Translations under genes and position numbers: made by a program
Shown here: piece after piece, positions 1 through 64,000 of the stretch
How positions within the stretch are numbered: position 1 is the stretch's first letter
Layout of the letters: every line of letters begins with the position of its first letter
Notes under the pieces: model-generated
Databases searched by the model: none
What the model saw: only the letters and a program-made list of their open reading frames with translations
Told to the model about the DNA's origin: nothing
NCBI GenBank assembly: GCA_022071975.1
Contig: JAJVIO010000036.1
Span: forward strand, 1,606-65,605
DNA from: Planctomycetota bacterium
GTDB lineage: Bacteria; Planctomycetota; UBA8742; UBA2392
DNA length: 64,000 bases
Direction of reading: 5' to 3'

Positions 1-393
1 GGCGGATTAATGATCGGCGCGGCCTCGGCCTCGCTGCTGGCGCTGACGGCCAAGACGGCCGGCATCAGCGGAATTTTGGAAGGCATCCTGACGCGCGAAA
101 AGGGCGAACTGGGCTGGAAGGCCGCGTTCGTGCTGGGCCTGCTGGCCGGCGGCGTCGGGCTCGCGTTCCTGCTGCCCGAAAACCTGGCGCGCGAGGCCCT
201 GCGCCCCCTGCCGATGATGATCGTGGCCGGCCTGCTGGTCGGCTTCGGAACGCGCCTGGGCGGCGGCTGCACCAGCGGCCACGGCGTGTGCGGCATCGGG
301 CGGCTCAGCCTGCGCTCGATTCTCGGTACCGTCACCTTCATTGCGGCCGGCGCGCTCACGGTTGTGGTCGCGCGGCTGGTGGAGGGCTCGTGA
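1..393 (+). CDS. YeeE/YedE-family (sulfur-compound transport, DUF395-like) membrane protein, 5'-partial
   Basis: The frame is open from nt 1 (GGL precedes the listed Met at 10). The product is hydrophobic and carries the GGGCTSGHGVCG cysteine loop typical of YeeE/YedE half-proteins. Stop TGA 391-393 overlaps the next ATG. Confidence 0.7.
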   Translation, partial: GGLMIGAASASLLALTAKTAGISGILEGILTREKGELGWKAAFVLGLLAGGVGLAFLLPENLAREALRPLPMMIVAGLLVGFGTRLGGGCTSGHGVCGIGRLSLRSILGTVTFIAAGALTVVVARLVEGS

Positions 394-824
394 TGCGCAA
401 GAACATTGCCGCATTCTTCTGCGGGTTGCTGTTCGCGGCCGGGCTGGGCGTGTCGGGCATGACGCTTCCGACGCGCGTGGTTGGCTTTCTCGACTTCTTC
501 GGCGGCTGGGATTACTCGCTGATGTTCGTGATGGGCGGCGCGATCGCCGTGTACTTACCCGTCTGGTACGCCATGAAGTGCCGTAAGTCGGTGCTGGCGG
601 GCAACCTGCCGTGCAGCGCGCGCAAAGACACGGACGCGCGGCTGTTCATCGGCGCGAGCATCTTCGGCATCGGCTGGGGGCTGGCGGGGATCTGCCCCGG
701 CCCCGGCATTGTGCTGCTGGGAAGGCCAAGCGTCGAAACAGCGGCGTTCGTGGCCGCCATGCTGGCGGGCATGCTGGTTCACCGTGCGCTGCCGCGCAAG
801 CAGATCGCGGCCGCAACGGGTTGA
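393..824 (+). CDS. YeeE/YedE-family membrane protein (second half-gene of the pair)
   Basis: ATG at 393 overlaps the upstream stop (TGATG). Product MRKNIAAFFCGLLFAAGLGVSGMTLP...GIGWGLAGICPGPG has 4 predicted TM helices. The listed ORF start at 288 lies inside the upstream gene and was rejected. Confidence 0.7.
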   Translation: MRKNIAAFFCGLLFAAGLGVSGMTLPTRVVGFLDFFGGWDYSLMFVMGGAIAVYLPVWYAMKCRKSVLAGNLPCSARKDTDARLFIGASIFGIGWGLAGICPGPGIVLLGRPSVETAAFVAAMLAGMLVHRALPRKQIAAATG

Positions 825-858
825 AGCATCGCGCACGTCGTCCCGCTAAACTCATGCC

Positions 859-2439
859 ATGGATGCGGAGAGCGCCTACCTGTTCCGTCACGCGCTGGTG
901 CGCGAAGCTGCATATCAGTTGCAGCCGCCGGGCGACCGCGCGCAATTGCACGCATTCACAGTGCGCATCCTGCAGGACGACGCGAGAGTCGCGCCGCTGG
1001 ACCTCGCCGACCACGCGGCTTTCGCAGCGCTGGAGCCGCAATCCGTCATCCCCCCGGAGCAGCTGGAGGACATCGAGCTGCGGGCGCTGCAACGGGGCGT
1101 GGAGTTGGCCCGCACCCGCTTCGAGCCCGAGGTAGAGCTCGCCTGCCTGCGCCGCATGGCCACGCATTCGTGTGTCAGCGGCGATGAACGCGGCGAGTAC
1201 CGGCTGCAGCAGGTCAGTCCGCTGCTGACCCTCGGCCGGCTGGCGGAGTGCATCGCCGTCTGCACCGAAGTCGCGGGCGCATCGGAGGGCAAGCTCAAGT
1301 TCCGCGCACTGAACCGCCTGGGTGAGATGCAGCGCAACGGCGGAAACATGAAGGAAGCCGAAGAGGCCCTGGGCCAATCCGAAGCTGTCGCGCCGCCCGA
1401 CGCCGAGTCGCAGGCGACCATGCTTTTGAGCCGCGCGCGCCTGCAACTGCTACGCAACGAACTTGCCCCCGCGGCCGAGAACCTGCAGAAGGCCGAAGCC
1501 CTGGCGCGCGCCGAGGGCGCATGGGCGCTCGTTGCCAACACGCTGAGCGCGCTGGCGATCCTGTACCGCACGAAAGAAGAGTACTCGACTGCGCTGGCGT
1601 GCCTTGACCGGCTGGAGCAACTGCCCCTTGAAGACGGATCGGCCTCTCGAATCACCAGCAACGCAAGAGGAAACGTGTTGTGGCGCCAGGGACGAAACCG
1701 TGAAGCGGAAACACAGTACCGCGAGGCCGTGAGGCTCGCGCGCGAGATGGGCGACGTACCCGGCCAGGCCATCGCGCTGGGCAACCTGGGGAACATTCAC
1801 ATGGATCGCGAGGAGTCCTCCGACGCCGAGGAGTGCTACACGGCCGCCATCGCCATGTGTCAGGAAATCGGACTGCAGTCGCACGCCGCGCTGTACACCA
1901 TGGCATTGGGGGGCGTGCACCGAAAGCGCGGCGCGTACGTCGCGGCGCTGGCGGCTTACGACAAGGCCGAATCGTTCATGGTAGCAGCGGGAAACCTGGC
2001 GGAGGCTTCCAGCGTCGTTGCGAACAAGGGTTTGGTGCTGCAGGACATGGGGCGAAACACGGAGGCGCTGTATGAGTTCCAGCGCGCCGAGCAGCTCGCG
2101 CGCGAGGCCCATGCTCCGCTGCAAGTCGCCTCACACATCTCGCGCCAGGCGGACCTGTATGGCGCTGAGGGGCGTCTCGCGCAAGCCGTGGAGCTGTACC
2201 GGCAGAGCCTTGAGACCCGCCGCGGACACGGGGCTGAGATCAACCGCCTGGATGCGCAAATCCAGGTCGCATTGGCGGAGGCCCTGCACGAACTGGGTCG
2301 CAGGCAGGAAGCGCGCGACGCAGTAAAAATCGCGCGCCGGTATGCCGACCAGTGCAACCTGCAAGCCCAAGCCACCCGCACCACCGTGCAGCGTTCAATG
2401 GCAACCCTGCAACGCCTCGAAGCGGAACTGCTGCACTGA
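859..2439 (+). CDS. Tetratricopeptide-repeat (TPR) protein, possibly an N-terminally truncated STAND/TPR family member
   Basis: 526-aa ORF with repeated A-x-x-x-Y/L-x-x-A-L TPR-like units (e.g. GQAIALGNLGNIHMDREESSDAEECYTAAIAMCQEIG). It begins with LFRHALVREAAY, which normally sits at the end of an NTPase module. An in-frame stop lies at 847-849. Confidence 0.7.
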   Translation: MDAESAYLFRHALVREAAYQLQPPGDRAQLHAFTVRILQDDARVAPLDLADHAAFAALEPQSVIPPEQLEDIELRALQRGVELARTRFEPEVELACLRRMATHSCVSGDERGEYRLQQVSPLLTLGRLAECIAVCTEVAGASEGKLKFRALNRLGEMQRNGGNMKEAEEALGQSEAVAPPDAESQATMLLSRARLQLLRNELAPAAENLQKAEALARAEGAWALVANTLSALAILYRTKEEYSTALACLDRLEQLPLEDGSASRITSNARGNVLWRQGRNREAETQYREAVRLAREMGDVPGQAIALGNLGNIHMDREESSDAEECYTAAIAMCQEIGLQSHAALYTMALGGVHRKRGAYVAALAAYDKAESFMVAAGNLAEASSVVANKGLVLQDMGRNTEALYEFQRAEQLAREAHAPLQVASHISRQADLYGAEGRLAQAVELYRQSLETRRGHGAEINRLDAQIQVALAEALHELGRRQEARDAVKIARRYADQCNLQAQATRTTVQRSMATLQRLEAELLH

Positions 2440-2464
2440 TCGTTTGCTGCATACCGGGCAATAC

Positions 2465-2493
2465 GGGGACAGGTACCCAGGGTACCTGTCCCC
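2465..2493. terminator. Perfect 14-bp inverted repeat between convergent genes (putative bidirectional terminator hairpin)
   Basis: GGGGACAGGTACCC-A-GGGTACCTGTCCCC lies between stop 2439 (+) and stop 2501 (-). No clear U-tract follows on either side. Confidence 0.45.
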
Positions 2494-2500
2494 GATTGCT

Positions 2501-3292
2501 CTACATCGGCGCCGGGGTCATCAGGGCCACGACCGCCCCTGTGGGGTCCATGATCTGCATGAAACGTCCTACGTTGGGGATGTCCATCACCGGCACCAGC
2601 AGTTGCGCGCCCAGTTTCTGGGCGGCTTCGGCGGCCTTGTCTACGTTCGGCACGTGGATGTAGCCGACCCAGCAGGAAGGCGCCTCGGCGGGCACCTCGG
2701 CCGGCATCGGCATGCCGCCGCCGGCGTTGGCGCCGCGCACCTGGAACAGCGTGTATTCGCCGCCGGGCATGGGCATCTTCATGGCGCTCCAGCCCAGCAG
2801 GTTGCTGTAGAACTTCGCGGCCTTGGCGAAGTCGCGGCTCATGAGCTCGACCCACAGGAAGCTGCCGGCGTCGGCGCATGGCGGTTCGGCGGCACGCTTT
2901 TCCGGCTGCATCAGGTAGAGGTGCGCGCCGGCGGGGTCCTGGGCCGGGAAGAAACGCCCGATGCCAGGAGCGTCGATGATGTCGTGCAGCGCCTTGCCGC
3001 CCAGCTCACGCACGCGCTGGTGCGCGGAAGCGGCGTCTTCCACGTCGATGTAGTAGGCCCAGTGCGAGGGCAACTCTCCCCACTCGGGGCCACTCATCTG
3101 GGCCATGCCGCCGACCTTTTTGTCGCCGACTTTCAGCAGCGTGTAGATGCCGCCCGGGCCCATGTCCACTTCCTCATAGTTCCAGCCGACAACTTTGGCG
3201 TAGAAGTCTTTGGCCTTCTTCAGGTCGCGGGTCCAGCACTCCCACCACATGAAGCTGCCGGGCCCGAAGGCTGGTTTGGGTTGCTCGCTCAT
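2501..3292 (-). CDS. VOC (glyoxalase/bleomycin-resistance/dioxygenase) family protein, two-domain
   Basis: Start MSEQPKP at 3292 is preceded by a GGAGAG RBS (reverse complement of ctctcc). Two similar halves (FMWWECWTRDLKKAKDFYAKVVGW... and FLWVELMSRDFAKAAKFYSNLLGW...) are typical of VOC proteins. The upstream 160 codons of the listed 423-aa ORF are Arg/Pro-rich shadow sequence. Confidence 0.85.
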   Translation of the reverse strand: MSEQPKPAFGPGSFMWWECWTRDLKKAKDFYAKVVGWNYEEVDMGPGGIYTLLKVGDKKVGGMAQMSGPEWGELPSHWAYYIDVEDAASAHQRVRELGGKALHDIIDAPGIGRFFPAQDPAGAHLYLMQPEKRAAEPPCADAGSFLWVELMSRDFAKAAKFYSNLLGWSAMKMPMPGGEYTLFQVRGANAGGGMPMPAEVPAEAPSCWVGYIHVPNVDKAAEAAQKLGAQLLVPVMDIPNVGRFMQIMDPTGAVVALMTPAPM

Positions 3293-3451
3293 TTTCTCTC
3301 CTTTGTCTGGTCCGGGTTGCTTATACAACATTCCCGCCCCGGCCGAAGCGGAACACGGAATCTTTAACATTGCCTGCGACACGGACGGCCGAGACCGGCT
3401 CCGGGATACGGAAAAAACCGCCGGGCGTTCAAATGCTAAACTGGGGTTGCC

Positions 3452-3787
3452 ATGGAACACGGCTTCGACATCTGGCTTGCCATCCTCGGGGCGCCGCTGC
3501 TCTGGTGCTTCGGCATGCTGGTGGCCCTGTGCGCGTGGTCCGGCCGTATCACGCGCGGCAGCGCCTTGTGGCTGCTGGCGCCGGTGTTCTGGCCGCTGGC
3601 CTTGCCGCTTTGGCTGCTGGTGTTCCGGCGCGAACGTCGGGAAGCCGCGGCCTACCAGGCACTGCCGCACGCAGTGCGCCTGGTGCCGGAAGGCGTGCCC
3701 TACGGCTCGCCGCTTTCGTCCGGGCTTGTTAATGCGCTTGAGCTGGAGCGCGTCCGCCGTGTGTTCCGCCACGAAAAGCGGGTTTAG
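3452..3787 (+). CDS. Small hypothetical membrane protein
   Basis: 111-aa ORF with G/C at almost every third position and two Trp/Leu-rich hydrophobic helices. No family recognised. Confidence 0.5.
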   Translation: MEHGFDIWLAILGAPLLWCFGMLVALCAWSGRITRGSALWLLAPVFWPLALPLWLLVFRRERREAAAYQALPHAVRLVPEGVPYGSPLSSGLVNALELERVRRVFRHEKRV

Positions 3788-3790
3788 ACG

Positions 3791-4732
3791 TTACATGCTC
3801 GGGTACCGGTAGCCGTTATCGACCAGCGGCAGGCCCAGCGCTTCCGTGACCTCCTTCAGCGTCTCCGGGCAGAAGTAATAGTAGCGCAGGTCGGCCATGC
3901 CGCCCCGGTCGCTCACGAACCTCAGCACGTCGCGCACAACCCTTTTGCCTTCCACGCTGTACCACAGCACCACGATCGGCTCGCCCAGGTACTCGCGGCG
4001 CTCGGCCGTCGGCTCGCCTTCCTCGTCGAACACGGTGTGGTGCAGGCTGCCGTCGCGGATCTGCTCGCGCCCGTACTCCTGCACCATGCCGACCACCTCG
4101 GCCGTGGCGTCCTCCAGCATCAGGCCGGCCAGGCGCTGTAAATCGCGCGCGTTGAAAGCCTCGCACCAGGCGTCCAGCAGCGCGGTGTCCACCCGGGCCG
4201 GAAGCTGCGCCGGCGGCTGCTCGCGCCGCTCAGCCAGTGCCGCGCGGCCGCGGTGCAGGGCAGCTTTCACGGCGCCCACGGTGGACTGCATGTAGCCCGC
4301 GCAATCCTGCAGGCTGAAGCCGAACACGTCTTTGAGCAGCACGGCCGCGCGCTCCACGGGCGGCAAAGTGTGCGCCAGCCGCGCGACGGCCTCGCGGACT
4401 TCGCCCGGCAGGGGCTGGGGTTCGGGCGCCTGCATGTCGGCCTCCGGCAGTTCGGCGTTGTCGCGCCGGGCGCGCACGACGTCGATCCAGTGGTTGGTGG
4501 CGACGCGGAACAGCCAGGCACGCGGGTTGTCCACCTGCCAGTGCACGTCGGCCAGCTTTCCGAACGCTTTCAGCAGCGTGTCCTGTACCAGGTCTTCGGC
4601 GTCCCACACGTTGCGTGTGAGCGAGCGGCAGTATCGATACAGTTCCGGCCGCAGGGGCTCGATCTGGTTCAGGAACTGGCGGCGCGCTTTACGTACGACG
4701 ACGGTGAAGACTTTGCTGACGGGCTCGGTCAC
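3791..4732 (-). CDS. ECF-type RNA polymerase sigma-70 factor with fused C-terminal SnoaL/NTF2-like extension (ECF41/SigJ-like architecture)
   Basis: GTG start at 4732 is preceded by GGGAG. Region 2 (DAEDLVQDTLLKAF...NHWIDVVRARR) and region 4 (LPPVERAAVLLKDVFGFSLQDCAGYMQSTVGAVKAALHRGR) are present, followed by about 130 aa of C-terminal extension. Confidence 0.85.
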   Translation of the reverse strand: MTEPVSKVFTVVVRKARRQFLNQIEPLRPELYRYCRSLTRNVWDAEDLVQDTLLKAFGKLADVHWQVDNPRAWLFRVATNHWIDVVRARRDNAELPEADMQAPEPQPLPGEVREAVARLAHTLPPVERAAVLLKDVFGFSLQDCAGYMQSTVGAVKAALHRGRAALAERREQPPAQLPARVDTALLDAWCEAFNARDLQRLAGLMLEDATAEVVGMVQEYGREQIRDGSLHHTVFDEEGEPTAERREYLGEPIVVLWYSVEGKRVVRDVLRFVSDRGGMADLRYYYFCPETLKEVTEALGLPLVDNGYRYPSM

Positions 4733-4797
4733 GGCTGGCTCCCTGTTACCATGCTGGTGACGGGCAAGTCCGCCAACAGGATACGGAAAATCCCGCT

Positions 4798-5178
4798 TCA
4801 GCCCGACGCCTTGGCCTGCATGGCCAGTACGGCCGTGACCCACAGCAGGAAGCGCAACACGAAAAAGACGGCGGCGATGCGTTTGTGGAAGGTCTTGGGT
4901 TTGCCGGCGCTGACCTTGCCGCCGCTGTAGATCAGCATGGGGTACCAGGGCACCAGGATGGTGGCGATGATGATGTGCACAACCAGCCATGGCCCCATGG
5001 GCGCGAACAGCTGGCCGGTGGCCTTGCGGTCGAGTTCAATGAACAGCAGCAGCGCGAAGTCAAGCGCGAAGCCGAAGGTCATCCACAGCATGTGCAGCGG
5101 GTGCCGGCGCTTGAAGAAAACACCGCCCACCAGCCACAGGAAGACACCGCCGTTCAGAATCGTGAACAGGTGATTCAT
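4798..5178 (-). CDS. Hypothetical 4-TM membrane protein immediately upstream of the ECF sigma gene
   Basis: Start MNHLFTILNGG at 5178. The product has four hydrophobic helices, strong GC3 bias, and lies on the same strand 66 nt upstream of the sigma gene. Confidence 0.6.
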   Translation of the reverse strand: MNHLFTILNGGVFLWLVGGVFFKRRHPLHMLWMTFGFALDFALLLFIELDRKATGQLFAPMGPWLVVHIIIATILVPWYPMLIYSGGKVSAGKPKTFHKRIAAVFFVLRFLLWVTAVLAMQAKASG

Positions 5179-5344
5179 GGACGTTTCGTACAAAGTCCGG
5201 AGTTCAGAGTACAGAGCCGGAGATGCTGCGCGCATCGTGAGTAAAGGTGCCCACCAGCTTCGGCCCGGACTGAACACCGGTTCAGTGCATGTGTAGGTCC
5301 AACCTGACCTGTACTTTGGACCCTGTACTCGGTACCCATACTCC

Positions 5345-6229
5345 ATGGACCGCGTCATCACATCCGCTGCCGAAGTTCCCGCAGCGATCCAGGCCGCCGT
5401 CGAGCGTCCGCCCTGCCGGCGGGTGCTGATGGCCTCGCCGAAGCACTTCAAGGTCGAAAGCGCTATCAACCCCTGGATGCGCGATGAACGGGGCGCACTC
5501 AACCAGGTGGACACTACCCGCGCCCGTGAGCAATGGCGCGCCCTGCGCGCGGCCTACGAGCGCATCGCGATCCGCGTAGACGTGATTGAGGCGCCCGTCG
5601 GCCTGCCCGACTTCTGTTTCGCCGCAAACCAGAGCCTGGCGCTGCCCGGCGTGGTGGTGCTGTCACGCATGGCCAGCGACGAGCGGCGCCGCGAGGTACG
5701 CTATTTCGAGCACTGGTACAGGCAGCACGGCTACGAGTTGCTGCAGCTGCCCGATGAAATCACGCGTTTCGAAGGCACCGGTGACGCGATCCTGCACCCG
5801 GGCCGCAAGCTGATCTGGGGCGGGGTCGGGCCGCGCACCGAGGAAGCTGCCTGGTCGGTCATCGCGCGCGAGACCGGAACGGATGTGATCCTGCTGCGCC
5901 TTGTGGATCCGCGCTTCTACCACCTGGACACCTGCCTGTGCCTGCTGGACGAACGCAGCGCGCTGTGGGTTCCGCATGCCTTTGACGATGCTTCGCGGGC
6001 ATCGATTGAGGCCGGCTTCAGCCGCCTGCACGCCGTGAGCGACGCCGACGCCGCGAACTTCGCGTGCAACGCCCACTGCCCGGATGCGCGCCACGTGCTG
6101 CTGCAGCAGGGCAGCAGCGAGACGGTGGCGTGGCTGAAGAGCGCCGGCTTCGTGCCGCTCGAGCTGGACACCGGCGAGTTCATGAAATCCGGCGGCAGTG
6201 TCTTCTGCCTGAAGCAAGAATTGCCGTAG
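5345..6229 (+). CDS. Amidinotransferase / dimethylarginine dimethylaminohydrolase-like enzyme (guanidino-group-modifying enzyme superfamily)
   Basis: Motifs FCFAANQ, FEGTGD, FYHLDTCL and C-terminal GGSVFCL (catalytic Cys context). The start could instead be the internal Met of VLMASPKHF. Confidence 0.75.
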   Translation: MDRVITSAAEVPAAIQAAVERPPCRRVLMASPKHFKVESAINPWMRDERGALNQVDTTRAREQWRALRAAYERIAIRVDVIEAPVGLPDFCFAANQSLALPGVVVLSRMASDERRREVRYFEHWYRQHGYELLQLPDEITRFEGTGDAILHPGRKLIWGGVGPRTEEAAWSVIARETGTDVILLRLVDPRFYHLDTCLCLLDERSALWVPHAFDDASRASIEAGFSRLHAVSDADAANFACNAHCPDARHVLLQQGSSETVAWLKSAGFVPLELDTGEFMKSGGSVFCLKQELP

Positions 6230-6424
6230 CAGGCGGGAACGCGCGTAAATCAACGCCGCGGCGAGGCGCAGACGCCACGCAATGCGTCAATTTGGCCCTT
6301 CGCCGAAACGCGATGGCCGGGCGAATCGCACCTGTTGCGTAGTTCATACGTTTCTACACTTAAGGAATGGGGCGGCGGCAAGATCGCCCCTTTGCGATCC
6401 CCGTGGCCCGCCCCTGGGTCCGTT

Positions 6425-7615
6425 ATGCTGCTGCAGTTCTGCGACAAGTGTGGACGCCCCCTCAGCGAAGGCTGCATCGCGCGAGGCGAAGCCATTGAAC
6501 GCAAGGGCGAACTGGTCTGCTCGGCCTGTGTGGCGCGCGAACAATCAAGCGCTGCCGTGCAGGCTGCCGCGCAGCAGGACACGGGGCCGCTGGGCCACTA
6601 CCAGCAGGCGGTCTGGAGCTGCGAGTCCTGCGGCATACCCGTCACGGCACTCGACCTGATTGAAGGGCGCGCCTCCCGCGTGGGCGGCCAGCTCAAATGC
6701 TCGCGCTGCGCGCCGTTGGTGCAGGCGGCCCCCGCCGCACAGCCCGCACTCCCGGCTGCGCCTCGCCCCGCTCCTGTCCGACCTGCACCTCAGCGCCAGT
6801 CGCCCAGCCTGCCCCGGCGCGCATCGGCCGTGCCGAAGCACTCGCACGCGGCCGCAGAGAGCTATGTGGCCGCGGCGAGCACGGAGCAAAAGCGCCCGGT
6901 TCTGCCGATCGTGGTGTTCGCCATCATCCTGCCGATGTTCGCGGTCAGCCTGTACTTCGCGATCTCGTCGCAGGTGAAGCTGAACGAAGTCATGAGCGGC
7001 AAAGTCGAGGATAATGCGCCGGACCGTCGCAACCGCCGTCCCCAGGAAACCCTGCGCTCCGAACCCGACAGCGTCTCTCCCCGGCCGCTGCCCGACGGCC
7101 AACCAACGCAACCGCCGCCGAATCCGGGACCGGGACCGCTTCCGCTGCCTGAGCCGACTTCGGTACCCGGCGCCGGCCCTGAGCCCGTGCCGCTTCCGCC
7201 CGAGGTCGTGAACGACCTGGTGGCGATTGAGCAGCAACTGGCCGCGCCGGTAATCAACCAGCTGCAGAGCAGTGACCTGGGCGAGGTGTGGGAAGGTTTG
7301 ATCGCTGCGGGTTCGCGCCGGCTGATTGCCTGCCGCCCCCACGTGCGCGCCCTGCTGCGCGACCAGGACGACCAGACTCGCGCCATGGCGTGCCGCGTGG
7401 CGGCCATGCTCGAAGACCGCGAGGCCCTGCCGCGCCTGAAGAGCATGCAGGAACAGGACCCCAGCGAAGACGTGCGCACGGAAGCGCGCAAAGCCACGGA
7501 CCGGCTGGTGGGCCAGGCCACCCGTGAAATCGGGGATCTCACCGACGCCGAGCTCGAGAAAATGCTGCGCGACCTGCAGCGCGAGCTGGAACGCAGGAAG
7601 GGACGCAGTGACTGA
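6425..7615 (+). CDS. Hypothetical protein: two CxxC...CxxC zinc-ribbon-like units, one TM helix, Pro-rich linker, C-terminal HEAT-like repeats
   Basis: The N-terminus reads MLLQFCDKCGRPL...LVCSACV and CESCGIPV...LKCSRCA. This is followed by TM helix LPIVVFAIILPMFAVSLYFAI, a PxP-rich stretch, and RALLRDQDDQTRAMACRVAAMLEDREALPRL. Start chosen at ATG 6425. Confidence 0.6.
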   Translation: MLLQFCDKCGRPLSEGCIARGEAIERKGELVCSACVAREQSSAAVQAAAQQDTGPLGHYQQAVWSCESCGIPVTALDLIEGRASRVGGQLKCSRCAPLVQAAPAAQPALPAAPRPAPVRPAPQRQSPSLPRRASAVPKHSHAAAESYVAAASTEQKRPVLPIVVFAIILPMFAVSLYFAISSQVKLNEVMSGKVEDNAPDRRNRRPQETLRSEPDSVSPRPLPDGQPTQPPPNPGPGPLPLPEPTSVPGAGPEPVPLPPEVVNDLVAIEQQLAAPVINQLQSSDLGEVWEGLIAAGSRRLIACRPHVRALLRDQDDQTRAMACRVAAMLEDREALPRLKSMQEQDPSEDVRTEARKATDRLVGQATREIGDLTDAELEKMLRDLQRELERRKGRSD

Positions 7616-9329
7616 AGACAGGAGGCAGGCGGCAGGCGGCAGTTGGCAGGAACCGCAGGGTTCCGCTGATCTGCATTTGCCCAGTGAGCCCATAACTGCC
7701 GCCCGACGACTTTCGCCTGCCGCCTCAAAGAAGCGCGACTGGCGCACACCTTTGCTGCTGACGCTCAGTGTGCACCTGATGGCATTCACGCTGGCCATCA
7801 ACCACCGCCTGTTCGCGTTGATTGAGGAGCCGCCACCCGGCCCCTACGTGATGCAGGTGGGCGAACTGATCGGCTCGGACCCGCAGGAAGAAAACCAGCA
7901 GGATGAACCAGGCGCCGCGCCTGACGAGCCGGCCGCGCAGACAGCGCCGCAGGCCACTGTCTCCGACGCGTTCAAAGCGCTCGAGACACCACAGGCGCAG
8001 CCCCGCGAAGTCACCGAAAAACCCGCCACCGAAAAGCCCGGAGAAACCAGGCAGGCCGACCCGCGCAGCCTGAGCGAGCGCCTGCAGGCGTCGCTGGACG
8101 CTGCCGGCGGCGGAGGCGGCAGTGACGGCAGCGTGGGCCTGGCGGGCGGCGGCAGCCACGGCCTGCGCGGCGAGGGCAAACACGGCATCGGATTGAAACG
8201 CCACGGCGGTTCGGGAGAGACCGAGAACGCCGTGAACATGGGGCTGGCCTGGCTGGTCAAGGTGCAGGACATCGACGGCAAGTGGGATTCAGATGCCTAC
8301 ATGCTGCACTATCTGCCCAGTGCCACCGCTGAAGAGCGGTACGCGGAAGGCGTGGGACTCGCCCGCAACGACATTGCGCTCACCGGCCTGTGCATGCTGG
8401 CCTTCACCGGCGCCGGCCACTCCGACCGCGAAGGCGGCTACCAGCCGACCGTTAAGCGCGCCCGCGAGTTCCTGCTCTCGAAACAGCGCGTGCAGGACGG
8501 CGGCTTTGGCCTCGAGACCGACGACATCCGCGTCACCATGTACGGCCACTCGCTGGCGACTTTCGCCATTACCGACCTGTACCTGGTCAGCGGCGATGAA
8601 ACCCTGCGCACGCCCATGCGCCGCGCGCTTGAGTATCTGCTGGCCATGCAGGGTCCGGGCGGCGGCTGGGACTACGACCAGCGCTACCCCTCGCGGCGTG
8701 ACAAGTTCCAGCCTTCCACGCGCGACGACCTCTCCATCACGGGTTGGGCCGTGCTGGCGCTGGTGGCGGCGCGCGAAGCCAATTTTGACGTGCCGCGCGA
8801 GAACCTGGACCGGCTGGCGGGCTTCCTGCAGGACTGCACCCGTAAGGACGGCAGTGCGGTCTACGCCGACGAGGGCACGCGCGCCGGCGACCGCGGCATG
8901 GCCATGCTCGCCGTAAGCAACGTGACGCGACGGCTGCTGGGTGAGCCCGCGGACGCCTGGGTGCAGCAGCAGCAGCTGGAGCGCATGGCAAAGCTTCCCC
9001 CCAGTTGGGCCGCGGCAGGCACCCTGGAAGGCAGCAACATGTACTACTGGTACTACGGCAGCATCGGCATGCTGCTGTCAAAGAACACCGACGGCGGCGT
9101 GGACCGCTGGCGCGAGTGGAACGTGGCGCTCAAGCGCACGCTGCTGAACAACCAGTGCCAGAACGGCGGCCGTCGCGGCAGTTTCGACCCGGTCTGCCAC
9201 TGGGGCCGCAACGGCGGCGGGCGCGTGTATTCAACGGCGATCTGCGTACTCAATCTGGAAATCTACTACCGCTACGAACCCGAGTACCTGCGGGTACGCG
9301 CAAGTGAATTGGGTTACCTTTGGGAGTAG
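7608..9329 (+). CDS. Membrane-anchored prenyltransferase/squalene-oxidase-repeat (alpha/alpha-toroid) protein
   Basis: Repeats LAWLVKVQDIDGKWDSD, LLSKQRVQDGGFG, LLAMQGPGGGWDYDQ and NNQCQNGGRRGSFD, plus an N-terminal TM helix (LLLTLSVHLMAFTLAI) and an acidic linker. The start is uncertain: GTG 7608 overlaps the upstream stop (GTGA), while the listed ATG 7524 lies inside the upstream gene. Confidence 0.65.
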   Translation: MTEDRRQAAGGSWQEPQGSADLHLPSEPITAARRLSPAASKKRDWRTPLLLTLSVHLMAFTLAINHRLFALIEEPPPGPYVMQVGELIGSDPQEENQQDEPGAAPDEPAAQTAPQATVSDAFKALETPQAQPREVTEKPATEKPGETRQADPRSLSERLQASLDAAGGGGGSDGSVGLAGGGSHGLRGEGKHGIGLKRHGGSGETENAVNMGLAWLVKVQDIDGKWDSDAYMLHYLPSATAEERYAEGVGLARNDIALTGLCMLAFTGAGHSDREGGYQPTVKRAREFLLSKQRVQDGGFGLETDDIRVTMYGHSLATFAITDLYLVSGDETLRTPMRRALEYLLAMQGPGGGWDYDQRYPSRRDKFQPSTRDDLSITGWAVLALVAAREANFDVPRENLDRLAGFLQDCTRKDGSAVYADEGTRAGDRGMAMLAVSNVTRRLLGEPADAWVQQQQLERMAKLPPSWAAAGTLEGSNMYYWYYGSIGMLLSKNTDGGVDRWREWNVALKRTLLNNQCQNGGRRGSFDPVCHWGRNGGGRVYSTAICVLNLEIYYRYEPEYLRVRASELGYLWE

Positions 9330-9548
9330 CCGTCAGATAAATCTTCTTCCGGCTTCTTTACTTTCACCCGCATCTAATCCAAAACTTCGGTCCGTCCATG
9401 CCTGCCGGGCAGGCGCCGTGACGGCGGTGCTCCCTTCGGTCGCTTCCGTACTCCGGGCAAGCGGCGGCCGAGCGGAGTGCCGATGCCGCGCACCGGCGCC
9501 TCAGGTGAGGCCCCGGGAGGCGGCGCCAACAGCAACAGGAGCCGTTGG

Positions 9549-10202
9549 ATGCTGCAACTCGTCCCCACCCGCGCGTTCTTCACGAAGGGCGTCGGGATTC
9601 ACAAGGAATATCTGGCCAGCTTCGAGGACGCCCTTCGCGATGCGGGCATCGCCGCGCTGAACGTGGTTACCATCAGCTCGATCATGCCCCCCGGGTGCAA
9701 GATCATCCCCAAGAGCCAGGGCCTCAAGGAACTGCATGACGGCCAGGTAGCCTTCTGCGTGATGTCGCGACAGGCCACCAACGAGTACCGCCGCATGGTG
9801 GCCGCCAGCGTCGGCGTGGCCGTGCCCTCCGATCCCACCAAGTTCGGCTACCTCAGCGAATACCACGCCTACGGCGTCAATGACCAGCAGGCCGGCGACT
9901 ACGCCGAAGACCTGGCCGCCAGCATGCTCGCCACCACCATGGGCCTGAAGTTCGACTCCACCAAGGCCTGGAACGAGCGCAAACAGGAGTGGAAGCTGGG
10001 CGGAGAAATCGTCACCACCCGCAACGTCACCCAGTCCGCCGAAGGACCCAAAGACATGTGGGCCACGGTGATCGCCGCCTGCGTCTTCATCTTCGACAAC
10101 TGGCAGCTCACACCCGAGCAGCTCAAGACCCTCAACGCCGGGCACACCGGCCTGCGGGTACCCGAGCTCGCCAACCCCAAGCACAAGCGCCCCAAGGCCT
10201 AG
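9549..10202 (+). CDS. pdaD: Pyruvoyl-dependent arginine decarboxylase
   Basis: ATG 9549 is preceded by CAGGAG. The self-cleavage/pyruvoyl site NVVTISSIMPP matches the archaeal PdaD motif ISSIMPP. About 35 extra residues sit at the C-terminus. Confidence 0.85.
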   Translation: MLQLVPTRAFFTKGVGIHKEYLASFEDALRDAGIAALNVVTISSIMPPGCKIIPKSQGLKELHDGQVAFCVMSRQATNEYRRMVAASVGVAVPSDPTKFGYLSEYHAYGVNDQQAGDYAEDLAASMLATTMGLKFDSTKAWNERKQEWKLGGEIVTTRNVTQSAEGPKDMWATVIAACVFIFDNWQLTPEQLKTLNAGHTGLRVPELANPKHKRPKA

Positions 10203-10268
10203 GAATGCCAGTACACCGGCCGGCGTTCGGTACATCCGGACGCCGGCCGAACTGTTCCGGAGCAACCC

Positions 10269-11180
10269 ATGCCCAAGCTTCACGACCTGCTGGTCACCGA
10301 CGACGACAACTTCTTCGGCCTCGAGCCCGAGCTCGCGACCCTTGAGCGCGCGCGCTTCGTAGTGATGTCCGCGCCCTACGAGGGCACCGTCAGCTACGGC
10401 AAGGGCACCGGCGCCGGCCCGGAAGCCATCCGCATCGCCAGCCAGCAGGTCGAGCTGTTCGACGAGATCACCGGCGCCGAGCACATCCCCCACCACGGCG
10501 TCGCGACGCTGAAGCCCTTCAACCCGGACTGCACGGCCGAGGAGATGACCATCGGCCAGATTTACCCGGTGACGCAGCAGATCCTTGAGGCCGGCAAGTT
10601 CCCGATCCTGGTCGGCGGCGAGCACTCGGTCAGCCCGGGCGCGGTGAAGGCCGTGGCCGAGCGCGTGCCGGACCTTAGCGTGTTCCACATTGATGCTCAC
10701 AGCGACATGCGCGAGGCCTACCACGACGACCCCTACAGCCACGCCAGCGCCGCCGCGCGCATCAACGAGTGGTGCCCGATCGTGCAGGTGGGAATTCGTT
10801 CGCGCGAGAAGTTCGAGCCCGGCGACCCCAAGCGCCCGGTGCACTGCTACCACGCCTGGGACTACCACAGTGAAGGGCCCTGGATCGACGAGGCGGTCGG
10901 CAAGCTCTCGCGCAACGTGTACCTGACCATCGACGTGGACGGCTTCGACCCCAGCGTTTTTCCCGGCACCGGCACGCCTGAGCCGGGCGGCCTGAGCTGG
11001 TACCTGGGGCTGAAGATCATCCAAAAGATCGCCCAGAGCCGGAACATCGTGGGCTTCGACATCGTCGAAGTAGCGCCCACGGAAGGCCAGCAGGTAAGCG
11101 AGTTCGCGGCCGCCAGGCTGATGGGCCGCATCATTGCGTTCATCAGCCACTACTGCTGGCGCGGCGAAGGCGCGGTCTGA
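10269..11180 (+). CDS. speB: Agmatinase (ureohydrolase/arginase family)
   Basis: Mn-binding motifs GGEHSVS, HIDAHSDMR and LTIDVDGFDPS, plus PGTGTPEPGG. The gene lies directly downstream of pdaD. Confidence 0.9.
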   Translation: MPKLHDLLVTDDDNFFGLEPELATLERARFVVMSAPYEGTVSYGKGTGAGPEAIRIASQQVELFDEITGAEHIPHHGVATLKPFNPDCTAEEMTIGQIYPVTQQILEAGKFPILVGGEHSVSPGAVKAVAERVPDLSVFHIDAHSDMREAYHDDPYSHASAAARINEWCPIVQVGIRSREKFEPGDPKRPVHCYHAWDYHSEGPWIDEAVGKLSRNVYLTIDVDGFDPSVFPGTGTPEPGGLSWYLGLKIIQKIAQSRNIVGFDIVEVAPTEGQQVSEFAAARLMGRIIAFISHYCWRGEGAV

Positions 11181-11202
11181 TGTGATGCGGGCGCCCCGCC
11201 CG

Positions 11203-13461
11203 CTACAGCGCCCTCAGGATCAGCACCACGGCCGCCGCGATGCCCGCCAGCACGAACGGAGCCCAGGCCAGGAAGTAGGTCAGCTTGCCGGCTTTGGGAG
11301 TCTGCGGGTCTTTGCGGTATTGCTCGAAACGCCTGCGCAGCTCGTCGCTGGCCGTCGCGATCAGCTTGCCCGCCCGGAAGCGGAAGAACCAGCTCCACAG
11401 GATGCCGCCCCACATCGGCGTCAGGGCCATCAGGTAGAACGCCGCCGGCGTTTCGGGTCCGCCGGGGCCGATCAGGCTGATCCAGGTCAGGCTTCCCACG
11501 GCGCCGAACAGCACGGCGTTGTTGGCGAACGCGCGCGCCATGGGAGCGATCTTCTCGCGCTGCTCGGGTGTCATGCGCCGGGTCAGCAGCGTGCGCAGGG
11601 CCTGGTTGACTTCGGGGTACGGGTGGCCGATCTGCGCGATCGTCCACACGCCGGCCAGGATCACCAGCAGGTGCAGCATCAGCGTGCCGCGCCGGAAGTC
11701 GTCGGGCAGCTTCTGCAGGCGCCACTCCCAGCCAGACTGGTCGATGAAGAACAGCGCCAGCACGAAAATGATCACCACCACGCCCCAGCGCCAGAACATG
11801 TCGCGCCGGTCCTGGCCGGAAATCGCGTCCAGCGCGTCCAGCTTGCGGTAAGCGCCTTGCTCCAGCGCGCCGATCGCCAGCGCCGCCAGCAGCGCGCCGC
11901 CGAACATCTGCACCGCCACAATCGCCGCCACCTGGCTGCGCAGCGCCACCGCGTACAGCAACGCGAAATCCACCGGCGCCATGTACATCCACTTCGCGCG
12001 CCGGCAGGCCTCGGCGGCGAAGTAGCCGCGCAGATTTCCTGACGTGATGCCCGCCCGCTTCCACAGCAATATCGCGTGTGTGGCATCAAACGCGGCCGTG
12101 GGGCGCAGCCACAGCCACGCGGACATGGTGCCGAAGCCCAGCACGATCAGCCCCGAGTACACCCCCGGGTCCACCATGTGGGCGCGCACGTGCAGGTGCT
12201 GCTCGCCCAGCAGGATGAACGCTGTGGCCAAAAAGCAGCTTGCCGCCAGCAGGAAGGCAAAGGCCTTGCCGAGCAGCGAGAAGAACCAGCCCTCGTCGGC
12301 CGACTGCTCGACTTCTTCCTCGTAGCTTTCCAGCGCCTTCTGCAATTCACGCACGGTCTGGAAACGGGCCTCCTGGGCCGGCTCCAGGCATTTCATCACG
12401 ATGCGCTCAAGGCCGCGCGGCACCAGCGCTCCCACGTTGCGCACACTGGGGCGCGGCGGCGGCTCGGTGGCAACCTTGCGGATCAGTTCGCTGGCCGTGG
12501 CGGCCTCGTAGGGCGCGTGCAGGGCCAGCATCTCGTACAGGATCGCGCCCAGGCTGTAGATGTCGCTGCGCTGGTCGATCTTGTCGCGCTCGCCGCGCGC
12601 CTGCTCGGGCGGCATGTAGGCGGGCGTGCCGATGATGGTGCCGTCCAGGGTTTCGCTGCCCGGCGTCTGCAGGCGGCTGGTGGTGACCTTGCTGACCAGC
12701 TCCGGGTGGTCTTTCACGCGCGCCAGGCCCCAGTCCATCACCATCACTTCGCCGTAGTCGCCCAGCATCACGTTGTCCGGCTTGAGGTCGCGGTGGATCA
12801 CCCCGCGGTCGTGGGCGTAGGCCATACAGTTCAGCAGCTGCCCGAAGATGTACAGCCGTCGCGTGAGCGGGAACTGCTCGTGCGTCTCGCGGTCGCCGGC
12901 CCGAAGCTTGCGCATCACCTGTGCCAGGCTGCGCCCCTCCACCAGCTTCATGGTGAAAAACGTTCGCCCGCCGGGCTCATGCCCCAGCTCGTGCACCGGC
13001 ACGATGTTGGGGTGGCTGAGCTGGCCGGTGACCTGGGCTTCCTCGATGAAGCGGGCGACGCTGCCGCTGGCGGTGCGGTCGGCGCGCGTGAGTTTCAGGG
13101 CCACCTCGCGCTGCAGGTCGCGGTCGAAAGCGCGCATCACCACGCCCATGCCGCCGCGCCCGATTTCGTCGCGGATTTCGTAGCGCCGCCCGCCGACGCC
13201 GCCGTGGGTCTGCGCCACGCGGCGGGTTTCGGCCTGGCTCATGGGTTGCGTGGGCGCGTCCGTGGAGGCATTGGCCTGCAGGTCGCGGGCCAGCTCGGTG
13301 TCGCAGTAGATGGAGGGCTGGCCGATCTCCAGCAGCGTTTCGCCGGGCGCGTCGGGGATGGTCGAGGCGTCTTCGGGCAGGTTCACCACGCCGCCGACTT
13401 CCAGCAGCGTTTCGCCCTCGTCAGGCTTGCCGGTTTCCGGTTCATCCGCCATCGGCGTCAT
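11203..13461 (-). CDS. Ser/Thr protein kinase fused to a C-terminal polytopic (about 9 TM) membrane domain
   Basis: Hanks motifs GRGGMGVV, VALK, HRDLKPDNVML, DWGLA and GTPAYMPPEQ. The C-terminal half consists of repeated hydrophobic helices. The start is ATG 13461 or 13452. Confidence 0.85.
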   Translation of the reverse strand: MTPMADEPETGKPDEGETLLEVGGVVNLPEDASTIPDAPGETLLEIGQPSIYCDTELARDLQANASTDAPTQPMSQAETRRVAQTHGGVGGRRYEIRDEIGRGGMGVVMRAFDRDLQREVALKLTRADRTASGSVARFIEEAQVTGQLSHPNIVPVHELGHEPGGRTFFTMKLVEGRSLAQVMRKLRAGDRETHEQFPLTRRLYIFGQLLNCMAYAHDRGVIHRDLKPDNVMLGDYGEVMVMDWGLARVKDHPELVSKVTTSRLQTPGSETLDGTIIGTPAYMPPEQARGERDKIDQRSDIYSLGAILYEMLALHAPYEAATASELIRKVATEPPPRPSVRNVGALVPRGLERIVMKCLEPAQEARFQTVRELQKALESYEEEVEQSADEGWFFSLLGKAFAFLLAASCFLATAFILLGEQHLHVRAHMVDPGVYSGLIVLGFGTMSAWLWLRPTAAFDATHAILLWKRAGITSGNLRGYFAAEACRRAKWMYMAPVDFALLYAVALRSQVAAIVAVQMFGGALLAALAIGALEQGAYRKLDALDAISGQDRRDMFWRWGVVVIIFVLALFFIDQSGWEWRLQKLPDDFRRGTLMLHLLVILAGVWTIAQIGHPYPEVNQALRTLLTRRMTPEQREKIAPMARAFANNAVLFGAVGSLTWISLIGPGGPETPAAFYLMALTPMWGGILWSWFFRFRAGKLIATASDELRRRFEQYRKDPQTPKAGKLTYFLAWAPFVLAGIAAAVVLILRAL

Positions 13462-13476
13462 ACAGCTTTCACGGGC

Positions 13477-13516
13477 CACAAAAACACGAAAGCACAAAAA
13501 AACCGCATCACAAAAA
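13477..13516. repeat. Three direct CACAAAAA repeats at exact 16-bp spacing in the kinase/AKR divergent intergenic region
   Basis: CACAAAAA starts at 13477, 13493 and 13509, inside an A-rich island in an otherwise GC-rich sequence, 16 nt upstream of the kinase ATG. Confidence 0.6.
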
Positions 13517-13521
13517 TACTG

Positions 13522-13594
13522 ACGCGAAGGCCGCGAAGAACCGCGAAGAAAACAACTACTGCTGAAGACTCTTCGCTTCTTCGTTCCTTCGCGT
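13522..13594. repeat. Composite imperfect inverted repeat built from CGCGAAG (x3) and CTTCG (x3) modules
   Basis: The outer arms ACGCGAAGG (13522-13530) and CCTTCGCGT (13586-13594) are perfectly complementary. Inner modules CGCGAAG sit at 13532 and 13542, opposite CTTCG at 13571 and 13579. Confidence 0.55.
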
Positions 13595-13655
13595 TAATCC
13601 AGCCCTTGCCTTTGCCGCACCAGCAAGTCTGCGCGAAACAAGTTAGCATCCCGCC

Positions 13656-14612
13656 ATGCGCATGCGTGCCCTGTTTCCCAGCGGACCCCTGGTCGGTGAG
13701 ATCGGCCTGAGCCTGTCCTCTCCCCCCTCGGCCTCGCAGCCCGTGCGGCGGCTGGCGATCCTGGCCCCCGCCAGCGAAGATCCGGCCGCGTCCGGCGAAG
13801 ACGGCGCCGCGCAGACCATCCGACGCGCCCTGCAGCTGGGCGTCAACCTGATCGACACGGACTGGATCACCGCCAACGGCCACGCCCAGGAACTGCTCGG
13901 CCGCGCGCTGCACGGCGTGCCGCGCGACAGCGTGATCGTAACCAGCAAGGCCGGCCCGCGCCTGACCTTCCACGGCGCACTCACCCTCGACAATTCGCGT
14001 GCCAACCTGATCAACCAGTGCCACGACAGTCTGTTCCGCCTCAAGACCGATTACATCGACCTCTACCAGGTGCACTGGCCCGACGACACCAGCCCTGTGC
14101 AGACCGCGCGTGGCCTGCAGGACATCGTCAGCGGCAGCTACGCGCGCTGGGTGGGCGCCTGCAATTACACCGTAGCGCAACTCGAGGCCCTGCACGGGCA
14201 GATCAAAGTGCAGACCCTCCAGGCGCCGCTCAACCCGTTAAACCACGCGGCCTTGAGCACCGTACTGCCCTGGTGTGTTGCGCACGGCGTCGGCTTCCTG
14301 GCCGCGGACCCGCTGCTGTCGGGCCTGCTCACCGGCCGCTTTACGGGCGACGAAGAGTTCACCGAGGAAGACCGCGACGAGTTCTTTACCCCGCCGAAGT
14401 TCGCAAAGGCGGTGGCCTTCGCGCGCGAGCTGGCTGAAATCGGCCACCCGGGCCGACTGGCGGTCGGCTGGGTGCTGGCCCAGCCCGGCGTAAGCTGCGT
14501 ACTCTGCCCCGCCGTGGATGCAGGCGAGTTTGAAGAACTCGCACAAGCCGAAGCCCTGGATGCCGCAACCGTGCAGGCCATCAACGACCTCGCCATCAAG
14601 CACGGGCTGTAG
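13656..14612 (+). CDS. Aldo/keto reductase family oxidoreductase
   Basis: Motifs LGVNLIDTD, GHAQELLGRAL and DYIDLYQVHWPDD; 318 aa. Confidence 0.85.
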   Translation: MRMRALFPSGPLVGEIGLSLSSPPSASQPVRRLAILAPASEDPAASGEDGAAQTIRRALQLGVNLIDTDWITANGHAQELLGRALHGVPRDSVIVTSKAGPRLTFHGALTLDNSRANLINQCHDSLFRLKTDYIDLYQVHWPDDTSPVQTARGLQDIVSGSYARWVGACNYTVAQLEALHGQIKVQTLQAPLNPLNHAALSTVLPWCVAHGVGFLAADPLLSGLLTGRFTGDEEFTEEDRDEFFTPPKFAKAVAFARELAEIGHPGRLAVGWVLAQPGVSCVLCPAVDAGEFEELAQAEALDAATVQAINDLAIKHGL

Positions 14613-14637
14613 TCCACCATGAGGCTTGGCCCGCTTT

Positions 14638-14663
14638 ACTTCGCGACTCTTCGCTCCTTCGCG
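14638..14663. repeat. Second copy of the CTTCGC-module element, downstream of the AKR gene
   Basis: CTTCGC occurs at 14638, 14648 and 14656. It shares the strings GACTCTTCGCT and CCTTCGCGT with the 13567-13594 arm. Confidence 0.5.
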
Positions 14664-14788
14664 TGATGTCGTCCCGTGAGCGCAGCGAGCGGCCCAGGAT
14701 TATCGGCGCAAGTTTGATTTCGGGCGCTGTGCCCCGCCCGCCGATTCGTATAAACAGCGGGCCCTGAGGATTTCCCCTGCCGTTCACC

Positions 14789-17167
14789 ATGATTCGAACC
14801 AGTTTCTTCCTTTTAATTACGCTGCTGGCCCTGCCGGCCCTCGCCAACGACATCGCGGTCTCGGCCGCTGACGGCCGCAGCGGCTGGCTGCTCCTTGAGA
14901 ACCCGCCCGGCGCCTCGGGTGCCACACTCTCTGAACACGCTGGAGATCCCGGCCTGCCCGCTCCGGACGCGCTCGGCTGGCCCCACCGCGCGGGCGCCCG
15001 CGCCGACGGCACCTACCCGGAAACCGAGTTGTGGCACTATGACTCGCGCACGGAGCAGTTCGCCCGAGCCACCCACTTCCTGGGCGCCGGCAAGCAGGGC
15101 AGCGCTTATCGCCGCACCCTCTACGCAGTGTTCGCCATCGCCGGCACGCCCTACGTGCTTCACTTCGACCCCTACCGCACCCTCGGCGGCTACACCCAGC
15201 TTTTGCGCGTTGACGACAATGCCCCAGCCGCGCAAGGGAAGGTGCCGGAGGGTGCAGTGTGTCTGAGCTCTGCTGACTTTCTGGACGCGCCGGCCGTCTC
15301 GCCCGATGGCCGGCATGTGGCGTTCCGCGGCTTTCGCGACGGGGCTTACAACCTGCGTGTTTATGACACCGAGACCTGGAAGCTGATCGCGGAGACAGAG
15401 ACAGGCGCTTTCGCACGGCCTGTGTGGTGCGACAATTCCAGCCTGGCAGTGATCACATGGGATAGCGGCAAACAGCCCGAGGCCGCACAACGCGACCCGT
15501 CCCTCAAGTTCAGCACCCGGCTTCTCGAGTCCCACGCGCCACAGCCCGGCAAACTGCTGCGCGCCGACCTGTCCGAGAACACCCTCAAACTCACCGAGCT
15601 GTTGGCCGGTGAGTTCCCGCCTGACCAGTACACCCGCAGCGTGCTGGCTGACCCCTTCGGCCTCGGCCTGGTTGTAGCGCGCAAGGTTGGCGAAGAGGTT
15701 GCTGTCGAACTGCGCGAGCCCAGGCCCGAGGGCAAGGCTCGCGTCATCGCGCGATTCGCGGCCTACCGCGGCTGCGCGGTGAGCATGGGACGCATCCAGT
15801 GCGCGGGCGTGCGGGAAATTGAGCGCTCCAACACCTTCGTGCTGACGGACCTGCACCGCTGGGGTGAAGTGCGCGCCCCGGGCCGGCGCATCTGGCTGCC
15901 CGTCGGCGACCGCGAGCTGGTTCGTGAGTTTCCACTGGCGCACATCTCGCCCGACGGCCACGGCGGCATGATCGACCTGGGGCGCGGCGTGATGGGCGTG
16001 CTCGAGCCCGTGGTGAACCCCGAGTACGACCCCGCCAAACCCGACGCCGCGCAGCTGCTGCGACACACCATCACCATCGACAACTGGCCAGGCTGCACGA
16101 CCATGCGTAACCCGCGCATGCTCCAGCGACTCAGCAAGCTGGTACGGCGCTTCGAAGAAGTCGGCCAGGTCAGCAGCACCATCCTGGCTTTCGATATCAA
16201 GATTGCCGCCAACCAGGGCGCCAACGAAAAGAACGGCCGCTACATCGAGCTCTACAGCTCGGCGGGCCGGAAGGGCAAAGGGCGCATCCGAACCGAGGAC
16301 AACCTGGGCGGCAGCTGGCTGGTACAGTCGATCGATGGCAGCGGTGAGATGGCCGGCGACAACTACTACACCTGGGCGGGGCAGGGCGACAAGCTGAACG
16401 CACAGCCCGCCGCGCGCAGCGGCAAGGCCTATGACGACCTGGTCACCCAGCTCGAAACCCGCAAACTGCTGATGTTCAGCGGGGCCGAGAAGGCCGTTTA
16501 CCACGGCGGCTTGCTCTACCTTCAAGCAGGCCACTACCGTGACCCCAACAGCGGCGCTACCTGGCGCACCTGGGTGTACGCGCGCTACGGCCGCGTTTTG
16601 AACGAAGCCGACCAGGAGGCGAACGACAAGCTCGTTGCGCGGCTGGACGAACTGGCGGGCACGCTTGGCGATCCACAGGCTCGCGCGGAGTACGACAAGC
16701 AGTTGAAAGCCTGGTGGGCGATCCGCCGCGAGCGCGTGGTCGTACGCTTCGTGGCCGATTTACCGATCGGCTCGGCCGGCGACTGGAAGTTCCCCCACGC
16801 GATCGCGCAGGTGCAGATGCGTTTCGCGCTCGCGAACCAGCAGCAGGCGGCCGTCACCGAGCTGACCTTCGAGCCCGACCGCTGGGTGGCCCTGCCGCAC
16901 CTGGTGGATCTGCAGAACAACAAGCCGGAGAACGAGCGCAAACCTGACCTGCTGCTGCCTGCTGTGTTCCGCATTTATGAGCGCAACAAGGAAGGCAAGC
17001 TGGAGGAGAAGCTGAAGGCGGTGGCAGTCGGCGGCCGCGACGCCAAGGGCGCTGCACAGGGCTTTGATCACCCGGTGAAGCAGGTGAAGGCGGGCAGGAT
17101 AACACCGGGCTACGAAGTGCCGCTGGTGAAGTTCAGCAACAAGCAGTTCGTGGAGCTGCAGCGTTGA
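14789..17167 (+). CDS. Secreted hypothetical protein with TolB/PD40-like beta-propeller segment
   Basis: Signal peptide MIRTSFFLLITLLALPALA-ND and a PD40-like unit SPDGRHVAFRGFRDGAYNLRVYD. 792 aa with strong GC3 bias; no family recognised for the C-terminal half. Confidence 0.6.
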   Translation: MIRTSFFLLITLLALPALANDIAVSAADGRSGWLLLENPPGASGATLSEHAGDPGLPAPDALGWPHRAGARADGTYPETELWHYDSRTEQFARATHFLGAGKQGSAYRRTLYAVFAIAGTPYVLHFDPYRTLGGYTQLLRVDDNAPAAQGKVPEGAVCLSSADFLDAPAVSPDGRHVAFRGFRDGAYNLRVYDTETWKLIAETETGAFARPVWCDNSSLAVITWDSGKQPEAAQRDPSLKFSTRLLESHAPQPGKLLRADLSENTLKLTELLAGEFPPDQYTRSVLADPFGLGLVVARKVGEEVAVELREPRPEGKARVIARFAAYRGCAVSMGRIQCAGVREIERSNTFVLTDLHRWGEVRAPGRRIWLPVGDRELVREFPLAHISPDGHGGMIDLGRGVMGVLEPVVNPEYDPAKPDAAQLLRHTITIDNWPGCTTMRNPRMLQRLSKLVRRFEEVGQVSSTILAFDIKIAANQGANEKNGRYIELYSSAGRKGKGRIRTEDNLGGSWLVQSIDGSGEMAGDNYYTWAGQGDKLNAQPAARSGKAYDDLVTQLETRKLLMFSGAEKAVYHGGLLYLQAGHYRDPNSGATWRTWVYARYGRVLNEADQEANDKLVARLDELAGTLGDPQARAEYDKQLKAWWAIRRERVVVRFVADLPIGSAGDWKFPHAIAQVQMRFALANQQQAAVTELTFEPDRWVALPHLVDLQNNKPENERKPDLLLPAVFRIYERNKEGKLEEKLKAVAVGGRDAKGAAQGFDHPVKQVKAGRITPGYEVPLVKFSNKQFVELQR

Positions 17168-17192
17168 CCGGCGCGGATGGCCGCACCCCCTA

Positions 17193-17221
17193 TTGACGCT
17201 GTTACGGAGCTGGGATATCTA
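17193..17221 (+). promoter_or_regulatory. Possible sigma70-type promoter for the tRNA gene
   Basis: TTGACG (17193-17198), a 17-nt spacer, then TATCTA (17216-17221), about 40 nt upstream of the tRNA 5' end. The -10 match is weak. Confidence 0.3.
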
Positions 17222-17260
17222 TTGCCCCTCGCGCCGCAGGTCCGGGCGCCGATTGAAAAC

Positions 17261-17336
17261 TGCGGGGTGGAGCAGATGGCAGCTCGCAAGGCTCATAACC
17301 TTGAGGTCGCTGGTTCGAGTCCAGCCCCCGCTACCA
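17261..17336 (+). tRNA. tRNA-Met (anticodon CAU), initiator-like
   Basis: A 76-nt cloverleaf folds by hand. Acceptor stem UGCGGGG/CCCCGCU, D stem GAGC/GCUC, anticodon arm CAAGG-CUCAUAA-CCUUG, T arm GCUGG-UUCGAGU-CCAGC, with an encoded CCA. It shows a 1:72 mismatch and A11:U24. Confidence 0.9.
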
Positions 17337-17343
17337 AACAACA

Positions 17344-17377
17344 GCGCCCGGCATTGGCCGGGTGCTTTGTTTTTTTT
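17344..17377 (+). terminator. Rho-independent terminator after the tRNA
   Basis: Stem GCGCCCGGC / GCCGGGTGC (core CCCGGC-ATTG-GCCGGG is perfect), followed by TTTGTTTTTTTT. Confidence 0.75.
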
Positions 17378-17381
17378 AGGT

Positions 17382-17966
17382 TCACTGGCGGTGGGTTACT
17401 ACTACTCCCGTGCATTCGCCCTTGTTGAGTTTGCGGTATGAATGCTCGAGTGTGGCGTCGAAATACACGCTGTCCCCTTCCTCGAGCACGTGCTTGCGGC
17501 CATCCCAGGTGAGTTCCAGCCTGCCGGCCGTGATGAAGATGAACTCGATGCCCGCATGGCTGTGGGTCAAAGGCTCGGCGGCTTCCTTGAAGCTTGCGAG
17601 CCAGGCATTGAGGTCTGGCTCATGCACTGTGTAGTCCAGACTTTCGAAGTCATAGGGCATGGGATTGGACGTGTTTCGGCCGTCCAGCCGGATTCGCTCC
17701 GCCTTGCGCGTGATGCCAAAAGCGTGCCGAGCGGTGTGGTCGGTGAAGAAGAAGTCCAGGCCGGTGCTGAAGGCCAGAGCGATGCGGGTCAGCGTCGGGA
17801 GGGTCGGCACCACCTTGCCGCTCTCGATCTTGCTGAGCATCGCGGCGGACAGGCCTGTGTGTTGGCCCAGTTCCGTGAGGCGCAGCCCGCGATCCGTCCG
17901 CAAGGTGCGGATCTTCTCACCGATGCGGTAGTGTTCGAGCTCGGTTTCAATGGTTCTGGAAATCAC
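17382..17966 (-). CDS. XRE-family HTH transcriptional regulator with C-terminal cupin domain
   Basis: GTG 17966 is preceded by GAGGAGG. HTH region IRTLRTDRGLRLTELGQHTGLSAAMLSKIESG and cupin region HSHAGIEFIFITAGRLELTWDGRKHVLEEGDSVYFD. It overlaps the end of the ABC ATPase gene by 20 nt. Confidence 0.8.
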   Translation of the reverse strand: MISRTIETELEHYRIGEKIRTLRTDRGLRLTELGQHTGLSAAMLSKIESGKVVPTLPTLTRIALAFSTGLDFFFTDHTARHAFGITRKAERIRLDGRNTSNPMPYDFESLDYTVHEPDLNAWLASFKEAAEPLTHSHAGIEFIFITAGRLELTWDGRKHVLEEGDSVYFDATLEHSYRKLNKGECTGVVVTHRQ

Positions 17967-18840
17967 GTCTCGCCTCCTCAGATGCGCCGTTTTGCCCCCA
18001 GGGCTCGGAAAGCGGCCCTTTCCCCCTGCCCTGCACAAACTGGTTGATCACCTTGTCATCTGTCTCAATGAAGCTGGCCGGCGCCCCCTGGTGATGGATG
18101 CGCCCGCGCCACAGCATCAGGATCTCGTGGCTCAGGCGGAATGCCGTGCGCATCTCGTGCGTGACCGCCACGGCCGTGCAGCCGATTTTCCGCGTCAGCC
18201 CCAGCACCAGCTCATCCAGCACTGCCGCGGTCACCGGGTCAGCGCCGCTGGTTGGTTCATCCAGGAACAGCAGGTCGGGCTCGAGCACGATGGCGCGCGC
18301 CAGGGCGCAGCGCTTCTTCATGCCGCCGGACAGCTCCGCGGGCATGCGGTCGCGGGAATCCTGCATGCCTACCAGTTCAAGCTTGTGCTCGGCGATCCGG
18401 CGAATCATGGACGCCGAGAATTCGGTGTGAAGGCGCAACGGCAGCGCGACGTTTTCCAGCACGCTCATGCTGCTGAGCAGCGCCGCGGACTGGAACACGA
18501 CGCCAGTGCGCCTCCTAACGCTTTCTGATTCGGCCCCGGATACCGTTGACACGTCAATGCCCAGGATATGGATGCTGCCGGAGTCAACAGGCGTAAGTCC
18601 CAGCAGCGACTTCAACAGCGTGGTCTTGCCACAACCGCTCGGGCCGATGATCGAGTAAACGTGCCCGCGCTGCAGCTGAAAAGACAAGCCGTCCAGCACT
18701 CGCCTGCCGTCGTATTCCTTCACCAGCTCATGCACCCGGACGACAGTCTTCTGCACGGGCGCAGCCGGGCCAACAGCAGCCTGCGGAGCGGGATCGGCCG
18801 CGGGGCGCATGGGCACAAGGCTGGCTTCGCTGGACGGCAT
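17947..18840 (-). CDS. mlaF: ABC transporter ATP-binding protein, MlaF-like
   Basis: Walker A GPSGCGKTT, signature LSGGMKKR, Walker B LLFLDEPTSGAD. It lies directly downstream of an MlaE-like permease. The N-terminal start is uncertain (18840 or 18810). Confidence 0.8.
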   Translation of the reverse strand: MPSSEASLVPMRPAADPAPQAAVGPAAPVQKTVVRVHELVKEYDGRRVLDGLSFQLQRGHVYSIIGPSGCGKTTLLKSLLGLTPVDSGSIHILGIDVSTVSGAESESVRRRTGVVFQSAALLSSMSVLENVALPLRLHTEFSASMIRRIAEHKLELVGMQDSRDRMPAELSGGMKKRCALARAIVLEPDLLFLDEPTSGADPVTAAVLDELVLGLTRKIGCTAVAVTHEMRTAFRLSHEILMLWRGRIHHQGAPASFIETDDKVINQFVQGRGKGPLSEPWGQNGASEEARRDFQNH

Positions 18841-18847
18841 ATCACTC

Positions 18848-19684
18848 CTAGACCGGCGCGGTCGGGACCAGCTGCCAGGCCTGCAGCACGTTGTTCACCA
18901 TGGCGCAGAACAGGTCGATCGCGATGATCACCGCCTGGCACGCCACCACGGCGCCCATGGTCGCGCGGCCGAGCTCGGCGCTGCCGCCTTCGACCTGGAA
19001 CCCGCGATGCAGGGCCACGGCCGCGATGCCGATCGCGTAACAGAAGGCCTTGGCAACCGCAAAGGCCACGTCGTAGGGAACGATGAAGTAGCGCACGCTT
19101 TCCGCGAACACCTCCGCGCTGATGCCGAAGCTGGCAACGCCCATCAGGAATCCGCCCAGCAGCGCGACCACCTCGAACACCAGGGTGAGGCCCGCCAATG
19201 CTATGCCAACGGCCATCACGCGCGGAGCGGCGACAAAGGCTATCGGGCGGGCGCCCATGGCCTGCAGGGCATCCAGCTCCTCGCCAAGCTTCATGGCGCC
19301 GACCTCGGCCGCCAGCGAAGCGCCGATGCGCCCCGCGAACAGCAACGCGGTAATCACCGGGGCGATGAAGCGGGTGATCATGATGGCCAGCACGCCCGGC
19401 GCCACCTCGGGCGTGCCGCGGCGCTGGAAATCGGGCACTGTCTGCGCCATCACACCAGCGCCGATCAGGAAAGCCACGAACAGGATCAGCGGCAACGAGC
19501 GCCCGCCCATCACCTCGATCTGGCGCAACAGTTCGCGGCGGTCGTACACACGCGGCCTGACCAGGCCGACAAAGCCGTAGGCATACGCGCGCAAAGTGAA
19601 GCGCATGGTTGACCCGAAAGACGCCAGACCGTCGTTGATGACCGCCCCGAGCTTCGCAACCGGTTGTATGAGTGCCGGACTCAT
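18848..19684 (-). CDS. mlaE: ABC transporter permease, MlaE/YrbE-like
   Basis: Start MSPALIQP at 19684 overlaps the upstream stop (ATGA). Motifs LRQIEVMGGRSLPLI, GASLAAEVGAMKLGEELDALQAMG and VAKAFCYA are characteristic of MlaE-type permeases. Confidence 0.8.
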   Translation of the reverse strand: MSPALIQPVAKLGAVINDGLASFGSTMRFTLRAYAYGFVGLVRPRVYDRRELLRQIEVMGGRSLPLILFVAFLIGAGVMAQTVPDFQRRGTPEVAPGVLAIMITRFIAPVITALLFAGRIGASLAAEVGAMKLGEELDALQAMGARPIAFVAAPRVMAVGIALAGLTLVFEVVALLGGFLMGVASFGISAEVFAESVRYFIVPYDVAFAVAKAFCYAIGIAAVALHRGFQVEGGSAELGRATMGAVVACQAVIIAIDLFCAMVNNVLQAWQLVPTAPV

Positions 19685-20439
19685 GCGGGCTCCAGCTCTG
19701 TCAGCCGTTGCGGAGAGCGTCGCCCGGCCGCCTGCACGCCGAGATCGAATCCCATCAGCACCAGTGCAGCCACCCCCGGCAGCAGATAGCCGAGCGCGAA
19801 CGCGATCAGACCGAAGAACACGATTACGCTGCCGCCAATCCAGCGCGCGGCGGGATGCGGACTGAACTTCCGCGGAACCGCAAGGAAGATCAGCAGGCTG
19901 GTCACAAACCAGCCCGCGAAGTTCACCCACGGGATGCCGTAATAGGCGCCGCCACCCTCCCAGCGCCAGTAGCCAAGCGGTCCCGCCGCCAGCGGATCGA
20001 TCACCAGGTCAATCGCGGTCATCCATGCGGCCGCCACGAATGGCCGCCAAAGGCCTGGCAGCGCGAGCATGCTGACCCGCTGCTGCACGTATGCCAGCAG
20101 CACCAGCCAGGCGGCCGCCAGCACAAGCGGCACGCCGAGGAATGACGGGGCAAGCACACCCGTGTACTCGTACGCGCTGTATGGCACGCCGAACGCTACA
20201 CCGCTGAGTTCGGACAGAAAGCCGATGCCCGCGCCCACCGCCAGCCAGCGCCACCCCGACACGCGGGTCACCGAGAACACCAACGCGCCTGCCAGCGCCA
20301 GGAACACTGGCGCTGTCCACCCGGTGCCCTCCGGCGGACCGTCCAGAATCGCATACGACACAACACCACCCACCCACAGGAGGGCATAGGCGAGGACCAG
20401 CGGGACTTTCAGTACGTCAGGCGCTTTCATGTTTCTCAA
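19681..20439 (-). CDS. Carotenoid biosynthesis membrane protein (DUF422 / Caroten_synth family; CruF-like candidate 1,2-hydratase)
   Basis: Seven hydrophobic helices with the family-like motifs AIDLVIDPLA and YYGIPWVNFAGWF. It is embedded in the crt operon. Confidence 0.7.
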   Translation of the reverse strand: MRNMKAPDVLKVPLVLAYALLWVGGVVSYAILDGPPEGTGWTAPVFLALAGALVFSVTRVSGWRWLAVGAGIGFLSELSGVAFGVPYSAYEYTGVLAPSFLGVPLVLAAAWLVLLAYVQQRVSMLALPGLWRPFVAAAWMTAIDLVIDPLAAGPLGYWRWEGGGAYYGIPWVNFAGWFVTSLLIFLAVPRKFSPHPAARWIGGSVIVFFGLIAFALGYLLPGVAALVLMGFDLGVQAAGRRSPQRLTELEPA

Positions 20440-21877
20440 TCAGGCTGGAAGTGATTTTCGCCGACAGAAGCACCGTGGGCGTCCCGCCTCCCGGGTGTGA
20501 CGAGCCGCCGACCAGATACAGGCCGCGGGTACGCTGGCGGTTCGCCGGCCTGATAAACGCGTTCCTCCAGCCGTGGCTGTGGGCGCCGTAAATGGCGCCG
20601 CCGGGCATGCGGTAGCTGGCGCCGATGCGCCGGGGCGTCCAGTGGTCGATCGCCATTGCATCTTCGCGCAAGTCCGGCAGTCCGCTGCGTGCCAGGCGCC
20701 CGACCACGCGCTGCCAGGCGGTGCGGGTCATTGCCTCGTCCCACGGTTCTGCCCGGGCGGGCGCGTTGGCCATGATGAACAGCGTCTCGCCCTGGCCGGG
20801 CACCACGCCGCGGTCACTGCGGCTGGGGGCGTTGACATAGACCGTGGGATCTTCCGGGAACTCGCCGTCATCGAAGATCTGGCTGAATTCGCGCTGGTAA
20901 TCCGCGCTGAAGCACACGGTGTGGTGGTGCAGGTTCGGCATGTCGTTGCGCATCGCTGCCAGTGTGAGGAAGCCCGACATGCTGCGCCGCTCCGGCGGCA
21001 GCGTCGGCTCATCACCGCCCAGCAGCTGATTCAGGAAGCTCGCGTCGCCGTTCATGACAACCACGTCGGCGTTGATGCTGCCGCCATCCGCAAGATGCAC
21101 GCTCTTGACGCGTCCACGCTCATGGCCGATGCGGGCTACGGGCGCGTTGGCAAGCAGCGTCGCGCCCTTTTCCCGAGCGACTCCTGCCAGCGCCTCCACA
21201 ATGCGGTACAACCCCCCCTTCACGAACCAGCCGCCGTACGCGTGCTCCAGGTACGGAATCACCAGCAGCGTCGCCGGGCTTCGGAACGGCGAGCTGCCGA
21301 CGTAGGTGGGATAGCGGTTGAACATCTGCCGCAGGTACGGGCTGCGGAACAGCGAGCGCACGACCTTGTCGTAGTTCCCCCACGCGTTGCGCAAAGGGAA
21401 GTGACGCAGTGCCTTGATCGTGCGCCAGTCGGGCGGCTGATCCATCCCTCGGCGCAGGAACGTTTCGCTCGAGAGTTCGAACAGCCGCGCACCCAGCTCC
21501 AGGAAGCGCAGGAAGCCGTCCGCGTCCCGTGGCTCCAGCGCGCGAAGCACGTCCAGCCAATGCGGCAGATTTGTGCTGTGCTCGAAGCGGGTGCCGTCGG
21601 GCCAGATGTACTCGGCGACCGGCTCCAGGCGCACCAACTCAAGATGATCTTCCATCCGCGCGCCGGCAGCCTTGAAGGTCTCCTCGAACACGTGCGGCAT
21701 GGTGATCAGCGATGGGCCGGTGTCGAAGGTGTAGCCCTGGGTTTGCCAGCGGTTCATCTTGCCGCCGAAAGCCGGTCCCGCCTCGCAGAGCGTGACCATG
21801 TGGCCCGCGGCCGACAACCTGACCGCTGTCGCCAGGCCACCCAGCCCCCCGCCGATGATGGCAACGCGCAGGCTCAT
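20417..21877 (-). CDS. Phytoene-desaturase-family FAD oxidoreductase (CrtD/CrtP-like second desaturase)
   Basis: N-terminal dinucleotide fold VAIIGGGLGGLATAVRL followed by GGKMNRWQTQGYTFDTGPS, and C-terminal GLYLVGGSSHPGGGTP. Confidence 0.85.
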   Translation of the reverse strand: MSLRVAIIGGGLGGLATAVRLSAAGHMVTLCEAGPAFGGKMNRWQTQGYTFDTGPSLITMPHVFEETFKAAGARMEDHLELVRLEPVAEYIWPDGTRFEHSTNLPHWLDVLRALEPRDADGFLRFLELGARLFELSSETFLRRGMDQPPDWRTIKALRHFPLRNAWGNYDKVVRSLFRSPYLRQMFNRYPTYVGSSPFRSPATLLVIPYLEHAYGGWFVKGGLYRIVEALAGVAREKGATLLANAPVARIGHERGRVKSVHLADGGSINADVVVMNGDASFLNQLLGGDEPTLPPERRSMSGFLTLAAMRNDMPNLHHHTVCFSADYQREFSQIFDDGEFPEDPTVYVNAPSRSDRGVVPGQGETLFIMANAPARAEPWDEAMTRTAWQRVVGRLARSGLPDLREDAMAIDHWTPRRIGASYRMPGGAIYGAHSHGWRNAFIRPANRQRTRGLYLVGGSSHPGGGTPTVLLSAKITSSLIEKHESA

Positions 21878-23001
21878 ACCGATGCTCCCTCGGGCGCTTC
21901 ACGGTAGCGGCGCCCCTTCCACTCCACGCCACGGCCGGTGACGACGCGCCACCACGACGCCAATCCTATGGCCAACAAGAACAGCTCTGCAGCAGGATGC
22001 AGAAGCACCGACCAGAGCGGGTGCCCGAAACGAAGTGCAAGTAACAGACGCGCCAACAACACAGACAGCGCCGCCGCCATGAACAACGCGCCGGCCATTG
22101 ACCCGTCAAGAACGAGCAGCGCCAGGCCGAAGGGAAGCAGGAACACGCCCGCGTGCATCAGCATGAACGCCCAGAACCCGGCCTGGCTGCGGAATGCCGG
22201 GTAAAGGTTCTTGCGGAAGCCGGCCCAGATCTCGCCCAGCGAGCGATACATGCGTACACGCACGGTACCGGTACCGTCCAGGCACAAGCTTCGCTCACCG
22301 GCGGCGCGCCAGTGCTGGGCAAGGCGCGTGTCTTCAAACAGTTCGGACTTCACAAGTTCATGTCCGCCCAGCCTGCGGTAGACATCAGCCAGCACCATGA
22401 TGCAGGCGCCGTGGGCGATGCCCAGGGCACGATCCTGGCGTCGGGCCGCCAGCGGCGCCGGAAACAGGGTCAGCAGCACGAAGTTCAACAGCGGCATGAG
22501 CAGACGCTCCGCGAAGCCGCGCATCTCGAGCTGTGGCCAGCAGGACAGGAATGAAAGGCCGCGACGCCCGCATTCGGCGGCCATCCTGGCCGCAGCGCCC
22601 GGGGCGAGTCGCGCGTCCGCGTCAAGGAACAACAGCCAGTCCCCGGATGCCACGGCTCCCAGGCTCTGGCAGGCATGCGTCTTGCCACACCAGCCGCCGG
22701 GAAGCGCGGGCGGCTTCACCAGCTTCACGCGTCGGTCTTTCGCGGCGTAGCTTTCGATGATGTCGGGAGTCCGGTCCGTGGAGTGGTCGTCGGCGACCAG
22801 AATTTCGATCACATCCGGCTGCGTCAGCACGCTGTCGAGGCAGGCAGGCAGGTTCTCGGCCTCGTTTCTCGCCGGGATCAACACGCTGACCTTCGCGGGT
22901 GCCGTCAAGTTCCCGACGCGCCGCCAGCCGATCGCGTTGATCGCCACAACAGCAAGTGCGCCGAGGGACAGCGCAAAAACAATCGTCGCAAGTACCAGCA
23001 C
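21874..23001 (-). CDS. Family 2 glycosyltransferase (carotenoid glycosyltransferase candidate, CrtQ/CruG-like)
   Basis: VSVLIPARNEAENL, ADDHSTDRT and LFLDADARL (DxD-type), plus a C-terminal membrane domain. It has a 4-nt overlap with the next gene. Confidence 0.8.
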   Translation of the reverse strand: MLVLATIVFALSLGALAVVAINAIGWRRVGNLTAPAKVSVLIPARNEAENLPACLDSVLTQPDVIEILVADDHSTDRTPDIIESYAAKDRRVKLVKPPALPGGWCGKTHACQSLGAVASGDWLLFLDADARLAPGAAARMAAECGRRGLSFLSCWPQLEMRGFAERLLMPLLNFVLLTLFPAPLAARRQDRALGIAHGACIMVLADVYRRLGGHELVKSELFEDTRLAQHWRAAGERSLCLDGTGTVRVRMYRSLGEIWAGFRKNLYPAFRSQAGFWAFMLMHAGVFLLPFGLALLVLDGSMAGALFMAAALSVLLARLLLALRFGHPLWSVLLHPAAELFLLAIGLASWWRVVTGRGVEWKGRRYREAPEGASV

Positions 23002-23003
23002 GG

Positions 23004-23855
23004 TTACCCCGCCTGCTTCGTCTCGGAAACCTGCGCGCCCGCAAGCAGCCAGTCCGCGAAGTCATGCAGGAACTTGACTTCCGGCGATGCCCCGAACACC
23101 TCCGCGAGGTGAGCCTTGGCCCGGTCAATCCACCCGGCGGCCCGTTGGCGCAACTCATGCGGCGTCAAACCCGCCCAAGCCCGGTCGTCTTCAAGATCGT
23201 GCGAATCGTCCACAAGCTGGTATCCCATCCCGGCGCAGTGGCCGAAACCGGAGAGGCCGTCAACAACAGCCGGCCTGGAAGCCGCCGCTATGGCCGGGGC
23301 AACCAGCGCGAGGCGGAACAGCGTCGTGGTCTTCAGGTAGTGCTCTTCCCGGATGCCGGCCCGTTCGCCCGCATCGACCTGCAGGTCAATGGTCTGGCCG
23401 GCTACCATGCCGCGGTGGCCGATACATTCGCACGCCAGCCGAACGAGCTCACGTCCGTTGGGTAGCTCCGCAAGCAGTGCATAGGTCTGGTTCAGCAGCG
23501 CCATTGCCGCCAGCACGGCCACGCCCTCGCCGAAGCGCAGATGGGTAGACACGCGGCCGCGGCGTTCACGGGTGTCGTCCATGCACGGCAGGTCGTCAAG
23601 AATCAGGGAGGCCGTGTGGAGATACTCCAACGCGGCCCCAATGCGCATGGCATGGTCCTGGCCCAGCCCGACCATCCGCGCAGCCACCAGCACAAGCACG
23701 GGGCGCATGCGTTTGCCACCGCTGAACACCGCGTAGTGCACGGCCTGATCGAGAGCCGCGGTTCCCGGCATGCCTGACACAGGAAGATGGGAATGCAGCG
23801 CGGCCTCAATTCCCGGCGCCAGTTCGTGGATCAGCTGTTTTGCGTGGGTGTCCAT
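23004..23855 (-). CDS. Polyprenyl diphosphate synthase (GGPP/FPP synthase, CrtE-like)
   Basis: First Asp-rich motif LILDDLPCMDD and second YQLVDDSHD; also GGKRMRP. Confidence 0.85.
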   Translation of the reverse strand: MDTHAKQLIHELAPGIEAALHSHLPVSGMPGTAALDQAVHYAVFSGGKRMRPVLVLVAARMVGLGQDHAMRIGAALEYLHTASLILDDLPCMDDTRERRGRVSTHLRFGEGVAVLAAMALLNQTYALLAELPNGRELVRLACECIGHRGMVAGQTIDLQVDAGERAGIREEHYLKTTTLFRLALVAPAIAAASRPAVVDGLSGFGHCAGMGYQLVDDSHDLEDDRAWAGLTPHELRQRAAGWIDRAKAHLAEVFGASPEVKFLHDFADWLLAGAQVSETKQAG

Positions 23856-23856
23856 T

Positions 23857-24615
23857 TCAGGCTCCGTGCACGGCCGGTTGCTGGAACACGGCCTGTGCGA
23901 TTTCCGCGGCGCAGTCCTGGATCACCAGGTGCGCTGCGCCCTTCAGCTCAAGGGTCTGCGCGTGTGGCCAGATCTCGCGCCACATGGGAACACTTTTGCG
24001 GACGGCGCCGAAGGATTCCCTGCCCCACACGATCAGGGTCGGCAGAATCACTCCGGCGAACTGGCGACAGTCGCCAAGGTCCACGCATGCGCGCAGCCAG
24101 GCCAGCGTGTTCTCGTGGTTCGCGTGCTTGAAGTCGTCGGTGACTCCGCCGTTTCGCTTCTGTTTGCGCAGAGCAACGTTCGTGAGTTTGCGCCCCACGG
24201 GGTTGGCGAACGTGGTGCGATAGGCGTGGTGCCCCCAGCTGCGGTTGGTGAACACGCGAAAGTACTTCGGCGCGTAGGCGAAACTGTCCACCATCACCAG
24301 CATTTCGGGCTTTCGCGCCAGATGTTCGACGGCGCGGATGGCCGGGTAAGCGCCGCTGCAGTTGCTGAGCAACGTCAAGGACTCGTACTTCATGGTGTTG
24401 ATGACCTGGGCCAGGTCGCGACCCACATCGCGCATGTCCCAGCTTTGCGGCACGGGCGAGTTGCCGAAGCCGGGCAGGTCAAACGCGGCCATGCGCACGC
24501 CCGCGGGCAGGTGCCGCGCCAAGGCGTCAAAATGAGTGTGATCGCCGGTCCAGCCATGCAGGGCAACGACCAGGCGGTCGCCTTTACCGTGCGTCTTGAA
24601 GTACATCCGCTTCAA
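23857..24615 (-). CDS. Alpha/beta-hydrolase-fold protein within the crt operon
   Basis: LVVALHGWTGDHTHF and FDLPGFGNSP. The nucleophile elbow is atypical (SNCSGA). It overlaps the upstream crtI-like gene. Confidence 0.65.
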   Translation of the reverse strand: MKRMYFKTHGKGDRLVVALHGWTGDHTHFDALARHLPAGVRMAAFDLPGFGNSPVPQSWDMRDVGRDLAQVINTMKYESLTLLSNCSGAYPAIRAVEHLARKPEMLVMVDSFAYAPKYFRVFTNRSWGHHAYRTTFANPVGRKLTNVALRKQKRNGGVTDDFKHANHENTLAWLRACVDLGDCRQFAGVILPTLIVWGRESFGAVRKSVPMWREIWPHAQTLELKGAAHLVIQDCAAEIAQAVFQQPAVHGA

Positions 24616-26143
24616 TCCTTTCCGCGGTCATCTTCCCGCTGAGTATCACCATGGGCATGCCGGTTCCCGGAGTGGTGCCCGCGCCCGCGTAGTACAGACC
24701 CGCGACGTCAGGCGAGCGGTTAGGCGCGCGAAATGGGCCGACTTGCATCAGGTTGTGGGCAGCCCCGAATGCGGATCCCTGATACAGGCCGAACCGTGCA
24801 CGCCATTCAACCGGCGTCCAGGCTTCTTCCACCGCGATGCGCTCGGGGTGCAGGCTGATACCGTGCTCACTCAGACGCTTCAGCACTTCGCGTCGGATGC
24901 GCGGGACTTCTGTTGACCAGTCAAGATCGCCCAGCCGGTCCAGCGTCGGCGTCGGGACCAGCACGAAGACCTGCGTATCACCGGCCGGCGCCAGGCCAGG
25001 GTCCGTGCGCGACGGCACGGCCACATAGAACGGCAAGTCGTTGGGGACGCGGCCGCGCTTCATGAGGTCACGGAATGCGCCTCGGTAGTCGTCCGGCAGG
25101 AAGATCGTGTGATGCCCGAGGTTCGGAATTTCGCCGCGGACGCCCCAGTAAAATGTCAGCACACCGGGTGTCATGCGTGTGCGCGATGCGGATCGAGCGC
25201 CTGATGCGCGAAGTGCTGCATCGCCGAGCAGGCGCGAGTTGGTGGTCGGCACATCCACGTTACTGACCACGACGTCGGCGGAGATACGTGTCCCGTCGGC
25301 CAAGTCAACGCCTGTGGCACGACCGTTCTGAATCACGATGCGGTTGACCCGCGCACCGGTGCGGATTTCCACGCCCACGTCCAGCGCGGCGCGCTCGATG
25401 GCACGCACCATCCCGTAGATGCCGCCTTCCGGCAGCCACAATCCGTGAGCAATCTCGCCATAGGCGAGAATCGTGAAAATGCCGGGCAAGTCAAACGGCG
25501 AACCGCCCAGGTACATGCCGTAAGCGCCCAGGGCCTCGCGCACGTGACGACTCTTGAAGAAGCGCTTGAGTTCATGATCCAGCGACCGCCACACGCCGGT
25601 GCGGAGCAACTCCGAAAGTGAGAGCGGCTTGAACCAGTCCACGAATCCGGCCGCGTTGCGCGTCACCAGCTTTTCGAAGGAGATGCGGAACTTCTCAGCG
25701 CTGTCGCGCAGCCAGGCTGTCAACGCCGGGCCCGCCGCGGGCTCGAACTTCGCAAGTTCCTTCAGCAGCAGCGCGAAGTCGCTGCTCAGCGTCAGTTTGC
25801 GCCCGTCGCGCCATTGGAAAGCTACCGATGGATCCACCGGCAGCAGGCGAATCTCAGAGTCCATGTCCTTGCCGGCCGCGGCGAACAGCTCACGGAAAAC
25901 CCAGGGGTAATTCAGCAGGGATGGCCCGGTGTCGAAGTGAAAGCCCTCACGCTCGATGCGGTTAGCACGCCCGCCGACACGCTGGTTGGCCTCCAGCAGC
26001 GTCACGCGGAAGCCGCGCCGACGCAGATGGATGGCCGCGCTGAGCCCACCGAGCCCAGCCCCCACGATCAACGCGCGGCGAGCGTGTGCCTTTTCGGCGC
26101 TGGTTGTATCCGCGCCTGATGTCATCAAGGTCTGCATGGTCAA
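24584..26143 (-). CDS. crtI: Phytoene desaturase (CrtI; alternatively CrtN-type)
   Basis: ALIVGAGLGGLSAAIHL, GGRANRIEREGFHFDTGPS and C-terminal GLYYAGAGTTPGTGMP. It has a 4-nt overlap with the synthase gene. Confidence 0.8.
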   Translation of the reverse strand: MTMQTLMTSGADTTSAEKAHARRALIVGAGLGGLSAAIHLRRRGFRVTLLEANQRVGGRANRIEREGFHFDTGPSLLNYPWVFRELFAAAGKDMDSEIRLLPVDPSVAFQWRDGRKLTLSSDFALLLKELAKFEPAAGPALTAWLRDSAEKFRISFEKLVTRNAAGFVDWFKPLSLSELLRTGVWRSLDHELKRFFKSRHVREALGAYGMYLGGSPFDLPGIFTILAYGEIAHGLWLPEGGIYGMVRAIERAALDVGVEIRTGARVNRIVIQNGRATGVDLADGTRISADVVVSNVDVPTTNSRLLGDAALRASGARSASRTRMTPGVLTFYWGVRGEIPNLGHHTIFLPDDYRGAFRDLMKRGRVPNDLPFYVAVPSRTDPGLAPAGDTQVFVLVPTPTLDRLGDLDWSTEVPRIRREVLKRLSEHGISLHPERIAVEEAWTPVEWRARFGLYQGSAFGAAHNLMQVGPFRAPNRSPDVAGLYYAGAGTTPGTGMPMVILSGKMTAERIEADVLQDAR

Positions 26144-27126
26144 GCGGTCTCCAAGCCCAGGTACGCCAGCGGTAATCGCCAGTACTTGCTGGCAGGCAGC
26201 ACGCTGAACTTGCGTGAAAGGGGCACACTCTCGCGCCGCTGCAGCGAGAAGGCTTCGGCCAGACGGTCGTTGAGTTCGCCGTAGACCCGTATGCAGGCGT
26301 CGATTGCGATGCGGCAGTCGGCACTGAAGGCGTCGAGGTTCTCGCGCGCGAAGTCGTAGTCGCGCCGGGCAATCCCGGCGAGTTCCGCCACCACTTCGCC
26401 CAGCGCATCTCGCGCTTCCGGGCTGCTGAAGTCGCGTCCTGCCACGCCGCGTGCGCTGAGCATGTCCGTGGGCAGGTAGAGCCGACCGCGGCTGCGGTCT
26501 TCGGCAACATCGCGCAGGAAGTTCGTCAGCTGCAGCGCGATGCCCAGTCGTCGCGAGGCGGCCATCGCGCGATCGAAGTCCGACGCGCCGTAGATGTAGG
26601 CGAGGAAGTAGCCGACCACAATTGCACTGCCGTAGATGTAGTTGTCGACCAGGTCGTCCAGATTCTCGTAGCTGCGCGGGCGCACATCCGCATGCATGGC
26701 ATCCAGGAACGCGTGATAGTACTGCGCGGGAATACCCGTCTCGCGCAGCACCTGGGCGAAGCCCGCCAGGATCACGGGCACTCCATCAAGCAGCGCTTCG
26801 CGAATCGAGCCTGCCGAGCGCGCCTGCTCAAACCGCGCGCGCCAATCCGCCAGTTTCTGCTCTCGTCGTTCGGCCGACAGTGGAAACGTGTCCACTACTT
26901 CATCCGGGTAGCGCACCGCCGCGTAAACCAGATCGACTTGAGCGCGCTTCTCCGGCGGCAGGAACCGTGTGACGATGAAAAAGGAAGTGGAGTAGTGTTT
27001 CAGCACCTCGCGCCCGTGGGCGACGATCGCCTGGCGCGCGCCACGTTCGCTCAAGCCCAGGGCGCGGCGGCGCACCACGGCGTCCCGCACCTGCCACTCT
27101 GTGTTTGACCAGTTGCGTGAAGACAT
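26140..27126 (-). CDS. crtB: Phytoene synthase (CrtB; alternatively CrtM-type dehydrosqualene synthase)
   Basis: STSFFIVTRFLP, YAAVRYPDEVVD and LQLTNFLRDVAEDRSRGRLYLP (squalene/phytoene synthase signatures). First gene of the operon. Confidence 0.8.
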   Translation of the reverse strand: MSSRNWSNTEWQVRDAVVRRRALGLSERGARQAIVAHGREVLKHYSTSFFIVTRFLPPEKRAQVDLVYAAVRYPDEVVDTFPLSAERREQKLADWRARFEQARSAGSIREALLDGVPVILAGFAQVLRETGIPAQYYHAFLDAMHADVRPRSYENLDDLVDNYIYGSAIVVGYFLAYIYGASDFDRAMAASRRLGIALQLTNFLRDVAEDRSRGRLYLPTDMLSARGVAGRDFSSPEARDALGEVVAELAGIARRDYDFARENLDAFSADCRIAIDACIRVYGELNDRLAEAFSLQRRESVPLSRKFSVLPASKYWRLPLAYLGLETA

Positions 27127-27184
27127 CGCGGCTCCCGCCAGTTCGGTTCAATGGAACGGGCACAGAACGCCGGGCGCGCGAATT

Positions 27185-27233
27185 GTTTTCCATGTATGAA
27201 AACTATTTTTCTCCATTTTCAATCAAAGAAAAC
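27185..27233. promoter_or_regulatory. Two operator-like inverted repeats RTTTTC-N7-GAAAAC, 30 bp apart, in the AT-rich divergent promoter island
   Basis: GTTTTC-CATGTAT-GAAAAC (27185-27203) and ATTTTC-AATCAAA-GAAAAC (27215-27233), about 60-105 nt upstream of the crtB-like ATG (27126, minus strand). Confidence 0.45.
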
Positions 27234-27405
27234 TTCTGAGTCGGCCGTTTCACCGCAGGAAAAACCCGGGACGCCGCCGTCGCCTTCATGGCCGCCGCGC
27301 CTGTAACTCAGATGTAACAACTGAAAAACGCCGGAACCCTTCGTGGCGAGCGGCCGTCCTTAGACAGTGGAGAACAGCCCCTTTTACCCCCTTTCGAGAG
27401 AAGCC

Positions 27406-28791
27406 ATGAATCCGAACAAGACAACACTTCTGCTGGCCGGCGCCGCGATTGCCGGCCTGGTGCTTTCCGCCTGCGTCAGCCGCACTCAACCCCCACCGCC
27501 GGACGGATGCCAGGGCAGCGGCTGCTCGGCCGGCGGCTCGAACTCCGCTGGCGGTGCAAACACCGACAACGACTCGTCGGGCACGACTGGGGCCGGTACC
27601 ACCATTGGCCACGAGTTGCCCGAGCCGGGGCCGATCGACCCTTTCATGGACAAGGCGATCGAGTACCTGGTTGCCGCCCAGCACGAAAACGGCGGCTGGG
27701 GCGGCGGCTCGCACTCGCACCAGGACGTGCGCGACCCCCACGCGGTGCAGGTGGACCCGGGCAGCACCTCGTTCGCCGCCATGGCGCTGATACGCGCCGG
27801 CCACACCCCGTTCTCGGGCAAATACAAGGAAGCGGTGCTGAAGGCAACGAAGTACGTGGTCGGGGCCGTTGAGGAGGCGGCAGAAGAAGGCCCGCGCATC
27901 ACCAACCTGCAGGGCACGCAGCTGCAGAGCAAGCTGGGCCAGATCATTGACACGTCAATGGCTTCCCAGTTCCTGGCCCGGGCGCTGCCGCTGACCGAGC
28001 CAGACCCGACGCTGCAGAACCGCGTGGAGGCCGCACTCGACAAGTGCATCCGGAAGATCGAATCCTCGCAGGGCGAGGATGGTGGCTGGACCACGCAGGG
28101 CTGGGCGCCGGTGCTGCAATCCTCGATGAACAACCAGGCGCTTGAGTTGGCGCAGGTGGCAGGGCGCAAGGTGGATGAAACCGTGCTCAGGCGCTCGCGC
28201 GAGTACCAGCGCCGCGATGTGGACGTAAACACAGGAAACGTGGGGGGCGCCAAGGCCAGCGACGCCGCAGGCGTCAGCTTCTATGCCGGCGCTGCCACCC
28301 AGCGCGCCACGGCCAAGGATGCCAGCGAGGTCGAACGGGCCCTGGAACAGGCAAAAGAGAAGGGAATCGTGGCGCCCAGCGCGAAGGTTGACGCGGACAC
28401 GCTTACCAAAATCGGCTACAGCGCTGACCAGGCTCGGGACAAGGCTGAGGCATGGCAGCAGAACGAAGCGCTGCAGCGGCGCCTGGACGACCAGAACTAC
28501 CTGTCCGGCTTCGGCAACAACGGTGGCGAGGAATTCATCAGCTACATGATGAGCAGCGAATCCATCGTCATCACCGGCGGCGACACCTGGACGAAGTGGA
28601 ACCAGAAGATGCACACCATGTTCGAGAAGATCCAGAATGCCGACGGAAGCTGGAGCGGCCACCACTGCATCACCAGCCCGGTGATCTGCACCGCGGCGGC
28701 GCTGCTGTGCTTGACCGCAGACCGCGACGTCCACGTGCTGCTGGAAAGCAGTCCGCTGGTGAAGGCCGACAAGAACGCAAAAGAGAGTTGA
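27406..28791 (+). CDS. Lipoprotein with prenyltransferase/squalene-oxidase (alpha/alpha-toroid) repeats
   Basis: Start MNPNKTTLLLAGAAIAGLVLSAC (lipobox LSAC). Repeats YLVAAQHENGGWGGG, SSQGEDGGWTTQGW and IQNADGSWSGHH. The listed ATG 27367 is less likely. Confidence 0.75.
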   Translation: MNPNKTTLLLAGAAIAGLVLSACVSRTQPPPPDGCQGSGCSAGGSNSAGGANTDNDSSGTTGAGTTIGHELPEPGPIDPFMDKAIEYLVAAQHENGGWGGGSHSHQDVRDPHAVQVDPGSTSFAAMALIRAGHTPFSGKYKEAVLKATKYVVGAVEEAAEEGPRITNLQGTQLQSKLGQIIDTSMASQFLARALPLTEPDPTLQNRVEAALDKCIRKIESSQGEDGGWTTQGWAPVLQSSMNNQALELAQVAGRKVDETVLRRSREYQRRDVDVNTGNVGGAKASDAAGVSFYAGAATQRATAKDASEVERALEQAKEKGIVAPSAKVDADTLTKIGYSADQARDKAEAWQQNEALQRRLDDQNYLSGFGNNGGEEFISYMMSSESIVITGGDTWTKWNQKMHTMFEKIQNADGSWSGHHCITSPVICTAAALLCLTADRDVHVLLESSPLVKADKNAKES

Positions 28792-28802
28792 CCGACACCC
28801 CG

Positions 28803-28834
28803 GTGCGCGGCCGGCAAGCATGCCGGCCGCGCAC
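28803..28834. other. Perfect 14-bp GC-rich hairpin between the two lipoprotein genes
   Basis: GTGCGCGGCCGGCA-AGCA-TGCCGGCCGCGCAC; no U-tract follows. Confidence 0.4.
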
Positions 28835-28850
28835 GCGTGAAAGGGCCGCG

Positions 28851-30011
28851 ATGCCTCGCCTGGCGCTGATGCTGATCCCGCTGCTGCTCGCCGTGGCCTG
28901 TTGTGGCGGCCGGCCGGCCAAGCCGCAGGCCCCGGCGGACTCACGCACCAGCCTGCAGCACGCCTGTGACTGGCTTTGGGCGCGGCAGGCCGAAGACGGC
29001 GGCTGGCACAGCGAGACCTACGGGCTGATGCGGTCCGGCCAGTCGCTTACGCCCTTCGTGCTTCATGCCCTTCTACAGGTTTCCGAAGATCGCTGCCCGC
29101 GCCCGGAGGGAGGCGTGGAACGAGCGCTCGAATTTCTTCGCCGCCACACCAGCAACGACGGATGCCTTGGGCGCTCCGATCCTGACATCGCCGATTACCC
29201 AAACCACGCCACGGCCTGGGCGCTGCGCTGCCTGGTTGCCGTCGGCAACGACCGAGACCGGCCGCTGATCAGGCGCATGTGCGACTACCTGCGTGCCCAG
29301 CAGTTCGGCCCGGAGAGCGGCGTGAAGCCCGAGCACTTCCACTGGGGCGGCTGGGGCTTCGGCAGCGAGAGCGGCGTGATGGACATCGGCCACACCCGCC
29401 ATGCTCTGCAAGCCTTGAGCGAGGCCGGCGCGCTGGACGAGGAAACCTCGCAGCGGGCGCAGGACTTCCTGAGGCTGATGCAGCGCCACCCCGACGAATG
29501 GCGCGCCCAGCCCGAGGTGCCGGGCATCACGGCCGTAACAAACCCGGAAAGCTTCGACGGAGGCTTCTACTTCTCGCCAACGGACCTGGCCATGAACAAG
29601 GGCGGCCACGAAACGGCTGCTGACGGCCGCAACGCCTGGTTCCGCAGCTATGCCACGGCAACCTGCAACGGCGTGCTCGCGCTGTTGGCCGCAGGTGTTG
29701 CAGTGGACGACCAGCGTGTGGCAGCGGCAACGAAGTGGTTGGATGAACACCCGGGCCTGGAATCACCTGCCGGCGTGCCGGCTGATGCGCCTACACCGTG
29801 GTACGCCGCGCTTCACTACTACCACCTGGCCGTGCGCGCCGAGGCCTGGGCCGCAACAGGCAAGAAAGGCGAGTGGCGCGCAGAGATCGCGCGCCACCTG
29901 AAGCCCCTGCAGCGCCAGGACGGCTCATTCATCAACGATCAAAGCCCGCTGATGAAAGAAAACGACCCCCTCCTCTGCACAGCCCTGGCCGTTGCCGCAC
30001 TGAGTCCCTGA
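28851..30011 (+). CDS. Lipoprotein with prenyltransferase/squalene-oxidase (alpha/alpha-toroid) repeats
   Basis: Start MPRLALMLIPLLLAVACCGG (lipobox-like). Repeats WLWARQAEDGGWHSE, YLRAQQFGP...WGGWGFG and LKPLQRQDGSFIND. The first 133 codons of the listed ORF overlap the previous gene and were rejected. Confidence 0.75.
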   Translation: MPRLALMLIPLLLAVACCGGRPAKPQAPADSRTSLQHACDWLWARQAEDGGWHSETYGLMRSGQSLTPFVLHALLQVSEDRCPRPEGGVERALEFLRRHTSNDGCLGRSDPDIADYPNHATAWALRCLVAVGNDRDRPLIRRMCDYLRAQQFGPESGVKPEHFHWGGWGFGSESGVMDIGHTRHALQALSEAGALDEETSQRAQDFLRLMQRHPDEWRAQPEVPGITAVTNPESFDGGFYFSPTDLAMNKGGHETAADGRNAWFRSYATATCNGVLALLAAGVAVDDQRVAAATKWLDEHPGLESPAGVPADAPTPWYAALHYYHLAVRAEAWAATGKKGEWRAEIARHLKPLQRQDGSFINDQSPLMKENDPLLCTALAVAALSP

Positions 30012-30012
30012 C

Positions 30013-33000
30013 TTAGATTTCTCGGTGCGTTGGAAATTTGCTCCGGCCAGGCATCCAAACCACCTTCGCGCGCAGTCGCAAAGTTACGCAGAGCAGCACC
30101 AGCAGTCCGAGCAGCCACCAAACGCTGGCAGAGCCGCTGGAAAGGGCGCATCCGCCGTCGTCGCCGCCGTCTCCACCTCCGCTGCCGCCCGGGGAAGGTG
30201 TGCCGCTTTGGGCCGTAACCAGCACGTCGAATCCGGGCGAGATGTCGTAGCCGTCGTCTACGTAAAGGCGGAACGCATACGTGCCGGTCACGGGCGCAGT
30301 AAAGCTGGGCGCCAGGGGACTTGTCAGGTCCAACACCACGGGCGCACCGGTCAGCTGCTCCCAGATGTAGCTGAGTGTCTGACCTGTATTGGGATCGGTA
30401 GCGCTTCCCGTCAGCACCACGGTCGCGCCGGCTGTTGCAGACTGAGGCGGAGCCGATGTCACACGCGGCACGGCGTTTCCGCCCGGGTTGATCGTGGCGT
30501 GCCAGGTATCGATAGCCACCACGACTACGAGTTTGTCCGTAACACCGTTCGAGTCGCGCAGCGTGAGTTCAAACTCGTAAACTCGGCTGATCAACGGAGT
30601 GAAGGAGAGGTTCGCAGTGTTGGCGCCAACCAACGCTACGGTGGGACCGCGGGTTTGCGCCCACAGGTACTCCGCCGTCAGCGAGGCATCGACGCTGCTG
30701 CCAGCAGCGCTCAGGTTTACGTCCGGGTTGCTTGCATTGTTGTCCACGCCAACGCCCGGAATCACGAGCACGTAGGAGTCGCCGTCCGGGTCGTCCGCCG
30801 AATCAATGGCGGCCACGGCTGAGGGCGGTTGCGTGCCCGAATCAGCCACTCGCACCCACACCTCGGCTGGAATGCCTTCATCAATGGTGTCGCGAACCTC
30901 AAGCCGGAATCCGTAGACACCGGCTGCGTTGAACTGCACGTCGTGCGTGCCCGCATTCGGGTCGGGCAGGAACACCAGTGCGGGACCGCCAATCTGGCGC
31001 CAGACAAACGAGATCGGGTCGTTCTCTCCGTCTATGCTCGACGTGGAACTGAGCTGGACGGGTTCGTTTACGTTCAGGGCACCGTTGCCGTCCGTGTCCG
31101 TGTAGCCGTAGTTGGCAACGCCACGCGGAATGGTGTTCGCGTTCGCACCCTGGGTCTGATTTGCAATCACGCGCACGTAATCGCGCCCGGAAACATGGCC
31201 GTCCACATCCACCACCACAAGGGACAGCAGGTACACGCCCGGGACATCCGGCGTGAGGTGTGGCTTCTTCTGCGTTGAATCCACCAGTACCGCACCGGAA
31301 CCAGGTGGGCGACGCTCCAGTGACCAGAAGTAGCTCAGCCCCGGCGCCATCGGGTTCGCGGCATCTGGATCTGCGCTCTCGTGGCCACTGAGTTCGCTGG
31401 CCACGCCGACCGCCACCACAATCTGGAAACCGGAGTGCGCGCTGGGCGGCACCACGTTTGACGAGGTCACCACGATACGGATGGTGTCACCCACCCAGGT
31501 ATCGGTCCGCAAGCCTGTTGGGTCCTGCACACGCAGGCCGATCACGTAAACCCCGGGCTCAATCGTGCTGCCCTGCACCTCCAGCATGGAAATGGTCGAA
31601 TCCGGGCTTGCGATCACGATGTTGCCGGCGGGCGGCGCGCTGAGCAGGTCCCAGCGCACGACCAGGTTGTCGCCGTTGGCGTCGAAGATCGTGGCCTCAA
31701 GGGGCAGCACGGTGAAGAACTGAGCGCCCTGCGCCACGACATCGGTGTAAGTGATGTTGTGATCGCGGCCCGCCTCGATCTCTGGTGCGGAGTTCCACAG
31801 GGTAATGCACACGATGTCTGTGGCGGTCGCTGTGCCGTCCGTTACGTCAAGCTGGAACGAATACGTACCGGACTTGATCAGGTCCACATGGGGCGTGGCA
31901 GCGGTGGAGTTTACAATCGTAACCGTCACCGGACCGCTCAGCTGGGTCCAGTTGAATCCCGTTGCGCCGGAGGTGGCGCTGGCGTCAAGGAAGACACGCT
32001 GGGGCAGCTGTATCGCGATATCCGGTCCTGCATCCGCTAACAGGCCGGCAGCGCCGCCGGTGACGGTGAACTGCTGGACGCCGCCCACCGACGCCGCGTT
32101 ACCCGCCACGTCTTCCGCCTGCGAGATGGAGATGGTGCCCGTACCTGAGGCCCCCGCGGGCAGAGTGTAGTCGAAGCTCCAACCCGAGGTTGGCGACACG
32201 CCCGCCATCGCAGCGCTCGTCACATTGGCGGCGCCACTTACACCTGAGATTGTGATCAGCGGCTGCCCATACAGCAACTCGTTCGCGGCGAGGCTGATGC
32301 GCAGCACGCCCGCGGGAACGGACAGCACCGGGCGATTGAGGCTAAGCGTCGCAACCGGAGCGGTGTCATCGATCGTGACCAACAGCGGCTTGGTGCTGGA
32401 ACGCACTCCATCGGAAGCTGTGACTGCGATGGCCAGGTTGACCCCTTCGATCAGCGTTCCTGCGGACAACACCTGGGTCGTGAGGCTGTAGGTTCCATCG
32501 GCATTGTCAGTCAGGGCAACCGAGTTTCCGAACGTACTGTCGATCACACTGAGGTCGGCCGTTACCGAAAGGCCACTGACACCCAGGTTCGCGGTAAAGG
32601 TCACCTGCTCACCAGAGTGGTAGGCATTATCAGGATCATTCACCCTGAGGCTGTAGAAATATGGCGGCTGCGCTATGCCGATACTTCCGGCCACGTCAAA
32701 GCTTGCTGACTCAGCCTGCAGCGGTCCTGCCTGCACGCGAATCACGTATTGCAGGCCGGGCACATTGATCTGCAGATCGATGAAGCTGGCTTCGCCGGCC
32801 ACCAGCGGCCGACTTAACGCGCCGAGCAGCGGGGCCACCGGGCCGGGCGCAACCGAGGTTGCCATCGCATCCACGCTGCCGCTCGCGTCCAGGTCCAGAT
32901 TTCCGGCGACGTCGGTCGCGTGCAGAACAGGCTGCAGGCTGAACGGCGTGCCGGCAGACGCGCCCGAGGGCTGCGTGGCAAAGCGCAATCCACTGGCTGT

Positions 33001-36000
33001 AACGCTGTATTCAAGGGTGCCGTTGTCCACACTTCCCGTGAACCGGGACCCCAAACCGAAAACGGTCTCGTTGGCATCGACGGTCAGCAAGAATGTGTCG
33101 TGGTCAGCCGTGCCGGCCGGTTTGCTCGCCAGCACCACGTAGATTGTGTAGTCGGCGCTCGCGCCGGATGTGATGCTGATTCCCACGCCGTTGAACAACA
33201 GCCGCGGCGTCGGAACTGCGGCGAAGGTGCCCTGAACCGGGGACAGGCCGGCGCCCGCGAGCGACCATACGTGTTCGCTCGCGTCCCCGCTGCCGCTCAG
33301 CAGGACTGTAAGGTCGACGATGTCCGTGGAAAGTGAATCACCGGCACCCAGGTCTTCAACGCGGAACGTCATCACCGCGGTGGATCCGGCCGCGCCGGCT
33401 ACCGAGTCAATCGTGGCCAACGGCGTGCCTTGCACGGTGATAACCGCATCGTTCACTCCGGATGACGGAGCAGAGTTGAAGAAGACCGCCGAAGGCGTGC
33501 CATCACGGGCGAGAACGACGTCAATGCGGTCGTCGCCGTCCAGATCCGCCGTGCAAAGCGACTCCGCATCGCCCGGACTGAGCGTCGCCGCGGGTGCAAA
33601 CGCACCGGTCGTACCCTGCCGCAGAACGCGCGACGTCTGGCCGGAAACAAGCAGGTCGAAGTCACCGTCCCCATCGATATCCTGGATTTCCAGATCGGTG
33701 TAGTTTTCTCCCGACACACCTGCGTCGGTTGGAGTCCCGACGAGCGACTGTGAGCCCAGTCCATAGATGCGGACCAGCGCACCGCTCAACACCGCCGCCA
33801 CCTCTACAGCGCCGTCAGCGTCGAGGTCGGCGGCCTCAAGGTCCAAAACGTCCGAAGGGGCCGCGATCGTGTAGGTGTGAATGAGTGCTGCGTTGTAGTT
33901 GTACAGCAGCCGCACTGCTGGATTGCCTCCCGACCAGCCCAGCGCCACGTCGATGCTTCCGTCGTTGTTCAGGTCTGCAGCCGTCACGGCTTCTGCAGTT
34001 CCGGTGACCGTCCCCCCGAGTTGCCACGCCTGCAATGCGCCAAGACTGCCGCCGGTATTGACCATCATGCCCGCCGTGGTGACCAGGTCCGGCAGGCCGT
34101 CGCCCGTCAGGTCCGCGAACACGGCGCCCAGCAGATCCGCGGGCAGGCTTACAGCTGACACCAACGTGCCGGCGACGTTCATGAACAGCTCGCCCGGTTG
34201 TCCGCTGCGTCCGACCGCCACGTCTAGGTCGCCGTCACCGTCCACGTCACCCAACGCGAGACACACGCTTGCCGTCGCGGCCGAACCGAATGCTACGGGG
34301 GTGAAGGTACCGGCCCCGTTGTTCAGGTACAGGTAGTCCTGCGCGTTGAAATTTGCCGACACGACGTCTATGTCACCGTCCCCATCGATGTCGCCTGCCG
34401 CCACGCAACGCGTGGGGTCGGCGCCTCCGAACGCCGCGGAGCTGATGAAGACACCCGAGGCTGCTGCTGGTGTGACGCGGAAACTCCAGCTGTAGGAGCG
34501 CGCCAGCGGATTTCCCGACGCGTCAAGAAGCCCGGCCGGGACGTCCAGCTCGATTGTCTCGCCGGGTCGTAGTGCCGCGGTTGGCGTGAAGGTCATCTCG
34601 TCGTTGCCGGCATTGAAGGATAGGCTGCCCGCCCTCCGGCCGGTCAAGGACCCATGCGCGTACATCGCGTTAGCGCCGGCTGTAGCAGTATTGATTGCCC
34701 GGTCAAAGGTTACCGCAGGCGCAGCGGCACCGGCACCAACGCCTCCATTGGGGGGCTGCACACCGGTAACCAGCGGACCGTCACCCTGCCATACCACATG
34801 TACGGCTCCGTTGTATGCAGCCGCCGCGAAGTCCAGCGTGCCGTTGCCGTCGAAGTCGGCCAGTCGTCCCGTGGTCGTGACACCGGAAAGTCCAGGTAGA
34901 TCGGCCAATTGTGTGAAGCTCATACCGCCGTCATTACGCTGGAAGTAGTAACCGCCGCCCGACGTGTGGAACAACAGATCATGGTCACCGTCACCGTCGA
35001 TATCGCCACTGCCGCAGAACTCGTGAGAGGCTGAGAACGGATTGGTGTAGGCACCGCTGGTGAAAACACCTCCGCTGAAGAGGTTCACGATGTTTCCTGA
35101 AATCACATCGAGGTCGTTGTCAGCATCAAGATCGGCGATTACCTGGATGGCGCCGGACCCCAGCGACTGGCTGAAGACGAAGCGCAAGCCGCCGTCATTC
35201 ACGTACAGGGAAGTACCGGCCAGCAGATCCAGTTTCCCGTCCTGGTTAAAGTCCTCGCAGAATACGCTCGATATCGCCAGTCCCTGCGGCGGCTGGAGAA
35301 GCCCGATCGAGCTGAAGTTTCCAGCGCCGTCGTTCTCAAGCAGCTCGATCTTCGGGGTCGTAGCCCCGTTGTTCCAGACCAGGTCGACGTCACCGTCGTT
35401 GTCGAGATCGGCGACTTCCAGTGCCCATCCGTTCGGCAAGCTGGTCCCCGGGCTGAAGGCGCCGGTGCCGCTGTTCAGCAGGGTCGTGCCGCCGGACGCA
35501 TAGGGAAGCAGGTCAAGGTCCCCGTCGCCGTCAAGATCCGCAAGCAGCACCCGGTTACTGACGCGCCGGAATCCGGTCGAGACCTGGGGTCCCGGCGTGA
35601 AGGTGCCGGACCCCTGGTTCAGGAAGAGGTGTCCTCCGACGCTTCCCTCGTAAGTGAGGATGTCGAGGTCACCATCCCCGTCGAGGTCGGCTACCGCCAG
35701 GTCGGTGCTTGTCATCGGCAACCCGACCACGGTCTTGCCCCCATGGAACGACCCGGAACTGCCGGCGGTAGCCGTAGTGAAGCGCCACGTGTACCCGCCA
35801 CCAAAACGTGCGCCCGTTGCATCCTGCAGCGTGGACGCGAGCAAAACCTGGTACATTTCGCCGGCGGGCAGATTCGCGCCCGGTGTGAAACTGACCGAAT
35901 TGGTGGCTGCTCCCCGGGTCCCTGTTACGTTGCCGGTGCGCAGGCCGAGAACGGGCATCTGGCCGGCCGTTGGAGCAGCCATTGCACGGTCGAAGTTAGC

Positions 36001-39000
36001 AGTGATTGTCGCAGCGGTTGACGCCGATCGCTCGTACAGGGCCGGGTCGGTGCTCTGCAATTGCGGCGCGGTGCCGCCATTCAGCCGAACCGTGGTCTGG
36101 CCCAACGTTCCCAGCAGCAGGTCGAGATCACCATCACCGTCAAAGTCTGCTGCTGCAAGTGAACTGCAGGCGGATGTATTCGCGAACGCCTGGTGCAGGC
36201 TGAATCCCGCCTGGCCGTCACCCTCGAACAACTGGCTTCCATTGCCGGCGTCACGGCCGACCAATGCATCCCAACGGTCATCGCCATCGAAGTCGGCGAA
36301 CAGTCCGGCAAAGCTGTCGGCGGCATTGTTGAGCGCCTGGGGAGCCTGGTAGTGGGGATAACCTTCCAGACAGATCGTGTCGGCTTCTCCGTTGCCGTTC
36401 ACCACCAGCACGTCGACGGCCTGGTCGCCGTCCACATCCGCCAGCGCCAGACCCACGGTGTGGTCGCTGCCGGTGCCGAACAGCTTTGCACTGTAGCCGG
36501 TCGCACCCGGGAACCACGCAACGTTCTGCCCGCCGTAGTCGCCCACGAAGATTGCCGGCAACTCCTGCTGGCTGCCGGTGTATGGATTCATCATCGCAAC
36601 GGCCCGCGTCGCGGTGGCGGGGCCGCCAAAGTTCTGGCTTGCGCCGAAGCCCCCGGTGCCGCTGCCGAAGTAGGCCGTGTCTTGCTGCCCGTCGTTTCCA
36701 GCAAACACATCCAGATGGCCGTCGCCATCGATGTCACCCACCGCGAGAGCCGCCGTGTTGTCCGTGCCCGTCCCAAACGGCAGCCCTGCGCTGAAGCCAC
36801 CTGCAGTGTTCAGATAGACATAGTTTGGTTGGCCGAAGTTGCCTTCAACCAGATCCATGTCTCCATCCCCGTCCATGTCCGCGGCGCACAAGGCGCGGCT
36901 GTTCATGCCGGAACTGACGGTGGTGCTGGCGAGGAAAGCCCCCGTACCGTCGTTGAAGAACACCACGGTGTCGCCGGTGCTGTCGGTTGCGAGCGCGACG
37001 TCGATGTCACCATCCAGGTCGAAGTCGGCCGCGGCAACGGCCCATGTCGCCCAGGCAGCGCCGCCGATGTTGCTGAACAGCGTATTCATGTCGGGCACGG
37101 CCGGACTGGTTCGGACCGTGAGCGTCCATACCACGGGCCTGGTGACAGGCGTGCCGCCCACGCGCGTGAGCTGGGTGGTAGCGCTGAGGTCCAGTCGTTC
37201 CCCGGGCAGCAGCGGAGATGAGGGCGTAAACGACAACTCGCGCAGGTTGGAGGAGATTCCATAGGTCCCGGCAAGCTTGCCGCGCAGGCTGCTGTAGACC
37301 GGCCACTTGCTGCTGTCCGCCTGGTTCATGGTCTGGCTGAACAGTATCTTCGGTTGCACACCCGGCACGGTAATGCTCAGGTTGCTGGGTGTGGTCGCCT
37401 GCGGATACGCGCCAGGTTGCTGGTTGAAGTAGATGGTGGTCGGCTCACCGCTCGAGGTGATTTCAATAATGTCGACCTTGCCGTCGCCATTGAAGTCGGC
37501 GACCGCGGCACCAACTGTGTTGAACGGAGTTGCAGACGGGCCCCACGCCTGTGAAGTAAAAGGCGTCGGAGAGTTGTCACCAGCTGAAATGCTGTTGACC
37601 CCGTTTCGGAACACACCCCAGTCAAGTCGACCGTCACCGTTCACGTCTCCCTGGAATACGCCTGACACGGTCGAGCCGCCGCTTGATTGACTCGGGAAGC
37701 CACCAGTGCCGTCCGCTTCATAAAGCGTCGTCCCGTATGCGTGACGCACCCAAAGGTCCAGGTCGCCGTCGCCGTTGTGGTCGTACAACAACCCCCAGTA
37801 TAGCGCAGCCGTGAGGGTGAAGCCCTCTACAAGTACGCCCTTGGCGTCATGCACAAATACTGGCGAATCCTGACCGTCGTTGCCGAACAGAACGTCTGGC
37901 CGATAGTCGCCGTCCACGTCGCCCACGGTGACGAACTGCGTGTTGGTGGTTGCTCCGCCGATGCTCAGTTGGGTGGGGAAGCCGCCGCTGCCGTCATTCA
38001 GGTAGATTCGGTTCTGCTGGCCATCGTTTGCCTCGGCAAAGTCGAGGTCGCCATCCAGGTCGAAGTCGGCATAGGCGAGACCGGTGGTGTTGTCATTGGC
38101 CGCACCGAAACTCGCGGCAAGACTGAAGGTGCCTCCGCTGTTGGTGTAAATGTTGTTGGGCTGTCCGTAATTGCCCTCTACCAGGTCAAGGTCACCATCG
38201 CCGTCAATGTCGAAGGCAATCAATGCGCGCGTGTCGTCTGTGGTGTTGCCGATTGAAACACTGTTCGGGAAGGCCCCGGCGCCGTTGTTGTAGAACAGCT
38301 GGTTCTGCGCGCCCGAGATGGCAACTGCCACGTCAAGGTCGCCGTCCAGGTCAAAATCGCCCACTGCCACCGCGCGCGCATCCTCCGTGCCCGCGCCCAG
38401 GACCACCGATGTCTGGCTGAAGTCGGGCGTATTCGCAGTCGGTGAAGCGTGGAAACTCCATTCCCAGCCCCGGTCGCTCGAACGTCCAGTCGGGCCCAGG
38501 CCCTTGGGTATCACCGCCAGCAACTGCTCGCCAGGCCTGAAGTTGATCGCCGGGTCCAGCAGCATGGTGTCTGCGGTGGGTGTGCTGAGGCCGGCCGTCC
38601 GCCAGCCAGTGAACCCGCCGTGCACCCGGAAGCCACCAGTGCCGGGCGTGCCTACCGGATTGTCAAACACGGCGCTGAGGTTGCCCGCGACACTTGCGTT
38701 TTCCGCGTGCTGACCGGGAGTGGACGATGTGAGGAGCGGCGATTGCGGAGCCAGGCCGTCATTGAAGAACAACTTCGGGACGCCGCTGGTGTACGCGGCC
38801 ACAGCATCCACGTCTCCGTCTCCATCAACGTCTCCGAGCACGAGCTCGTTGATGTTGATTCCGGTGTTCAGTGAAACGGCGGCCGACATCGCACCGTTGC
38901 CCTGGTTCAGGAACACGCGCCCTGCGTTGTTGGAATACACAATCACGTCTGGCAACCCGTCGCCGTTCAGATCTCCTGCCAGCGTGTGGCGAGAGTTGAA

Positions 39001-42000
39001 GCCAGCAGAGCCGAGATTTGCACCCGCCGTGAAAGTGCCGGCTCCATCGTTGAGATACAACGCGTCCTGACCGCTGTACGTGGCGGTGGCGATGTCCAGG
39101 TCCCCGTCTCCGTCGAAGTCCGCCAGCGCCGGGTTGTAGTTGTAGCCGGTGATCCAATTGGCCGTCACGAAGGCGGCGCTACCGTCGTTCAGATGCAGCT
39201 TCTCGCCGGTGATGACATCCAGGTCGTCGTCGTTATCTACGTCGCCGATCGCAATGTCCCGCGCGTTGGAGTTGCCCAGTTGTACCGTATTGGGAAACGC
39301 ACCCGTGCCGTCGTTCAGCAGCACAAGGTTCTGGGAACCGCTGCTGAAGGTTGCAACCAGGTCGGGATACCCGTCCGCGTTGAAGTCACCAGCCTGGAGG
39401 TCGTCGCCCGTCGTTGCGGGGCCGATGTCTATCGGGTTCTGGTCAAGCCTGCCGCTGCCGTCGTTGAACACCACACGGATTCGATTGACTGCAATGACGG
39501 CAATGTCCAGCCAGCCATCGCCGTTCAGGTCTGCGAGCACTCCGTTCCGCGCGTCGCCCAGGTTCACGTCATGCCACCAGGTAAAACGTCCATAGCCGTC
39601 GTTCACATAGGTGGACGGGCGAAGGGGCCCCGCTACTCCCCACCAGTCCTTCAGGTTGACGATGTCCAGGTCGCCGTCGCGGTCGAGATCACCCAGCACG
39701 ACACCTCTGGAAGTACCCGCCGCGGCGGTGAGGTCGGCCGTCGGGCTGAAGTTCCCCGTTCCGCCGACAGACGAGGTGTTGAAGCGGTAGACATAACTGC
39801 GGGCCATCGCCACTCCCGCGGAATCCTGCATGGACTGACCAAAGCGGACTTCCAGTTCTTCGCCCGGAAACAGGTTTGCCGCAGGCTGTAGGCGCAGGCT
39901 GGCCGTGCCCGCGCCGCTCAGGGTGCCGCTCAACCGCCCGCTCTGGCTGCCGTGCAGCATGAACTCGCCGGCTGCGGGCGCCGCCATGGGTCGGCTGAAA
40001 TCGCCCCCGATGTCGGAGTTAGCGCCTGCCGACCAGCTGCCGCGCGCCGGGGCTCCTTGCACCAGATACGGTACTTCGAACCAGTCGAGCCTGTTGGCGG
40101 GATCGTTCTCATAGGCCGCGCCAAATCGTGTACCTGTGCCGCTGCTTGACGAGTACAGCGAGATCGATGCTCCCGCATAGTTCGCCGCGTCGATGTTTCC
40201 TCCGCCAGCGGCGCTGATGCGCATACCGGAGAACGCCGCCGCAGCGTTGATCGCATCGAACCGCATCATCGCCGTGGCGGCCTCGCAGTCGTCGATCACC
40301 AGGCCGTCCAGTCTGGTGATCGTGGCACCGGACTCGAAGCTCAATCCGTAGGGCAGGCTGCTGTCTCCAAGCCCGTTGAGGCGCCATCCATTCAGCACCA
40401 GTTCAGACGTCGGGGCGAAAATGAAGACGAACCGGTCCGCGACCGAAGTGCTCCGGGTCAGCGGCACGGCTTGGGCGGCCACTGCATTGGTGTGCAGTTC
40501 ACCTTCAACCCGAACTTCGGCCACACCAGCAGTCTGTCCGAGCTCCAGGATGGAGGAAGGCGCCAGTTCCAGGATGCCTCCGGCTTCGACCGTCAGCGCC
40601 CTGCCGGCGCCGGACTGCACGGATGTCAAATTCAGGCGTCCGTCCAGCACCACGTAGGCGCCGGCGCTCACGCGCATGGTGTCGATGGTAAAGCCGGTTG
40701 CGGGGCCGCCGATAGTTTGAGTTCCGCTTCCGGCCATGATGACTGCGCCGGTGAAGCTGCCCGGCTGCGTTCCCATGAGGTCGCCGGTCAGGGTCACAGT
40801 TCCGCTCAGGATGCTGCTGGTCGTCGGGCCACCTCCTATGCTGAGGCTGCGGGCCAGCAAAGCCGCGGTGACAGTCACGCTGGAGGTTCCGCCTGTGGGC
40901 GCCAGTTCCAGATTTCCGATGTTGCCGGTTGCAGGGGGCACCAGATCGAAGGTTCCAAATCCTGTAAAGCGGATCCAGCCGTTGTTGGTGAGCGTGGTGC
41001 CCGAGAAATCAGAATCTGCACCCAAGGAGACGCTTCCGTAGCTCAGGGGACTTGCCGTGAACTTGATCTCCAGAGACCCGGTGTTGACGCTGCCCCAGCC
41101 ATCCCGAAGCGTCAGGCTGCCGCCGGCCGCAACTTCCACGTCACCCAGGTCAACGTCAGCGCTGTCAACGACTGTACTGGAGCTGAAAACGAGCAACCCG
41201 CTGTTGGAAAGGGGCGACGTCGAGGTTGGGGTATCGTAGTTGAAGTAAACGCTTCCACCGGTCAACTCCAGCACTGCTCCGGTATCCACTGTCAGCAGGT
41301 AATCCTTCGTGAATGCCAGACTGCGCGCAATGGTCACCACCGCGGAGGTGTTCGAGTTCCGAAGGTGTGTGTTCAAACCGACAAAACTGCTGCTGGTCTG
41401 TGCGGCCGTGCCGGTGAAGCGGATCTGACTGCCCTGCCCGTTGATGGTTCCGTTACCCGTGATGTTTCCGACCAGGGTTACATCCGCCAGCAGCTGTACG
41501 ACGTTGTTCACCTCCAGGTTCGCCAGGTCAACAGTGCTTGAGGAAATCAGTGCGGAGCCGGAAAGCATGCGCAGCTTTCCGGTACCGGGAATCAGTGTGC
41601 CTTCGACTATCAGGCTCCGGTAAAGGCTCAGCTGAAACGAGCCGAGGTTTAGTGAGGCGCCTGCTTCGATGCGGATGTCGCCGCATGAACCGTTGGCGGA
41701 GAGCTGCGGCATGTTCGTAGCCGTGGCCGGTATCGTAATCGAGCTGGAACTGGACGGGACCGTCGCATTGTTCCAGTTGGAGGCATCTTGCCAGTCCGTG
41801 GATGTCGCGCCGGTCCACTCAACTCCGATTACCAGGTCGAACACCGCGCTGCTGATCGCGGACGCGGTGACTCCGGCTGCATCATCACTGAAATCCAGTG
41901 TGATGCCGGCGGCCGAACCAAGCAGTACCACGGCGTTCCCGCCGCTGCTGGAAAAGCTGGCAACACCCGCAGCAGCTGCTGTCGAGGCCGTCGAACTGAC

Positions 42001-45000
42001 AGTTCCGCCGTCTGAGCGAACGAACGTGACGGTGTCGGAAACGTCCAGGTCGCGGTTGCCCCACGCGTCGGTGTAGTGGACAGACACATCAAAGGGGAAG
42101 CCTGCCGTAACCTGGATAGGCGGATTCGCAAGCATGCGCAGTTGCGTTGCGGCGACCAGTAACTCCAGACCGTTGCCGTTGTCTACGGTCGTTCCGGCCG
42201 TGAATGTCGTACTTGGATACACCGTGGTCAGGTCAGATTCATCCAGCGACAACTCCCAGACCGCATGGTCAGTCATCGCGATGTTGCTTCGCAGCTTCAT
42301 GCTCACTGTGAATGTCGCCGAAGTGCCGTCATCCACGCTGAAAGTGAGGCCGTAGAATCGCACGGTGTTACCTATGACGACCCCACCTGCGTTGGTCACA
42401 CCGGGGCCATTGAGGCGCCAGTCTGCCCAATCGAGCTGCGCGCTCCCGGACTCATTGATGACCACCTGATTGATGACAGTCGGGTAGCCGTCGGCTGTTC
42501 CTCCGTCGGCGATACTGAAATCCAGCACGTTCACCCAGGCAAGGGCGCCTGAGAACGAGTCGATCTGAGTCGGCTCCGTGAGGGCCGAACTGGCGGACAG
42601 TGTTGCATCCGAGTCCAAGCTGGGGACGAAGTCATTGCTGAAGATCAGGTCCTGCTGCTGCCACGTCCCTGCCACAAGCTCCAGCATGTCATCGCCATCC
42701 AGGTCGACGGCGGCCAGCCCCCGGGTCGCCGTGGTGGCCCCGCCGAAATCTTTGGCGGAGCCGAAGCTGCCGTTCCCGTTGTTCAGGTACACGGCGTCCT
42801 GGCCGCCCTCAACACCCTCCGCGATATCCAGGCTGCCGTCTCCGTCGAAATCACCGAGCACTACCGCTGCCGTATTCGTCGCCGCCCCACCAATCGCATT
42901 CGCGGATCCAAAGCCGGTGCCGGAAAGGTTCAGAAACACCTCGCTCTGGCCATCGTTACCGAAGGCGACGTCCGGGAACCGGTCTCCGTTCAGGTCCGCA
43001 CATGCCACCGCTCGTGTGGCTGGATTGGATGATGAAAACGACAGCGCGGCACTGAGCGTACCGCTGTTATTAAGGTAGTACTCGTTAGCCGCATTGTAGT
43101 TCGCCACCAGCAGATCCAGGTCGCCGTCGAGGTCCAGGTCCGCCAGTGTCACGGCACGGCTTGCGTCGCTGCCGCTGCCGAAGTTTTCCGGGCTGTTGAG
43201 CGTGCCCCAGTTGTTCGGGAACCAGCGGTTCTGTCCACCGTCGTCAGCCAGCACAATGTCAAGCGAACCGTTGCCGTCCAAGTCGCCGACCGCGACGCCG
43301 GCGGTGCTGCCGGCGCTGCCCAAGTTGATGGTTGATGTAAACGGATTGGATACGGCGTTCAGGTACACCACGGACTGTCCGTCATTGCCGACAATGATGT
43401 CGACCCTCCCGTCGCGATTGATGTCCGCCATCGCCAACGCACGGGTGTTGTCGTTGCCAGGTCCGATCTGCACGGGGCTGCCAAAGCTGCCACTTCCATC
43501 GTTGTAATAGAGGAAGTTGGCTGATCCGTAGCAACCGACCACGGCATCCAGGTCACCGTCCAGATCAACATCTCCAAAGGCAATGCAACTGGTACTCGCC
43601 GTTGCCCCTCCCAGGTTTGACGGACTGGCAAAGGACGCATCACCGAGGCCATATGAGGCTGTGCGATAATGCAGCACCCAGGGGCTGGTCAGCGCGTTGC
43701 CGCCCGCGTCTTGCAGCGCGGTGGTGACGACAAGGCTGATCTCCTCATTTGCGAAGATTCCGTTGGGGTTGAGAGAAACGTTTGGCCCGCTCGTGAAGTA
43801 ATTGCCACCCAATCTGCCGCTGAAAGGAGAGTAGCCAGGCACCGAGGAGTTCGATGCGCTGCCCATGTCGCGGCTGAAAACCACGGTGGGGTTGAGGTTG
43901 CGCGCGCCGCTGGCCGCCTCCTGGGCGGGAGAGCTTGCCGTTACTGATGCCTGCCCCGGGTTGTTGTTGAAGTAAATACGCCCCTGCCCATTCGTGCAGG
44001 CGGTGACCAGATCCAGGTCGCCGTCTCCGTCGAAATCAGCCGCTGTGATTCCGTACGCCTGCTGTGAAGCTGGACCAAAACTGGTGCCCGCAGTGAAGCT
44101 GGCGGCGCCATTGTTAAGGAACAAGCGATTGCTCGAATTGGAAACGGAGAACGCCACGTCCAGATCTCCGTCGCCGTCGACGTCGGCCAGCGTCAGTTGG
44201 CGCGTGCTGCTGCCCGTTCCGGAAATCACCGTGTAGGTGGACAACTGACCACCGTTGTTCCGGTAGACGCGTGCACCTGCGGTGGGGCCTCCGGCTACCA
44301 GGTCTTCATCGCCATCGCCGTCCATGTCTCCGAACTCGACCCACCATGTCCCGCTGGCGGAGGCGAGCGTCTGTACCTGGCCAAACGTCCCATTCCAGTC
44401 ATTGAGGTACAGGTAGCCGTTGCCGCTGTTGTCAAAACCGGCGATGTCCAGATCGCCGTCTTTATCCACGTCACTGACCGCCACTGCACCGAGGTTTCCC
44501 GTCGCCTTGTATTGAACCGAAGCCCCGTTGGAGAACCCACCGCTGCCGTTGTTCAGGAAGACGTAACGTCCCGTGACCAGGTCGGCCCAGCCGTCGCCGT
44601 TCATGTCGCCCGATCTCAGCCCGCGGTTGCCGCCGCTCAGGCTGGTGGTCGCGCTGAAAACGCCTCCGATGTTGGTCCACACCTGGACCAAACCGGACGT
44701 ATTGATGGTGGCAAGGTCCAGGTCGCCATCGTTATCGCGATCGAACAGCACAACGTCATAGTGGGTACCGCTATGGGGCAGCTGGGTGGTAGTGAACGTG
44801 TTGGCACCGTCGTTAATGAGCAGGTACACCGCGTTGCTTCCGTGCGCGACAACGATGTCCATGTCGCCGTCCGCATCCAGATCACCTACCGCTATTCCCC
44901 GACCGTCACCGCCCGGAGTCGCCGAGAGGCTGTTTGCAGCGAAGTACCCCGGGCCGCTGCCCGCGGCGGCCCGGAACTGCCACACGAACGGGTATGGCAC

Positions 45001-48000
45001 CGCGCTACCGCCCACGCTGATTCCGCTTGTGAGTGTGACCTCCACCGACTCGCCGGGCAGCAGATCCGCCGCCGGGTCGAACACCAGCGTGGCACTGCCG
45101 TTGCCGGAGTAACTGCCGGCCAGCTTTCCGCGCAGGCTGCCGCGCGGCACGAATGTGCCTGCGCTGCCGCCGGTGGCCGTGTTCCAGAATTGGGCCTGTA
45201 TGTCCGTGGTTCTCGCGGCGTTTCGCATGTGGGCCGCCGGGCTCTCGACGACATCTATGCGGGTGTAGTGGTTCAGCTGGGAAATCAGGCCGTTGTTGCC
45301 GTTCGCGGTGACGAAGTCGATGTCGCCGTCACCGTCCAGGTCGCCGGCAGCTCCGTTCCAGGTTGCGTAGCTTACCGTATCCAGCTGCAGCTGGGCGCCG
45401 GCCCATGAGAAGTCGCCGCTTCCGTCGTTCAGGTAGATGTAGTTGGCGTAGGTTCCGGCATCGCGTGTGTCGATCACATCGAGGTCGCCGTCGCCGTCGA
45501 AATCGGCGAAGTCCAGCCAACTCGAGAGTCCGGAAGCGCTGCCGAAACTGCCGCCCGAAGCGAAGCTTCCCCAACCGTCGTTCAACCAGAGTTCATCTGT
45601 GGACGCACCGTTGGACGCGACGATGTCGATGTCCCCGTCGCCGTCTGCATCGCCTAACGCGATCTGCTGCGTGTTGCCGCTGCTGCCCCACGTCCCCGAG
45701 ACGGTAAAGTTTCCGGCCCCGTTGTTGAACCACAGCGTGTTCGTTCCGTTGACGGCAAACACCACATCCAGGTCGCCGTCGCCATCAATATCACCCACTT
45801 CGAAGTCCTGACCGAAGCCGGTGTTGATTGCACCTGTGCCCGGGAAGTTTCCACTGCCGTCGTTGAAGTACAACGCCACTCCAGAGGCAACGTTCAGCAG
45901 GATGTCCAGGTCACCGTCAGCATCGAGATCGCCGGTCCTTATGGGCGCGGAACCATATGTGGTGCCAAACTGTGCGCCCGCGGTGAACACTCCCGAGCCG
46001 TTGTTCGAATAAATCACCATCTGCGTACCGACCTGCAGCAACACATCGACGTCGCCATCGAGGTCGAAATCACCGATACAACCTCGCCGCGTGTAGGCAA
46101 ACGTGGCACCGTATGCAACGCCGGTTGTATTCAGGGTGCCGCCGATATTTTCGTACGTCTCAAGTTGGCCGGCTGAGGTGGATGCCAGCAGATCGAGGTC
46201 TCCGTCTCCATCCATGTCCGCCAGCATGGCCAGCGTGCAAGTCGTGCCCACAGAGATGTTCTGGACTGCCTTGCGGAACTCCGCGGGCCCCACGCCGGCG
46301 GCGGCCCGGAAACGCGCAACGGTTGGATTGGACAGCGACTGGCCGCCGGAAGACTGAAGCCCGGCAGTGAAACTCACTTCCAGCTGCTCCCCGGCCAGCA
46401 AGGACGCACCCGGCGTGAACACCAGCGACGAGCTGCCACCGCCGCTGTAAGTACCTGACAACACGCCCCTGCCCGCCGTCTGCACACGCATCGTGGACGT
46501 GCTGGGCGCGTTCATGTTGCGGTCAAACGCGCCTGAAATCGAACTGCTCGTTGGGGCCGTAAATGAGTTGGGCGCCGGTGTGACTCCGACCAGCCGCGGC
46601 AGGTCCTGCACGTTGAAGGAACTGGTGTTGACCGGCGCGCCTGAAATGTCAACGCTGCCGCCCGTATCGTCCGTCAAAACGAGGTGGATTCCCGTCGCCG
46701 GCGGCGCACCCAGCACCACCAGGTTAGCACCCGCAAAAATCGCCACTCCCTGGACTGCCCCGCTGCTTTGGCCCGCCGAGACAGCACCCGCATCGGACCG
46801 CGTGGCAGTCAGCACGTCGCCGTTTACATCCAGGTCGGTGTTCCCCAGGCTGTCCGCGTAGCGTGCCGCAACCGGGAAGCCGCTGCCGATGGCCACTGTG
46901 GCGGGCGGCTGGCTGCTGACCAGCAGGGTTGTGGCATTCACCTCATACTGCAGCGGCGCGGGATTCAACGCGGGCTGTCCTGCCTGGAACTGCGAGCCGC
47001 CGAAAAGCTTGATGTCCGAGGTGGAAAGCGAAAGCTGGAACGCTTCGTTGTCTGCCGTGCCGGCCGGATTCACCGCCAGCTGCACCTGCAGCGTAAAAGT
47101 GAGTGAGCCGCCGTTGGCGATGTTCACGTTCATGTCGAAAGTGATGGTTCGATTACCTGCTGCCCCACCCACCGTTCCGGGGACGCTGCTGTAGCCTTGC
47201 GGAACCAGGCGCCACTGGTGGTCGTCAGCATCGGCGCTGCCCGATGCGTGGAATACGACACGACCGAGCCGTGTTGATTGTCCGGCAGTCGACCCCTGGT
47301 CCTGGAGCTGGAAGTCGAACACTGATGTGTAGGCGGCGCTGCCGGCCACTGAATCGATGGTGGCAGGCTCCGCCAAAGGGCCATTCTGCAGCAGCACCTC
47401 GGGATCGCCGGCGGTATTCAGATGAACGAAACAGTTGTTGCCAGTGGCCTGTCGGGCTAGCACCAGGTCGACGTCGTAGTCGTAGTCAAAGTCGGCCATG
47501 GCAATGGACTTGACGCCATTGGAGGCCGTGCCCGGGATGTCGGCGAAGTAGCTGAACGTGCCGCCGCCGTTGTTCAGGAATACTTGAGCATCGAGGGAAT
47601 TGCTGTACCGGGGCCGGACCATGTCCAGGTCGCCGTCGCCATCGATGTCGCCCAGGCCGACCGAGTAGTCTTCCGTAGTGCCGATGCTCTGGAACAGTGT
47701 GAAGTTGCCGGACCCGTTGTTCTTCCAGACTTGCGTCATGAACGTGCCACTGCCACCGGCCACGACGTAGTCAAGGTCGCCGTCGCCATCGACGTCCGCC
47801 AAGTGGCAATCCGAGCCTGTATTGGCGTTTCCGGTTCCGACAATCGTCGGAAAGGACCCGGTACCGTCGTTGAAGAAAAAGTCCCAGCCGGTTGCGACGT
47901 CCAAGTCGCCGTCATTATCCATGTCGCCGACGTCGAGACCGAACTGGTTCCGTGAGCCGTACACCGTGGGATTGCCGAAGGTGCCCCCGCCCTGGTTGAG

Positions 48001-48825
48001 GTACACCCAGATCCCCCAGCCCGATGCGAAAAGTCCACCAATGACGGCGTCCAGGTCACCATCGCCGTCGAAGTCTGCAAGTCGGGCGTCGTCGGTAGAG
48101 CCAGTGGCTGAACCAGGCAGGTTTGAACCGGTCAACGTCCCGGTGCCATCGTTGATGAATATCCACCGGTTCTGCGTGGAATCGCTCGCCAGCACATCCA
48201 GGTCGCCGTCGTTGTCCACATCGCCCAGGTCCAGACCGTAGGTGAGACCGTTGGCCGCACCAAACTGGATCACAGAGCCAGTCCACAGGAAGTTGCCGAA
48301 ACCGTCGTTCAGCATTACGGCGTTAGCCGCGCCTGCCGATCCCAATACGATGTCGATGTGGCCGTCACCGTTCATGTCGCCGGTGCGCGCAATTTCTGAG
48401 TTGTAGAAGCCGAGATCCTGGCTGAAGGCACTGAAGTCGCGCGGACCCCAGCCGGCTTCTCCCCTGACCCGATACACGTAGGGAGACGCAAGAGGCTGGC
48501 CGCCGGTGCTCTGAAGGCTTGTCGTCAGAGTCACGAAAACCTCTTCGTTGGGTGTCAAGTCCACGTCGGGGTTGAATATCAGGCTCGAACTTCCACCTCC
48601 GGAGTATCCACCCGTACGTGTTCCCCGCTGACGTCCTCGCACCACAAAGTCCGCAGAGCTTGCCCCCTGCATATTCGTCGAAAACGTGGCCGACAGATTT
48701 GCGTTACGCGGGACGCTCTCATCGTTTGGGGAAGGATTCGTCGTCACCACAGACTGCGCCGTAAGCACAGGCAAGCAGACGCAAAGACCAAGCAGTCCGA
48801 CAAGCAACGGAAGGGATCGAGCCAT
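30013..48825 (-). CDS. Giant (6270 aa) secreted FG-GAP/VCBS-repeat protein with Ig-like (SbsA/Big_5-like) modules, a beta-helix-like central region, C-terminal PKD-like domains and a Gly-Cys/TM/basic C-terminal sorting-type signal
   Basis: A single uninterrupted 18,813-nt frame. ATG 48825 is preceded by AAGGAG and encodes signal peptide MARSLPLLVGLLGLCVCLPVLTAQS. There are dozens of DxDGDGDLD calcium-loop/FG-GAP units and about nine F-x-P-x(5-7)-GE-x(3)-V Ig-like modules. The tail reads GGCALSSGSASVWWLLGLLVLLCVTLRLRAK. Confidence 0.9.
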   Translation of the reverse strand: MARSLPLLVGLLGLCVCLPVLTAQSVVTTNPSPNDESVPRNANLSATFSTNMQGASSADFVVRGRQRGTRTGGYSGGGSSSLIFNPDVDLTPNEEVFVTLTTSLQSTGGQPLASPYVYRVRGEAGWGPRDFSAFSQDLGFYNSEIARTGDMNGDGHIDIVLGSAGAANAVMLNDGFGNFLWTGSVIQFGAANGLTYGLDLGDVDNDGDLDVLASDSTQNRWIFINDGTGTLTGSNLPGSATGSTDDARLADFDGDGDLDAVIGGLFASGWGIWVYLNQGGGTFGNPTVYGSRNQFGLDVGDMDNDGDLDVATGWDFFFNDGTGSFPTIVGTGNANTGSDCHLADVDGDGDLDYVVAGGSGTFMTQVWKNNGSGNFTLFQSIGTTEDYSVGLGDIDGDGDLDMVRPRYSNSLDAQVFLNNGGGTFSYFADIPGTASNGVKSIAMADFDYDYDVDLVLARQATGNNCFVHLNTAGDPEVLLQNGPLAEPATIDSVAGSAAYTSVFDFQLQDQGSTAGQSTRLGRVVFHASGSADADDHQWRLVPQGYSSVPGTVGGAAGNRTITFDMNVNIANGGSLTFTLQVQLAVNPAGTADNEAFQLSLSTSDIKLFGGSQFQAGQPALNPAPLQYEVNATTLLVSSQPPATVAIGSGFPVAARYADSLGNTDLDVNGDVLTATRSDAGAVSAGQSSGAVQGVAIFAGANLVVLGAPPATGIHLVLTDDTGGSVDISGAPVNTSSFNVQDLPRLVGVTPAPNSFTAPTSSSISGAFDRNMNAPSTSTMRVQTAGRGVLSGTYSGGGSSSLVFTPGASLLAGEQLEVSFTAGLQSSGGQSLSNPTVARFRAAAGVGPAEFRKAVQNISVGTTCTLAMLADMDGDGDLDLLASTSAGQLETYENIGGTLNTTGVAYGATFAYTRRGCIGDFDLDGDVDVLLQVGTQMVIYSNNGSGVFTAGAQFGTTYGSAPIRTGDLDADGDLDILLNVASGVALYFNDGSGNFPGTGAINTGFGQDFEVGDIDGDGDLDVVFAVNGTNTLWFNNGAGNFTVSGTWGSSGNTQQIALGDADGDGDIDIVASNGASTDELWLNDGWGSFASGGSFGSASGLSSWLDFADFDGDGDLDVIDTRDAGTYANYIYLNDGSGDFSWAGAQLQLDTVSYATWNGAAGDLDGDGDIDFVTANGNNGLISQLNHYTRIDVVESPAAHMRNAARTTDIQAQFWNTATGGSAGTFVPRGSLRGKLAGSYSGNGSATLVFDPAADLLPGESVEVTLTSGISVGGSAVPYPFVWQFRAAAGSGPGYFAANSLSATPGGDGRGIAVGDLDADGDMDIVVAHGSNAVYLLINDGANTFTTTQLPHSGTHYDVVLFDRDNDGDLDLATINTSGLVQVWTNIGGVFSATTSLSGGNRGLRSGDMNGDGWADLVTGRYVFLNNGSGGFSNGASVQYKATGNLGAVAVSDVDKDGDLDIAGFDNSGNGYLYLNDWNGTFGQVQTLASASGTWWVEFGDMDGDGDEDLVAGGPTAGARVYRNNGGQLSTYTVISGTGSSTRQLTLADVDGDGDLDVAFSVSNSSNRLFLNNGAASFTAGTSFGPASQQAYGITAADFDGDGDLDLVTACTNGQGRIYFNNNPGQASVTASSPAQEAASGARNLNPTVVFSRDMGSASNSSVPGYSPFSGRLGGNYFTSGPNVSLNPNGIFANEEISLVVTTALQDAGGNALTSPWVLHYRTASYGLGDASFASPSNLGGATASTSCIAFGDVDLDGDLDAVVGCYGSANFLYYNDGSGSFGSPVQIGPGNDNTRALAMADINRDGRVDIIVGNDGQSVVYLNAVSNPFTSTINLGSAGSTAGVAVGDLDGNGSLDIVLADDGGQNRWFPNNWGTLNSPENFGSGSDASRAVTLADLDLDGDLDLLVANYNAANEYYLNNSGTLSAALSFSSSNPATRAVACADLNGDRFPDVAFGNDGQSEVFLNLSGTGFGSANAIGGAATNTAAVVLGDFDGDGSLDIAEGVEGGQDAVYLNNGNGSFGSAKDFGGATTATRGLAAVDLDGDDMLELVAGTWQQQDLIFSNDFVPSLDSDATLSASSALTEPTQIDSFSGALAWVNVLDFSIADGGTADGYPTVINQVVINESGSAQLDWADWRLNGPGVTNAGGVVIGNTVRFYGLTFSVDDGTSATFTVSMKLRSNIAMTDHAVWELSLDESDLTTVYPSTTFTAGTTVDNGNGLELLVAATQLRMLANPPIQVTAGFPFDVSVHYTDAWGNRDLDVSDTVTFVRSDGGTVSSTASTAAAAGVASFSSSGGNAVVLLGSAAGITLDFSDDAAGVTASAISSAVFDLVIGVEWTGATSTDWQDASNWNNATVPSSSSSITIPATATNMPQLSANGSCGDIRIEAGASLNLGSFQLSLYRSLIVEGTLIPGTGKLRMLSGSALISSSTVDLANLEVNNVVQLLADVTLVGNITGNGTINGQGSQIRFTGTAAQTSSSFVGLNTHLRNSNTSAVVTIARSLAFTKDYLLTVDTGAVLELTGGSVYFNYDTPTSTSPLSNSGLLVFSSSTVVDSADVDLGDVEVAAGGSLTLRDGWGSVNTGSLEIKFTASPLSYGSVSLGADSDFSGTTLTNNGWIRFTGFGTFDLVPPATGNIGNLELAPTGGTSSVTVTAALLARSLSIGGGPTTSSILSGTVTLTGDLMGTQPGSFTGAVIMAGSGTQTIGGPATGFTIDTMRVSAGAYVVLDGRLNLTSVQSGAGRALTVEAGGILELAPSSILELGQTAGVAEVRVEGELHTNAVAAQAVPLTRSTSVADRFVFIFAPTSELVLNGWRLNGLGDSSLPYGLSFESGATITRLDGLVIDDCEAATAMMRFDAINAAAAFSGMRISAAGGGNIDAANYAGASISLYSSSSGTGTRFGAAYENDPANRLDWFEVPYLVQGAPARGSWSAGANSDIGGDFSRPMAAPAAGEFMLHGSQSGRLSGTLSGAGTASLRLQPAANLFPGEELEVRFGQSMQDSAGVAMARSYVYRFNTSSVGGTGNFSPTADLTAAAGTSRGVVLGDLDRDGDLDIVNLKDWWGVAGPLRPSTYVNDGYGRFTWWHDVNLGDARNGVLADLNGDGWLDIAVIAVNRIRVVFNDGSGRLDQNPIDIGPATTGDDLQAGDFNADGYPDLVATFSSGSQNLVLLNDGTGAFPNTVQLGNSNARDIAIGDVDNDDDLDVITGEKLHLNDGSAAFVTANWITGYNYNPALADFDGDGDLDIATATYSGQDALYLNDGAGTFTAGANLGSAGFNSRHTLAGDLNGDGLPDVIVYSNNAGRVFLNQGNGAMSAAVSLNTGININELVLGDVDGDGDVDAVAAYTSGVPKLFFNDGLAPQSPLLTSSTPGQHAENASVAGNLSAVFDNPVGTPGTGGFRVHGGFTGWRTAGLSTPTADTMLLDPAINFRPGEQLLAVIPKGLGPTGRSSDRGWEWSFHASPTANTPDFSQTSVVLGAGTEDARAVAVGDFDLDGDLDVAVAISGAQNQLFYNNGAGAFPNSVSIGNTTDDTRALIAFDIDGDGDLDLVEGNYGQPNNIYTNSGGTFSLAASFGAANDNTTGLAYADFDLDGDLDFAEANDGQQNRIYLNDGSGGFPTQLSIGGATTNTQFVTVGDVDGDYRPDVLFGNDGQDSPVFVHDAKGVLVEGFTLTAALYWGLLYDHNGDGDLDLWVRHAYGTTLYEADGTGGFPSQSSGGSTVSGVFQGDVNGDGRLDWGVFRNGVNSISAGDNSPTPFTSQAWGPSATPFNTVGAAVADFNGDGKVDIIEITSSGEPTTIYFNQQPGAYPQATTPSNLSITVPGVQPKILFSQTMNQADSSKWPVYSSLRGKLAGTYGISSNLRELSFTPSSPLLPGERLDLSATTQLTRVGGTPVTRPVVWTLTVRTSPAVPDMNTLFSNIGGAAWATWAVAAADFDLDGDIDVALATDSTGDTVVFFNDGTGAFLASTTVSSGMNSRALCAADMDGDGDMDLVEGNFGQPNYVYLNTAGGFSAGLPFGTGTDNTAALAVGDIDGDGHLDVFAGNDGQQDTAYFGSGTGGFGASQNFGGPATATRAVAMMNPYTGSQQELPAIFVGDYGGQNVAWFPGATGYSAKLFGTGSDHTVGLALADVDGDQAVDVLVVNGNGEADTICLEGYPHYQAPQALNNAADSFAGLFADFDGDDRWDALVGRDAGNGSQLFEGDGQAGFSLHQAFANTSACSSLAAADFDGDGDLDLLLGTLGQTTVRLNGGTAPQLQSTDPALYERSASTAATITANFDRAMAAPTAGQMPVLGLRTGNVTGTRGAATNSVSFTPGANLPAGEMYQVLLASTLQDATGARFGGGYTWRFTTATAGSSGSFHGGKTVVGLPMTSTDLAVADLDGDGDLDILTYEGSVGGHLFLNQGSGTFTPGPQVSTGFRRVSNRVLLADLDGDGDLDLLPYASGGTTLLNSGTGAFSPGTSLPNGWALEVADLDNDGDVDLVWNNGATTPKIELLENDGAGNFSSIGLLQPPQGLAISSVFCEDFNQDGKLDLLAGTSLYVNDGGLRFVFSQSLGSGAIQVIADLDADNDLDVISGNIVNLFSGGVFTSGAYTNPFSASHEFCGSGDIDGDGDHDLLFHTSGGGYYFQRNDGGMSFTQLADLPGLSGVTTTGRLADFDGNGTLDFAAAAYNGAVHVVWQGDGPLVTGVQPPNGGVGAGAAAPAVTFDRAINTATAGANAMYAHGSLTGRRAGSLSFNAGNDEMTFTPTAALRPGETIELDVPAGLLDASGNPLARSYSWSFRVTPAAASGVFISSAAFGGADPTRCVAAGDIDGDGDIDVVSANFNAQDYLYLNNGAGTFTPVAFGSAATASVCLALGDVDGDGDLDVAVGRSGQPGELFMNVAGTLVSAVSLPADLLGAVFADLTGDGLPDLVTTAGMMVNTGGSLGALQAWQLGGTVTGTAEAVTAADLNNDGSIDVALGWSGGNPAVRLLYNYNAALIHTYTIAAPSDVLDLEAADLDADGAVEVAAVLSGALVRIYGLGSQSLVGTPTDAGVSGENYTDLEIQDIDGDGDFDLLVSGQTSRVLRQGTTGAFAPAATLSPGDAESLCTADLDGDDRIDVVLARDGTPSAVFFNSAPSSGVNDAVITVQGTPLATIDSVAGAAGSTAVMTFRVEDLGAGDSLSTDIVDLTVLLSGSGDASEHVWSLAGAGLSPVQGTFAAVPTPRLLFNGVGISITSGASADYTIYVVLASKPAGTADHDTFLLTVDANETVFGLGSRFTGSVDNGTLEYSVTASGLRFATQPSGASAGTPFSLQPVLHATDVAGNLDLDASGSVDAMATSVAPGPVAPLLGALSRPLVAGEASFIDLQINVPGLQYVIRVQAGPLQAESASFDVAGSIGIAQPPYFYSLRVNDPDNAYHSGEQVTFTANLGVSGLSVTADLSVIDSTFGNSVALTDNADGTYSLTTQVLSAGTLIEGVNLAIAVTASDGVRSSTKPLLVTIDDTAPVATLSLNRPVLSVPAGVLRISLAANELLYGQPLITISGVSGAANVTSAAMAGVSPTSGWSFDYTLPAGASGTGTISISQAEDVAGNAASVGGVQQFTVTGGAAGLLADAGPDIAIQLPQRVFLDASATSGATGFNWTQLSGPVTVTIVNSTAATPHVDLIKSGTYSFQLDVTDGTATATDIVCITLWNSAPEIEAGRDHNITYTDVVAQGAQFFTVLPLEATIFDANGDNLVVRWDLLSAPPAGNIVIASPDSTISMLEVQGSTIEPGVYVIGLRVQDPTGLRTDTWVGDTIRIVVTSSNVVPPSAHSGFQIVVAVGVASELSGHESADPDAANPMAPGLSYFWSLERRPPGSGAVLVDSTQKKPHLTPDVPGVYLLSLVVVDVDGHVSGRDYVRVIANQTQGANANTIPRGVANYGYTDTDGNGALNVNEPVQLSSTSSIDGENDPISFVWRQIGGPALVFLPDPNAGTHDVQFNAAGVYGFRLEVRDTIDEGIPAEVWVRVADSGTQPPSAVAAIDSADDPDGDSYVLVIPGVGVDNNASNPDVNLSAAGSSVDASLTAEYLWAQTRGPTVALVGANTANLSFTPLISRVYEFELTLRDSNGVTDKLVVVVAIDTWHATINPGGNAVPRVTSAPPQSATAGATVVLTGSATDPNTGQTLSYIWEQLTGAPVVLDLTSPLAPSFTAPVTGTYAFRLYVDDGYDISPGFDVLVTAQSGTPSPGGSGGGDGGDDGGCALSSGSASVWWLLGLLVLLCVTLRLRAKVVWMPGRSKFPTHREI

Positions 48826-48967
48826 TGTCCCTGCTCCTTTATGTATGGGGCCCGATTGTAGCTCGTGTTTCGCGGTCTTTCGTTCCGTATCTGATTTTTT
48901 ACACGCGTTGTCGCCTCGTCGAACACACACTTCGCGTCGTACTGTCGGAAACGCCTGGAGAAACTGA

Positions 48968-48992
48968 AACAGCCTGTCAAAGACCGGCTGTT
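48968..48992 (-). terminator. Weak hairpin downstream of the A2M gene (possible partial terminator)
   Basis: On the minus strand, AACAGCC-N11-GGCTGTT is followed by TCAGTTTCT. It lies in the 192-nt lower-GC spacer before the giant gene, which also contains TACAAT (48855-48860 as attgta). Confidence 0.3.
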
Positions 48993-49017
48993 CGCTCATC
49001 CGATTAACTTATGAGTC

Positions 49018-52000
49018 CTATTTCACGTCCAGCAGATTGCTGCCGCTGTGGCCGTTGCGGCTTTCGTCGTACATGTCGTAGGCGCGCGCCGGCAGGGCGG
49101 TGAACTTGCCGCCCGCCACCACCACGCAGTCGTAGCGGAAGGTGATGACGCCCCTGGCGTCCAGTTCCGTGGCGTAGAAGTTGGTGGTGGTGTCTCGCTC
49201 CTCCTTGGTCAGCCACAATAACTCACCCTGGGCCTCGATCAGGCCGGGCAGCGGCTCGAAGCGGCTGCTGATCGGCTCGAGGCAGCTGGGACGCGCATCC
49301 TCGATGCAGATGTAGCGATCGCCCGCCTTGCCCGTCACTTGGATGGTGACTGTAAGGACGTCGCCCACGTTCAGCTTATCGCCTGCCTTGAGCGTCGAGT
49401 ACTCGTGCTCCACCCGCGTCTCGGTGTAACGCCGCAGCACAGCACCGCGCTCGTTGCGCACTTCGACTTCGACCTGTTTCTCAACGGACATGCGGCGCCT
49501 GTAGACGCGAGTAACGCTGAGACCGTTTGACTTCTCCCCAACCGGCTCGCTGACAGGTATGAAGGCCCGCACCGTGACGCTTCCGCTGACCGCCGCGTTG
49601 CCGCTGCGGCTCAGCGTAAGCCCGGCCCCCGCCTGACCTTTCAGCAGGTCGCCGCCGATCTCCCAGCGTGTACGGCCGGACAGCAACTTGCCCTTCGTGC
49701 GCTCAAAGGTGCCGACCTGCGCAGCGCCAAGCCTGATGCTGACGCGTGCTTCGCCGGCCTCTTCCTGGTTCGATTGCAGGTAGGCCGCAAGCGCCTGCAC
49801 TGCCTGGCCGGTGGCACGGGTATTGCCCCAGCCGCCGCCCTGCTTGCGCTGCAGCAGGCTGTCCGCGGCGCGCTTGAGCATCGGCTCAGCGGGCGCGACC
49901 GTGGCGATGGCCTGGATCGCCAGAGCGTGCGCCTCGATGGGCGTGTCGTGCCAGCGGCAATCCGGGTTCGAGCCGGAGGGGAACTGCACGCCGCCGCGGC
50001 CGTCGTCCTCAGCCTGCGCCAGCAGCGCCTTCAGCACGAACTGGGCGTCGCGTTCGCGACCTGCGTGGTGCAGCGCAAGCAGCAGTGAAGCCAGGCCTGC
50101 GCTGCCGCCGGCACGCTCGGCGGCCTGGTTGCTGTCGTTGCCAAGGGTGGCCTGCGCGGCCAGCAGTTTCTCTTCCAGCAACTCGCGGGTCCTCTGGTAC
50201 GGGTCCGTGACGTCGCCCTGGGGGCGCGGCAGGCAGCTGATCGCCCAGGCCGCGGCGTGCAGGGCGCGAGCGCGCAGGGCCGGGTCGTCGCCGTTGTTCA
50301 GGCCCAGCAGGAACAGGGCGCCGCGCCGGAACATCTCGTCCATGGCGTCTTCGCTGGCGGGCAGGCTGAGGCCCACGCCGCCCGCGAGCTCACGGGCGCT
50401 GCACAACCCGGCGAGCACCGTGGCGCTGAGGTGCGGGTTGCTGCCGTCGTAGTTGAACCAGCCCCAGCCGCCGTCGCTGTTCTGGTAGCGGCGCAAGTTG
50501 CCGAAGCCGAGGTCCACCATCTTCTGCAGCTCAAGCGGGTTGCTGAGCTGCGCGGGCCAGCTGTCACCCCCAACGGCACCGTCGTAGCTGATGCGGGTCT
50601 TGCCGATTTCGTAGATGTCCAGCTTGTTGGCCTTCAGCAGTTGCAGCACCGAAAGCAGCGGCACGAACTTGTTTGTGGTCTGCTCGGCGCAGCCGTGCGG
50701 GTAGTTCACCAGGCCCGGCAGCGCGTCGATCACCGATGACAGCAGCGAGCCGTTGAACTGCAGGCTCACGCTGCTGCGCTCCAGCAGCGCGCCCCTGGGC
50801 AGCTCGGGCGTGATGCTGATGGTTTCCTTGCCCGGCTCGAATCGGAAGCTGGTGGTCGTGGTGACCGGCATACCGCGCGGATTCACCTCGTACTTCCATA
50901 CCAGGCTGTCCGCGTCGTCGTCGCTGGAGGCGCTGACCTTCAACGCCGCGCGGCCGAAGCCTTCCACTTTCACACGGAAACGCACTTCCTGGCTGCCACC
51001 GGGCGCAATGCTGCAGCTGGCCGGCGAGGGTGAGCTCAGCAGGCTGAGCTTCGCGCTGGGCTGGTTGACGTTCAGTTCGACTTCGCAGCTCACGGAGGCC
51101 GCGCGCTCACCCAGGTTCTGCACCAGGGCGCACAGCTCGATCTCGTCGCCCTCGGTCAGGCCCCGCGGGCCGACCATGCGCAGGCCCAGCTCGCGGGCGA
51201 CGGTGAAACTGCCGCTGGTCTGGCCCACTGCCGCGGCGCGGTCGGTGGCCGTGGCCTCGATGGTCCACTCGGTCAGGTTGTCGGGCAGCTTGAAGCTGAT
51301 CGTGGCGACGCCCTTGTCGTTGGTGCGGATCGACGGATTGAAGTAGGCGCTGTCCTGGAAGTCAGCACGTTCCGGTGGCGCGCTACCAGGTGCTCCGCCG
51401 CCGCCTCGTGCGCGCCGGTGAGCAAAGCCGCCCCTGCCGCCTCCTCCGGCGCCGCCCCCCAAACCCACCGACGAGTTTGGCCCGTAATAGGGCGACGGTG
51501 ACTCGTTGTCCGAGTCATTCGGCCACTCGTTGGCCTCCATCGAATCGCGGGCATCCTCCATGATCCTCAGGTCTTCATACAGTTCACCGGGATTCTCGAG
51601 CATCGCCAGCAGGCTGACCTGACGGGTGCTGGTCCAGCTTCTCGCGCCGTAGAAGAAGCTGCCCGGCGGCATGTCATTGATCTTCCAGCGCTTCACCTTC
51701 GCGTCGCTGCGGCGCGTGGGTTTCACCTTCGTGCGCGCGCCGAGGTTCACGTCCGAGGCAACGAAGCGGCTGGTGCCGGCGAAGAAGTGGTCATACAGGA
51801 TCGTGCGCTGCAGGGCGCTCTCGGCGAACTCCTTGAGCGCACTGTCAAACACGGACAGCGCAACCTCGGCGGGAACCGGCTTGCCCAGATGGCCGAAGGT
51901 GAAGATGTCCACGCTGGCCTGTTCGCCCGGCTTGTAGCGCTCTTTGTCGAAGCGCACCATGGTGTGGATCAGCTTCGTAACCGGGCGCACCTTCACGCCG

Positions 52001-55000
52001 TATCTGTCAGCGAGGAAGTCGCCGCCGCGCACCGCGCGCGCGCTGAGCTGCACATGTGGCGCGTTGCTCTCAGCCAGCGCCAGCTCATGGATGCCGGTGC
52101 CGGGCGCGCCTCGCAGCAGGCGGTGGTCGCTTTCGCGTCCGTCGGCATGCAGGCTGAGCAGCACGTCGCCGGCGCGCGGCTGGGTCAGCAGCACGCGGGC
52201 TGGGCCGGTCAGATCGTAGCTGTCGAACTCAGGCAGCACGGCGAACGGCGCGCGGTCGAAGTCGCCGCGGCCGATCATCAGTACGCTGTGTGTCAGCTCG
52301 AAGTACTCGTCCCCCGCTTCGCCTTCGATCTCGATGTAGTAACGGCCGGTTTCTCGCGGCATCTGCAGCAGCACGGAATCAAGCTGGCCGTGATCGTAGA
52401 AAGGCCGGTCATACAGGCGCTTGATGCTGGGATTGTTCCAGTCACCCGGTCGCAGCGAGGACTGGTCGGTGATGCGCCACACCGTGTAGCGCCCGCCTGC
52501 ATTCAGCCGACGGCCGGATGAGTCCAACACGCGCAGGCCCATGTTCACCTGGCTGCCGCTGAGCCAGTTTGCCTGCGACCATTCCACCTTCACGCTGATG
52601 CCGCTGCCGCTGAGTCGCGCGGTCGCCTGGGCGTGCACGGTCTGGCCGCCGGGGCCGGTGCCCTCCGCATTGATAGTCAGTGTAACCGCGCGGCCGTCGG
52701 CTTCGGCACTGATGCGCTGAGTATCCAGCGCGATCAGCAGTCGGCCTTCCAGGTTGGTGCGGCCGCTGCCCGCCGCGGGTTGCCAGCTCTTGCCGTCGGC
52801 CGAGCGCGCGTTGACGGTGTAGCGCACCTCGCCGCCCTGAACCGCGCCGCCCGCGAGGTACTTGAACAGCAATGGGATCTCGGCGTTGCTGCCGGGGATC
52901 AGCGCTTCCTTGGGCGCTTCGATTTCGAGGCGAATGTCCTTCTTAAAGTACTCGAGCACTTTGAGCTGAAAACTGGTGTCGCCGCCGATGCGCGGGCTGC
53001 TGACCAGCACATCGTAAGCGCCTAGCGGCGCGCCGAAGGGCACGTCGAACTGCGCGGTGGCACAGCCGAATTCATTCAGCACCACTTCAAAGCGGGCTTG
53101 CTCAATGCCGTCGTACAGCACGCGCAGCAGGGCGCGCTCGCCCTCAAGGCTGCCTTCTCCCATGGGCAGGCGCGTGATCAGGCGCAGCCAGGCCTTGTCG
53201 CCGGGGCGGTACACCGGGCGGTCGCTGTAGACGAAGGCGCGCAGGTCACGCACGGGCTCGGGCATCGGCTGGGGCAGCCAGGACGCCGGGGCCTCTATTC
53301 GTTTGGGGTCGTTTGCGTCGTTGACCAGGTACAGCACGCCGCCGACGTCCACGGTGGCCCAGAAGTTGCTGACCTGGTGGGGCGGCAGCTGCGTCTCGAA
53401 CAGGCCGTTGGCATTCGTGGCGCCCTTTACGTCATGCTGCACGAGCTGGCGCTCTTCGCGGAAGCGGGTGACCTGCTGCGTGCCTTTGGTCAGGTCGCGC
53501 TCGTCAACGGGCACGGTTTCCCGATAGGGCACGGAGACATACAGGTTTTCGTGGTAGCCGCCCCGGACAACGGCGTCGGCGATTGGCCGGCCGTCGCGTG
53601 TGGTAACCCAGAACTGCTCGGTCTCTGCCAGCCTGCGCCGCTGCACTGCCAGGTCGGCGATTTGTACCAGTTTACGCTCAAGAACCGGGCCGCCGGAAAC
53701 CTCCAGCAGGAACACGCCGGGCGTGCTGGTGTAGAGCGGCAGACCGTCGCGCCAGTGATAGAAATGCTTGCTGTCCGGGTTCAGCTTGAAGGACTGGTCC
53801 ATCACGCTGAGGCCCAGTGCCTGCTCGAAGCCGGGCAGCTTCTGGATTTCGGCCAGGTCGGCGTAGACGTGCCCGGCGTTGCCCGCCTTGGCCAGAACGC
53901 GCGCAAGATCAACCGGCCGCAAGCTGACGCGCACGCTGTCAACGTTTCGGGCGTACACGCTGATGGTCAGCACCTGGCCCGGAGCAACCAAAGCGTTCTC
54001 GGAGCCACCGGTGCTGAAACTGGTGAAGAGCTGCGGGAACTCAATCACCTGCACGAGCCTGCGGGCCTCACCAATGTAACGCGACTTGGGGTGGTCCTTC
54101 TCGAGCTGGTCGAACTCGCCGCGCGCGGCATCGAAATCATTCAGGTAGTAGGCAATGTAGCCCAGCAGGAAGCGGGCCTCGTCGTCCCAGATGCTGCCCG
54201 CATGCTCCTTCAGCAGTTTGCTCAGCAGCGGGCGCGGGTCGCGGGTGATGTCGGGCTCCGCTTTGGTCGGGTTGCGCCAGTCGGTCAGGCGCGCGTTCAG
54301 CGCGGCGTTGCCGTACAAGCCGACGTTTATCATCAGCACCGCGCGCCGGTACAGGATGGTGGCCTGCAAGGCCTTGTCTTTCAGGTCTTCAGCGCGGCGG
54401 CTCGCCGTCTCAATCAGCGCGTTGATCGTCGGCAGGCTGGGATAGTCGGGCTGCAGGTAGTAGCCGCGGCGGGTGAACGGCTCTTCCGCGGGCTGAGCCG
54501 CGACAGGGAAAGCCGGCTCTGGTTCCGCCTGCGGCTCTTCTTCAGGTGATTCCTCGACAGGCGATTCCGGCCGCCGCTGCTCGGCGATGCCTCCCACGCC
54601 GTAATCACTGCCGAAGAAATGCATCGCGTTGGTCGTGCGACCCTGCAGGCGGTCGTTCACCTCAAGCAGATCGCAATACTCGAGGGTGATCGCCACGTGG
54701 CGCTCGAGTTGCGGCTTCGCGCCGGGCTGCAGTTCCAGCAGCGTGCGGCTGGCTTCATGAGCTTCGTACAGCAGGCCACGCGCCAGCAAAAGGTCACGCG
54801 ACAGCGTGCTTACTTCGCGCCACCGCCACACTTCTTCTTCTTTCAGCAGCTCAGGGCGCAAAACGTAGTCGCGCGTTTTGCCGTCGGGCCCGACATGGTA
54901 GTCGTGGTCGCGCGAGGCGAAGTAGAGGCCCGCCATGCGAAAGGCGTCCACGCGCTTGCCGAGCTCCGAGATCCGCTGGATGAACCCGGTCATCCCGGCC

Positions 55001-55281
55001 GACATGCCGTCCAGCTGCTCGTGACTCCCGGCCTCGGCCAGGCACACCAGCGCGCGCGTGACTGCGCGGTCGCGGTCTTGGCCCTGTGGCAGCGCCTGTG
55101 CGGCCTTCAGGTAGTCGTCGGCAGCCGCGCCTGGTTGCCTGGCGTCAAAGGCTGCGTCGGCGCGGGCCAGGGCGGCTTGCGCTTCTTTCAGACGTTCCTG
55201 GGCCTGGTAGGTGTGGGAGATGAGGATGGAGATAGCGGCGAGAGAAACAAGCACCGCCACGGCGAGGAATGTCCGTTTCAT
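49018..55281 (-). CDS. Alpha-2-macroglobulin family protein (2087 aa) with intact thioester motif and N-terminal TPR-like extension
   Basis: Thioester site YPHGCAEQTTNKF (CAEQ at 50680-50691). It has long MG-domain-like beta regions, an alpha/alpha-toroid TED-like region (NSDGGWGWFNYDG..., QRKQGGGWGNTRATGQA), and an N-terminal signal anchor MKRTFLAVAVLVSLAAISILI with no lipobox Cys. Confidence 0.9.
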   Translation of the reverse strand: MKRTFLAVAVLVSLAAISILISHTYQAQERLKEAQAALARADAAFDARQPGAAADDYLKAAQALPQGQDRDRAVTRALVCLAEAGSHEQLDGMSAGMTGFIQRISELGKRVDAFRMAGLYFASRDHDYHVGPDGKTRDYVLRPELLKEEEVWRWREVSTLSRDLLLARGLLYEAHEASRTLLELQPGAKPQLERHVAITLEYCDLLEVNDRLQGRTTNAMHFFGSDYGVGGIAEQRRPESPVEESPEEEPQAEPEPAFPVAAQPAEEPFTRRGYYLQPDYPSLPTINALIETASRRAEDLKDKALQATILYRRAVLMINVGLYGNAALNARLTDWRNPTKAEPDITRDPRPLLSKLLKEHAGSIWDDEARFLLGYIAYYLNDFDAARGEFDQLEKDHPKSRYIGEARRLVQVIEFPQLFTSFSTGGSENALVAPGQVLTISVYARNVDSVRVSLRPVDLARVLAKAGNAGHVYADLAEIQKLPGFEQALGLSVMDQSFKLNPDSKHFYHWRDGLPLYTSTPGVFLLEVSGGPVLERKLVQIADLAVQRRRLAETEQFWVTTRDGRPIADAVVRGGYHENLYVSVPYRETVPVDERDLTKGTQQVTRFREERQLVQHDVKGATNANGLFETQLPPHQVSNFWATVDVGGVLYLVNDANDPKRIEAPASWLPQPMPEPVRDLRAFVYSDRPVYRPGDKAWLRLITRLPMGEGSLEGERALLRVLYDGIEQARFEVVLNEFGCATAQFDVPFGAPLGAYDVLVSSPRIGGDTSFQLKVLEYFKKDIRLEIEAPKEALIPGSNAEIPLLFKYLAGGAVQGGEVRYTVNARSADGKSWQPAAGSGRTNLEGRLLIALDTQRISAEADGRAVTLTINAEGTGPGGQTVHAQATARLSGSGISVKVEWSQANWLSGSQVNMGLRVLDSSGRRLNAGGRYTVWRITDQSSLRPGDWNNPSIKRLYDRPFYDHGQLDSVLLQMPRETGRYYIEIEGEAGDEYFELTHSVLMIGRGDFDRAPFAVLPEFDSYDLTGPARVLLTQPRAGDVLLSLHADGRESDHRLLRGAPGTGIHELALAESNAPHVQLSARAVRGGDFLADRYGVKVRPVTKLIHTMVRFDKERYKPGEQASVDIFTFGHLGKPVPAEVALSVFDSALKEFAESALQRTILYDHFFAGTSRFVASDVNLGARTKVKPTRRSDAKVKRWKINDMPPGSFFYGARSWTSTRQVSLLAMLENPGELYEDLRIMEDARDSMEANEWPNDSDNESPSPYYGPNSSVGLGGGAGGGGRGGFAHRRARGGGGAPGSAPPERADFQDSAYFNPSIRTNDKGVATISFKLPDNLTEWTIEATATDRAAAVGQTSGSFTVARELGLRMVGPRGLTEGDEIELCALVQNLGERAASVSCEVELNVNQPSAKLSLLSSPSPASCSIAPGGSQEVRFRVKVEGFGRAALKVSASSDDDADSLVWKYEVNPRGMPVTTTTSFRFEPGKETISITPELPRGALLERSSVSLQFNGSLLSSVIDALPGLVNYPHGCAEQTTNKFVPLLSVLQLLKANKLDIYEIGKTRISYDGAVGGDSWPAQLSNPLELQKMVDLGFGNLRRYQNSDGGWGWFNYDGSNPHLSATVLAGLCSARELAGGVGLSLPASEDAMDEMFRRGALFLLGLNNGDDPALRARALHAAAWAISCLPRPQGDVTDPYQRTRELLEEKLLAAQATLGNDSNQAAERAGGSAGLASLLLALHHAGRERDAQFVLKALLAQAEDDGRGGVQFPSGSNPDCRWHDTPIEAHALAIQAIATVAPAEPMLKRAADSLLQRKQGGGWGNTRATGQAVQALAAYLQSNQEEAGEARVSIRLGAAQVGTFERTKGKLLSGRTRWEIGGDLLKGQAGAGLTLSRSGNAAVSGSVTVRAFIPVSEPVGEKSNGLSVTRVYRRRMSVEKQVEVEVRNERGAVLRRYTETRVEHEYSTLKAGDKLNVGDVLTVTIQVTGKAGDRYICIEDARPSCLEPISSRFEPLPGLIEAQGELLWLTKEERDTTTNFYATELDARGVITFRYDCVVVAGGKFTALPARAYDMYDESRNGHSGSNLLDVK

Positions 55282-55387
55282 GCCCAGTCCTTGAGTTTGT
55301 ACTGCGTACTACCCCGGTACGTAGTGAAACGCGGCATGACAATGAAAGTTCGCCCCATTCCACGCCAGCGAACGGCACGATTCACGC

Positions 55388-56380
55388 TTACTTGGCCGAC
55401 CGCGACTTCAGGAACAGTTCCGCGATTTCGAACGCGGTGATGAGGATGGAAACGCTGGTGCCCACCTGAGTGTGATAACCCGAAGTGCTGGTGGTGTATT
55501 GGCGGATCACGATTACCTGCACGCCCTCTTTGCGCTGCTGCTCGAGGATTACACCGTTTGGCAGCTTGGGTTTTCGCCCCAGCACATCCAGCAGCTTGAG
55601 CTCATCGCGCGCAACGATGCAGGCGTAGAAATACGGGTAGCCGGCGCCCTGCACACGGTTGACTACCACCTGTCCCTGCACGCCGAAGAAGCCGGGCGGA
55701 GAGTCCTTGAACTCCACCAGCAGCTTGAAGTCTTCGGGTATCTGCTGCTCGCCCTCGCCCTTGAGCAGCATCTGCGCCAGGAATTCGCCGCGCTTGAACG
55801 TCGCGGCGGGAAGCGCCCGTAGCAGCTTGTCCACGTGCTCGGCTTTCAGCACCAGGTCCGGCTTGCGGTGGATCGAACGCATGCCGTTGAACCAGTTCAG
55901 GCCCAGCAGTGCCAGGCCGTCCATGGCCACGATGCCCGCTACCGGGGGCGAGAACTCCAGCAACAGGATGGTGCCGCCACCCAGGATTACCGCCATCGCC
56001 GCAAGAGTAACGCAGCCCATTACGCTGCTGGCGTCGAGAATGCTTTCGTCCCATTTCTTCATACGCCGATCCTGGTCCAGGATCTGGCGGATGCGGTCAA
56101 GCTCGGTGCGCTTCCATTCCCCGGCGTGGTGATAGCTGCGGAAGTCCAACCGGTTGTCGTAACCGCGAATCCAGCCCAGCAGCACGGCTGGAACCAGCAG
56201 TGGAAAACCCGCCCAGGCGCTGAGGAACAGTATCTGCAACACCAGCGCGAGCAGCACCAGACCCGCGACCAGCGCGAGCCGCGGCCTGTAGGCCAGCTTG
56301 GGCAGCAGCAGGAACTTGATCACCGGCTCCGCGCTTTCGGCGCGGATCAGTTGTGTTCCCTTCACTGCGGTGGTGGTCAT
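55388..56380 (-). CDS. Hypothetical polytopic membrane protein (third gene of the rSAM cassette)
   Basis: ATG 56380 overlaps the rSAM stop (ATGA). Four hydrophobic helices are followed by a C-terminal soluble domain of about 170 aa. No family recognised. Confidence 0.65.
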   Translation of the reverse strand: MTTTAVKGTQLIRAESAEPVIKFLLLPKLAYRPRLALVAGLVLLALVLQILFLSAWAGFPLLVPAVLLGWIRGYDNRLDFRSYHHAGEWKRTELDRIRQILDQDRRMKKWDESILDASSVMGCVTLAAMAVILGGGTILLLEFSPPVAGIVAMDGLALLGLNWFNGMRSIHRKPDLVLKAEHVDKLLRALPAATFKRGEFLAQMLLKGEGEQQIPEDFKLLVEFKDSPPGFFGVQGQVVVNRVQGAGYPYFYACIVARDELKLLDVLGRKPKLPNGVILEQQRKEGVQVIVIRQYTTSTSGYHTQVGTSVSILITAFEIAELFLKSRSAK

Positions 56381-57750
56381 TTCTGCTTGCCCTTGTTTGC
56401 CTGCTCGATTTCGTCAAAGCCGATCACCCGCCAGTACAGCGGGCAGGCGCCGTGGCAGACCTGGAAGTGCTCACAGCCCTTGCAGATGTCGTGGGCCAGG
56501 AACTTCTTGCGGAAGTTCTGCGCCTTCTCTGAATTCCATACCTGGTCGAAGCTGCCCTCGATGATGTCCCCCACCGGGTCGTCGTAGCTGGCACAGGGGA
56601 TCACCTGGCCGTCCGCACCGACCGAAACCAGCCCGTCGCAGGCCGAGCAACCCTTGTTGCCCAAGCCGTGCAGAATGGGATTGAAGATGCACATGGGCGT
56701 GGGCGAGTACCACTTGAACTCGACACCGTGCCGCTTTGCGCCTTCCAGGATCTGCTCCAGCACGGGGCCCAGCTCGGTGTACTTCACCACCAGTTCTTCG
56801 TTCAGGTTGGCGCTTCCGGTGGGGATCACCAGGTTCATGCTGAAGGTCTGGTTGCCTAGCGTATTCGCCACGAACTCGGGGAACTTCACCACGTCGTGCA
56901 GGTTGGTCTTGGTGATGGTGGTGTTGGTGTTCACGCGCACGCCGGCGGCCTTGTAGTTGGCCACGCCCTCCACGGCGCGCTTGAAGTGGCCGGGAATGCG
57001 GGTGATGCCCTCATGCACCTCGGCCGTCGTCCCCTCGATGCTGATCTGCACCGAGTGCAGGCCGGCGTCGGCCAGCTTCTTCACGAACTCGGGCGTGCTG
57101 CGCAGGCCGTTGCTGATCAGGTTCACGCGCATGCCCAGGGAGCGCGCGTAGGCGATCATCTCGGGCAACTCGGGGCGGAGGGTCGCCTCACCGCCCGTGA
57201 AGCTGACGCTTGGCACCTTGGCCTCATGCTTGATCTTGTGCAGCACCTGCTTCACTTCATCCAGCGTCATCTCGCGGTCGTTGCCGACCGGGTTCACCGT
57301 GCAGTTGCAGCCCGCATAACAGAAGGTGCAGGTCGCGTTGCAGCGGTAGGTGATCGCCACTTCGCTCAGCACCGGGTAGGGCGAGAAATCCATCGTGAAC
57401 GGGATCTTGTCCACAGCCGGCGATTCGTAGGTGTCGTTCAGGCCTTCCTTCAGCATGGTGCGCAGGTCCAGCAGGAAGCGCTCGGTGTCTCGCCACACGG
57501 CCGGGTTGTCGCCCCAGGGAGCGAGGATCTGCTCGATGCTTTCGCCTTCGCGCAGGCGCTTGATCAGGCGGATGCCCTCGGGGTTCAGCTTGAAGGCCTT
57601 GTTGGGGCGCTGGATGAAGACGTTGTCTTCTTCGCGCACCTCGATGTAGTCGTGGACGTTGCGCATCCACTCACGCACCCAGCTCAGGTCCACGACCGGC
57701 TGCTGCACCACGGCCTGCTTGCGGCCGAACAGCATCTCCAGGAACGCCAT
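56377..57750 (-). CDS. Radical SAM/SPASM-domain peptide/protein maturase with N-terminal PqqD-like RRE
   Basis: The start MAFLEML at 57750 overlaps the upstream stop (TGATG), with a GGAGGA RBS inside the upstream gene. CX3CX2C motif CNATCTFC at 57319-57342. The C-terminus is Cys-rich and SPASM-like (GNKGCSACDGLVSVGADGQVIPC...CKGCEHFQVCHGACP). The N-terminal region reads NKAFKLNPEGIRLIKRLREGESIEQIL. Confidence 0.9.
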   Translation of the reverse strand: MAFLEMLFGRKQAVVQQPVVDLSWVREWMRNVHDYIEVREEDNVFIQRPNKAFKLNPEGIRLIKRLREGESIEQILAPWGDNPAVWRDTERFLLDLRTMLKEGLNDTYESPAVDKIPFTMDFSPYPVLSEVAITYRCNATCTFCYAGCNCTVNPVGNDREMTLDEVKQVLHKIKHEAKVPSVSFTGGEATLRPELPEMIAYARSLGMRVNLISNGLRSTPEFVKKLADAGLHSVQISIEGTTAEVHEGITRIPGHFKRAVEGVANYKAAGVRVNTNTTITKTNLHDVVKFPEFVANTLGNQTFSMNLVIPTGSANLNEELVVKYTELGPVLEQILEGAKRHGVEFKWYSPTPMCIFNPILHGLGNKGCSACDGLVSVGADGQVIPCASYDDPVGDIIEGSFDQVWNSEKAQNFRKKFLAHDICKGCEHFQVCHGACPLYWRVIGFDEIEQANKGKQK

Positions 57751-59396
57751 CAGAATGATCCTCCGCTGTGGCAGGCCGAATGGCACGCCGAGTGACAGGC
57801 AGAATGGCACGCGCTGTGGCAAGCTGAATGGCAGGCGCTGTGGCATGCGCTGTGACAGGCCGAGTGGCAGACGTCGATGGCACCCGGGTCGGTCAGAAAA
57901 TCCTGGTAGGTGATGTGGTCTACCTTCACATCAATGGAGCGCTCGAAGCGGTCTGGCAGCAGTGTGCGGTCATAGTCGCGGTAGTGGTGGTGCCAGAAAT
58001 ACCAGTGGTGCCAGCCGAAGTGGCGCCGGTTGAAAGGTTTGGCCTGGTCCTGCTCAGGTGTCTCGTGACCCTTCCTGGTCTGCTCCTGCCAAACCTGGTT
58101 GATCTGCGCCTGCCAGTACTTCTTGGTGGCTTCAATGTCGCAATCCCAGGCCTTCTTCTGGACGTTCTTCACCACCAGGTCCAGCAGGTACTCCAGCTCG
58201 GCCTCCGAGAACTTGCCATCGTCGCGGGCCGCCTTGATCATCTCGTACTCGTACTCTTCAAGGCCGGCGACTTCTTCCTTGCTGCGTTGCAGCACCTTCA
58301 CCTTGAGGGGATCAGCCTTCAGCACCTCGAGGAAGCCGGCTGCGGACAGGCGCTGCAGCATCACGCTCAGGATGCGCTTGTAAGGCAGCTCCAGGAAGAA
58401 CGCGACCTCGACCGGCGTCAGCGTCTCACACACTTTGCCGGGTTTCCGGAAGGTGGAGAGCTTGATCTTGGGCGGCACCCACTCTACCGCTTCCCAGGCC
58501 ACGTCATCCAGCGAATCGCGCGCCCTGCGGGTTTCACGGTGCTTGTAGTAGGTGATGCCCGCAAACAGCAGCAACAGCACGACCACGATCCCGATCAGCA
58601 GCAGCCGTGCGGAGCCATCTTCAAGGTAGTTGGGGCCGTAATCATAGGGGCTGCTGCCCGGGCCGCCTCCCACGGGCGGACGGCTGGGGTCGTACGCGCC
58701 GAACGTGGCGTCGAACAACGCGGCGTCAACGTATTGCTGAACCAGCATCTTGCCGAAGGCCGGCATGCGATCCTTATGCAGCAGCACTTCGAAGCGGCCG
58801 TTCTGGTTGCGATAGTCGATCCGGTATTGCTCGTTCATCCACTTCTCGGTGCGGAAGTGGACCGAGTCCAGGAACGCCGGCGAACGCGGGTCACCGGAAA
58901 CCTCGACCGGGTAGCGCACGTACACGGTGTAGTGCTCAAGGGCGTGGTCCCATTCGCTGGGCGCCCAGTGGAAAACCACCAGCTTGCGCCCTTCCGGGTC
59001 GGTGGTCTGGGCCAGATGGCCCGTGTGGCCGAAGTCTGTGGCGAACCGGAACTTGAAGATCGCCGAACCGCTGCTGATGCCGGCCCCGTTGGCGAACTGG
59101 ATGGTCTTCTTGCCCGAATTGAAACCGCGCTCGATTGGCATGGTTCGGCCGTTATCGAGCGTCGCCAGGCCCCATGCGTCGTCCCACACCGGGTCCAGGT
59201 CGTCGATCTGCGGGCCGGTGAAGTAGAAACCGTGAAACTCGCCGCTGTCGTGCTGGTACTTCACGGCGTACTCGACACCGGCCTTGCCGTCTTTCTGCAG
59301 ATTAACTGTGACTTCGCACCACACGGGATGGCCGGAGCCCGCCCACAGGGCGCAGGGGGCCATCAGCAGGATCAACAGCAGGATGCGCACGTGCAT
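57750..59396 (-). CDS. DUF2207-like single-pass membrane protein with His/Trp-rich patch and C-terminal (Cys-His-Ser-Ala)8-Cys-His-Ser repeat
   Basis: The order is signal peptide MHVRILLLILLMAPCALWA, an ectodomain, then TM helix LLLIGIVVVLLLLFAGITYY followed by KHRETRRAR. A DUF2207-like segment LTPVEVAFFLELPYKRILSVMLQRLSAAGFLEV comes next, then HFGWHHWYFWHHHY. The protein ends VCHSACHSACHSACHSACHSACHSACHSACHSACHSGGSF. Confidence 0.8.
   Translation of the reverse strand: MHVRILLLILLMAPCALWAGSGHPVWCEVTVNLQKDGKAGVEYAVKYQHDSGEFHGFYFTGPQIDDLDPVWDDAWGLATLDNGRTMPIERGFNSGKKTIQFANGAGISSGSAIFKFRFATDFGHTGHLAQTTDPEGRKLVVFHWAPSEWDHALEHYTVYVRYPVEVSGDPRSPAFLDSVHFRTEKWMNEQYRIDYRNQNGRFEVLLHKDRMPAFGKMLVQQYVDAALFDATFGAYDPSRPPVGGGPGSSPYDYGPNYLEDGSARLLLIGIVVVLLLLFAGITYYKHRETRRARDSLDDVAWEAVEWVPPKIKLSTFRKPGKVCETLTPVEVAFFLELPYKRILSVMLQRLSAAGFLEVLKADPLKVKVLQRSKEEVAGLEEYEYEMIKAARDDGKFSEAELEYLLDLVVKNVQKKAWDCDIEATKKYWQAQINQVWQEQTRKGHETPEQDQAKPFNRRHFGWHHWYFWHHHYRDYDRTLLPDRFERSIDVKVDHITYQDFLTDPGAIDVCHSACHSACHSACHSACHSACHSACHSACHSACHSGGSF
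57765..57869 (-). repeat. Coding 12-nt-period tandem repeat: nine Cys-His-Ser units (eight with a following Ala)
   Basis: Translated codon by codon, Cys codons fall at 57771, 57783, 57795, 57807, 57819, 57831, 57843, 57855 and 57867. The repeat units differ at synonymous positions. Confidence 0.95.
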
Positions 59397-59449
59397 TGAG
59401 TCGCCATCCTAGACACGGGCGCGGTTAAAGTGGATAGCTAACGGCGGGA

Positions 59450-59459
59450 TGCATATGCA
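59450..59459. promoter_or_regulatory. 10-bp palindrome TGCATATGCA in the divergent intergenic region between the rSAM cassette and the NrfCD/Mo-enzyme genes
   Basis: A perfect palindrome in a locally AT-richer stretch of the 137-nt spacer (59397-59533). Confidence 0.3.
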
Positions 59460-59533
59460 ATGATGGCGCGTTCAGACTAACAAGCGACGGTGCGCCTGCA
59501 CTGTCATGTTCGGGCGGACGGACCGGGGGCTGA

Positions 59534-61144
59534 ATGCGTTACGGTTTCGTGATCGACAACCGCGTGTGCATCGGCTGCCACGCCTGCACGGTGGCCTGCA
59601 AGGCCGAGCACCTGGTGCCCATCGGCGTCAACCGCACCTGGGTCAAGTACATCGAGCGCGGGGAATACCCCAACGTGGCCCGCAACTTCCAGGTCACGCG
59701 CTGCAACCACTGCGTGGACGCGCCCTGCGTCACGATCTGCCCCACCAGCGCGCTGTTTTCACGCGAAGACGGCATCGTCGATTTCGACAACCGGCGCTGT
59801 ATCGGCTGCAAGTCGTGCACCCAGGCCTGCCCCTACGACGCCCTGTACATCGACCCCAACACCCACACGGCCGCCAAGTGCAACTTCTGCGCCCACCGCA
59901 TCGACCAGGGCCTGAACCCCAGCTGCGTGAACATCTGCCCCGAGCAGGCCATCCACTTCGGCGACCTGGACGACCCCAAGAGCGACGTCGCCAATCTCGT
60001 CAGCCGCGAACACGTCGGGCAGCGCAAGCCCGAAAAGGGCACCATGCCCAGCGTGTTCTACATCGACGGCGACAGTGCAGCCCTAAACCCTGCCGCGACC
60101 CAGATGCCCGAGTCCACCATGTGGTCGGAACAGAACCGCGGAGTGGGCCACAACGTGGGCAAGAGCGGCGAGGCGACCGACCTTCTCGGCATCGTGCGCC
60201 GCGCCCAGGCCACCCGCGCCGAGCGCAGCGACGCCCCCGAGCCCGTGCTCGACGGCCTGCTTCGCGACCTCGAGAAGGCCACAGGCGCCAGCAAAGTGCG
60301 CCGGGCATACGACCAGCCGGACAAGGGCATCCAGTGGGGCTGGGAAGTGCCGGCCTATGTGGTGACCAAGGCTTTGTCGGCGGGGCTGGCCTTGGTCAGC
60401 GCGCTGGCGTTCATTCTGCCGAGCCTGGGCCTGCAGTCGGCCGCATTCAACACGGGTGGCAACCTGTTCCAGGTGGTGCTGCCGATTGTCTCTATGGTGT
60501 TCCTGGTGATCACCGGCGGCCTGCTGGTGAAGGACCTCGACCAGCCCCTGCGCTTCGTGTACGTGCTGCTGCGCCCCCACTGGACCAGCTGGCTGGTGCG
60601 CGGCGGTTATATCATCACCTTCACCGGCGGCCTGACGGCACTGTGGACGGCCAACGGTTTGTTCTTCCACTCGCCCCAGGTGTTCAAGCTGCTGGCCTGG
60701 CCCCTGGCGCTGCTGTCGCTGGCCTGCGCGGGCTACACCGGCTTCCTGTTCGGCCAGTGCAAGGGCCGCGATTTCTGGCAGAGCCCCGCCCTGCCGCTGC
60801 ACATGATGAACCATGCGCCCCTGTCCGGCTTCGCCGTGCTGGCGCTGATCGGGCGCGACGTGCGCTGGGCGCTGTTCGCCTTCACCTTGATCAACCTGGC
60901 GGTGATCGCCTTCGAGATCTGGGGCAAGCACCCCAACGAGGACAGCGCCGCCACCGCCCACGACATGCAAAAAGGACGCGCCGGCCGGATGTTCTGGTTC
61001 GGCGTAATCGGCATCGGCGGTGTGCTGCCGCTGCTGCTGTTGCTGGTGAAGGCCCCGTTCTCGGCAGCGCTGGCCGTGCTGCTGGGCCTGGCCATCACCG
61101 AGTACCTTTGGGTGATCATGCCGCAGAAGAGGCCGAACACGTAA
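59534..61144 (+). CDS. Fused 4x[4Fe-4S] ferredoxin subunit (NrfC/DmsB/PsrB-like) and NrfD/PsrC-like 8-TM quinol-interacting membrane subunit
   Basis: Four Cys clusters: CIGCHACTVAC, CNHCVDAPCVTICP, CIGCKSCTQACP and CNFC...CVNICP. The C-terminal half has eight hydrophobic helices beginning WGWEVPAYVVTKALSAG. No twin-arginine signal is present. Confidence 0.85.
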   Translation: MRYGFVIDNRVCIGCHACTVACKAEHLVPIGVNRTWVKYIERGEYPNVARNFQVTRCNHCVDAPCVTICPTSALFSREDGIVDFDNRRCIGCKSCTQACPYDALYIDPNTHTAAKCNFCAHRIDQGLNPSCVNICPEQAIHFGDLDDPKSDVANLVSREHVGQRKPEKGTMPSVFYIDGDSAALNPAATQMPESTMWSEQNRGVGHNVGKSGEATDLLGIVRRAQATRAERSDAPEPVLDGLLRDLEKATGASKVRRAYDQPDKGIQWGWEVPAYVVTKALSAGLALVSALAFILPSLGLQSAAFNTGGNLFQVVLPIVSMVFLVITGGLLVKDLDQPLRFVYVLLRPHWTSWLVRGGYIITFTGGLTALWTANGLFFHSPQVFKLLAWPLALLSLACAGYTGFLFGQCKGRDFWQSPALPLHMMNHAPLSGFAVLALIGRDVRWALFAFTLINLAVIAFEIWGKHPNEDSAATAHDMQKGRAGRMFWFGVIGIGGVLPLLLLLVKAPFSAALAVLLGLAITEYLWVIMPQKRPNT

Positions 61145-61154
61145 GGAGCGCAGG

Positions 61155-61230
61155 GTTCGCGCAGCGAACGTTCCGTCTGTCGCATGCGACAGACGGAAGC
61201 CTGCACCGGCCGTGGGCGCCTCGCCCACGG
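61155..61230 (+). other. Three consecutive perfect hairpins in the 99-nt spacer between the FeS/NrfD gene and the catalytic subunit gene
   Basis: GTTCGC-GCA-GCGAAC (61155-61169). TTCCGTCTGTCGCATGCGACAGACGGAA (61171-61198, a 28-nt perfect palindrome). CCGTGGGCG-CCT-CGCCCACGG (61210-61230). RBS AGGAGGA follows at 61234-61240. Confidence 0.5.
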
Positions 61231-61243
61231 CACAGGAGGAGTG

Positions 61244-64000
61244 ATGGGCAAAGCGAAGATCAGCCTGATTGAAAAGGTCGCCACGGCCTTGCGCATCATC
61301 CCGAACCTGGCCGGCGATGAAAAACCCGCGCGTATGGGCCCCGGCGTGCAGACCGGGCCGTTCCCGCTCAACAGTTTCCCGCCCGTCGACAAATGGGACG
61401 ACTGGGAAGAGCTCGACCCACAAGCCTGGCCCGTGCTGCAGAAGCGCAAGTACAGCATCGTGCCCACCACCTGCTTCAACTGCGAAAGCGCCTGCGGCCT
61501 GCTGGCCTACGTGGACAAAGACAGCCACACCGTCCGCAAGTTCGAGGGCAATCCCATGCACCCCGGCTCGCGCGGACGCAACTGCGCCAAGGGCCCGGCC
61601 ACCAAGAACCAGCTCGATGACCCGGATCGCATCCTGTATCCGCTCAAGCGCGCGGGCGCGCGCGGCGAAGGCAAATGGGAGCGCGTGAGCTGGGCAGAGG
61701 CGCTGAAAGACATCGGCGGCAAGATCGCCGCCAGCTTCGACGCCAAGCGCCACAACCACGTGGTCTACCACGTCGGGCGCCCCGGCCACGAAGGCTACAT
61801 GGACCGGGTGCTGCAGGGCTGGGGCATCGACGGCCACAACAGCCACACCACCATCTGCAGCGCCGGCGCGCGCCACGGCTACTCGCTGTGGATGAAGATG
61901 GACCGCCCCAGCCCCGACCACGCGGAAGCCCGCGTGATCCTGCTGGTCAGCGCGCACCTCGAGAGCGGCCATTACTTCAACCCGCACGCCCAGCGCATCA
62001 TGGAAGGCGTGATGAACGGCGCGAAGCTGGTGGTGCTCGACCCGCGCCTGTCCAACACCGCCAGCATGGCGGACCTCTGGATACCAACCCAGCCGGGCAG
62101 CGAGGCCGCGGTGTTCCTGGCGATCGCGCGGCTGATGCTGCTGAACAAGACCTACGACAAAAGCCAGTTCAAGCACTGGACCAACTGGCGCGAATTCCTG
62201 GCCGAGGAGCACGCAAGCAAGCCCCAGACCTGGGAAACCTTCGTTGAAGTGCTGCTCGATGAATGGAGCGAGTTCACGCCCGAGCGCGCGGCCGCCGAGG
62301 CGCGCGTGCCCGTCGAGCAGATCAGGCAGCTGTATGAAACCGTGATCAAATCCGACCGCCGCCTGGCTGCGCACACCTGGCGCTCGGCCAGCATCGGCAA
62401 CCTGGGCGGCTGGCAGGTTGCGCGCACCCTGCAATTGCTGGTGGTGATGACCGGCAGCGTGGGCGGCCCGGGCGGGACCATGCCCAGCGCCTGGAACAAG
62501 TTCAAGCCGGACTTTTTCGATAAGCCGCCGGCCGTGAAGTTCTGGAACACCTTCCAGTTCCCCGACGAATGGGGCGTGGCGCAATACGAGATGTCGCAGT
62601 GCCTGCCGCACCTGTTGAAGGAACGCGACGAAAAGCTGGACGTGTATTTCACCCGCGTATTCAACCCGGTGTGGACCTACCCGGACGGCTTCAGCTGGAT
62701 CGAGATGCTGCGCGACGAAAAGCGCGTGGGCTGCCACGTGGCGCTGACGCCGACCTGGAACGAGACCGCCTACTTCGCCGACTACGTGCTGCCCATGGGC
62801 CACGCCAGCGAGCGCCATGACATCAACAGCTACGAAGTGGACTCGGGCATGTGGATCGCCTTCCGCCAGCCGGTGCTGCGTGAAGTGGCGCGGCGCGAGG
62901 GCAAGACGGTCAAGCGCACGTATGAGGTCAACCCGGGCGAGGTCTGGGAAGAAGACGAGTTCTGGATCGATTTAAGTTGGAACATCGACCCGGACGGCTC
63001 GCGAGGAATCCGAAAACACTTCGAAAGCCCGGCCGATCCCACCAAACCCGTCAGTGTGGACGAGTACTACAGTTACATCTTCGACCGCGTGCCCGGCCTG
63101 CCCGAGGCCGCGAAGAAGATGGGCCTCAGCCCGCTCGACTACATGAAAAAGATCGGTGCGTTCCGGGTGCACGAGCGCGTCTACAACCAGCACCTGAAGC
63201 CGCTGGGCGACGACGGCGAGCCGAACGAATTCGGCACCGTCACCAAGGACGGCAAGGCGGTCGGCGTTGAAGTTGACGGCAAGCGCTACGTGGGCTGGCC
63301 CACGCCCAGCCGCAAGCTGGAGATCTGGTCCAAGTCGATGAAAGACTACGGCTGGCCCGAGCACACCCTGCCCGGCTGGATCAAGAGCCACGTGCACCCG
63401 GATCACGCCTACAGCAAGCCCAACGGCATGGTACTGGTGCCCACCTTCCGGCTGCCCACATTGATCCATACCCGCACAGGCGCCGCCAAATGGCTGAACG
63501 AAATCAGCAACAACAACCCGCTCTGGATGCACCCCAGCGACATGAAGGCCCGCGGATTGCGCAACGGCGACCTGGTGCGCGTCAGCACGGACATCGGCTG
63601 GTTCGTCGACAAGGTCTGGGCCACCGAGGCGATCAAGCCGGGCGTGGCGGCCTGCAGCCACCACCTGGGGCGCTGGCGCCGCAAGCAGGACCCGGCCGGC
63701 AACCGCATGTCCTCAAACACCGTGGTCATTGAGGAGTCGGACGGCAAGGTCAGCATGAAGCGCGTCCGCGGCGTGCACCCCTTCGAGAGCAACGACCCGG
63801 ACACCCAACGTATTTTCTGGTCCGAGGGCGGCGTGCACCAGAACGCCGCGGCGCCGGCGCACCCGGACCCGATCTCCGGCGCCAACTGCTGGCTGCAGAA
63901 CGTGGTGGTGGACAAGGCCCACAATGGTGACCAGTACGGCGACGTGTTCGCGGACCTCAAGAAGGCCCACGCCGTCTACCAGGAATGGAAGTCGTGGTGC
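61244..64000 (+). CDS. Molybdopterin (bis-MGD) oxidoreductase catalytic subunit, 3'-partial (runs off the window)
   Basis: Absent from the ORF track because no stop occurs before nt 64000. ATG 61244 follows AGGAGGA. The translation is MGKAKISLIEKV...TTCFNCESACGLLAYV...GRNCAKGPA (N-terminal CX2CX3C...C 4Fe-4S motif of MopB enzymes). I hand-translated the 5' end and the last ~100 nt; both were open. There is no RRxF Tat motif. Confidence 0.85.
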   Translation, partial: MGKAKISLIEKVATALRIIPNLAGDEKPARMGPGVQTGPFPLNSFPPVDKWDDWEELDPQAWPVLQKRKYSIVPTTCFNCESACGLLAYVDKDSHTVRKFEGNPMHPGSRGRNCAKGPATKNQLDDPDRILYPLKRAGARGEGKWERVSWAEALKDIGGKIAASFDAKRHNHVVYHVGRPGHEGYMDRVLQGWGIDGHNSHTTICSAGARHGYSLWMKMDRPSPDHAEARVILLVSAHLESGHYFNPHAQRIMEGVMNGAKLVVLDPRLSNTASMADLWIPTQPGSEAAVFLAIARLMLLNKTYDKSQFKHWTNWREFLAEEHASKPQTWETFVEVLLDEWSEFTPERAAAEARVPVEQIRQLYETVIKSDRRLAAHTWRSASIGNLGGWQVARTLQLLVVMTGSVGGPGGTMPSAWNKFKPDFFDKPPAVKFWNTFQFPDEWGVAQYEMSQCLPHLLKERDEKLDVYFTRVFNPVWTYPDGFSWIEMLRDEKRVGCHVALTPTWNETAYFADYVLPMGHASERHDINSYEVDSGMWIAFRQPVLREVARREGKTVKRTYEVNPGEVWEEDEFWIDLSWNIDPDGSRGIRKHFESPADPTKPVSVDEYYSYIFDRVPGLPEAAKKMGLSPLDYMKKIGAFRVHERVYNQHLKPLGDDGEPNEFGTVTKDGKAVGVEVDGKRYVGWPTPSRKLEIWSKSMKDYGWPEHTLPGWIKSHVHPDHAYSKPNGMVLVPTFRLPTLIHTRTGAAKWLNEISNNNPLWMHPSDMKARGLRNGDLVRVSTDIGWFVDKVWATEAIKPGVAACSHHLGRWRRKQDPAGNRMSSNTVVIEESDGKVSMKRVRGVHPFESNDPDTQRIFWSEGGVHQNAAAPAHPDPISGANCWLQNVVVDKAHNGDQYGDVFADLKKAHAVYQEWKSWC

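Follow-up and report, generated by a model that had tools for sequence, protein, structure and literature searches.

The ten-gene carotenoid operon

Ten co-directional genes occupy positions 17382-27126 on the minus strand of the window, the 64,000-nucleotide stretch of Planctomycetota bacterium DNA analysed here, with no gap between them longer than 7 nt. They run from an SQS_PSY synthase through CrtI, an alpha/beta hydrolase, a GGPP-type prenyl synthase, a membrane GT2 glycosyltransferase, CrtD and a PF04240 CruF-like protein to MlaE, MlaF and an XRE-cupin regulator, and Pfam and NCBIfam searches reproduced the domain assignments that a sequence-only reading had given to all ten. Computed with homology-supported start codons, the nine junctions are, from the synthase end, an overlap of 4 nt (or a gap of 2), an overlap of 23, gaps of 1 and 2, overlaps of 4, 14 and 4, a gap of 7 and an overlap of 20. 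The earlier description of overlaps or gaps of at most 7 nt therefore holds for the gaps, but some overlaps are longer (14, 20 and 23 nt). The shared orientation and tight junctions support the proposed compact operon, which by its anatomy would be a single transcription unit.

A GC-rich hairpin (17343..17366, unstranded), the strongest terminator-like site in 17100-27500, lies between the regulator stop codon and a plus-strand tRNA-Met gene (17261-17336) and is likely a two-way terminator marking the operon end. Upstream, an AT-rich island (27185..27233, unstranded) holds two TTTTC-N7-GAAAA palindromes, 106 and 76 nt before the synthase start. Only four such sites occur in the 4.24-Mb genome, including these two. 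The same place in G006 carries one exact and one degenerate copy, and G001, G005 and G018 have degenerate dyads at the corresponding position; the palindromes are a candidate operator.

The first gene (26140..27126, minus strand, as are all that follow) encodes a phytoene-synthase-type head-to-head prenyl synthase (PF00494, 186 bits), which falls below the cut-off of all NCBIfam equivalogs (HpnD, 151 bits; CrtB, ~105 bits) and stands first in all related loci. The CrtI-family phytoene desaturase (24584..26143; TIGR02734 crtI_fam, 460 bits, cut-off 238) is 67-84% identical to the copies of its relatives. The alpha/beta-fold enzyme (23857..24615, likely start ATG 24606; Abhydrolase_1/6) has a nucleophile elbow of the form [GST]-x-C-[SA]-G, with an invariant Cys among 16 orthologues from three phyla, and is a candidate acyltransferase or esterase that may act on the glycoside. 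The short-chain prenyl diphosphate synthase (23004..23855; PF00348, 128 bits) matches the NCBIfam models FPPsyn (157 bits) and CrtE (124 bits) below threshold. It carries Ala/Ser at -5/-4 before DDLPCMDD, its first DDxxxxD motif, and a small residue at -5 of this motif is the mark of the GGPP-synthase (CrtE) type.

The next gene (21874..23001) encodes a CruC/CruG/HpnB-like membrane GT2 glycosyltransferase (PF00535, Glycos_transf_2, 85 bits; HpnB 157 and CruG 131 bits, each below its cut-off) with hydrophobic segments at the N terminus and in the C-terminal third. It is followed by a CrtD-like 1-hydroxycarotenoid 3,4-desaturase (20417..21877), which scores 360 bits against NF045637 CrtD (cut-off 580) and 356 bits, above the cut-off, against crtI_fam. 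The CruF-like polytopic membrane protein (19681..20439, likely start ATG 20430; PF04240, Caroten_synth, 90 bits) matches CruF models below threshold, contains at least five hydrophobic segments and is the presumed carotenoid 1,2-hydratase. These domain and family matches support the enzyme types behind the CruF, CrtD and glycosyltransferase chemistry proposed earlier. The search found neither a lycopene cyclase nor a ketolase. Given the GGPP-type prenyl synthase with its -5 residue, the CruF-type hydratase and the lack of a detected lycopene cyclase, the product is probably a polar acyclic C40 carotenoid glycoside, and the C30 route (CrtM/N/P/Q) raised as an alternative is unlikely.

A reaction scheme for CruF/CrtD/CruC(G)/CruD-type carotenoid glycoside pathways is available (PMC5822342). 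The operon resembles these pathways, which lead to myxol glycosides, OH-chlorobactene glucoside laurate and salinixanthin, in having a 1,2-hydratase, a 3,4-desaturase, a GT2 and a possible acylating enzyme, but the protein that may do the acylating here has a Cys-type alpha/beta fold and is not a CruD-type acyltransferase, and no cyclase or ketolase was found. To our knowledge, none of the described clusters of this kind contains an ABC transporter. An Acidobacteriota cassette (L127, L128) has PSY-CrtI-ABH-PPS-GT2-CrtD-CruF in the same order, with CruF 48-51% identical, but differs in lacking mlaEF and XRE-cupin and in having a photolyase gene upstream.

The MlaE/MlaF pair, the XRE-cupin gene and their conservation

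The longest ORF would place the start of the MlaE-type ABC permease (18848..19684, 278 aa; PF02405, 184 bits) at GTG 19930, but the correct start is ATG 19684, which is preceded by GGAG and overlaps the cruF stop codon (ATGA). Its AlphaFold model (pLDDT 81) has a long N-terminal helix (residues 3-42) and finds only MlaE/YrbE chains as structure matches (TM 0.78-0.88). For the MlaF-type ATPase (17947..18840), the best NCBIfam model is MlaF PRK11831 (190 bits, below cut-off), the top PDB matches include MlaF and MceG, and all motifs are present (Walker A GPSGCGKT, signature LSGGMKKR, Walker B LLFLDEP, H-loop VTHE). These matches support the identification of an MlaE/MlaF-like ABC pair.

The last gene encodes a 194-aa regulator with an XRE-type HTH and a cupin domain (17382..17966; HTH_3/HTH_31 and Cupin_2; initial ORF 17382-18038). 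Its start is most likely GTG 17966, which is preceded by a GAGGAGG site, agrees with the onset of homology in relatives and places the gene in a 20-nt overlap with mlaF. XRE-cupin is absent from G009, G013, L013 and L131 and convergent in L130. In G006, G021 and L129 it stands behind the crt operon, and in G001, G005 and G018, which have no mlaEF, directly behind cruF. It accompanies the crt operon with or without the pair.

From the synthase to MlaF, the nine genes keep one order at every MlaE orthologue locus examined, in at least six species, and the order is likewise kept in G006, G009, G013 and G021. The 4-nt cruF/mlaE overlap is kept in all nine orthologous loci with annotated coordinates (L009-L013, L129-L131). 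Since the flanking genes are unrelated between loci, this arrangement is not chance. The crt-linked MlaE proteins (P0002-P0016) form a monophyletic, long-stemmed clade, with identities of 67-100% (mean column identity 80%) and a drop to 37% beyond it; the next relatives stand at 35-39%. All members found belong to a single uncultured Planctomycetota family, where 6 of 23 genomes carry the clade, and no description of a pigment operon fused to an Mla-type module was found in the literature searched. The layout, rightly called unusual, recurs across this family.

The seven crt genes occur without mlaEF in four other family members (G001, G005, G016, G018) and in Acidobacteriota. A tree rooted on Acidobacteriota gives one gain and two losses of mlaEF, with no gene remnants left, which indicates that mlaEF is an accessory add-on, dispensable for making the pigment. 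These clean losses, together with the fact that the pair copies just the first two genes of an mlaE-mlaF-MCE-MCE operon, would suit a duplicated piece of a housekeeping operon that was inserted downstream of cruF and has persisted there with no functional link to the pigment. We regard such passive carriage as very improbable, given that the pair has been retained in at least four genera despite divergence down to 67% identity, that its motifs and the start-stop overlap are intact, and that the low dN/dS (0.04-0.20 for mlaE, 0.15-0.24 for mlaF) matches that of the crt genes, so that purifying selection on the pair is equally strong.

MCE genes and paralogous Mla systems

The absence of an MCE subunit from the operon, reported earlier, extends further: no MCE domain (PF02470) was found on the contig of the window, and no MCE gene lies within 10 kb of eight annotated orthologous crt-mlaEF loci. 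A PF02470 search found four MCE genes elsewhere in the host genome, as the suggestion of a subunit encoded elsewhere would require. However, all 23 family genomes have 3-4 MCE genes irrespective of the presence of crt-mlaEF. The MCE genes of the family are core genes whose number is independent of crt-mlaEF, and "encoded elsewhere" can therefore only mean that a housekeeping MCE protein is borrowed.

Three core Mla-like systems are present in the host genome. The closest paralogues of the crt-linked pair are the MlaE (35%) and MlaF (47%) of an mlaE-mlaF-MCE-MCE operon (G000:C57:25900-29070), where the same E-F order is followed by two MCE genes, and this housekeeping operon is the probable source of the duplicated pair. 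The E-then-F order is that of the family's own Mla operons, but the crt-linked copy differs from the housekeeping operon, which is core in the family, in having no MCE gene, a long branch and a distribution limited to 6/23 genomes. Only one MCE gene is unattached. It is likewise core, and its more probable partner is a fused MlaF-MlaE protein, also core, encoded 20-30 kb away.

The crt-linked MlaE2F2 might dock a housekeeping MCE in trans, most likely the two long proteins of the paralogous operon, and complete a full envelope bridge through which the carotenoid glycoside would reach the outer membrane, as suggested earlier for a subunit encoded elsewhere. The paralogy favours such docking, and the family MCE proteins are of the long form (about 325-380 aa), with no MlaC or MlaA found by the search. 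Long MCE proteins without MlaC/MlaA have been read as transenvelope bridges (Grasekamp et al., 2023; PMC10665443). The N-terminal helix region is also kept, and its aligned counterpart in E. coli contains IF1, the helix to which the membrane helices of MlaD dock (PMC7790496), so that the crt-linked MlaE could still bind a housekeeping MCE. On the other hand, no MCE gene co-varies with crt-mlaEF, and a shared partner interface is hard to reconcile with an MlaE that has diverged to 35-39% on a long stem. We know of no precedent for one hexameric MCE ring shared by two permeases, and we consider the bridge somewhat unlikely. No characterised permease of the MlaE/YrbE/TGD1 type is known to us to function without an MCE protein, which speaks for the bridge and counts against MCE independence.

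A possible role in pigment translocation

Our preferred reading, held tentatively, is that mlaEF is a dedicated translocator of the glycosylated carotenoid and works with no MCE partner of its own. The early enzymes of the operon would convert GGPP to phytoene and lycopene, the CruF-like protein would introduce the 1-hydroxyl group and CrtD the 3,4-desaturation, the membrane GT2 would glycosylate the carotenoid at the cytoplasmic face, and the Cys-type alpha/beta-fold enzyme may acylate the glycoside. GT2 enzymes use cytoplasmic nucleotide sugars, and with membrane segments in this GT2, a polar head group made inside the cell would need help in crossing the membrane. An ATP-driven MlaE2F2 module dedicated to the glycoside could pull it out of the inner membrane's cytoplasmic leaflet and expose it on the periplasmic side, acting as an extractor or flippase like the MlaE fold relatives Wzm, TarG, LptFG and ABCA/ABCG; the fold has relatives among glycolipid flippases and lipid extruders (PMC7790496). 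The pair would then be an optional refinement of pigment location, outside synthesis itself.

The tight operon anatomy, the conserved nine-gene order and cruF/mlaE overlap, the low dN/dS and the intact motifs argue for this translocator and make the pair a strong candidate pigment pump. Its independence from MCE is suggested by the lack of an MCE gene near any annotated locus and the constant MCE count in the 23 genomes. In addition, the structure matches of the MlaE model include an MlaFEB complex solved without MlaD (PDB 7ch7), so an assembly lacking MlaD can be stable. Against the translocator, the pair is missing from four relatives and from the Acidobacteriota, so that its role is dispensable, the product itself is a prediction, and gene linkage can reflect an indirect need, such as phospholipid adjustment in a pigment-loaded membrane.

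It is improbable that mlaEF moves ordinary phospholipids rather than the pigment, being co-expressed with the crt genes to rebalance membrane lipids when much rigid carotenoid is inserted. The known Mla substrates are glycerophospholipids (PMC7790496, PMC10665443) and a pair dispensable for the pathway would fit. However, three core Mla-like systems are already present, the long stem and tight conservation within the clade suggest a changed specificity, and the 4-nt coupling to cruF in every locus exceeds what co-regulation requires. Still less probable is transport in the reverse direction, with mlaEF retrieving the pigment, a precursor or a breakdown product from the periplasmic side to the inner membrane. 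Retrograde transport is the role most often accepted for Mla in proteobacteria (PMC10665443, PMC11289387), but the direction is disputed, and flippase and export activity has been reported (preprint 10.1101/2020.06.06.138008). There is also no evident reason for a producer to take its own membrane pigment back in, and the sequence carries no information on direction.

The closest known systems are MlaFEDB of E. coli, A. baumannii and P. aeruginosa and the minimal MlaEFD of Veillonella parvula (PDB 6XBD, 7CH8, 6Z5U; PMC7790496, PMC10665443). The crt-linked pair shares with them the MlaE fold (model TM 0.78-0.85 to MlaE chains, at 24-30% identity to the solved chains) and an MlaF-like ATPase with all motifs, but it lies inside a carotenoid operon, coupled to cruF, with no MCE/MlaD in or near the operon or co-varying with it, and no STAS protein (MlaB), MlaC or MlaA. 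The MlaE model also matches YrbE1A (TM 0.80-0.88) of mycobacterial Mce1 (YrbE1A/B, MceG and six Mce proteins; PDB 8FEE). Mce1 and plant TGD1/2/3 show that the MlaE/YrbE fold serves lipids other than phospholipids; both depend on MCE proteins. The isoprenoid-glycoside substrate proposed here is suggested by gene context only.

Other lipid and pigment clusters carry exporters, such as HpnN (RND) for hopanoids and an MMPL gene in the crt cluster of Corynebacterium glutamicum, and aryl-polyene and flexirubin clusters have LolA-like or RND genes. The crt-mlaEF operon follows the same logic, a membrane-lipid pathway joined to a dedicated trafficking part, but the class differs, the part here being an Mla-type ABC pair.

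Carotenoid operon and its MlaE/MlaF pair

Profile searches with Pfam and NCBIfam models reproduced all of the gene identities that the sequence-only reading had proposed for the ten minus-strand genes at 17382–27126. These genes form an operon of about 9.7 kb in the order SQS_PSY synthase, CrtI-family desaturase, alpha/beta hydrolase, polyprenyl synthase (PPS), GT2 glycosyltransferase, CrtD-like desaturase, CruF-like protein (PF04240, Caroten_synth), MlaE, MlaF-like ATPase, and an HTH and cupin (XRE-cupin) regulator, and are carried by a 4.24-Mb metagenome-assembled genome (G000) that is 88.7% complete, with the window at C20:1606–65605. Proteins closely related to those encoded here are recorded from metagenome-assembled genomes of Planctomycetota or Planctomycetaceae. 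The tight packing previously described, with overlaps or gaps of 7 nt or less, holds for the gaps when homology-supported starts are used, but the overlaps reach 23 nt. The mlaE start codon (ATG, 19684) overlaps the cruF stop codon (ATGA) and is preceded by a GGAG 6 nt upstream, mlaE and mlaF are separated by 7 nt, and the regulator starts at GTG 17966 after a GAGGAGG, coinciding with the onset of homology in relatives. The only strong terminator-like hairpin (17343–17366) lies 3' of the regulator and is shared with a convergent tRNA-Met gene; terminator-like sites within the operon number 14, compared with 8.5 ± 3.2 in shuffled sequence, and all of them are weak.

The permease belongs to the MlaE family (PF02405, 184 bits against a cut-off of 22.5) and scores below the NCBIfam equivalog and subfamily cut-offs (TIGR00056, 172 vs 212; NF033619, 132 vs 315). 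Its AlphaFold model (pLDDT 80.9, pTM 0.76) agrees with the MlaE fold, which is characterised by N-terminal interfacial helices, five membrane helices and a coupling helix; all 16 significant PDB matches to the model are MlaE or YrbE chains (TM 0.65–0.88), and the coupling-helix motif GEELDAL is found in the protein. The C-terminal tail was dropped as a novel feature, as the paralogous MlaE of the family's housekeeping mlaE-mlaF-MCE-MCE operon (contig C57 in G000; C57-type) carries a similar one. The ATPase is of the MlaF type, with MlaF as its top NCBIfam model, MlaF and MceG among its best PDB matches, and intact Walker A, signature, Walker B and H-loop motifs. With dN/dS values of 0.04–0.20 for mlaE and 0.15–0.24 for mlaF, which are rough because dS is saturated, both genes experience purifying selection no weaker than that acting on the carotenoid (crt) genes. 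That the pair is a functionless hitch-hiker is thus highly improbable.

A search of 5.8 billion proteins with MlaE returned 15 clusters at 67–100% identity, followed by a drop to 37%. The order of the nine genes from the synthase to MlaF is identical in every orthologous locus with a readable contig (L009/L010/L011, L012, L013, L129, L130 and L131, and the genomes G006, G009, G013 and G021), and the 4-nt cruF/mlaE overlap is kept in all loci with gene coordinates, while the flanking genes vary on both sides. The linkage of crt genes and mlaEF is conserved and no accident. A conserved additional gene after mlaF was sought and rejected, since the next gene varies nearly everywhere (fn3, TPR, hypothetical, toroid, A2M or regulator).

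The XRE-cupin gene is found with crt genes and mlaEF in four loci (G000, G006, G021 and L129) and is convergent in L130; it also goes with crt genes without mlaEF in G001, G005 and G018, and is missing from other lineages. The regulator is part of the pigment operon rather than of the transporter. Upstream of the synthase start, at distances of 106 and 76 nt, are two TTTTC-N7-GAAAA palindromes (27185–27233); the whole genome has only four. They are partly conserved: G006 has an exact and a degenerate copy in the corresponding position, and G001, G005 and G018 have degenerate dyads. The two palindromes are candidate operators.

Predicted pigment

A head-to-head synthase, a CrtI-family desaturase, a CrtD-like desaturase and a PF04240 hydratase occur together, as in C40-type clusters. 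The family and subfamily models passed are PF00494, TIGR02734 (twice) and PF04240, and every function-specific equivalog model falls below its cut-off. All planctomycete and acidobacterial copies of the PPS have Ala/Ser at -5/-4 relative to the first Asp-rich motif, small residues that we take, by the established chain-length rule, to be the GGPP-synthase pattern. A C30 route would need no dedicated prenyl synthase, and to our knowledge C30 routes do not use a CruF-type 1,2-hydratase. The synthase itself scores higher on HpnD (151 bits) than on CrtB (105 bits), both below threshold, and solved structures were uninformative on C30 versus C40, as the PDB comparators are only C30 and squalene synthases. 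A C40 product is judged probable. A second SQS_PSY-family gene in the genome (G000:C9:94890–95774, 152 bits) may encode a squalene-type synthase.

No lycopene cyclase was found in the incomplete (88.7%) genome. The GT2 glycosyltransferase is a membrane enzyme with sub-threshold scores on CruG (131 bits, cut-off 600) and HpnB (157, cut-off 379), and a CruD-type enzyme is absent. In the alpha/beta-fold protein (23857–24615), the nucleophile elbow, [GST]-x-C-[SA]-G, has an invariant Cys in place of Ser in the window and in L009, L013 and L118–L131, which span Planctomycetota, Acidobacteriota and Kiritimatiellia. The invariant Cys would suit an acyl-enzyme mechanism, making the protein a candidate acyltransferase only. 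Taken together, the PPS residues, the CruF-type hydratase, the lack of a detected cyclase, the GT2 and the Cys-type alpha/beta-fold protein lead to the prediction of an acyclic, 1-hydroxylated, 3,4-desaturated C40 carotenoid glycoside, possibly acylated.

Distribution and origin of the pair

Among 60 relatives, orthologues of the crt-linked MlaE occur only in the window's family of uncultured Planctomycetota, in 6 of 23 genomes (the window's own included) and 4 of 7 genera; a scan that took a single genome from each GTDB species added at least three further carriers, all Planctomycetota among the matches listed. The crt cluster is present in 10 of the 23 family genomes, and in four of these (G001, G005, G018 and G016) it is a seven-gene version without mlaEF, in which cruF is followed directly by the regulator (G001, G005 and G018) or by unrelated genes (G016). 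No mlaEF remnants were detected in these operons at E up to 10, and all four lie on long contigs, so the absence is no assembly artefact. The seven crt genes also occur without mlaEF in Acidobacteriota, in unchanged order, and in Kiritimatiellia, in rearranged order. In a tree of the seven concatenated crt proteins rooted on the acidobacterial cassettes (an unrooted version was also built), both mlaEF-less groups fall, with 100% support, within lineages that bear mlaEF. The most economical history suggested by this tree is a single acquisition of mlaEF at the root of the planctomycete radiation, followed by two losses. The seven-gene operons and their placement indicate that the pathway runs without the pair; mlaEF is an accessory add-on and contributes something optional.

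The closest matches to the pair within its own genome are the first two genes of the C57 mlaE-mlaF-MCE-MCE operon (MlaE 35%, MlaF 47%); a second housekeeping operon, mlaE-mlaF-MCE, is located on contig C1. Phylogenetically, the crt-linked MlaE proteins form a monophyletic clade on a long stem, attached beside the family's C57-type sequences.

The suggestion that an MCE/MlaD subunit missing from the operon could be encoded elsewhere was upheld only in part. Four MCE-domain (PF02470) genes are present in G000, of which the C1 operon contains one and the C57 operon two, while the fourth is unattached (C4:28509–29495), but none is dedicated to the crt-linked pair, and PF02470 is absent from the window's contig and from within 10 kb of the annotated orthologous loci. 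The MCE count is three to four in all 23 family genomes irrespective of whether they carry crt-mlaEF, crt genes only or neither; the four assemblies with three are all incomplete. The operon's proteins contain no STAS domain (MlaB), and MlaC and MlaA (PF05494, PF04333) have no match in the 88.7%-complete genome. The lack of MlaC and MlaA matches agrees with the type, described by Grasekamp et al. (PMC10665443), that has MlaEFD only and long MlaD proteins.

The unattached MCE gene was rejected as a dedicated partner, being core in the family, with no specific link to the crt genes. A single 556-aa protein in which an ABC ATPase and an MlaE-like permease are joined (G000:C4:49371–51041) is likewise core (21 of 23 family genomes), lies 20–30 kb from this MCE gene in several genomes, and is the more natural partner for it; the two may constitute a split Mla-like system. 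Also rejected as the missing periplasmic partner were the toroid lipoproteins (27367–30011), which have orthologues in crt-negative genomes and are absent from five mlaEF-positive genomes.

Possible role of the pair and genomic surroundings

The coupling to cruF, the co-inheritance, the strong selection, the divergence from the paralogues and the lack of an MCE of its own argue that the pair would handle the operon's product. The conserved overlap translationally couples mlaE to cruF, the last membrane enzyme of the pathway. Polar carotenoids are synthesised on the cytoplasmic side of the inner membrane, where GT2 presumably attaches the sugar, and a polar head group added at that face needs help in crossing the membrane. 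The structure of an MlaFEB complex lacking MlaD has been solved (PDB 7ch7), which speaks for its stability. We therefore tentatively favour MlaE2F2 as a stand-alone extractor or flippase for the glycosylated pigment. The main rival, in which a bridge of housekeeping MCE proteins is borrowed for access to the outer membrane, is the earlier idea of an MCE encoded elsewhere in the only form that this genome allows; we consider it possible, if rather unlikely. The optional contribution of the pair might instead be phospholipid rebalancing, which is improbable beside the coupling to cruF. All crt-mlaEF carriers are uncultured, and we infer the product, the substrate and the direction of transport; the reverse direction, retrograde retrieval, appears quite improbable.

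The stand-alone extractor or flippase may be specified further, as an MlaE2F2 that acts without any MCE on an isoprenoid pigment glycoside, evolved from MlaEF-MCE-MCE by shedding the MCE genes, is translationally coupled to CruF and perhaps takes the product directly from it. This fuller version is speculative and, as a whole, on the unlikely side; if true, it would be the first Mla-type ABC module without an MCE to act on an isoprenoid pigment glycoside. A literature search turned up no account of an Mla-type module within a natural carotenoid cluster; its matches dealt with engineered E. coli or with unrelated abbreviations. What is new here, as judged from the genes, is an Mla core that has apparently been drawn into a pigment pathway and has lost its MCE.

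We know of no dedicated transporter for polar carotenoids, and the literature search found none. The pair raises the questions of how polar carotenoids cross the inner membrane or reach the outer membrane in double-membraned bacteria, and of whether an MlaE/MlaF core can dispense with an MCE ring and act on a non-phospholipid substrate. The substrates of Mla-like systems are hard to assign, and here the gene context names one. Close relatives with the same pigment operon and the pair cleanly removed serve as natural controls, and the operon, at 9.7 kb, is small and lends itself to expression in E. coli, either including or omitting mlaEF. The pair may also interest engineers of carotenoid production, in which export and membrane capacity limit yield (PMC10742120).

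In the mlaEF-less G001, G005 and G018, a TspO/MBR gene (PF03073, 162 bits; L118:13036–13533 in G001, also in L119 and L121) extends the crt operon past the regulator; the TspO gene of the window's genome is located elsewhere (G000:C29:34224–34670). TspO (CrtK) also sits in the crt cluster of Rhodobacter. The acidobacterial cassettes (L127:1342–10744 and L128:1320–10747) both have a DNA photolyase gene directly upstream and an ATG22-like MFS transporter gene nearby on the opposite strand. Divergent from the crt operon in the window are two plus-strand genes for SQHop_cyclase-repeat (alpha/alpha toroid) proteins (27367–28791 and 28452–30011). Genes of this kind also lie after mlaF in L131 and before the crt operon in G001, and their distribution across the family tracks neither the crt genes nor mlaEF. 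Beyond them, on the minus strand, lie a 6328-aa open frame (30013–48999) and a bacterial alpha-2-macroglobulin (A2M) of 2087 aa with MG2, A2M, TED and bMG10 domains (49018–55281). In L129, too, an A2M gene comes after the operon of crt genes, mlaEF and regulator, and in G021 the operon is adjoined by a homologue of the C terminus of the 6328-aa protein; this neighbourhood of A2M and giant protein is local synteny of the family.

Follow-up and report, generated by a model that had tools for sequence, protein, structure and literature searches.

In this study, we analysed a 64,000-nucleotide stretch of DNA from a Planctomycetota bacterium (contig JAJVIO010000036.1; hereafter the window). We argue that the Cys-His-Ser-Ala (CHSA) repeat at the end of one of its genes is an essential, conserved tail that is probably modified by the radical-SAM/SPASM enzyme encoded next to it, and that its codons combine drifted synonymous sites with a weak tendency of neighbouring units not to share codons. 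We put the probability of this joint explanation at about 0.7.

Reading the array codon by codon (Table 1) confirmed what the preliminary description had reported, namely a strict C-H-S-A period over 35 residues with no identical adjacent units; the eight full units are in fact all mutually different. A perfect four-residue period over 35 residues cannot be chance. On the minus strand, the codons of units 1 to 5 run from 57869 as TGC CAC TCG GCC; TGT CAC AGC GCA; TGC CAC AGC GCC; TGC CAT TCA GCT; TGC CAC AGC GCG, and those of units 6 to 9 continue to 57765 as TGC CAT TCT GCC; TGT CAC TCG GCG; TGC CAT TCG GCC; TGC CAC AGC. The residues GGSF and the stop codon follow directly and end the protein. 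The serine codons come in exactly the order given before (TCG, AGC, AGC, TCA, AGC, TCT, TCG, TCG, AGC), and all four alanine codons (GCC, GCA, GCT, GCG) are present. His and Cys do use both of their codons (6 CAC and 3 CAT; 7 TGC and 2 TGT), but the two do not strictly alternate. That third positions are almost all G or C was an overstatement, as GC3 is 0.83 in the tail gene and 0.72–0.92 in the presumed real genes of the window. Codons ending in A or T make up 9 of the 35, against 5.3–6.9 expected from all window genes (P 0.07–0.24) and 4.1 expected from the three cassette genes only (z +2.6). An A/T-ending enrichment was rejected as a general property of such arrays, since it changes direction with genome GC.

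Table 1. Coordinates of the tail gene, its array and the two genes that follow it (positions in the window)
Feature	Position	Strand	Basis and remarks
Tail-bearing membrane protein gene, 548 aa	57750..59396	minus	ORF, homologues, AlphaFold2 model; GC3 0.83
N-terminal beta-sandwich domain, DUF2207-like	58707..59339	minus	residues ~20-230, AlphaFold2 pLDDT >90
TM helix LLLIGIVVVLLLLFAGITYY, then KHRETRRAR	58509..58616	minus	AlphaFold2 model and sequence
(CHSA)x8+CHS array	57765..57869	minus	codon-by-codon read; residues 510-544 of the 548-aa ORF
GGAGGA, Shine-Dalgarno of the radical-SAM gene, inside the tail	57759..57764	minus	codons Gly545-Gly546
TGATG, tail-gene stop overlapping the radical-SAM ATG by one base	57748..57752	minus	MAFLEMLF starts at 57750
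Radical-SAM/SPASM enzyme, 457 aa	56377..57750	minus	Pfam Radical_SAM (PF04055) 5e-28, SPASM (PF13186) 6.5e-11
CNATCTFC, CX3CX2C radical-SAM cluster motif	57319..57342	minus	sequence; alignment of 34 family members
Third cassette gene, 330 aa	55388..56380	minus	four predicted TM helices and a cytoplasmic alpha/beta domain

Some 150 bacterial species, spread over at least 10 mostly uncultivated or anaerobic phyla, have a CHxA tail directly before a radical-SAM gene; one host, Herbivorax sp. ANBcel31, is reported as an isolate. Our family survey covered 83 arrays with 642 units, again from at least 10 phyla. When orthologous tails are aligned, as the preliminary description proposed, Cys and His are invariant (642 of 642 each) and Ala is found in 634 units (98.8%), with Gly in the other 8. 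Variation within the unit is thus absent at Cys and His and rare at Ala, but it is frequent at the third position, where Ser (513 units, 80%) gives way to D (97), A (14), G (11), N (6) or Q (1). As constraint is weakest at the Ser position, a switch between AGY and TCN codons could pass through these tolerated intermediates, and whole units may also be copied, so that the two nucleotide changes once thought necessary for an AGC–TCN switch are avoidable. Counting the units, which had likewise been proposed, gave mostly 7 (39 arrays), 8 (14) or 9 (26), and the number is fixed within clades.

In the clade of the window, the peptide (CHSA)8CHS is identical in five diverged Planctomycetota orthologues with complete nine-unit arrays (L001, L010, L012, L013 and L030), which share 55–96% identity with the window protein outside the array. 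In pairwise comparisons, 9–25 of the 35 array codons differ and every difference is synonymous. The probability that 35 residues stay unchanged by chance at 74% overall identity is about 3e-5. Between the window and L001 (∼90% nucleotide identity), the array has 9 changes at 35 third positions and none at the 70 first and second positions; in the rest of the tail gene, 17.7% of third positions and 2.6% of first and second positions have changed. That the repeat is old and its peptide under purifying selection, as had been suggested, is therefore strongly supported by the identical peptide in the orthologues, their purely synonymous divergence and the invariant Cys and His of the 83 arrays.

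To judge the codons themselves, we used a family-wide null model whose background is the three bona fide cassette genes of each locus, because spurious open reading frames flatten a background of all long ones. Codon homozygosity is what would result if each codon were drawn independently at the frequencies used in its own cassette (mean z -0.04, n=67); with the locus-wide background of all long open reading frames, slight homogeneity appears (mean z +0.40). As the total codon diversity is that of the neutral expectation, drift explains most of the scrambling. The order of the codons carries a further signal. The same codon recurs in neighbouring units (distance 1) at a frequency of 0.420 against 0.472 expected (z -6.3, within-array permutation), and no deficit is seen at unit distances 2–6. 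Pooled neighbour matches number 888 against 996.5 expected, and 78% of arrays fall under their expectation (sign test 5e-7). All four residues show the deficit (S -3.4, C -3.4, H -3.4, A -2.2), as do all four GC3 bins. Compared with permuted arrays, the longest perfect repeat is shorter at offset 12 and longer at offsets 24 and 36; a 24-nucleotide super-repeat behind the neighbour effect was rejected, as identity is neither raised at distances 4 and 6 nor lowered at 3 and 5. In addition, at the AT-rich as well as the GC-rich end, arrays have a flatter third-position bias than the cassette genes that flank them, the observed A/T-ending fraction rising on the expected one with a slope of 0.75 ± 0.05. 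Selection against slippage-prone repeats, raised as a possibility in the preliminary description, thus gains modest support at the level of the family from the neighbour deficit and the flattened bias, but it is not significant in the window alone, where neighbour matches are 8 of 29 against 11.4 expected (P 0.064) and over-dispersion is non-significant or depends on the background.

Could the codon pattern be explained without such selection? Pure neutral drift at saturated synonymous sites, with a neighbour deficit produced by shared ancestry or by assemblers, agrees with the overall homozygosity and with the window's own neighbour statistic. The deficit holds when similar arrays are collapsed into 74 clusters (Stouffer -5.5) or 48 clusters (p 0.002) and is lost under the most aggressive clustering, at 20 clusters (p 0.25), so shared ancestry could contribute to it. 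Moreover, most arrays come from short-read metagenome bins, and assemblers that lose arrays with long perfect repeats may bias the sample toward the deficit. We nevertheless consider pure drift unlikely, because the deficit arises independently in four residue classes and four GC3 bins, is confined to distance 1 and survives two of the three collapses, and because the bias is flattened at AT-rich and GC-rich extremes alike; assembly failure predicts no such single-codon effect.

We regard a recent expansion of the microsatellite type, or the mis-assembly of a low-complexity region, as practically discarded, in keeping with the preliminary description. The 12-nucleotide period is the sole point in its favour, and Tandem Repeats Finder reports this period with only 70–75% matches. 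No unit is identical to another, the mean identity between units being 0.70, where the peptide alone imposes a floor of 0.50–0.67. Four independent assemblies of near-identical strains share the nine units with 1–3 synonymous differences in the array, and diverged orthologues hold the same nine-unit array in different codons. A genuine recent expansion, which our tests are able to detect, looks quite different: the array of L043 has four identical consecutive units. The array also lacks the near-identical neighbours of a coding micro- or minisatellite, and the count of nine units holds for the four strains, for L001 and for four orthologues that are more distant. We find it very improbable that the codons are dictated by an overlapping signal, whether a second reading frame, a radical-SAM gene that starts further upstream or a folded mRNA that controls coupling. 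Stop-free frames do cross the array, among them a radical-SAM frame extended to 489 residues, and the final three codons of the tail double as a ribosome-binding site. However, MAFLEML is the conserved start, at which tblastn alignments and called genes begin, the off-frame peptides are unconserved and occur in databases only as frameshifted gene calls, and orthologues vary freely at the third positions of the array. Fold prediction gave the RNA of the array region no extra stability over shuffled sequences (z +0.94).

The carrier of the array is a membrane protein of about 500–600 residues in all clades. In the window, it consists of a signal peptide, an extracytoplasmic beta-sandwich domain, one transmembrane helix, a cytoplasmic domain, a stretch rich in aromatic residues and His, the CHSA array and the terminal GGSF. 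The positive-inside rule would place the C-terminal half of the protein, and with it the array, in the cytoplasm. Foldseek shows that the beta-sandwich domain resembles the N-domains of M1 aminopeptidases and ribophorin I (E ∼1e-6). The protein scores 19.5 bits with PF09972 (DUF2207), against a Pfam threshold of 24.4, and two homologues (P0005 and P0009) have precomputed PF09972 matches. Its cytoplasmic part matches TIGR04222 weakly (18.1 bits, cut-off 43), and AlphaFold2 models the tail as a helix at low confidence. Profile searches assigned the protein to no NCBIfam or Pfam family.

The adjoining enzyme has the three hallmarks of the radical-SAM/SPASM proteins: the cluster motif, whose Cys triad is invariant in 34 family members, the core domain, and the SPASM domain, whose seven Cys for two auxiliary clusters never vary in the C-terminal part of the family alignment. 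Its profile matches in the PDB include SkfB (2e-32), anSME (5e-17), PqqE, SuiB and 8VPO, so that its nearest solved relatives are peptide or protein maturases. Among the NCBIfam radical-SAM maturases, no cut-off was reached (best AhbD, 152 bits, cut-off 500), and both the window enzyme and its Herbivorax orthologue stay below those of AhbD, NirJ, PqqE, HxsC4, WgkB, GeoRSP, ACGX, SkfB, PapB and CefB, among others. The enzyme has an additional conserved N-terminal domain of ∼120 residues that may be an RRE/PqqD-like peptide-recognition domain. PqqD (PF05402) matches it below threshold in the window (E 0.19) and at 0.1 or better in 3 of 34 members (best 2.7e-4); the profile of this N-terminal domain weakly spans the whole lasso RRE TfuB1 (6jx3_B, E 0.079), and the alignment with 8VPO begins at residue 58. 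Selenocysteine in the orthologues was considered and rejected, as the stop in L046 reflects the choice of start codon and the in-frame TAG of L038 probably stems from an assembly error or marks a pseudogene.

Judging from the shared stop and start, the tail gene and the radical-SAM gene are translationally coupled. GGAGG lies within the final 24 nucleotides in 50 of 82 tails, where the terminal SGG is mostly written AGY-GGR-GGN, and the radical-SAM gene adjoins the tail gene in 78 of 78 loci. The third gene, present at all 68 loci with room for it, starts in an overlap with the radical-SAM stop (ATGA) and is likewise coupled. Its product has no Pfam or NCBIfam match, and its AlphaFold2 model (pLDDT 76) finds no PDB match better than E 0.067. 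At the loci examined, the conserved cassette has no protease, exporter or transporter. Two downstream neighbours were rejected as members: an alpha-2-macroglobulin-like gene goes with the cassette in the window, L001, L011 and the near-identical strains L090–L099 but nowhere else, and a giant FG-GAP gene is already missing in L001.

The tail is most likely the substrate of the enzyme. The most economical guess is that each CHxA unit receives one modification through its Cys and/or His, e.g. a thioether or a C–C cross-link. Alternatively, the tail could be an unmodified Cys/His ladder binding metal or iron-sulfur clusters. In that case the enzyme would act elsewhere, with the membrane protein as its scaffold or partner. 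The invariant residues are indeed Cys and His, and on the low-confidence helix model a four-residue period would align the Cys on one face. The resemblance of the cytoplasmic part to TIGR04222 and the absence of a protease and an exporter fit this alternative as well, and membrane proteins of the DUF2207/TIGR04222 type frequently have Gly/Cys-rich ends with no radical-SAM partner. On the other hand, metal binding alone hardly accounts for a near-invariant Ala, nor does it call for the strict linkage of the two genes, their overlapping stop and start and a ribosome-binding site placed within the tail. The RRE-like similarity of the enzyme's extra domain and the peptide or protein substrates of its solved relatives likewise argue for a modified tail, and we think an unmodified ladder improbable.

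We propose that the array would be the C-terminal tail on which the function of a conserved, membrane-anchored protein depends, and that the enzyme translated right after it most probably modifies this tail. Selection would hold one Cys and one His per unit, Ala nearly always, and a count of 7, 8 or 9 units according to clade, leaving the Ser position and the synonymous sites free. Third positions would have drifted to saturation, and this long free drift gives the array its scrambled look. Neighbouring units with identical codons would slip more easily and, if changes in unit number are selected against, would become under-represented; now and then a unit or block would still be duplicated, or one unit copied onto another, and the traces would then decay. 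Codon scrambling per se is what purifying selection plus time would be expected to produce. Even so, the 81 largely independent copies of one peptide repeat form a natural experiment that reveals a small, reproducible avoidance of identical neighbours. If slippage avoidance is its true cause, slippage risk shapes synonymous sites where copy number matters. The cassette is also notable for placing its presumed substrate on a full-size membrane protein, and it offers a genome-mining lead for new radical-SAM chemistry at Cys/His motifs. At somewhat less than even odds, the (C-H-x-A)7-10 tail would define a new class of radical-SAM-modified proteins, with a membrane-anchored, cytoplasmic Cys/His ladder, one modification per unit by novel chemistry, a dedicated 330-residue membrane partner and, owing to a functionally fixed unit number, an anti-slippage imprint in the DNA.

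The three-gene cassette is absent from Pfam, NCBIfam and the literature searched. Nothing relevant came from queries on the repeat strings, on DUF2207 combined with radical SAM, or on ACGX, CXXX-repeat and Cys-every-fifth systems; the DUF2207 literature searched makes no mention of a radical-SAM partner, and the gene neighbourhood in a paper on DUF2207 and thiohistidine is unrelated. DUF2207 proteins (PF09972) share with the tail protein the layout of signal peptide, extracytoplasmic beta-sandwich N-domain, membrane span and low-complexity C-terminal tail. The only curated family touched by the tail is TIGR04117, the Cys-Xaa-Xaa-Xaa repeat radical-SAM target, which likewise has a tandem Cys at every fourth residue beside a radical-SAM/SPASM gene; the tails of the window (20.5 bits) and of Herbivorax (19.2 bits) score below its cut-off of 50. 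TIGR04117 members are short, lineage-restricted peptides of the 'paralog' type without the invariant His/Ala pattern, whereas here C-H-x-A ends a protein of ∼550 residues and the partner enzyme lies below every curated cut-off.

That SPASM enzymes can act on large proteins has precedents. QhpD forms Cys-Asp/Glu thioethers in QhpC. Cys motifs in whole proteins are modified by anSME, which converts a Cys or Ser of sulfatases to formylglycine (PDB: 4K36-39). The similarity to the present enzyme is at the superfamily level only for anSME and presumably so for QhpD, and their substrates have one or few sites rather than a 7–10-fold array. The logic of a tandem motif with an adjacent SPASM enzyme is shared with CefA/CefB (NF038107; Cys-every-fifth), ACGX (TIGR04340), Hxs (NF038332; His-Xaa-Ser) and the TVGG/TIGSVS cyclopropylglycine system (PDB: 8VPO), in which a repeat-motif precursor is matured by a radical-SAM/SPASM enzyme (PMC10878394); a single modification per copy is presumed. 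The enzyme described here has a generic similarity to those of the four systems (60–150 bits against cut-offs of 265–850). The tail protein differs from a RiPP precursor in being neither a short leader-core peptide nor accompanied by a protease for release or by an export system. The four systems use small leader-core substrates, whereas the putative substrate of the present cassette is a full-size integral membrane protein.

The (CHSA)8CHS array at the C-terminal tail of the 548-residue membrane protein is old, real and constrained. Its closest relative, the orthologous locus L001 of a Planctomycetota MAG (GCA_027493625.1; ~90% nucleotide identity), has the same nine units, and the two arrays differ at 9 of 35 third positions and at 0 of 70 first and second positions, compared with 17.7% and 2.6%, respectively, in the rest of the tail gene. 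The identical peptide is found in five loci with complete nine-unit arrays (L001, L010, L012, L013 and L030), whose proteins are 55–96% identical to that of the window outside the array and in which 9–25 of the 35 codons differ pairwise. Given 26–45% change elsewhere, we calculate that 35 residues would remain unchanged by chance with a probability of ~3e-5 to 1e-9 per comparison. That the repeat is old and under purifying selection on the peptide, as the preliminary description had proposed, is thus borne out. Nine units, with 1–3 synonymous differences, are also present in four independent assemblies of near-identical strains (four sequencing runs), which together with the diverged orthologues rules out a recent expansion or an assembly artefact, as had been proposed. 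How a recent expansion looks is modelled by a Dehalococcoidia locus (L043; array stop at 6573), which has nine units versus seven in its relative L040. Four of its successive units are identical (TGC CAC TCG GCC), making a 45-nt perfect in-register repeat; this is a two-unit expansion that has not yet diverged. The L001 assembly has single-base gaps at ~10998 and ~16021 (window ~58399 and ~53384), probably MAG assembly errors, which break up the gene of the tail protein (342 + 203 aa) and an alpha-2-macroglobulin-like gene and leave the array untouched.

Read on the minus strand from 57869 to 57765, units 1–3 are TGC CAC TCG GCC / TGT CAC AGC GCA / TGC CAC AGC GCC, units 4–6 are TGC CAT TCA GCT / TGC CAC AGC GCG / TGC CAT TCT GCC, and units 7–9 are TGT CAC TCG GCG / TGC CAT TCG GCC / TGC CAC AGC. 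This codon-by-codon reading confirmed the original observation, in that each codon had been listed correctly and all eight full units differ from one another. The interpretation built on it was supported, but what it said of GC3 and of the Ser position had to be corrected. Third positions had been described as almost all G/C, but GC3 is 0.83 in the tail gene and 0.72–0.92 in the reading frames that we took to be real genes (window GC, 64.7%). Cys (7 TGC, 2 TGT) and His (6 CAC, 3 CAT) each use both codons, but not in strict alternation. At period 12, Tandem Repeats Finder gave matches of only 70–75%. Pairs of units have a mean identity of 0.70, and the floor imposed by the peptide is 0.50–0.67, so that the units are near the maximum possible difference. 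Because its other frames are free of stop codons, the array gives rise to spurious ORFs; protein databases contain off-frame readings of such arrays as Pro/Ala/Thr/Arg-rich tails (proteins P0048, P0058 and P0114).

How the codon diversity of the window array is judged varies with the background chosen. Against all confident window genes, there are 9 A/T-ending codons versus 5.3–6.9 expected (P 0.07–0.24), unit identity is 0.70 versus 0.76–0.78 (P 0.004–0.017), and the longest in-register exact repeat is 11 nt versus 18–21 (P 0.02–0.08). Against the three cassette genes, whose codon usage is more biased, 4.1 A/T-ending codons are expected (z +2.6) and codon homozygosity is 0.40 versus 0.56 (z −2.0). 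Both results place the array at or somewhat beyond the diversity of independent codon draws, and a single array is not decisive.

A word-index protein search retrieved 12 relatives, an exhaustive profile search 734 cluster representatives at E ≤ 1e-3 (152 of these at ≤ 1e-30), and relatives turned up in 151 species when species-representative genomes were scanned; 80 loci were fetched for analysis. The relatives come from Planctomycetota, Aminicenantes/Acidobacteria, Clostridia (among them Herbivorax sp. ANBcel31, with no 'MAG:' label in the title of its record), WOR-3, Elusimicrobia, Gemmatimonadota, Opitutales, Dehalococcoidia, Calditrichaceae, Nitrospiraceae and others. A C-H-x-A array terminates every locus with a complete C-terminus and is followed by CVSGG[AS][HR] or a close variant (CVSSGH, CVSGGH, CVSGSSH), the terminus of the window clade being CHSGGSF. 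Over 83 distinct arrays with 642 units, position 1 is Cys and position 2 is His in 642 of 642, counts that are partly circular because arrays were bounded by a C[HY]xx pattern; deviations are seen at array edges (CYVHTA in WOR-3, CRSA in protein P0098, WHSA in locus L009). Position 4 is Ala in 634 units and Gly in 8, and position 3 varies most (Ser 513, Asp 97, Ala 14, Gly 11, Asn 6, Gln 1). Unit number is uniform inside clades: 39 arrays have 7 units, 14 have 8, 26 have 9 and one (L028) has 10, with a few short or truncated. The variant tail of L009 (2640..2697; protein P0002), CHSACHSAWHSARP*, has TGG (Trp) at the expected Cys, and no overlapping radical-SAM start was seen in the 77 nt left before the contig end; either decay of this copy or a sequencing error may explain it.

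AGY and TCN codons for Ser are mixed in 27 of the 83 arrays, 53 using TCN only and 3 AGY only. A switch between AGC and TCN had been thought to need two nucleotide changes. The mixing of the two boxes stands, but a double change would be unnecessary: since position 3 is tolerant, single-step paths through tolerated residues should exist, of which GAC-AAC-AGC or TCC-GCC-GGC-AGC would be examples. Six of the 9 differences between the window and L001 fall in eight consecutive codons of units 4–5 (P ~0.02), unit 4 of the window is 11/12 identical to unit 6 of L001, and of the six sites at which the outgroup L010 matches one of the two sequences, five agree with L001. The pattern in units 4–5 suggests whole-unit copying inside the array.

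Whether the scrambling reflects neutral drift or avoidance of slippage was examined across the family. Codon homozygosity was as expected in 67 arrays with the cassette's own codon usage as null (mean z −0.04, Stouffer −0.3), so that saturating drift accounts for most of the scrambling. An earlier run with all long ORFs of each locus as background gave +0.40 and is trusted less because spurious ORFs flatten that background. The proposal of selection against slippage-prone repeats does find support in the neighbour relations of codons, which were permuted among same-residue positions inside each of 81 arrays. Codon sharing between units at distance 1 is below expectation (0.420 versus 0.472, z −6.3; Ser −3.4, Cys −3.4, His −3.4, Ala −2.2), and sharing at distances 2–6 is equal to or slightly above expectation, a profile that does not match a simple two-unit super-repeat. 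Pooled, there are 888 identical neighbour codons against 996.5 expected, with 78% of arrays below expectation (sign test 5e-7). The deficit persisted when similar arrays were collapsed into 74 clusters (Stouffer −5.5) or 48 clusters (p 0.002) and was gone at 20 over-merged clusters. The longest perfect direct repeat is shorter than in permuted arrays at offset 12 (11.0 versus 12.3 nt, p 7e-4) and longer at offsets 24 and 36, where the repeats are probably relics of multi-unit duplications. Moreover, the arrays have a flatter third-position bias than the cassette genes that flank them, at either extreme of GC content: arrays are richer in G/C-ending codons in AT-rich genomes (Stouffer −4.1) and in A/T-ending codons in GC-rich ones (+2.6), with a slope of observed on expected A/T-ending fraction of 0.75 ± 0.05. 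Both signals are composition-independent, with the caveats that some shared ancestry is left in the sample and that short-read assemblers may recover perfect repeats incompletely. On the other hand, total diversity is neutral, and the window array alone (8/29 identical neighbours versus 11.4 expected, P 0.064) shows the same direction without significance. Taken together, there is modest support that selection removes slippage-prone configurations, since a change in the number of units would be harmful. The codon scrambling is ordinary in origin, and neighbour avoidance is a small but interesting addition.

The tail gene is the first of a three-gene cassette. Its stop overlaps the ATG of the 457-aa radical-SAM/SPASM gene (TGATG), and the codons of Gly545-Gly546 (GGAGGA) form the Shine-Dalgarno sequence of that gene, so that the terminal Ser-Gly-Gly is dual-coded. 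The final Ser is AGY, followed by GGA/GGG GGN, in all six complete window-clade tails with nine or more units, and GGAGG lies in the last 24 nt of 50 of 82 tails family-wide. The radical-SAM gene follows the tail gene in 78 of 78 loci with room, and the third gene comes next in 68 of 68.

Features in and around the cassette (window coordinates)
Feature	Position	Strand	Remarks
(CHSA)x8+CHS array	57765..57869	-	residues 510-544 of 548-aa ORF 57750..59396; then GGSF and stop
Spurious ORF over array	57659..57913	+	
Spurious ORF over array	57671..57883	-	
Spurious ORF over array	56377..57846	-	489-aa 'extended' radical-SAM ORF
Dual-coded Ser-Gly-Gly terminus	57756..57767	-	conserved, mostly AGY-GGR-GGN (82 orthologous tails)
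Third cassette gene	55388..56380	-	330 aa; start overlaps enzyme stop (ATGA)
Alpha-2-macroglobulin-like gene	49018..55281	-	2087 aa; MG2, A2M, TED, bMG10; 106 nt downstream of cassette
Giant FG-GAP ORF	30013..48999	-	6328 aa; ~46 FG-GAP/VCBS-like repeats, Big_5 and PKD domains
4Fe-4S/NrfD-type membrane oxidoreductase subunit	59534..61144 and onward	+	divergent from cassette

The carrier protein has a signal peptide, a beta-sandwich N-domain (residues ~20–230, pLDDT >90) similar to the M1 aminopeptidase and ribophorin I N-domains and weakly similar to DUF2207, then one TM helix followed by KHRETRRAR, a helical cytoplasmic region that is winged-helix-like and bears the conserved motifs FRKPGK and KAWDCD, and a Trp/His/Tyr-rich stretch before the array. 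The array, modelled as a helix with low confidence, would be cytoplasmic by the positive-inside rule. The enzyme has a CNATCTFC motif, a full seven-Cys SPASM domain and a conserved ~120-aa N-terminal domain whose similarity to PqqD-like peptide-recognition domains (PqqD/RRE) is below threshold. Its closest solved relatives are SkfB, PqqE, SuiB, anSME, CteB and cyclopropylglycine synthase, and it scores below all NCBIfam cut-offs (best 152 versus 500). The third protein combines four TM helices with an alpha/beta domain. It is strictly co-conserved, and the motifs NRVQG, YPYFY and TTxTSGYHT are invariant in it; it matched no family, and its confident AlphaFold2 model had no structural match in the PDB. 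The window copy is identical to MCG3183737.1 (Planctomycetes MAG). The only names given to the cassette proteins in public records are 'hypothetical protein' and 'radical SAM/SPASM domain-containing protein'. Only in the window, in L001/L011 and in the near-identical strains L090–L099 does the alpha-2-macroglobulin-like gene occur beside the cassette, and synteny with L001 stops at ~49004, the giant FG-GAP gene being absent at that position; their restricted occurrence excludes both as conserved-cassette members. In the syntenic locus L001, a gene for a molybdopterin oxidoreductase also adjoins the NrfD-type gene, and both are kept in L001 and L090–L092.

We argue that the tail is most likely the substrate of the radical-SAM/SPASM enzyme encoded directly downstream, with one modification in each CHxA unit (probability about 0.6–0.7). 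The chemistry or the recognition would involve the Cys and/or His, which do not vary, together with the almost invariant Ala; with neither a protease nor an exporter in the cassette, the product would remain membrane-anchored. Possible precedents for such chemistry are the Cys thioethers of sacti- and ranthipeptides and the His-centred C–C cross-link of three-residue cyclophanes. The main rival takes the same Cys and His residues as an unmodified ladder that binds metals or clusters, which we consider unlikely. The significance of the finding comes mostly from the uncharacterised cassette and the family-level signal of slippage avoidance, not from the codon pattern of the window alone.

In the literature searched, we found no paper containing the repeat strings or linking DUF2207 to radical SAM. 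The closest curated family is TIGR04117, a radical-SAM target with a Cys-Xaa-Xaa-Xaa repeat, against which the tail scores 20.5 bits (cut-off 50). Membership by score was likewise below cut-off for the TVGG/TIGSVS, Cys-every-fifth, ACGX and His-Xaa-Ser SPASM systems. The cassette follows the same repeat-motif logic as these systems, but whereas they act on a leader-core peptide, its presumed substrate is a membrane protein of ~550 residues.
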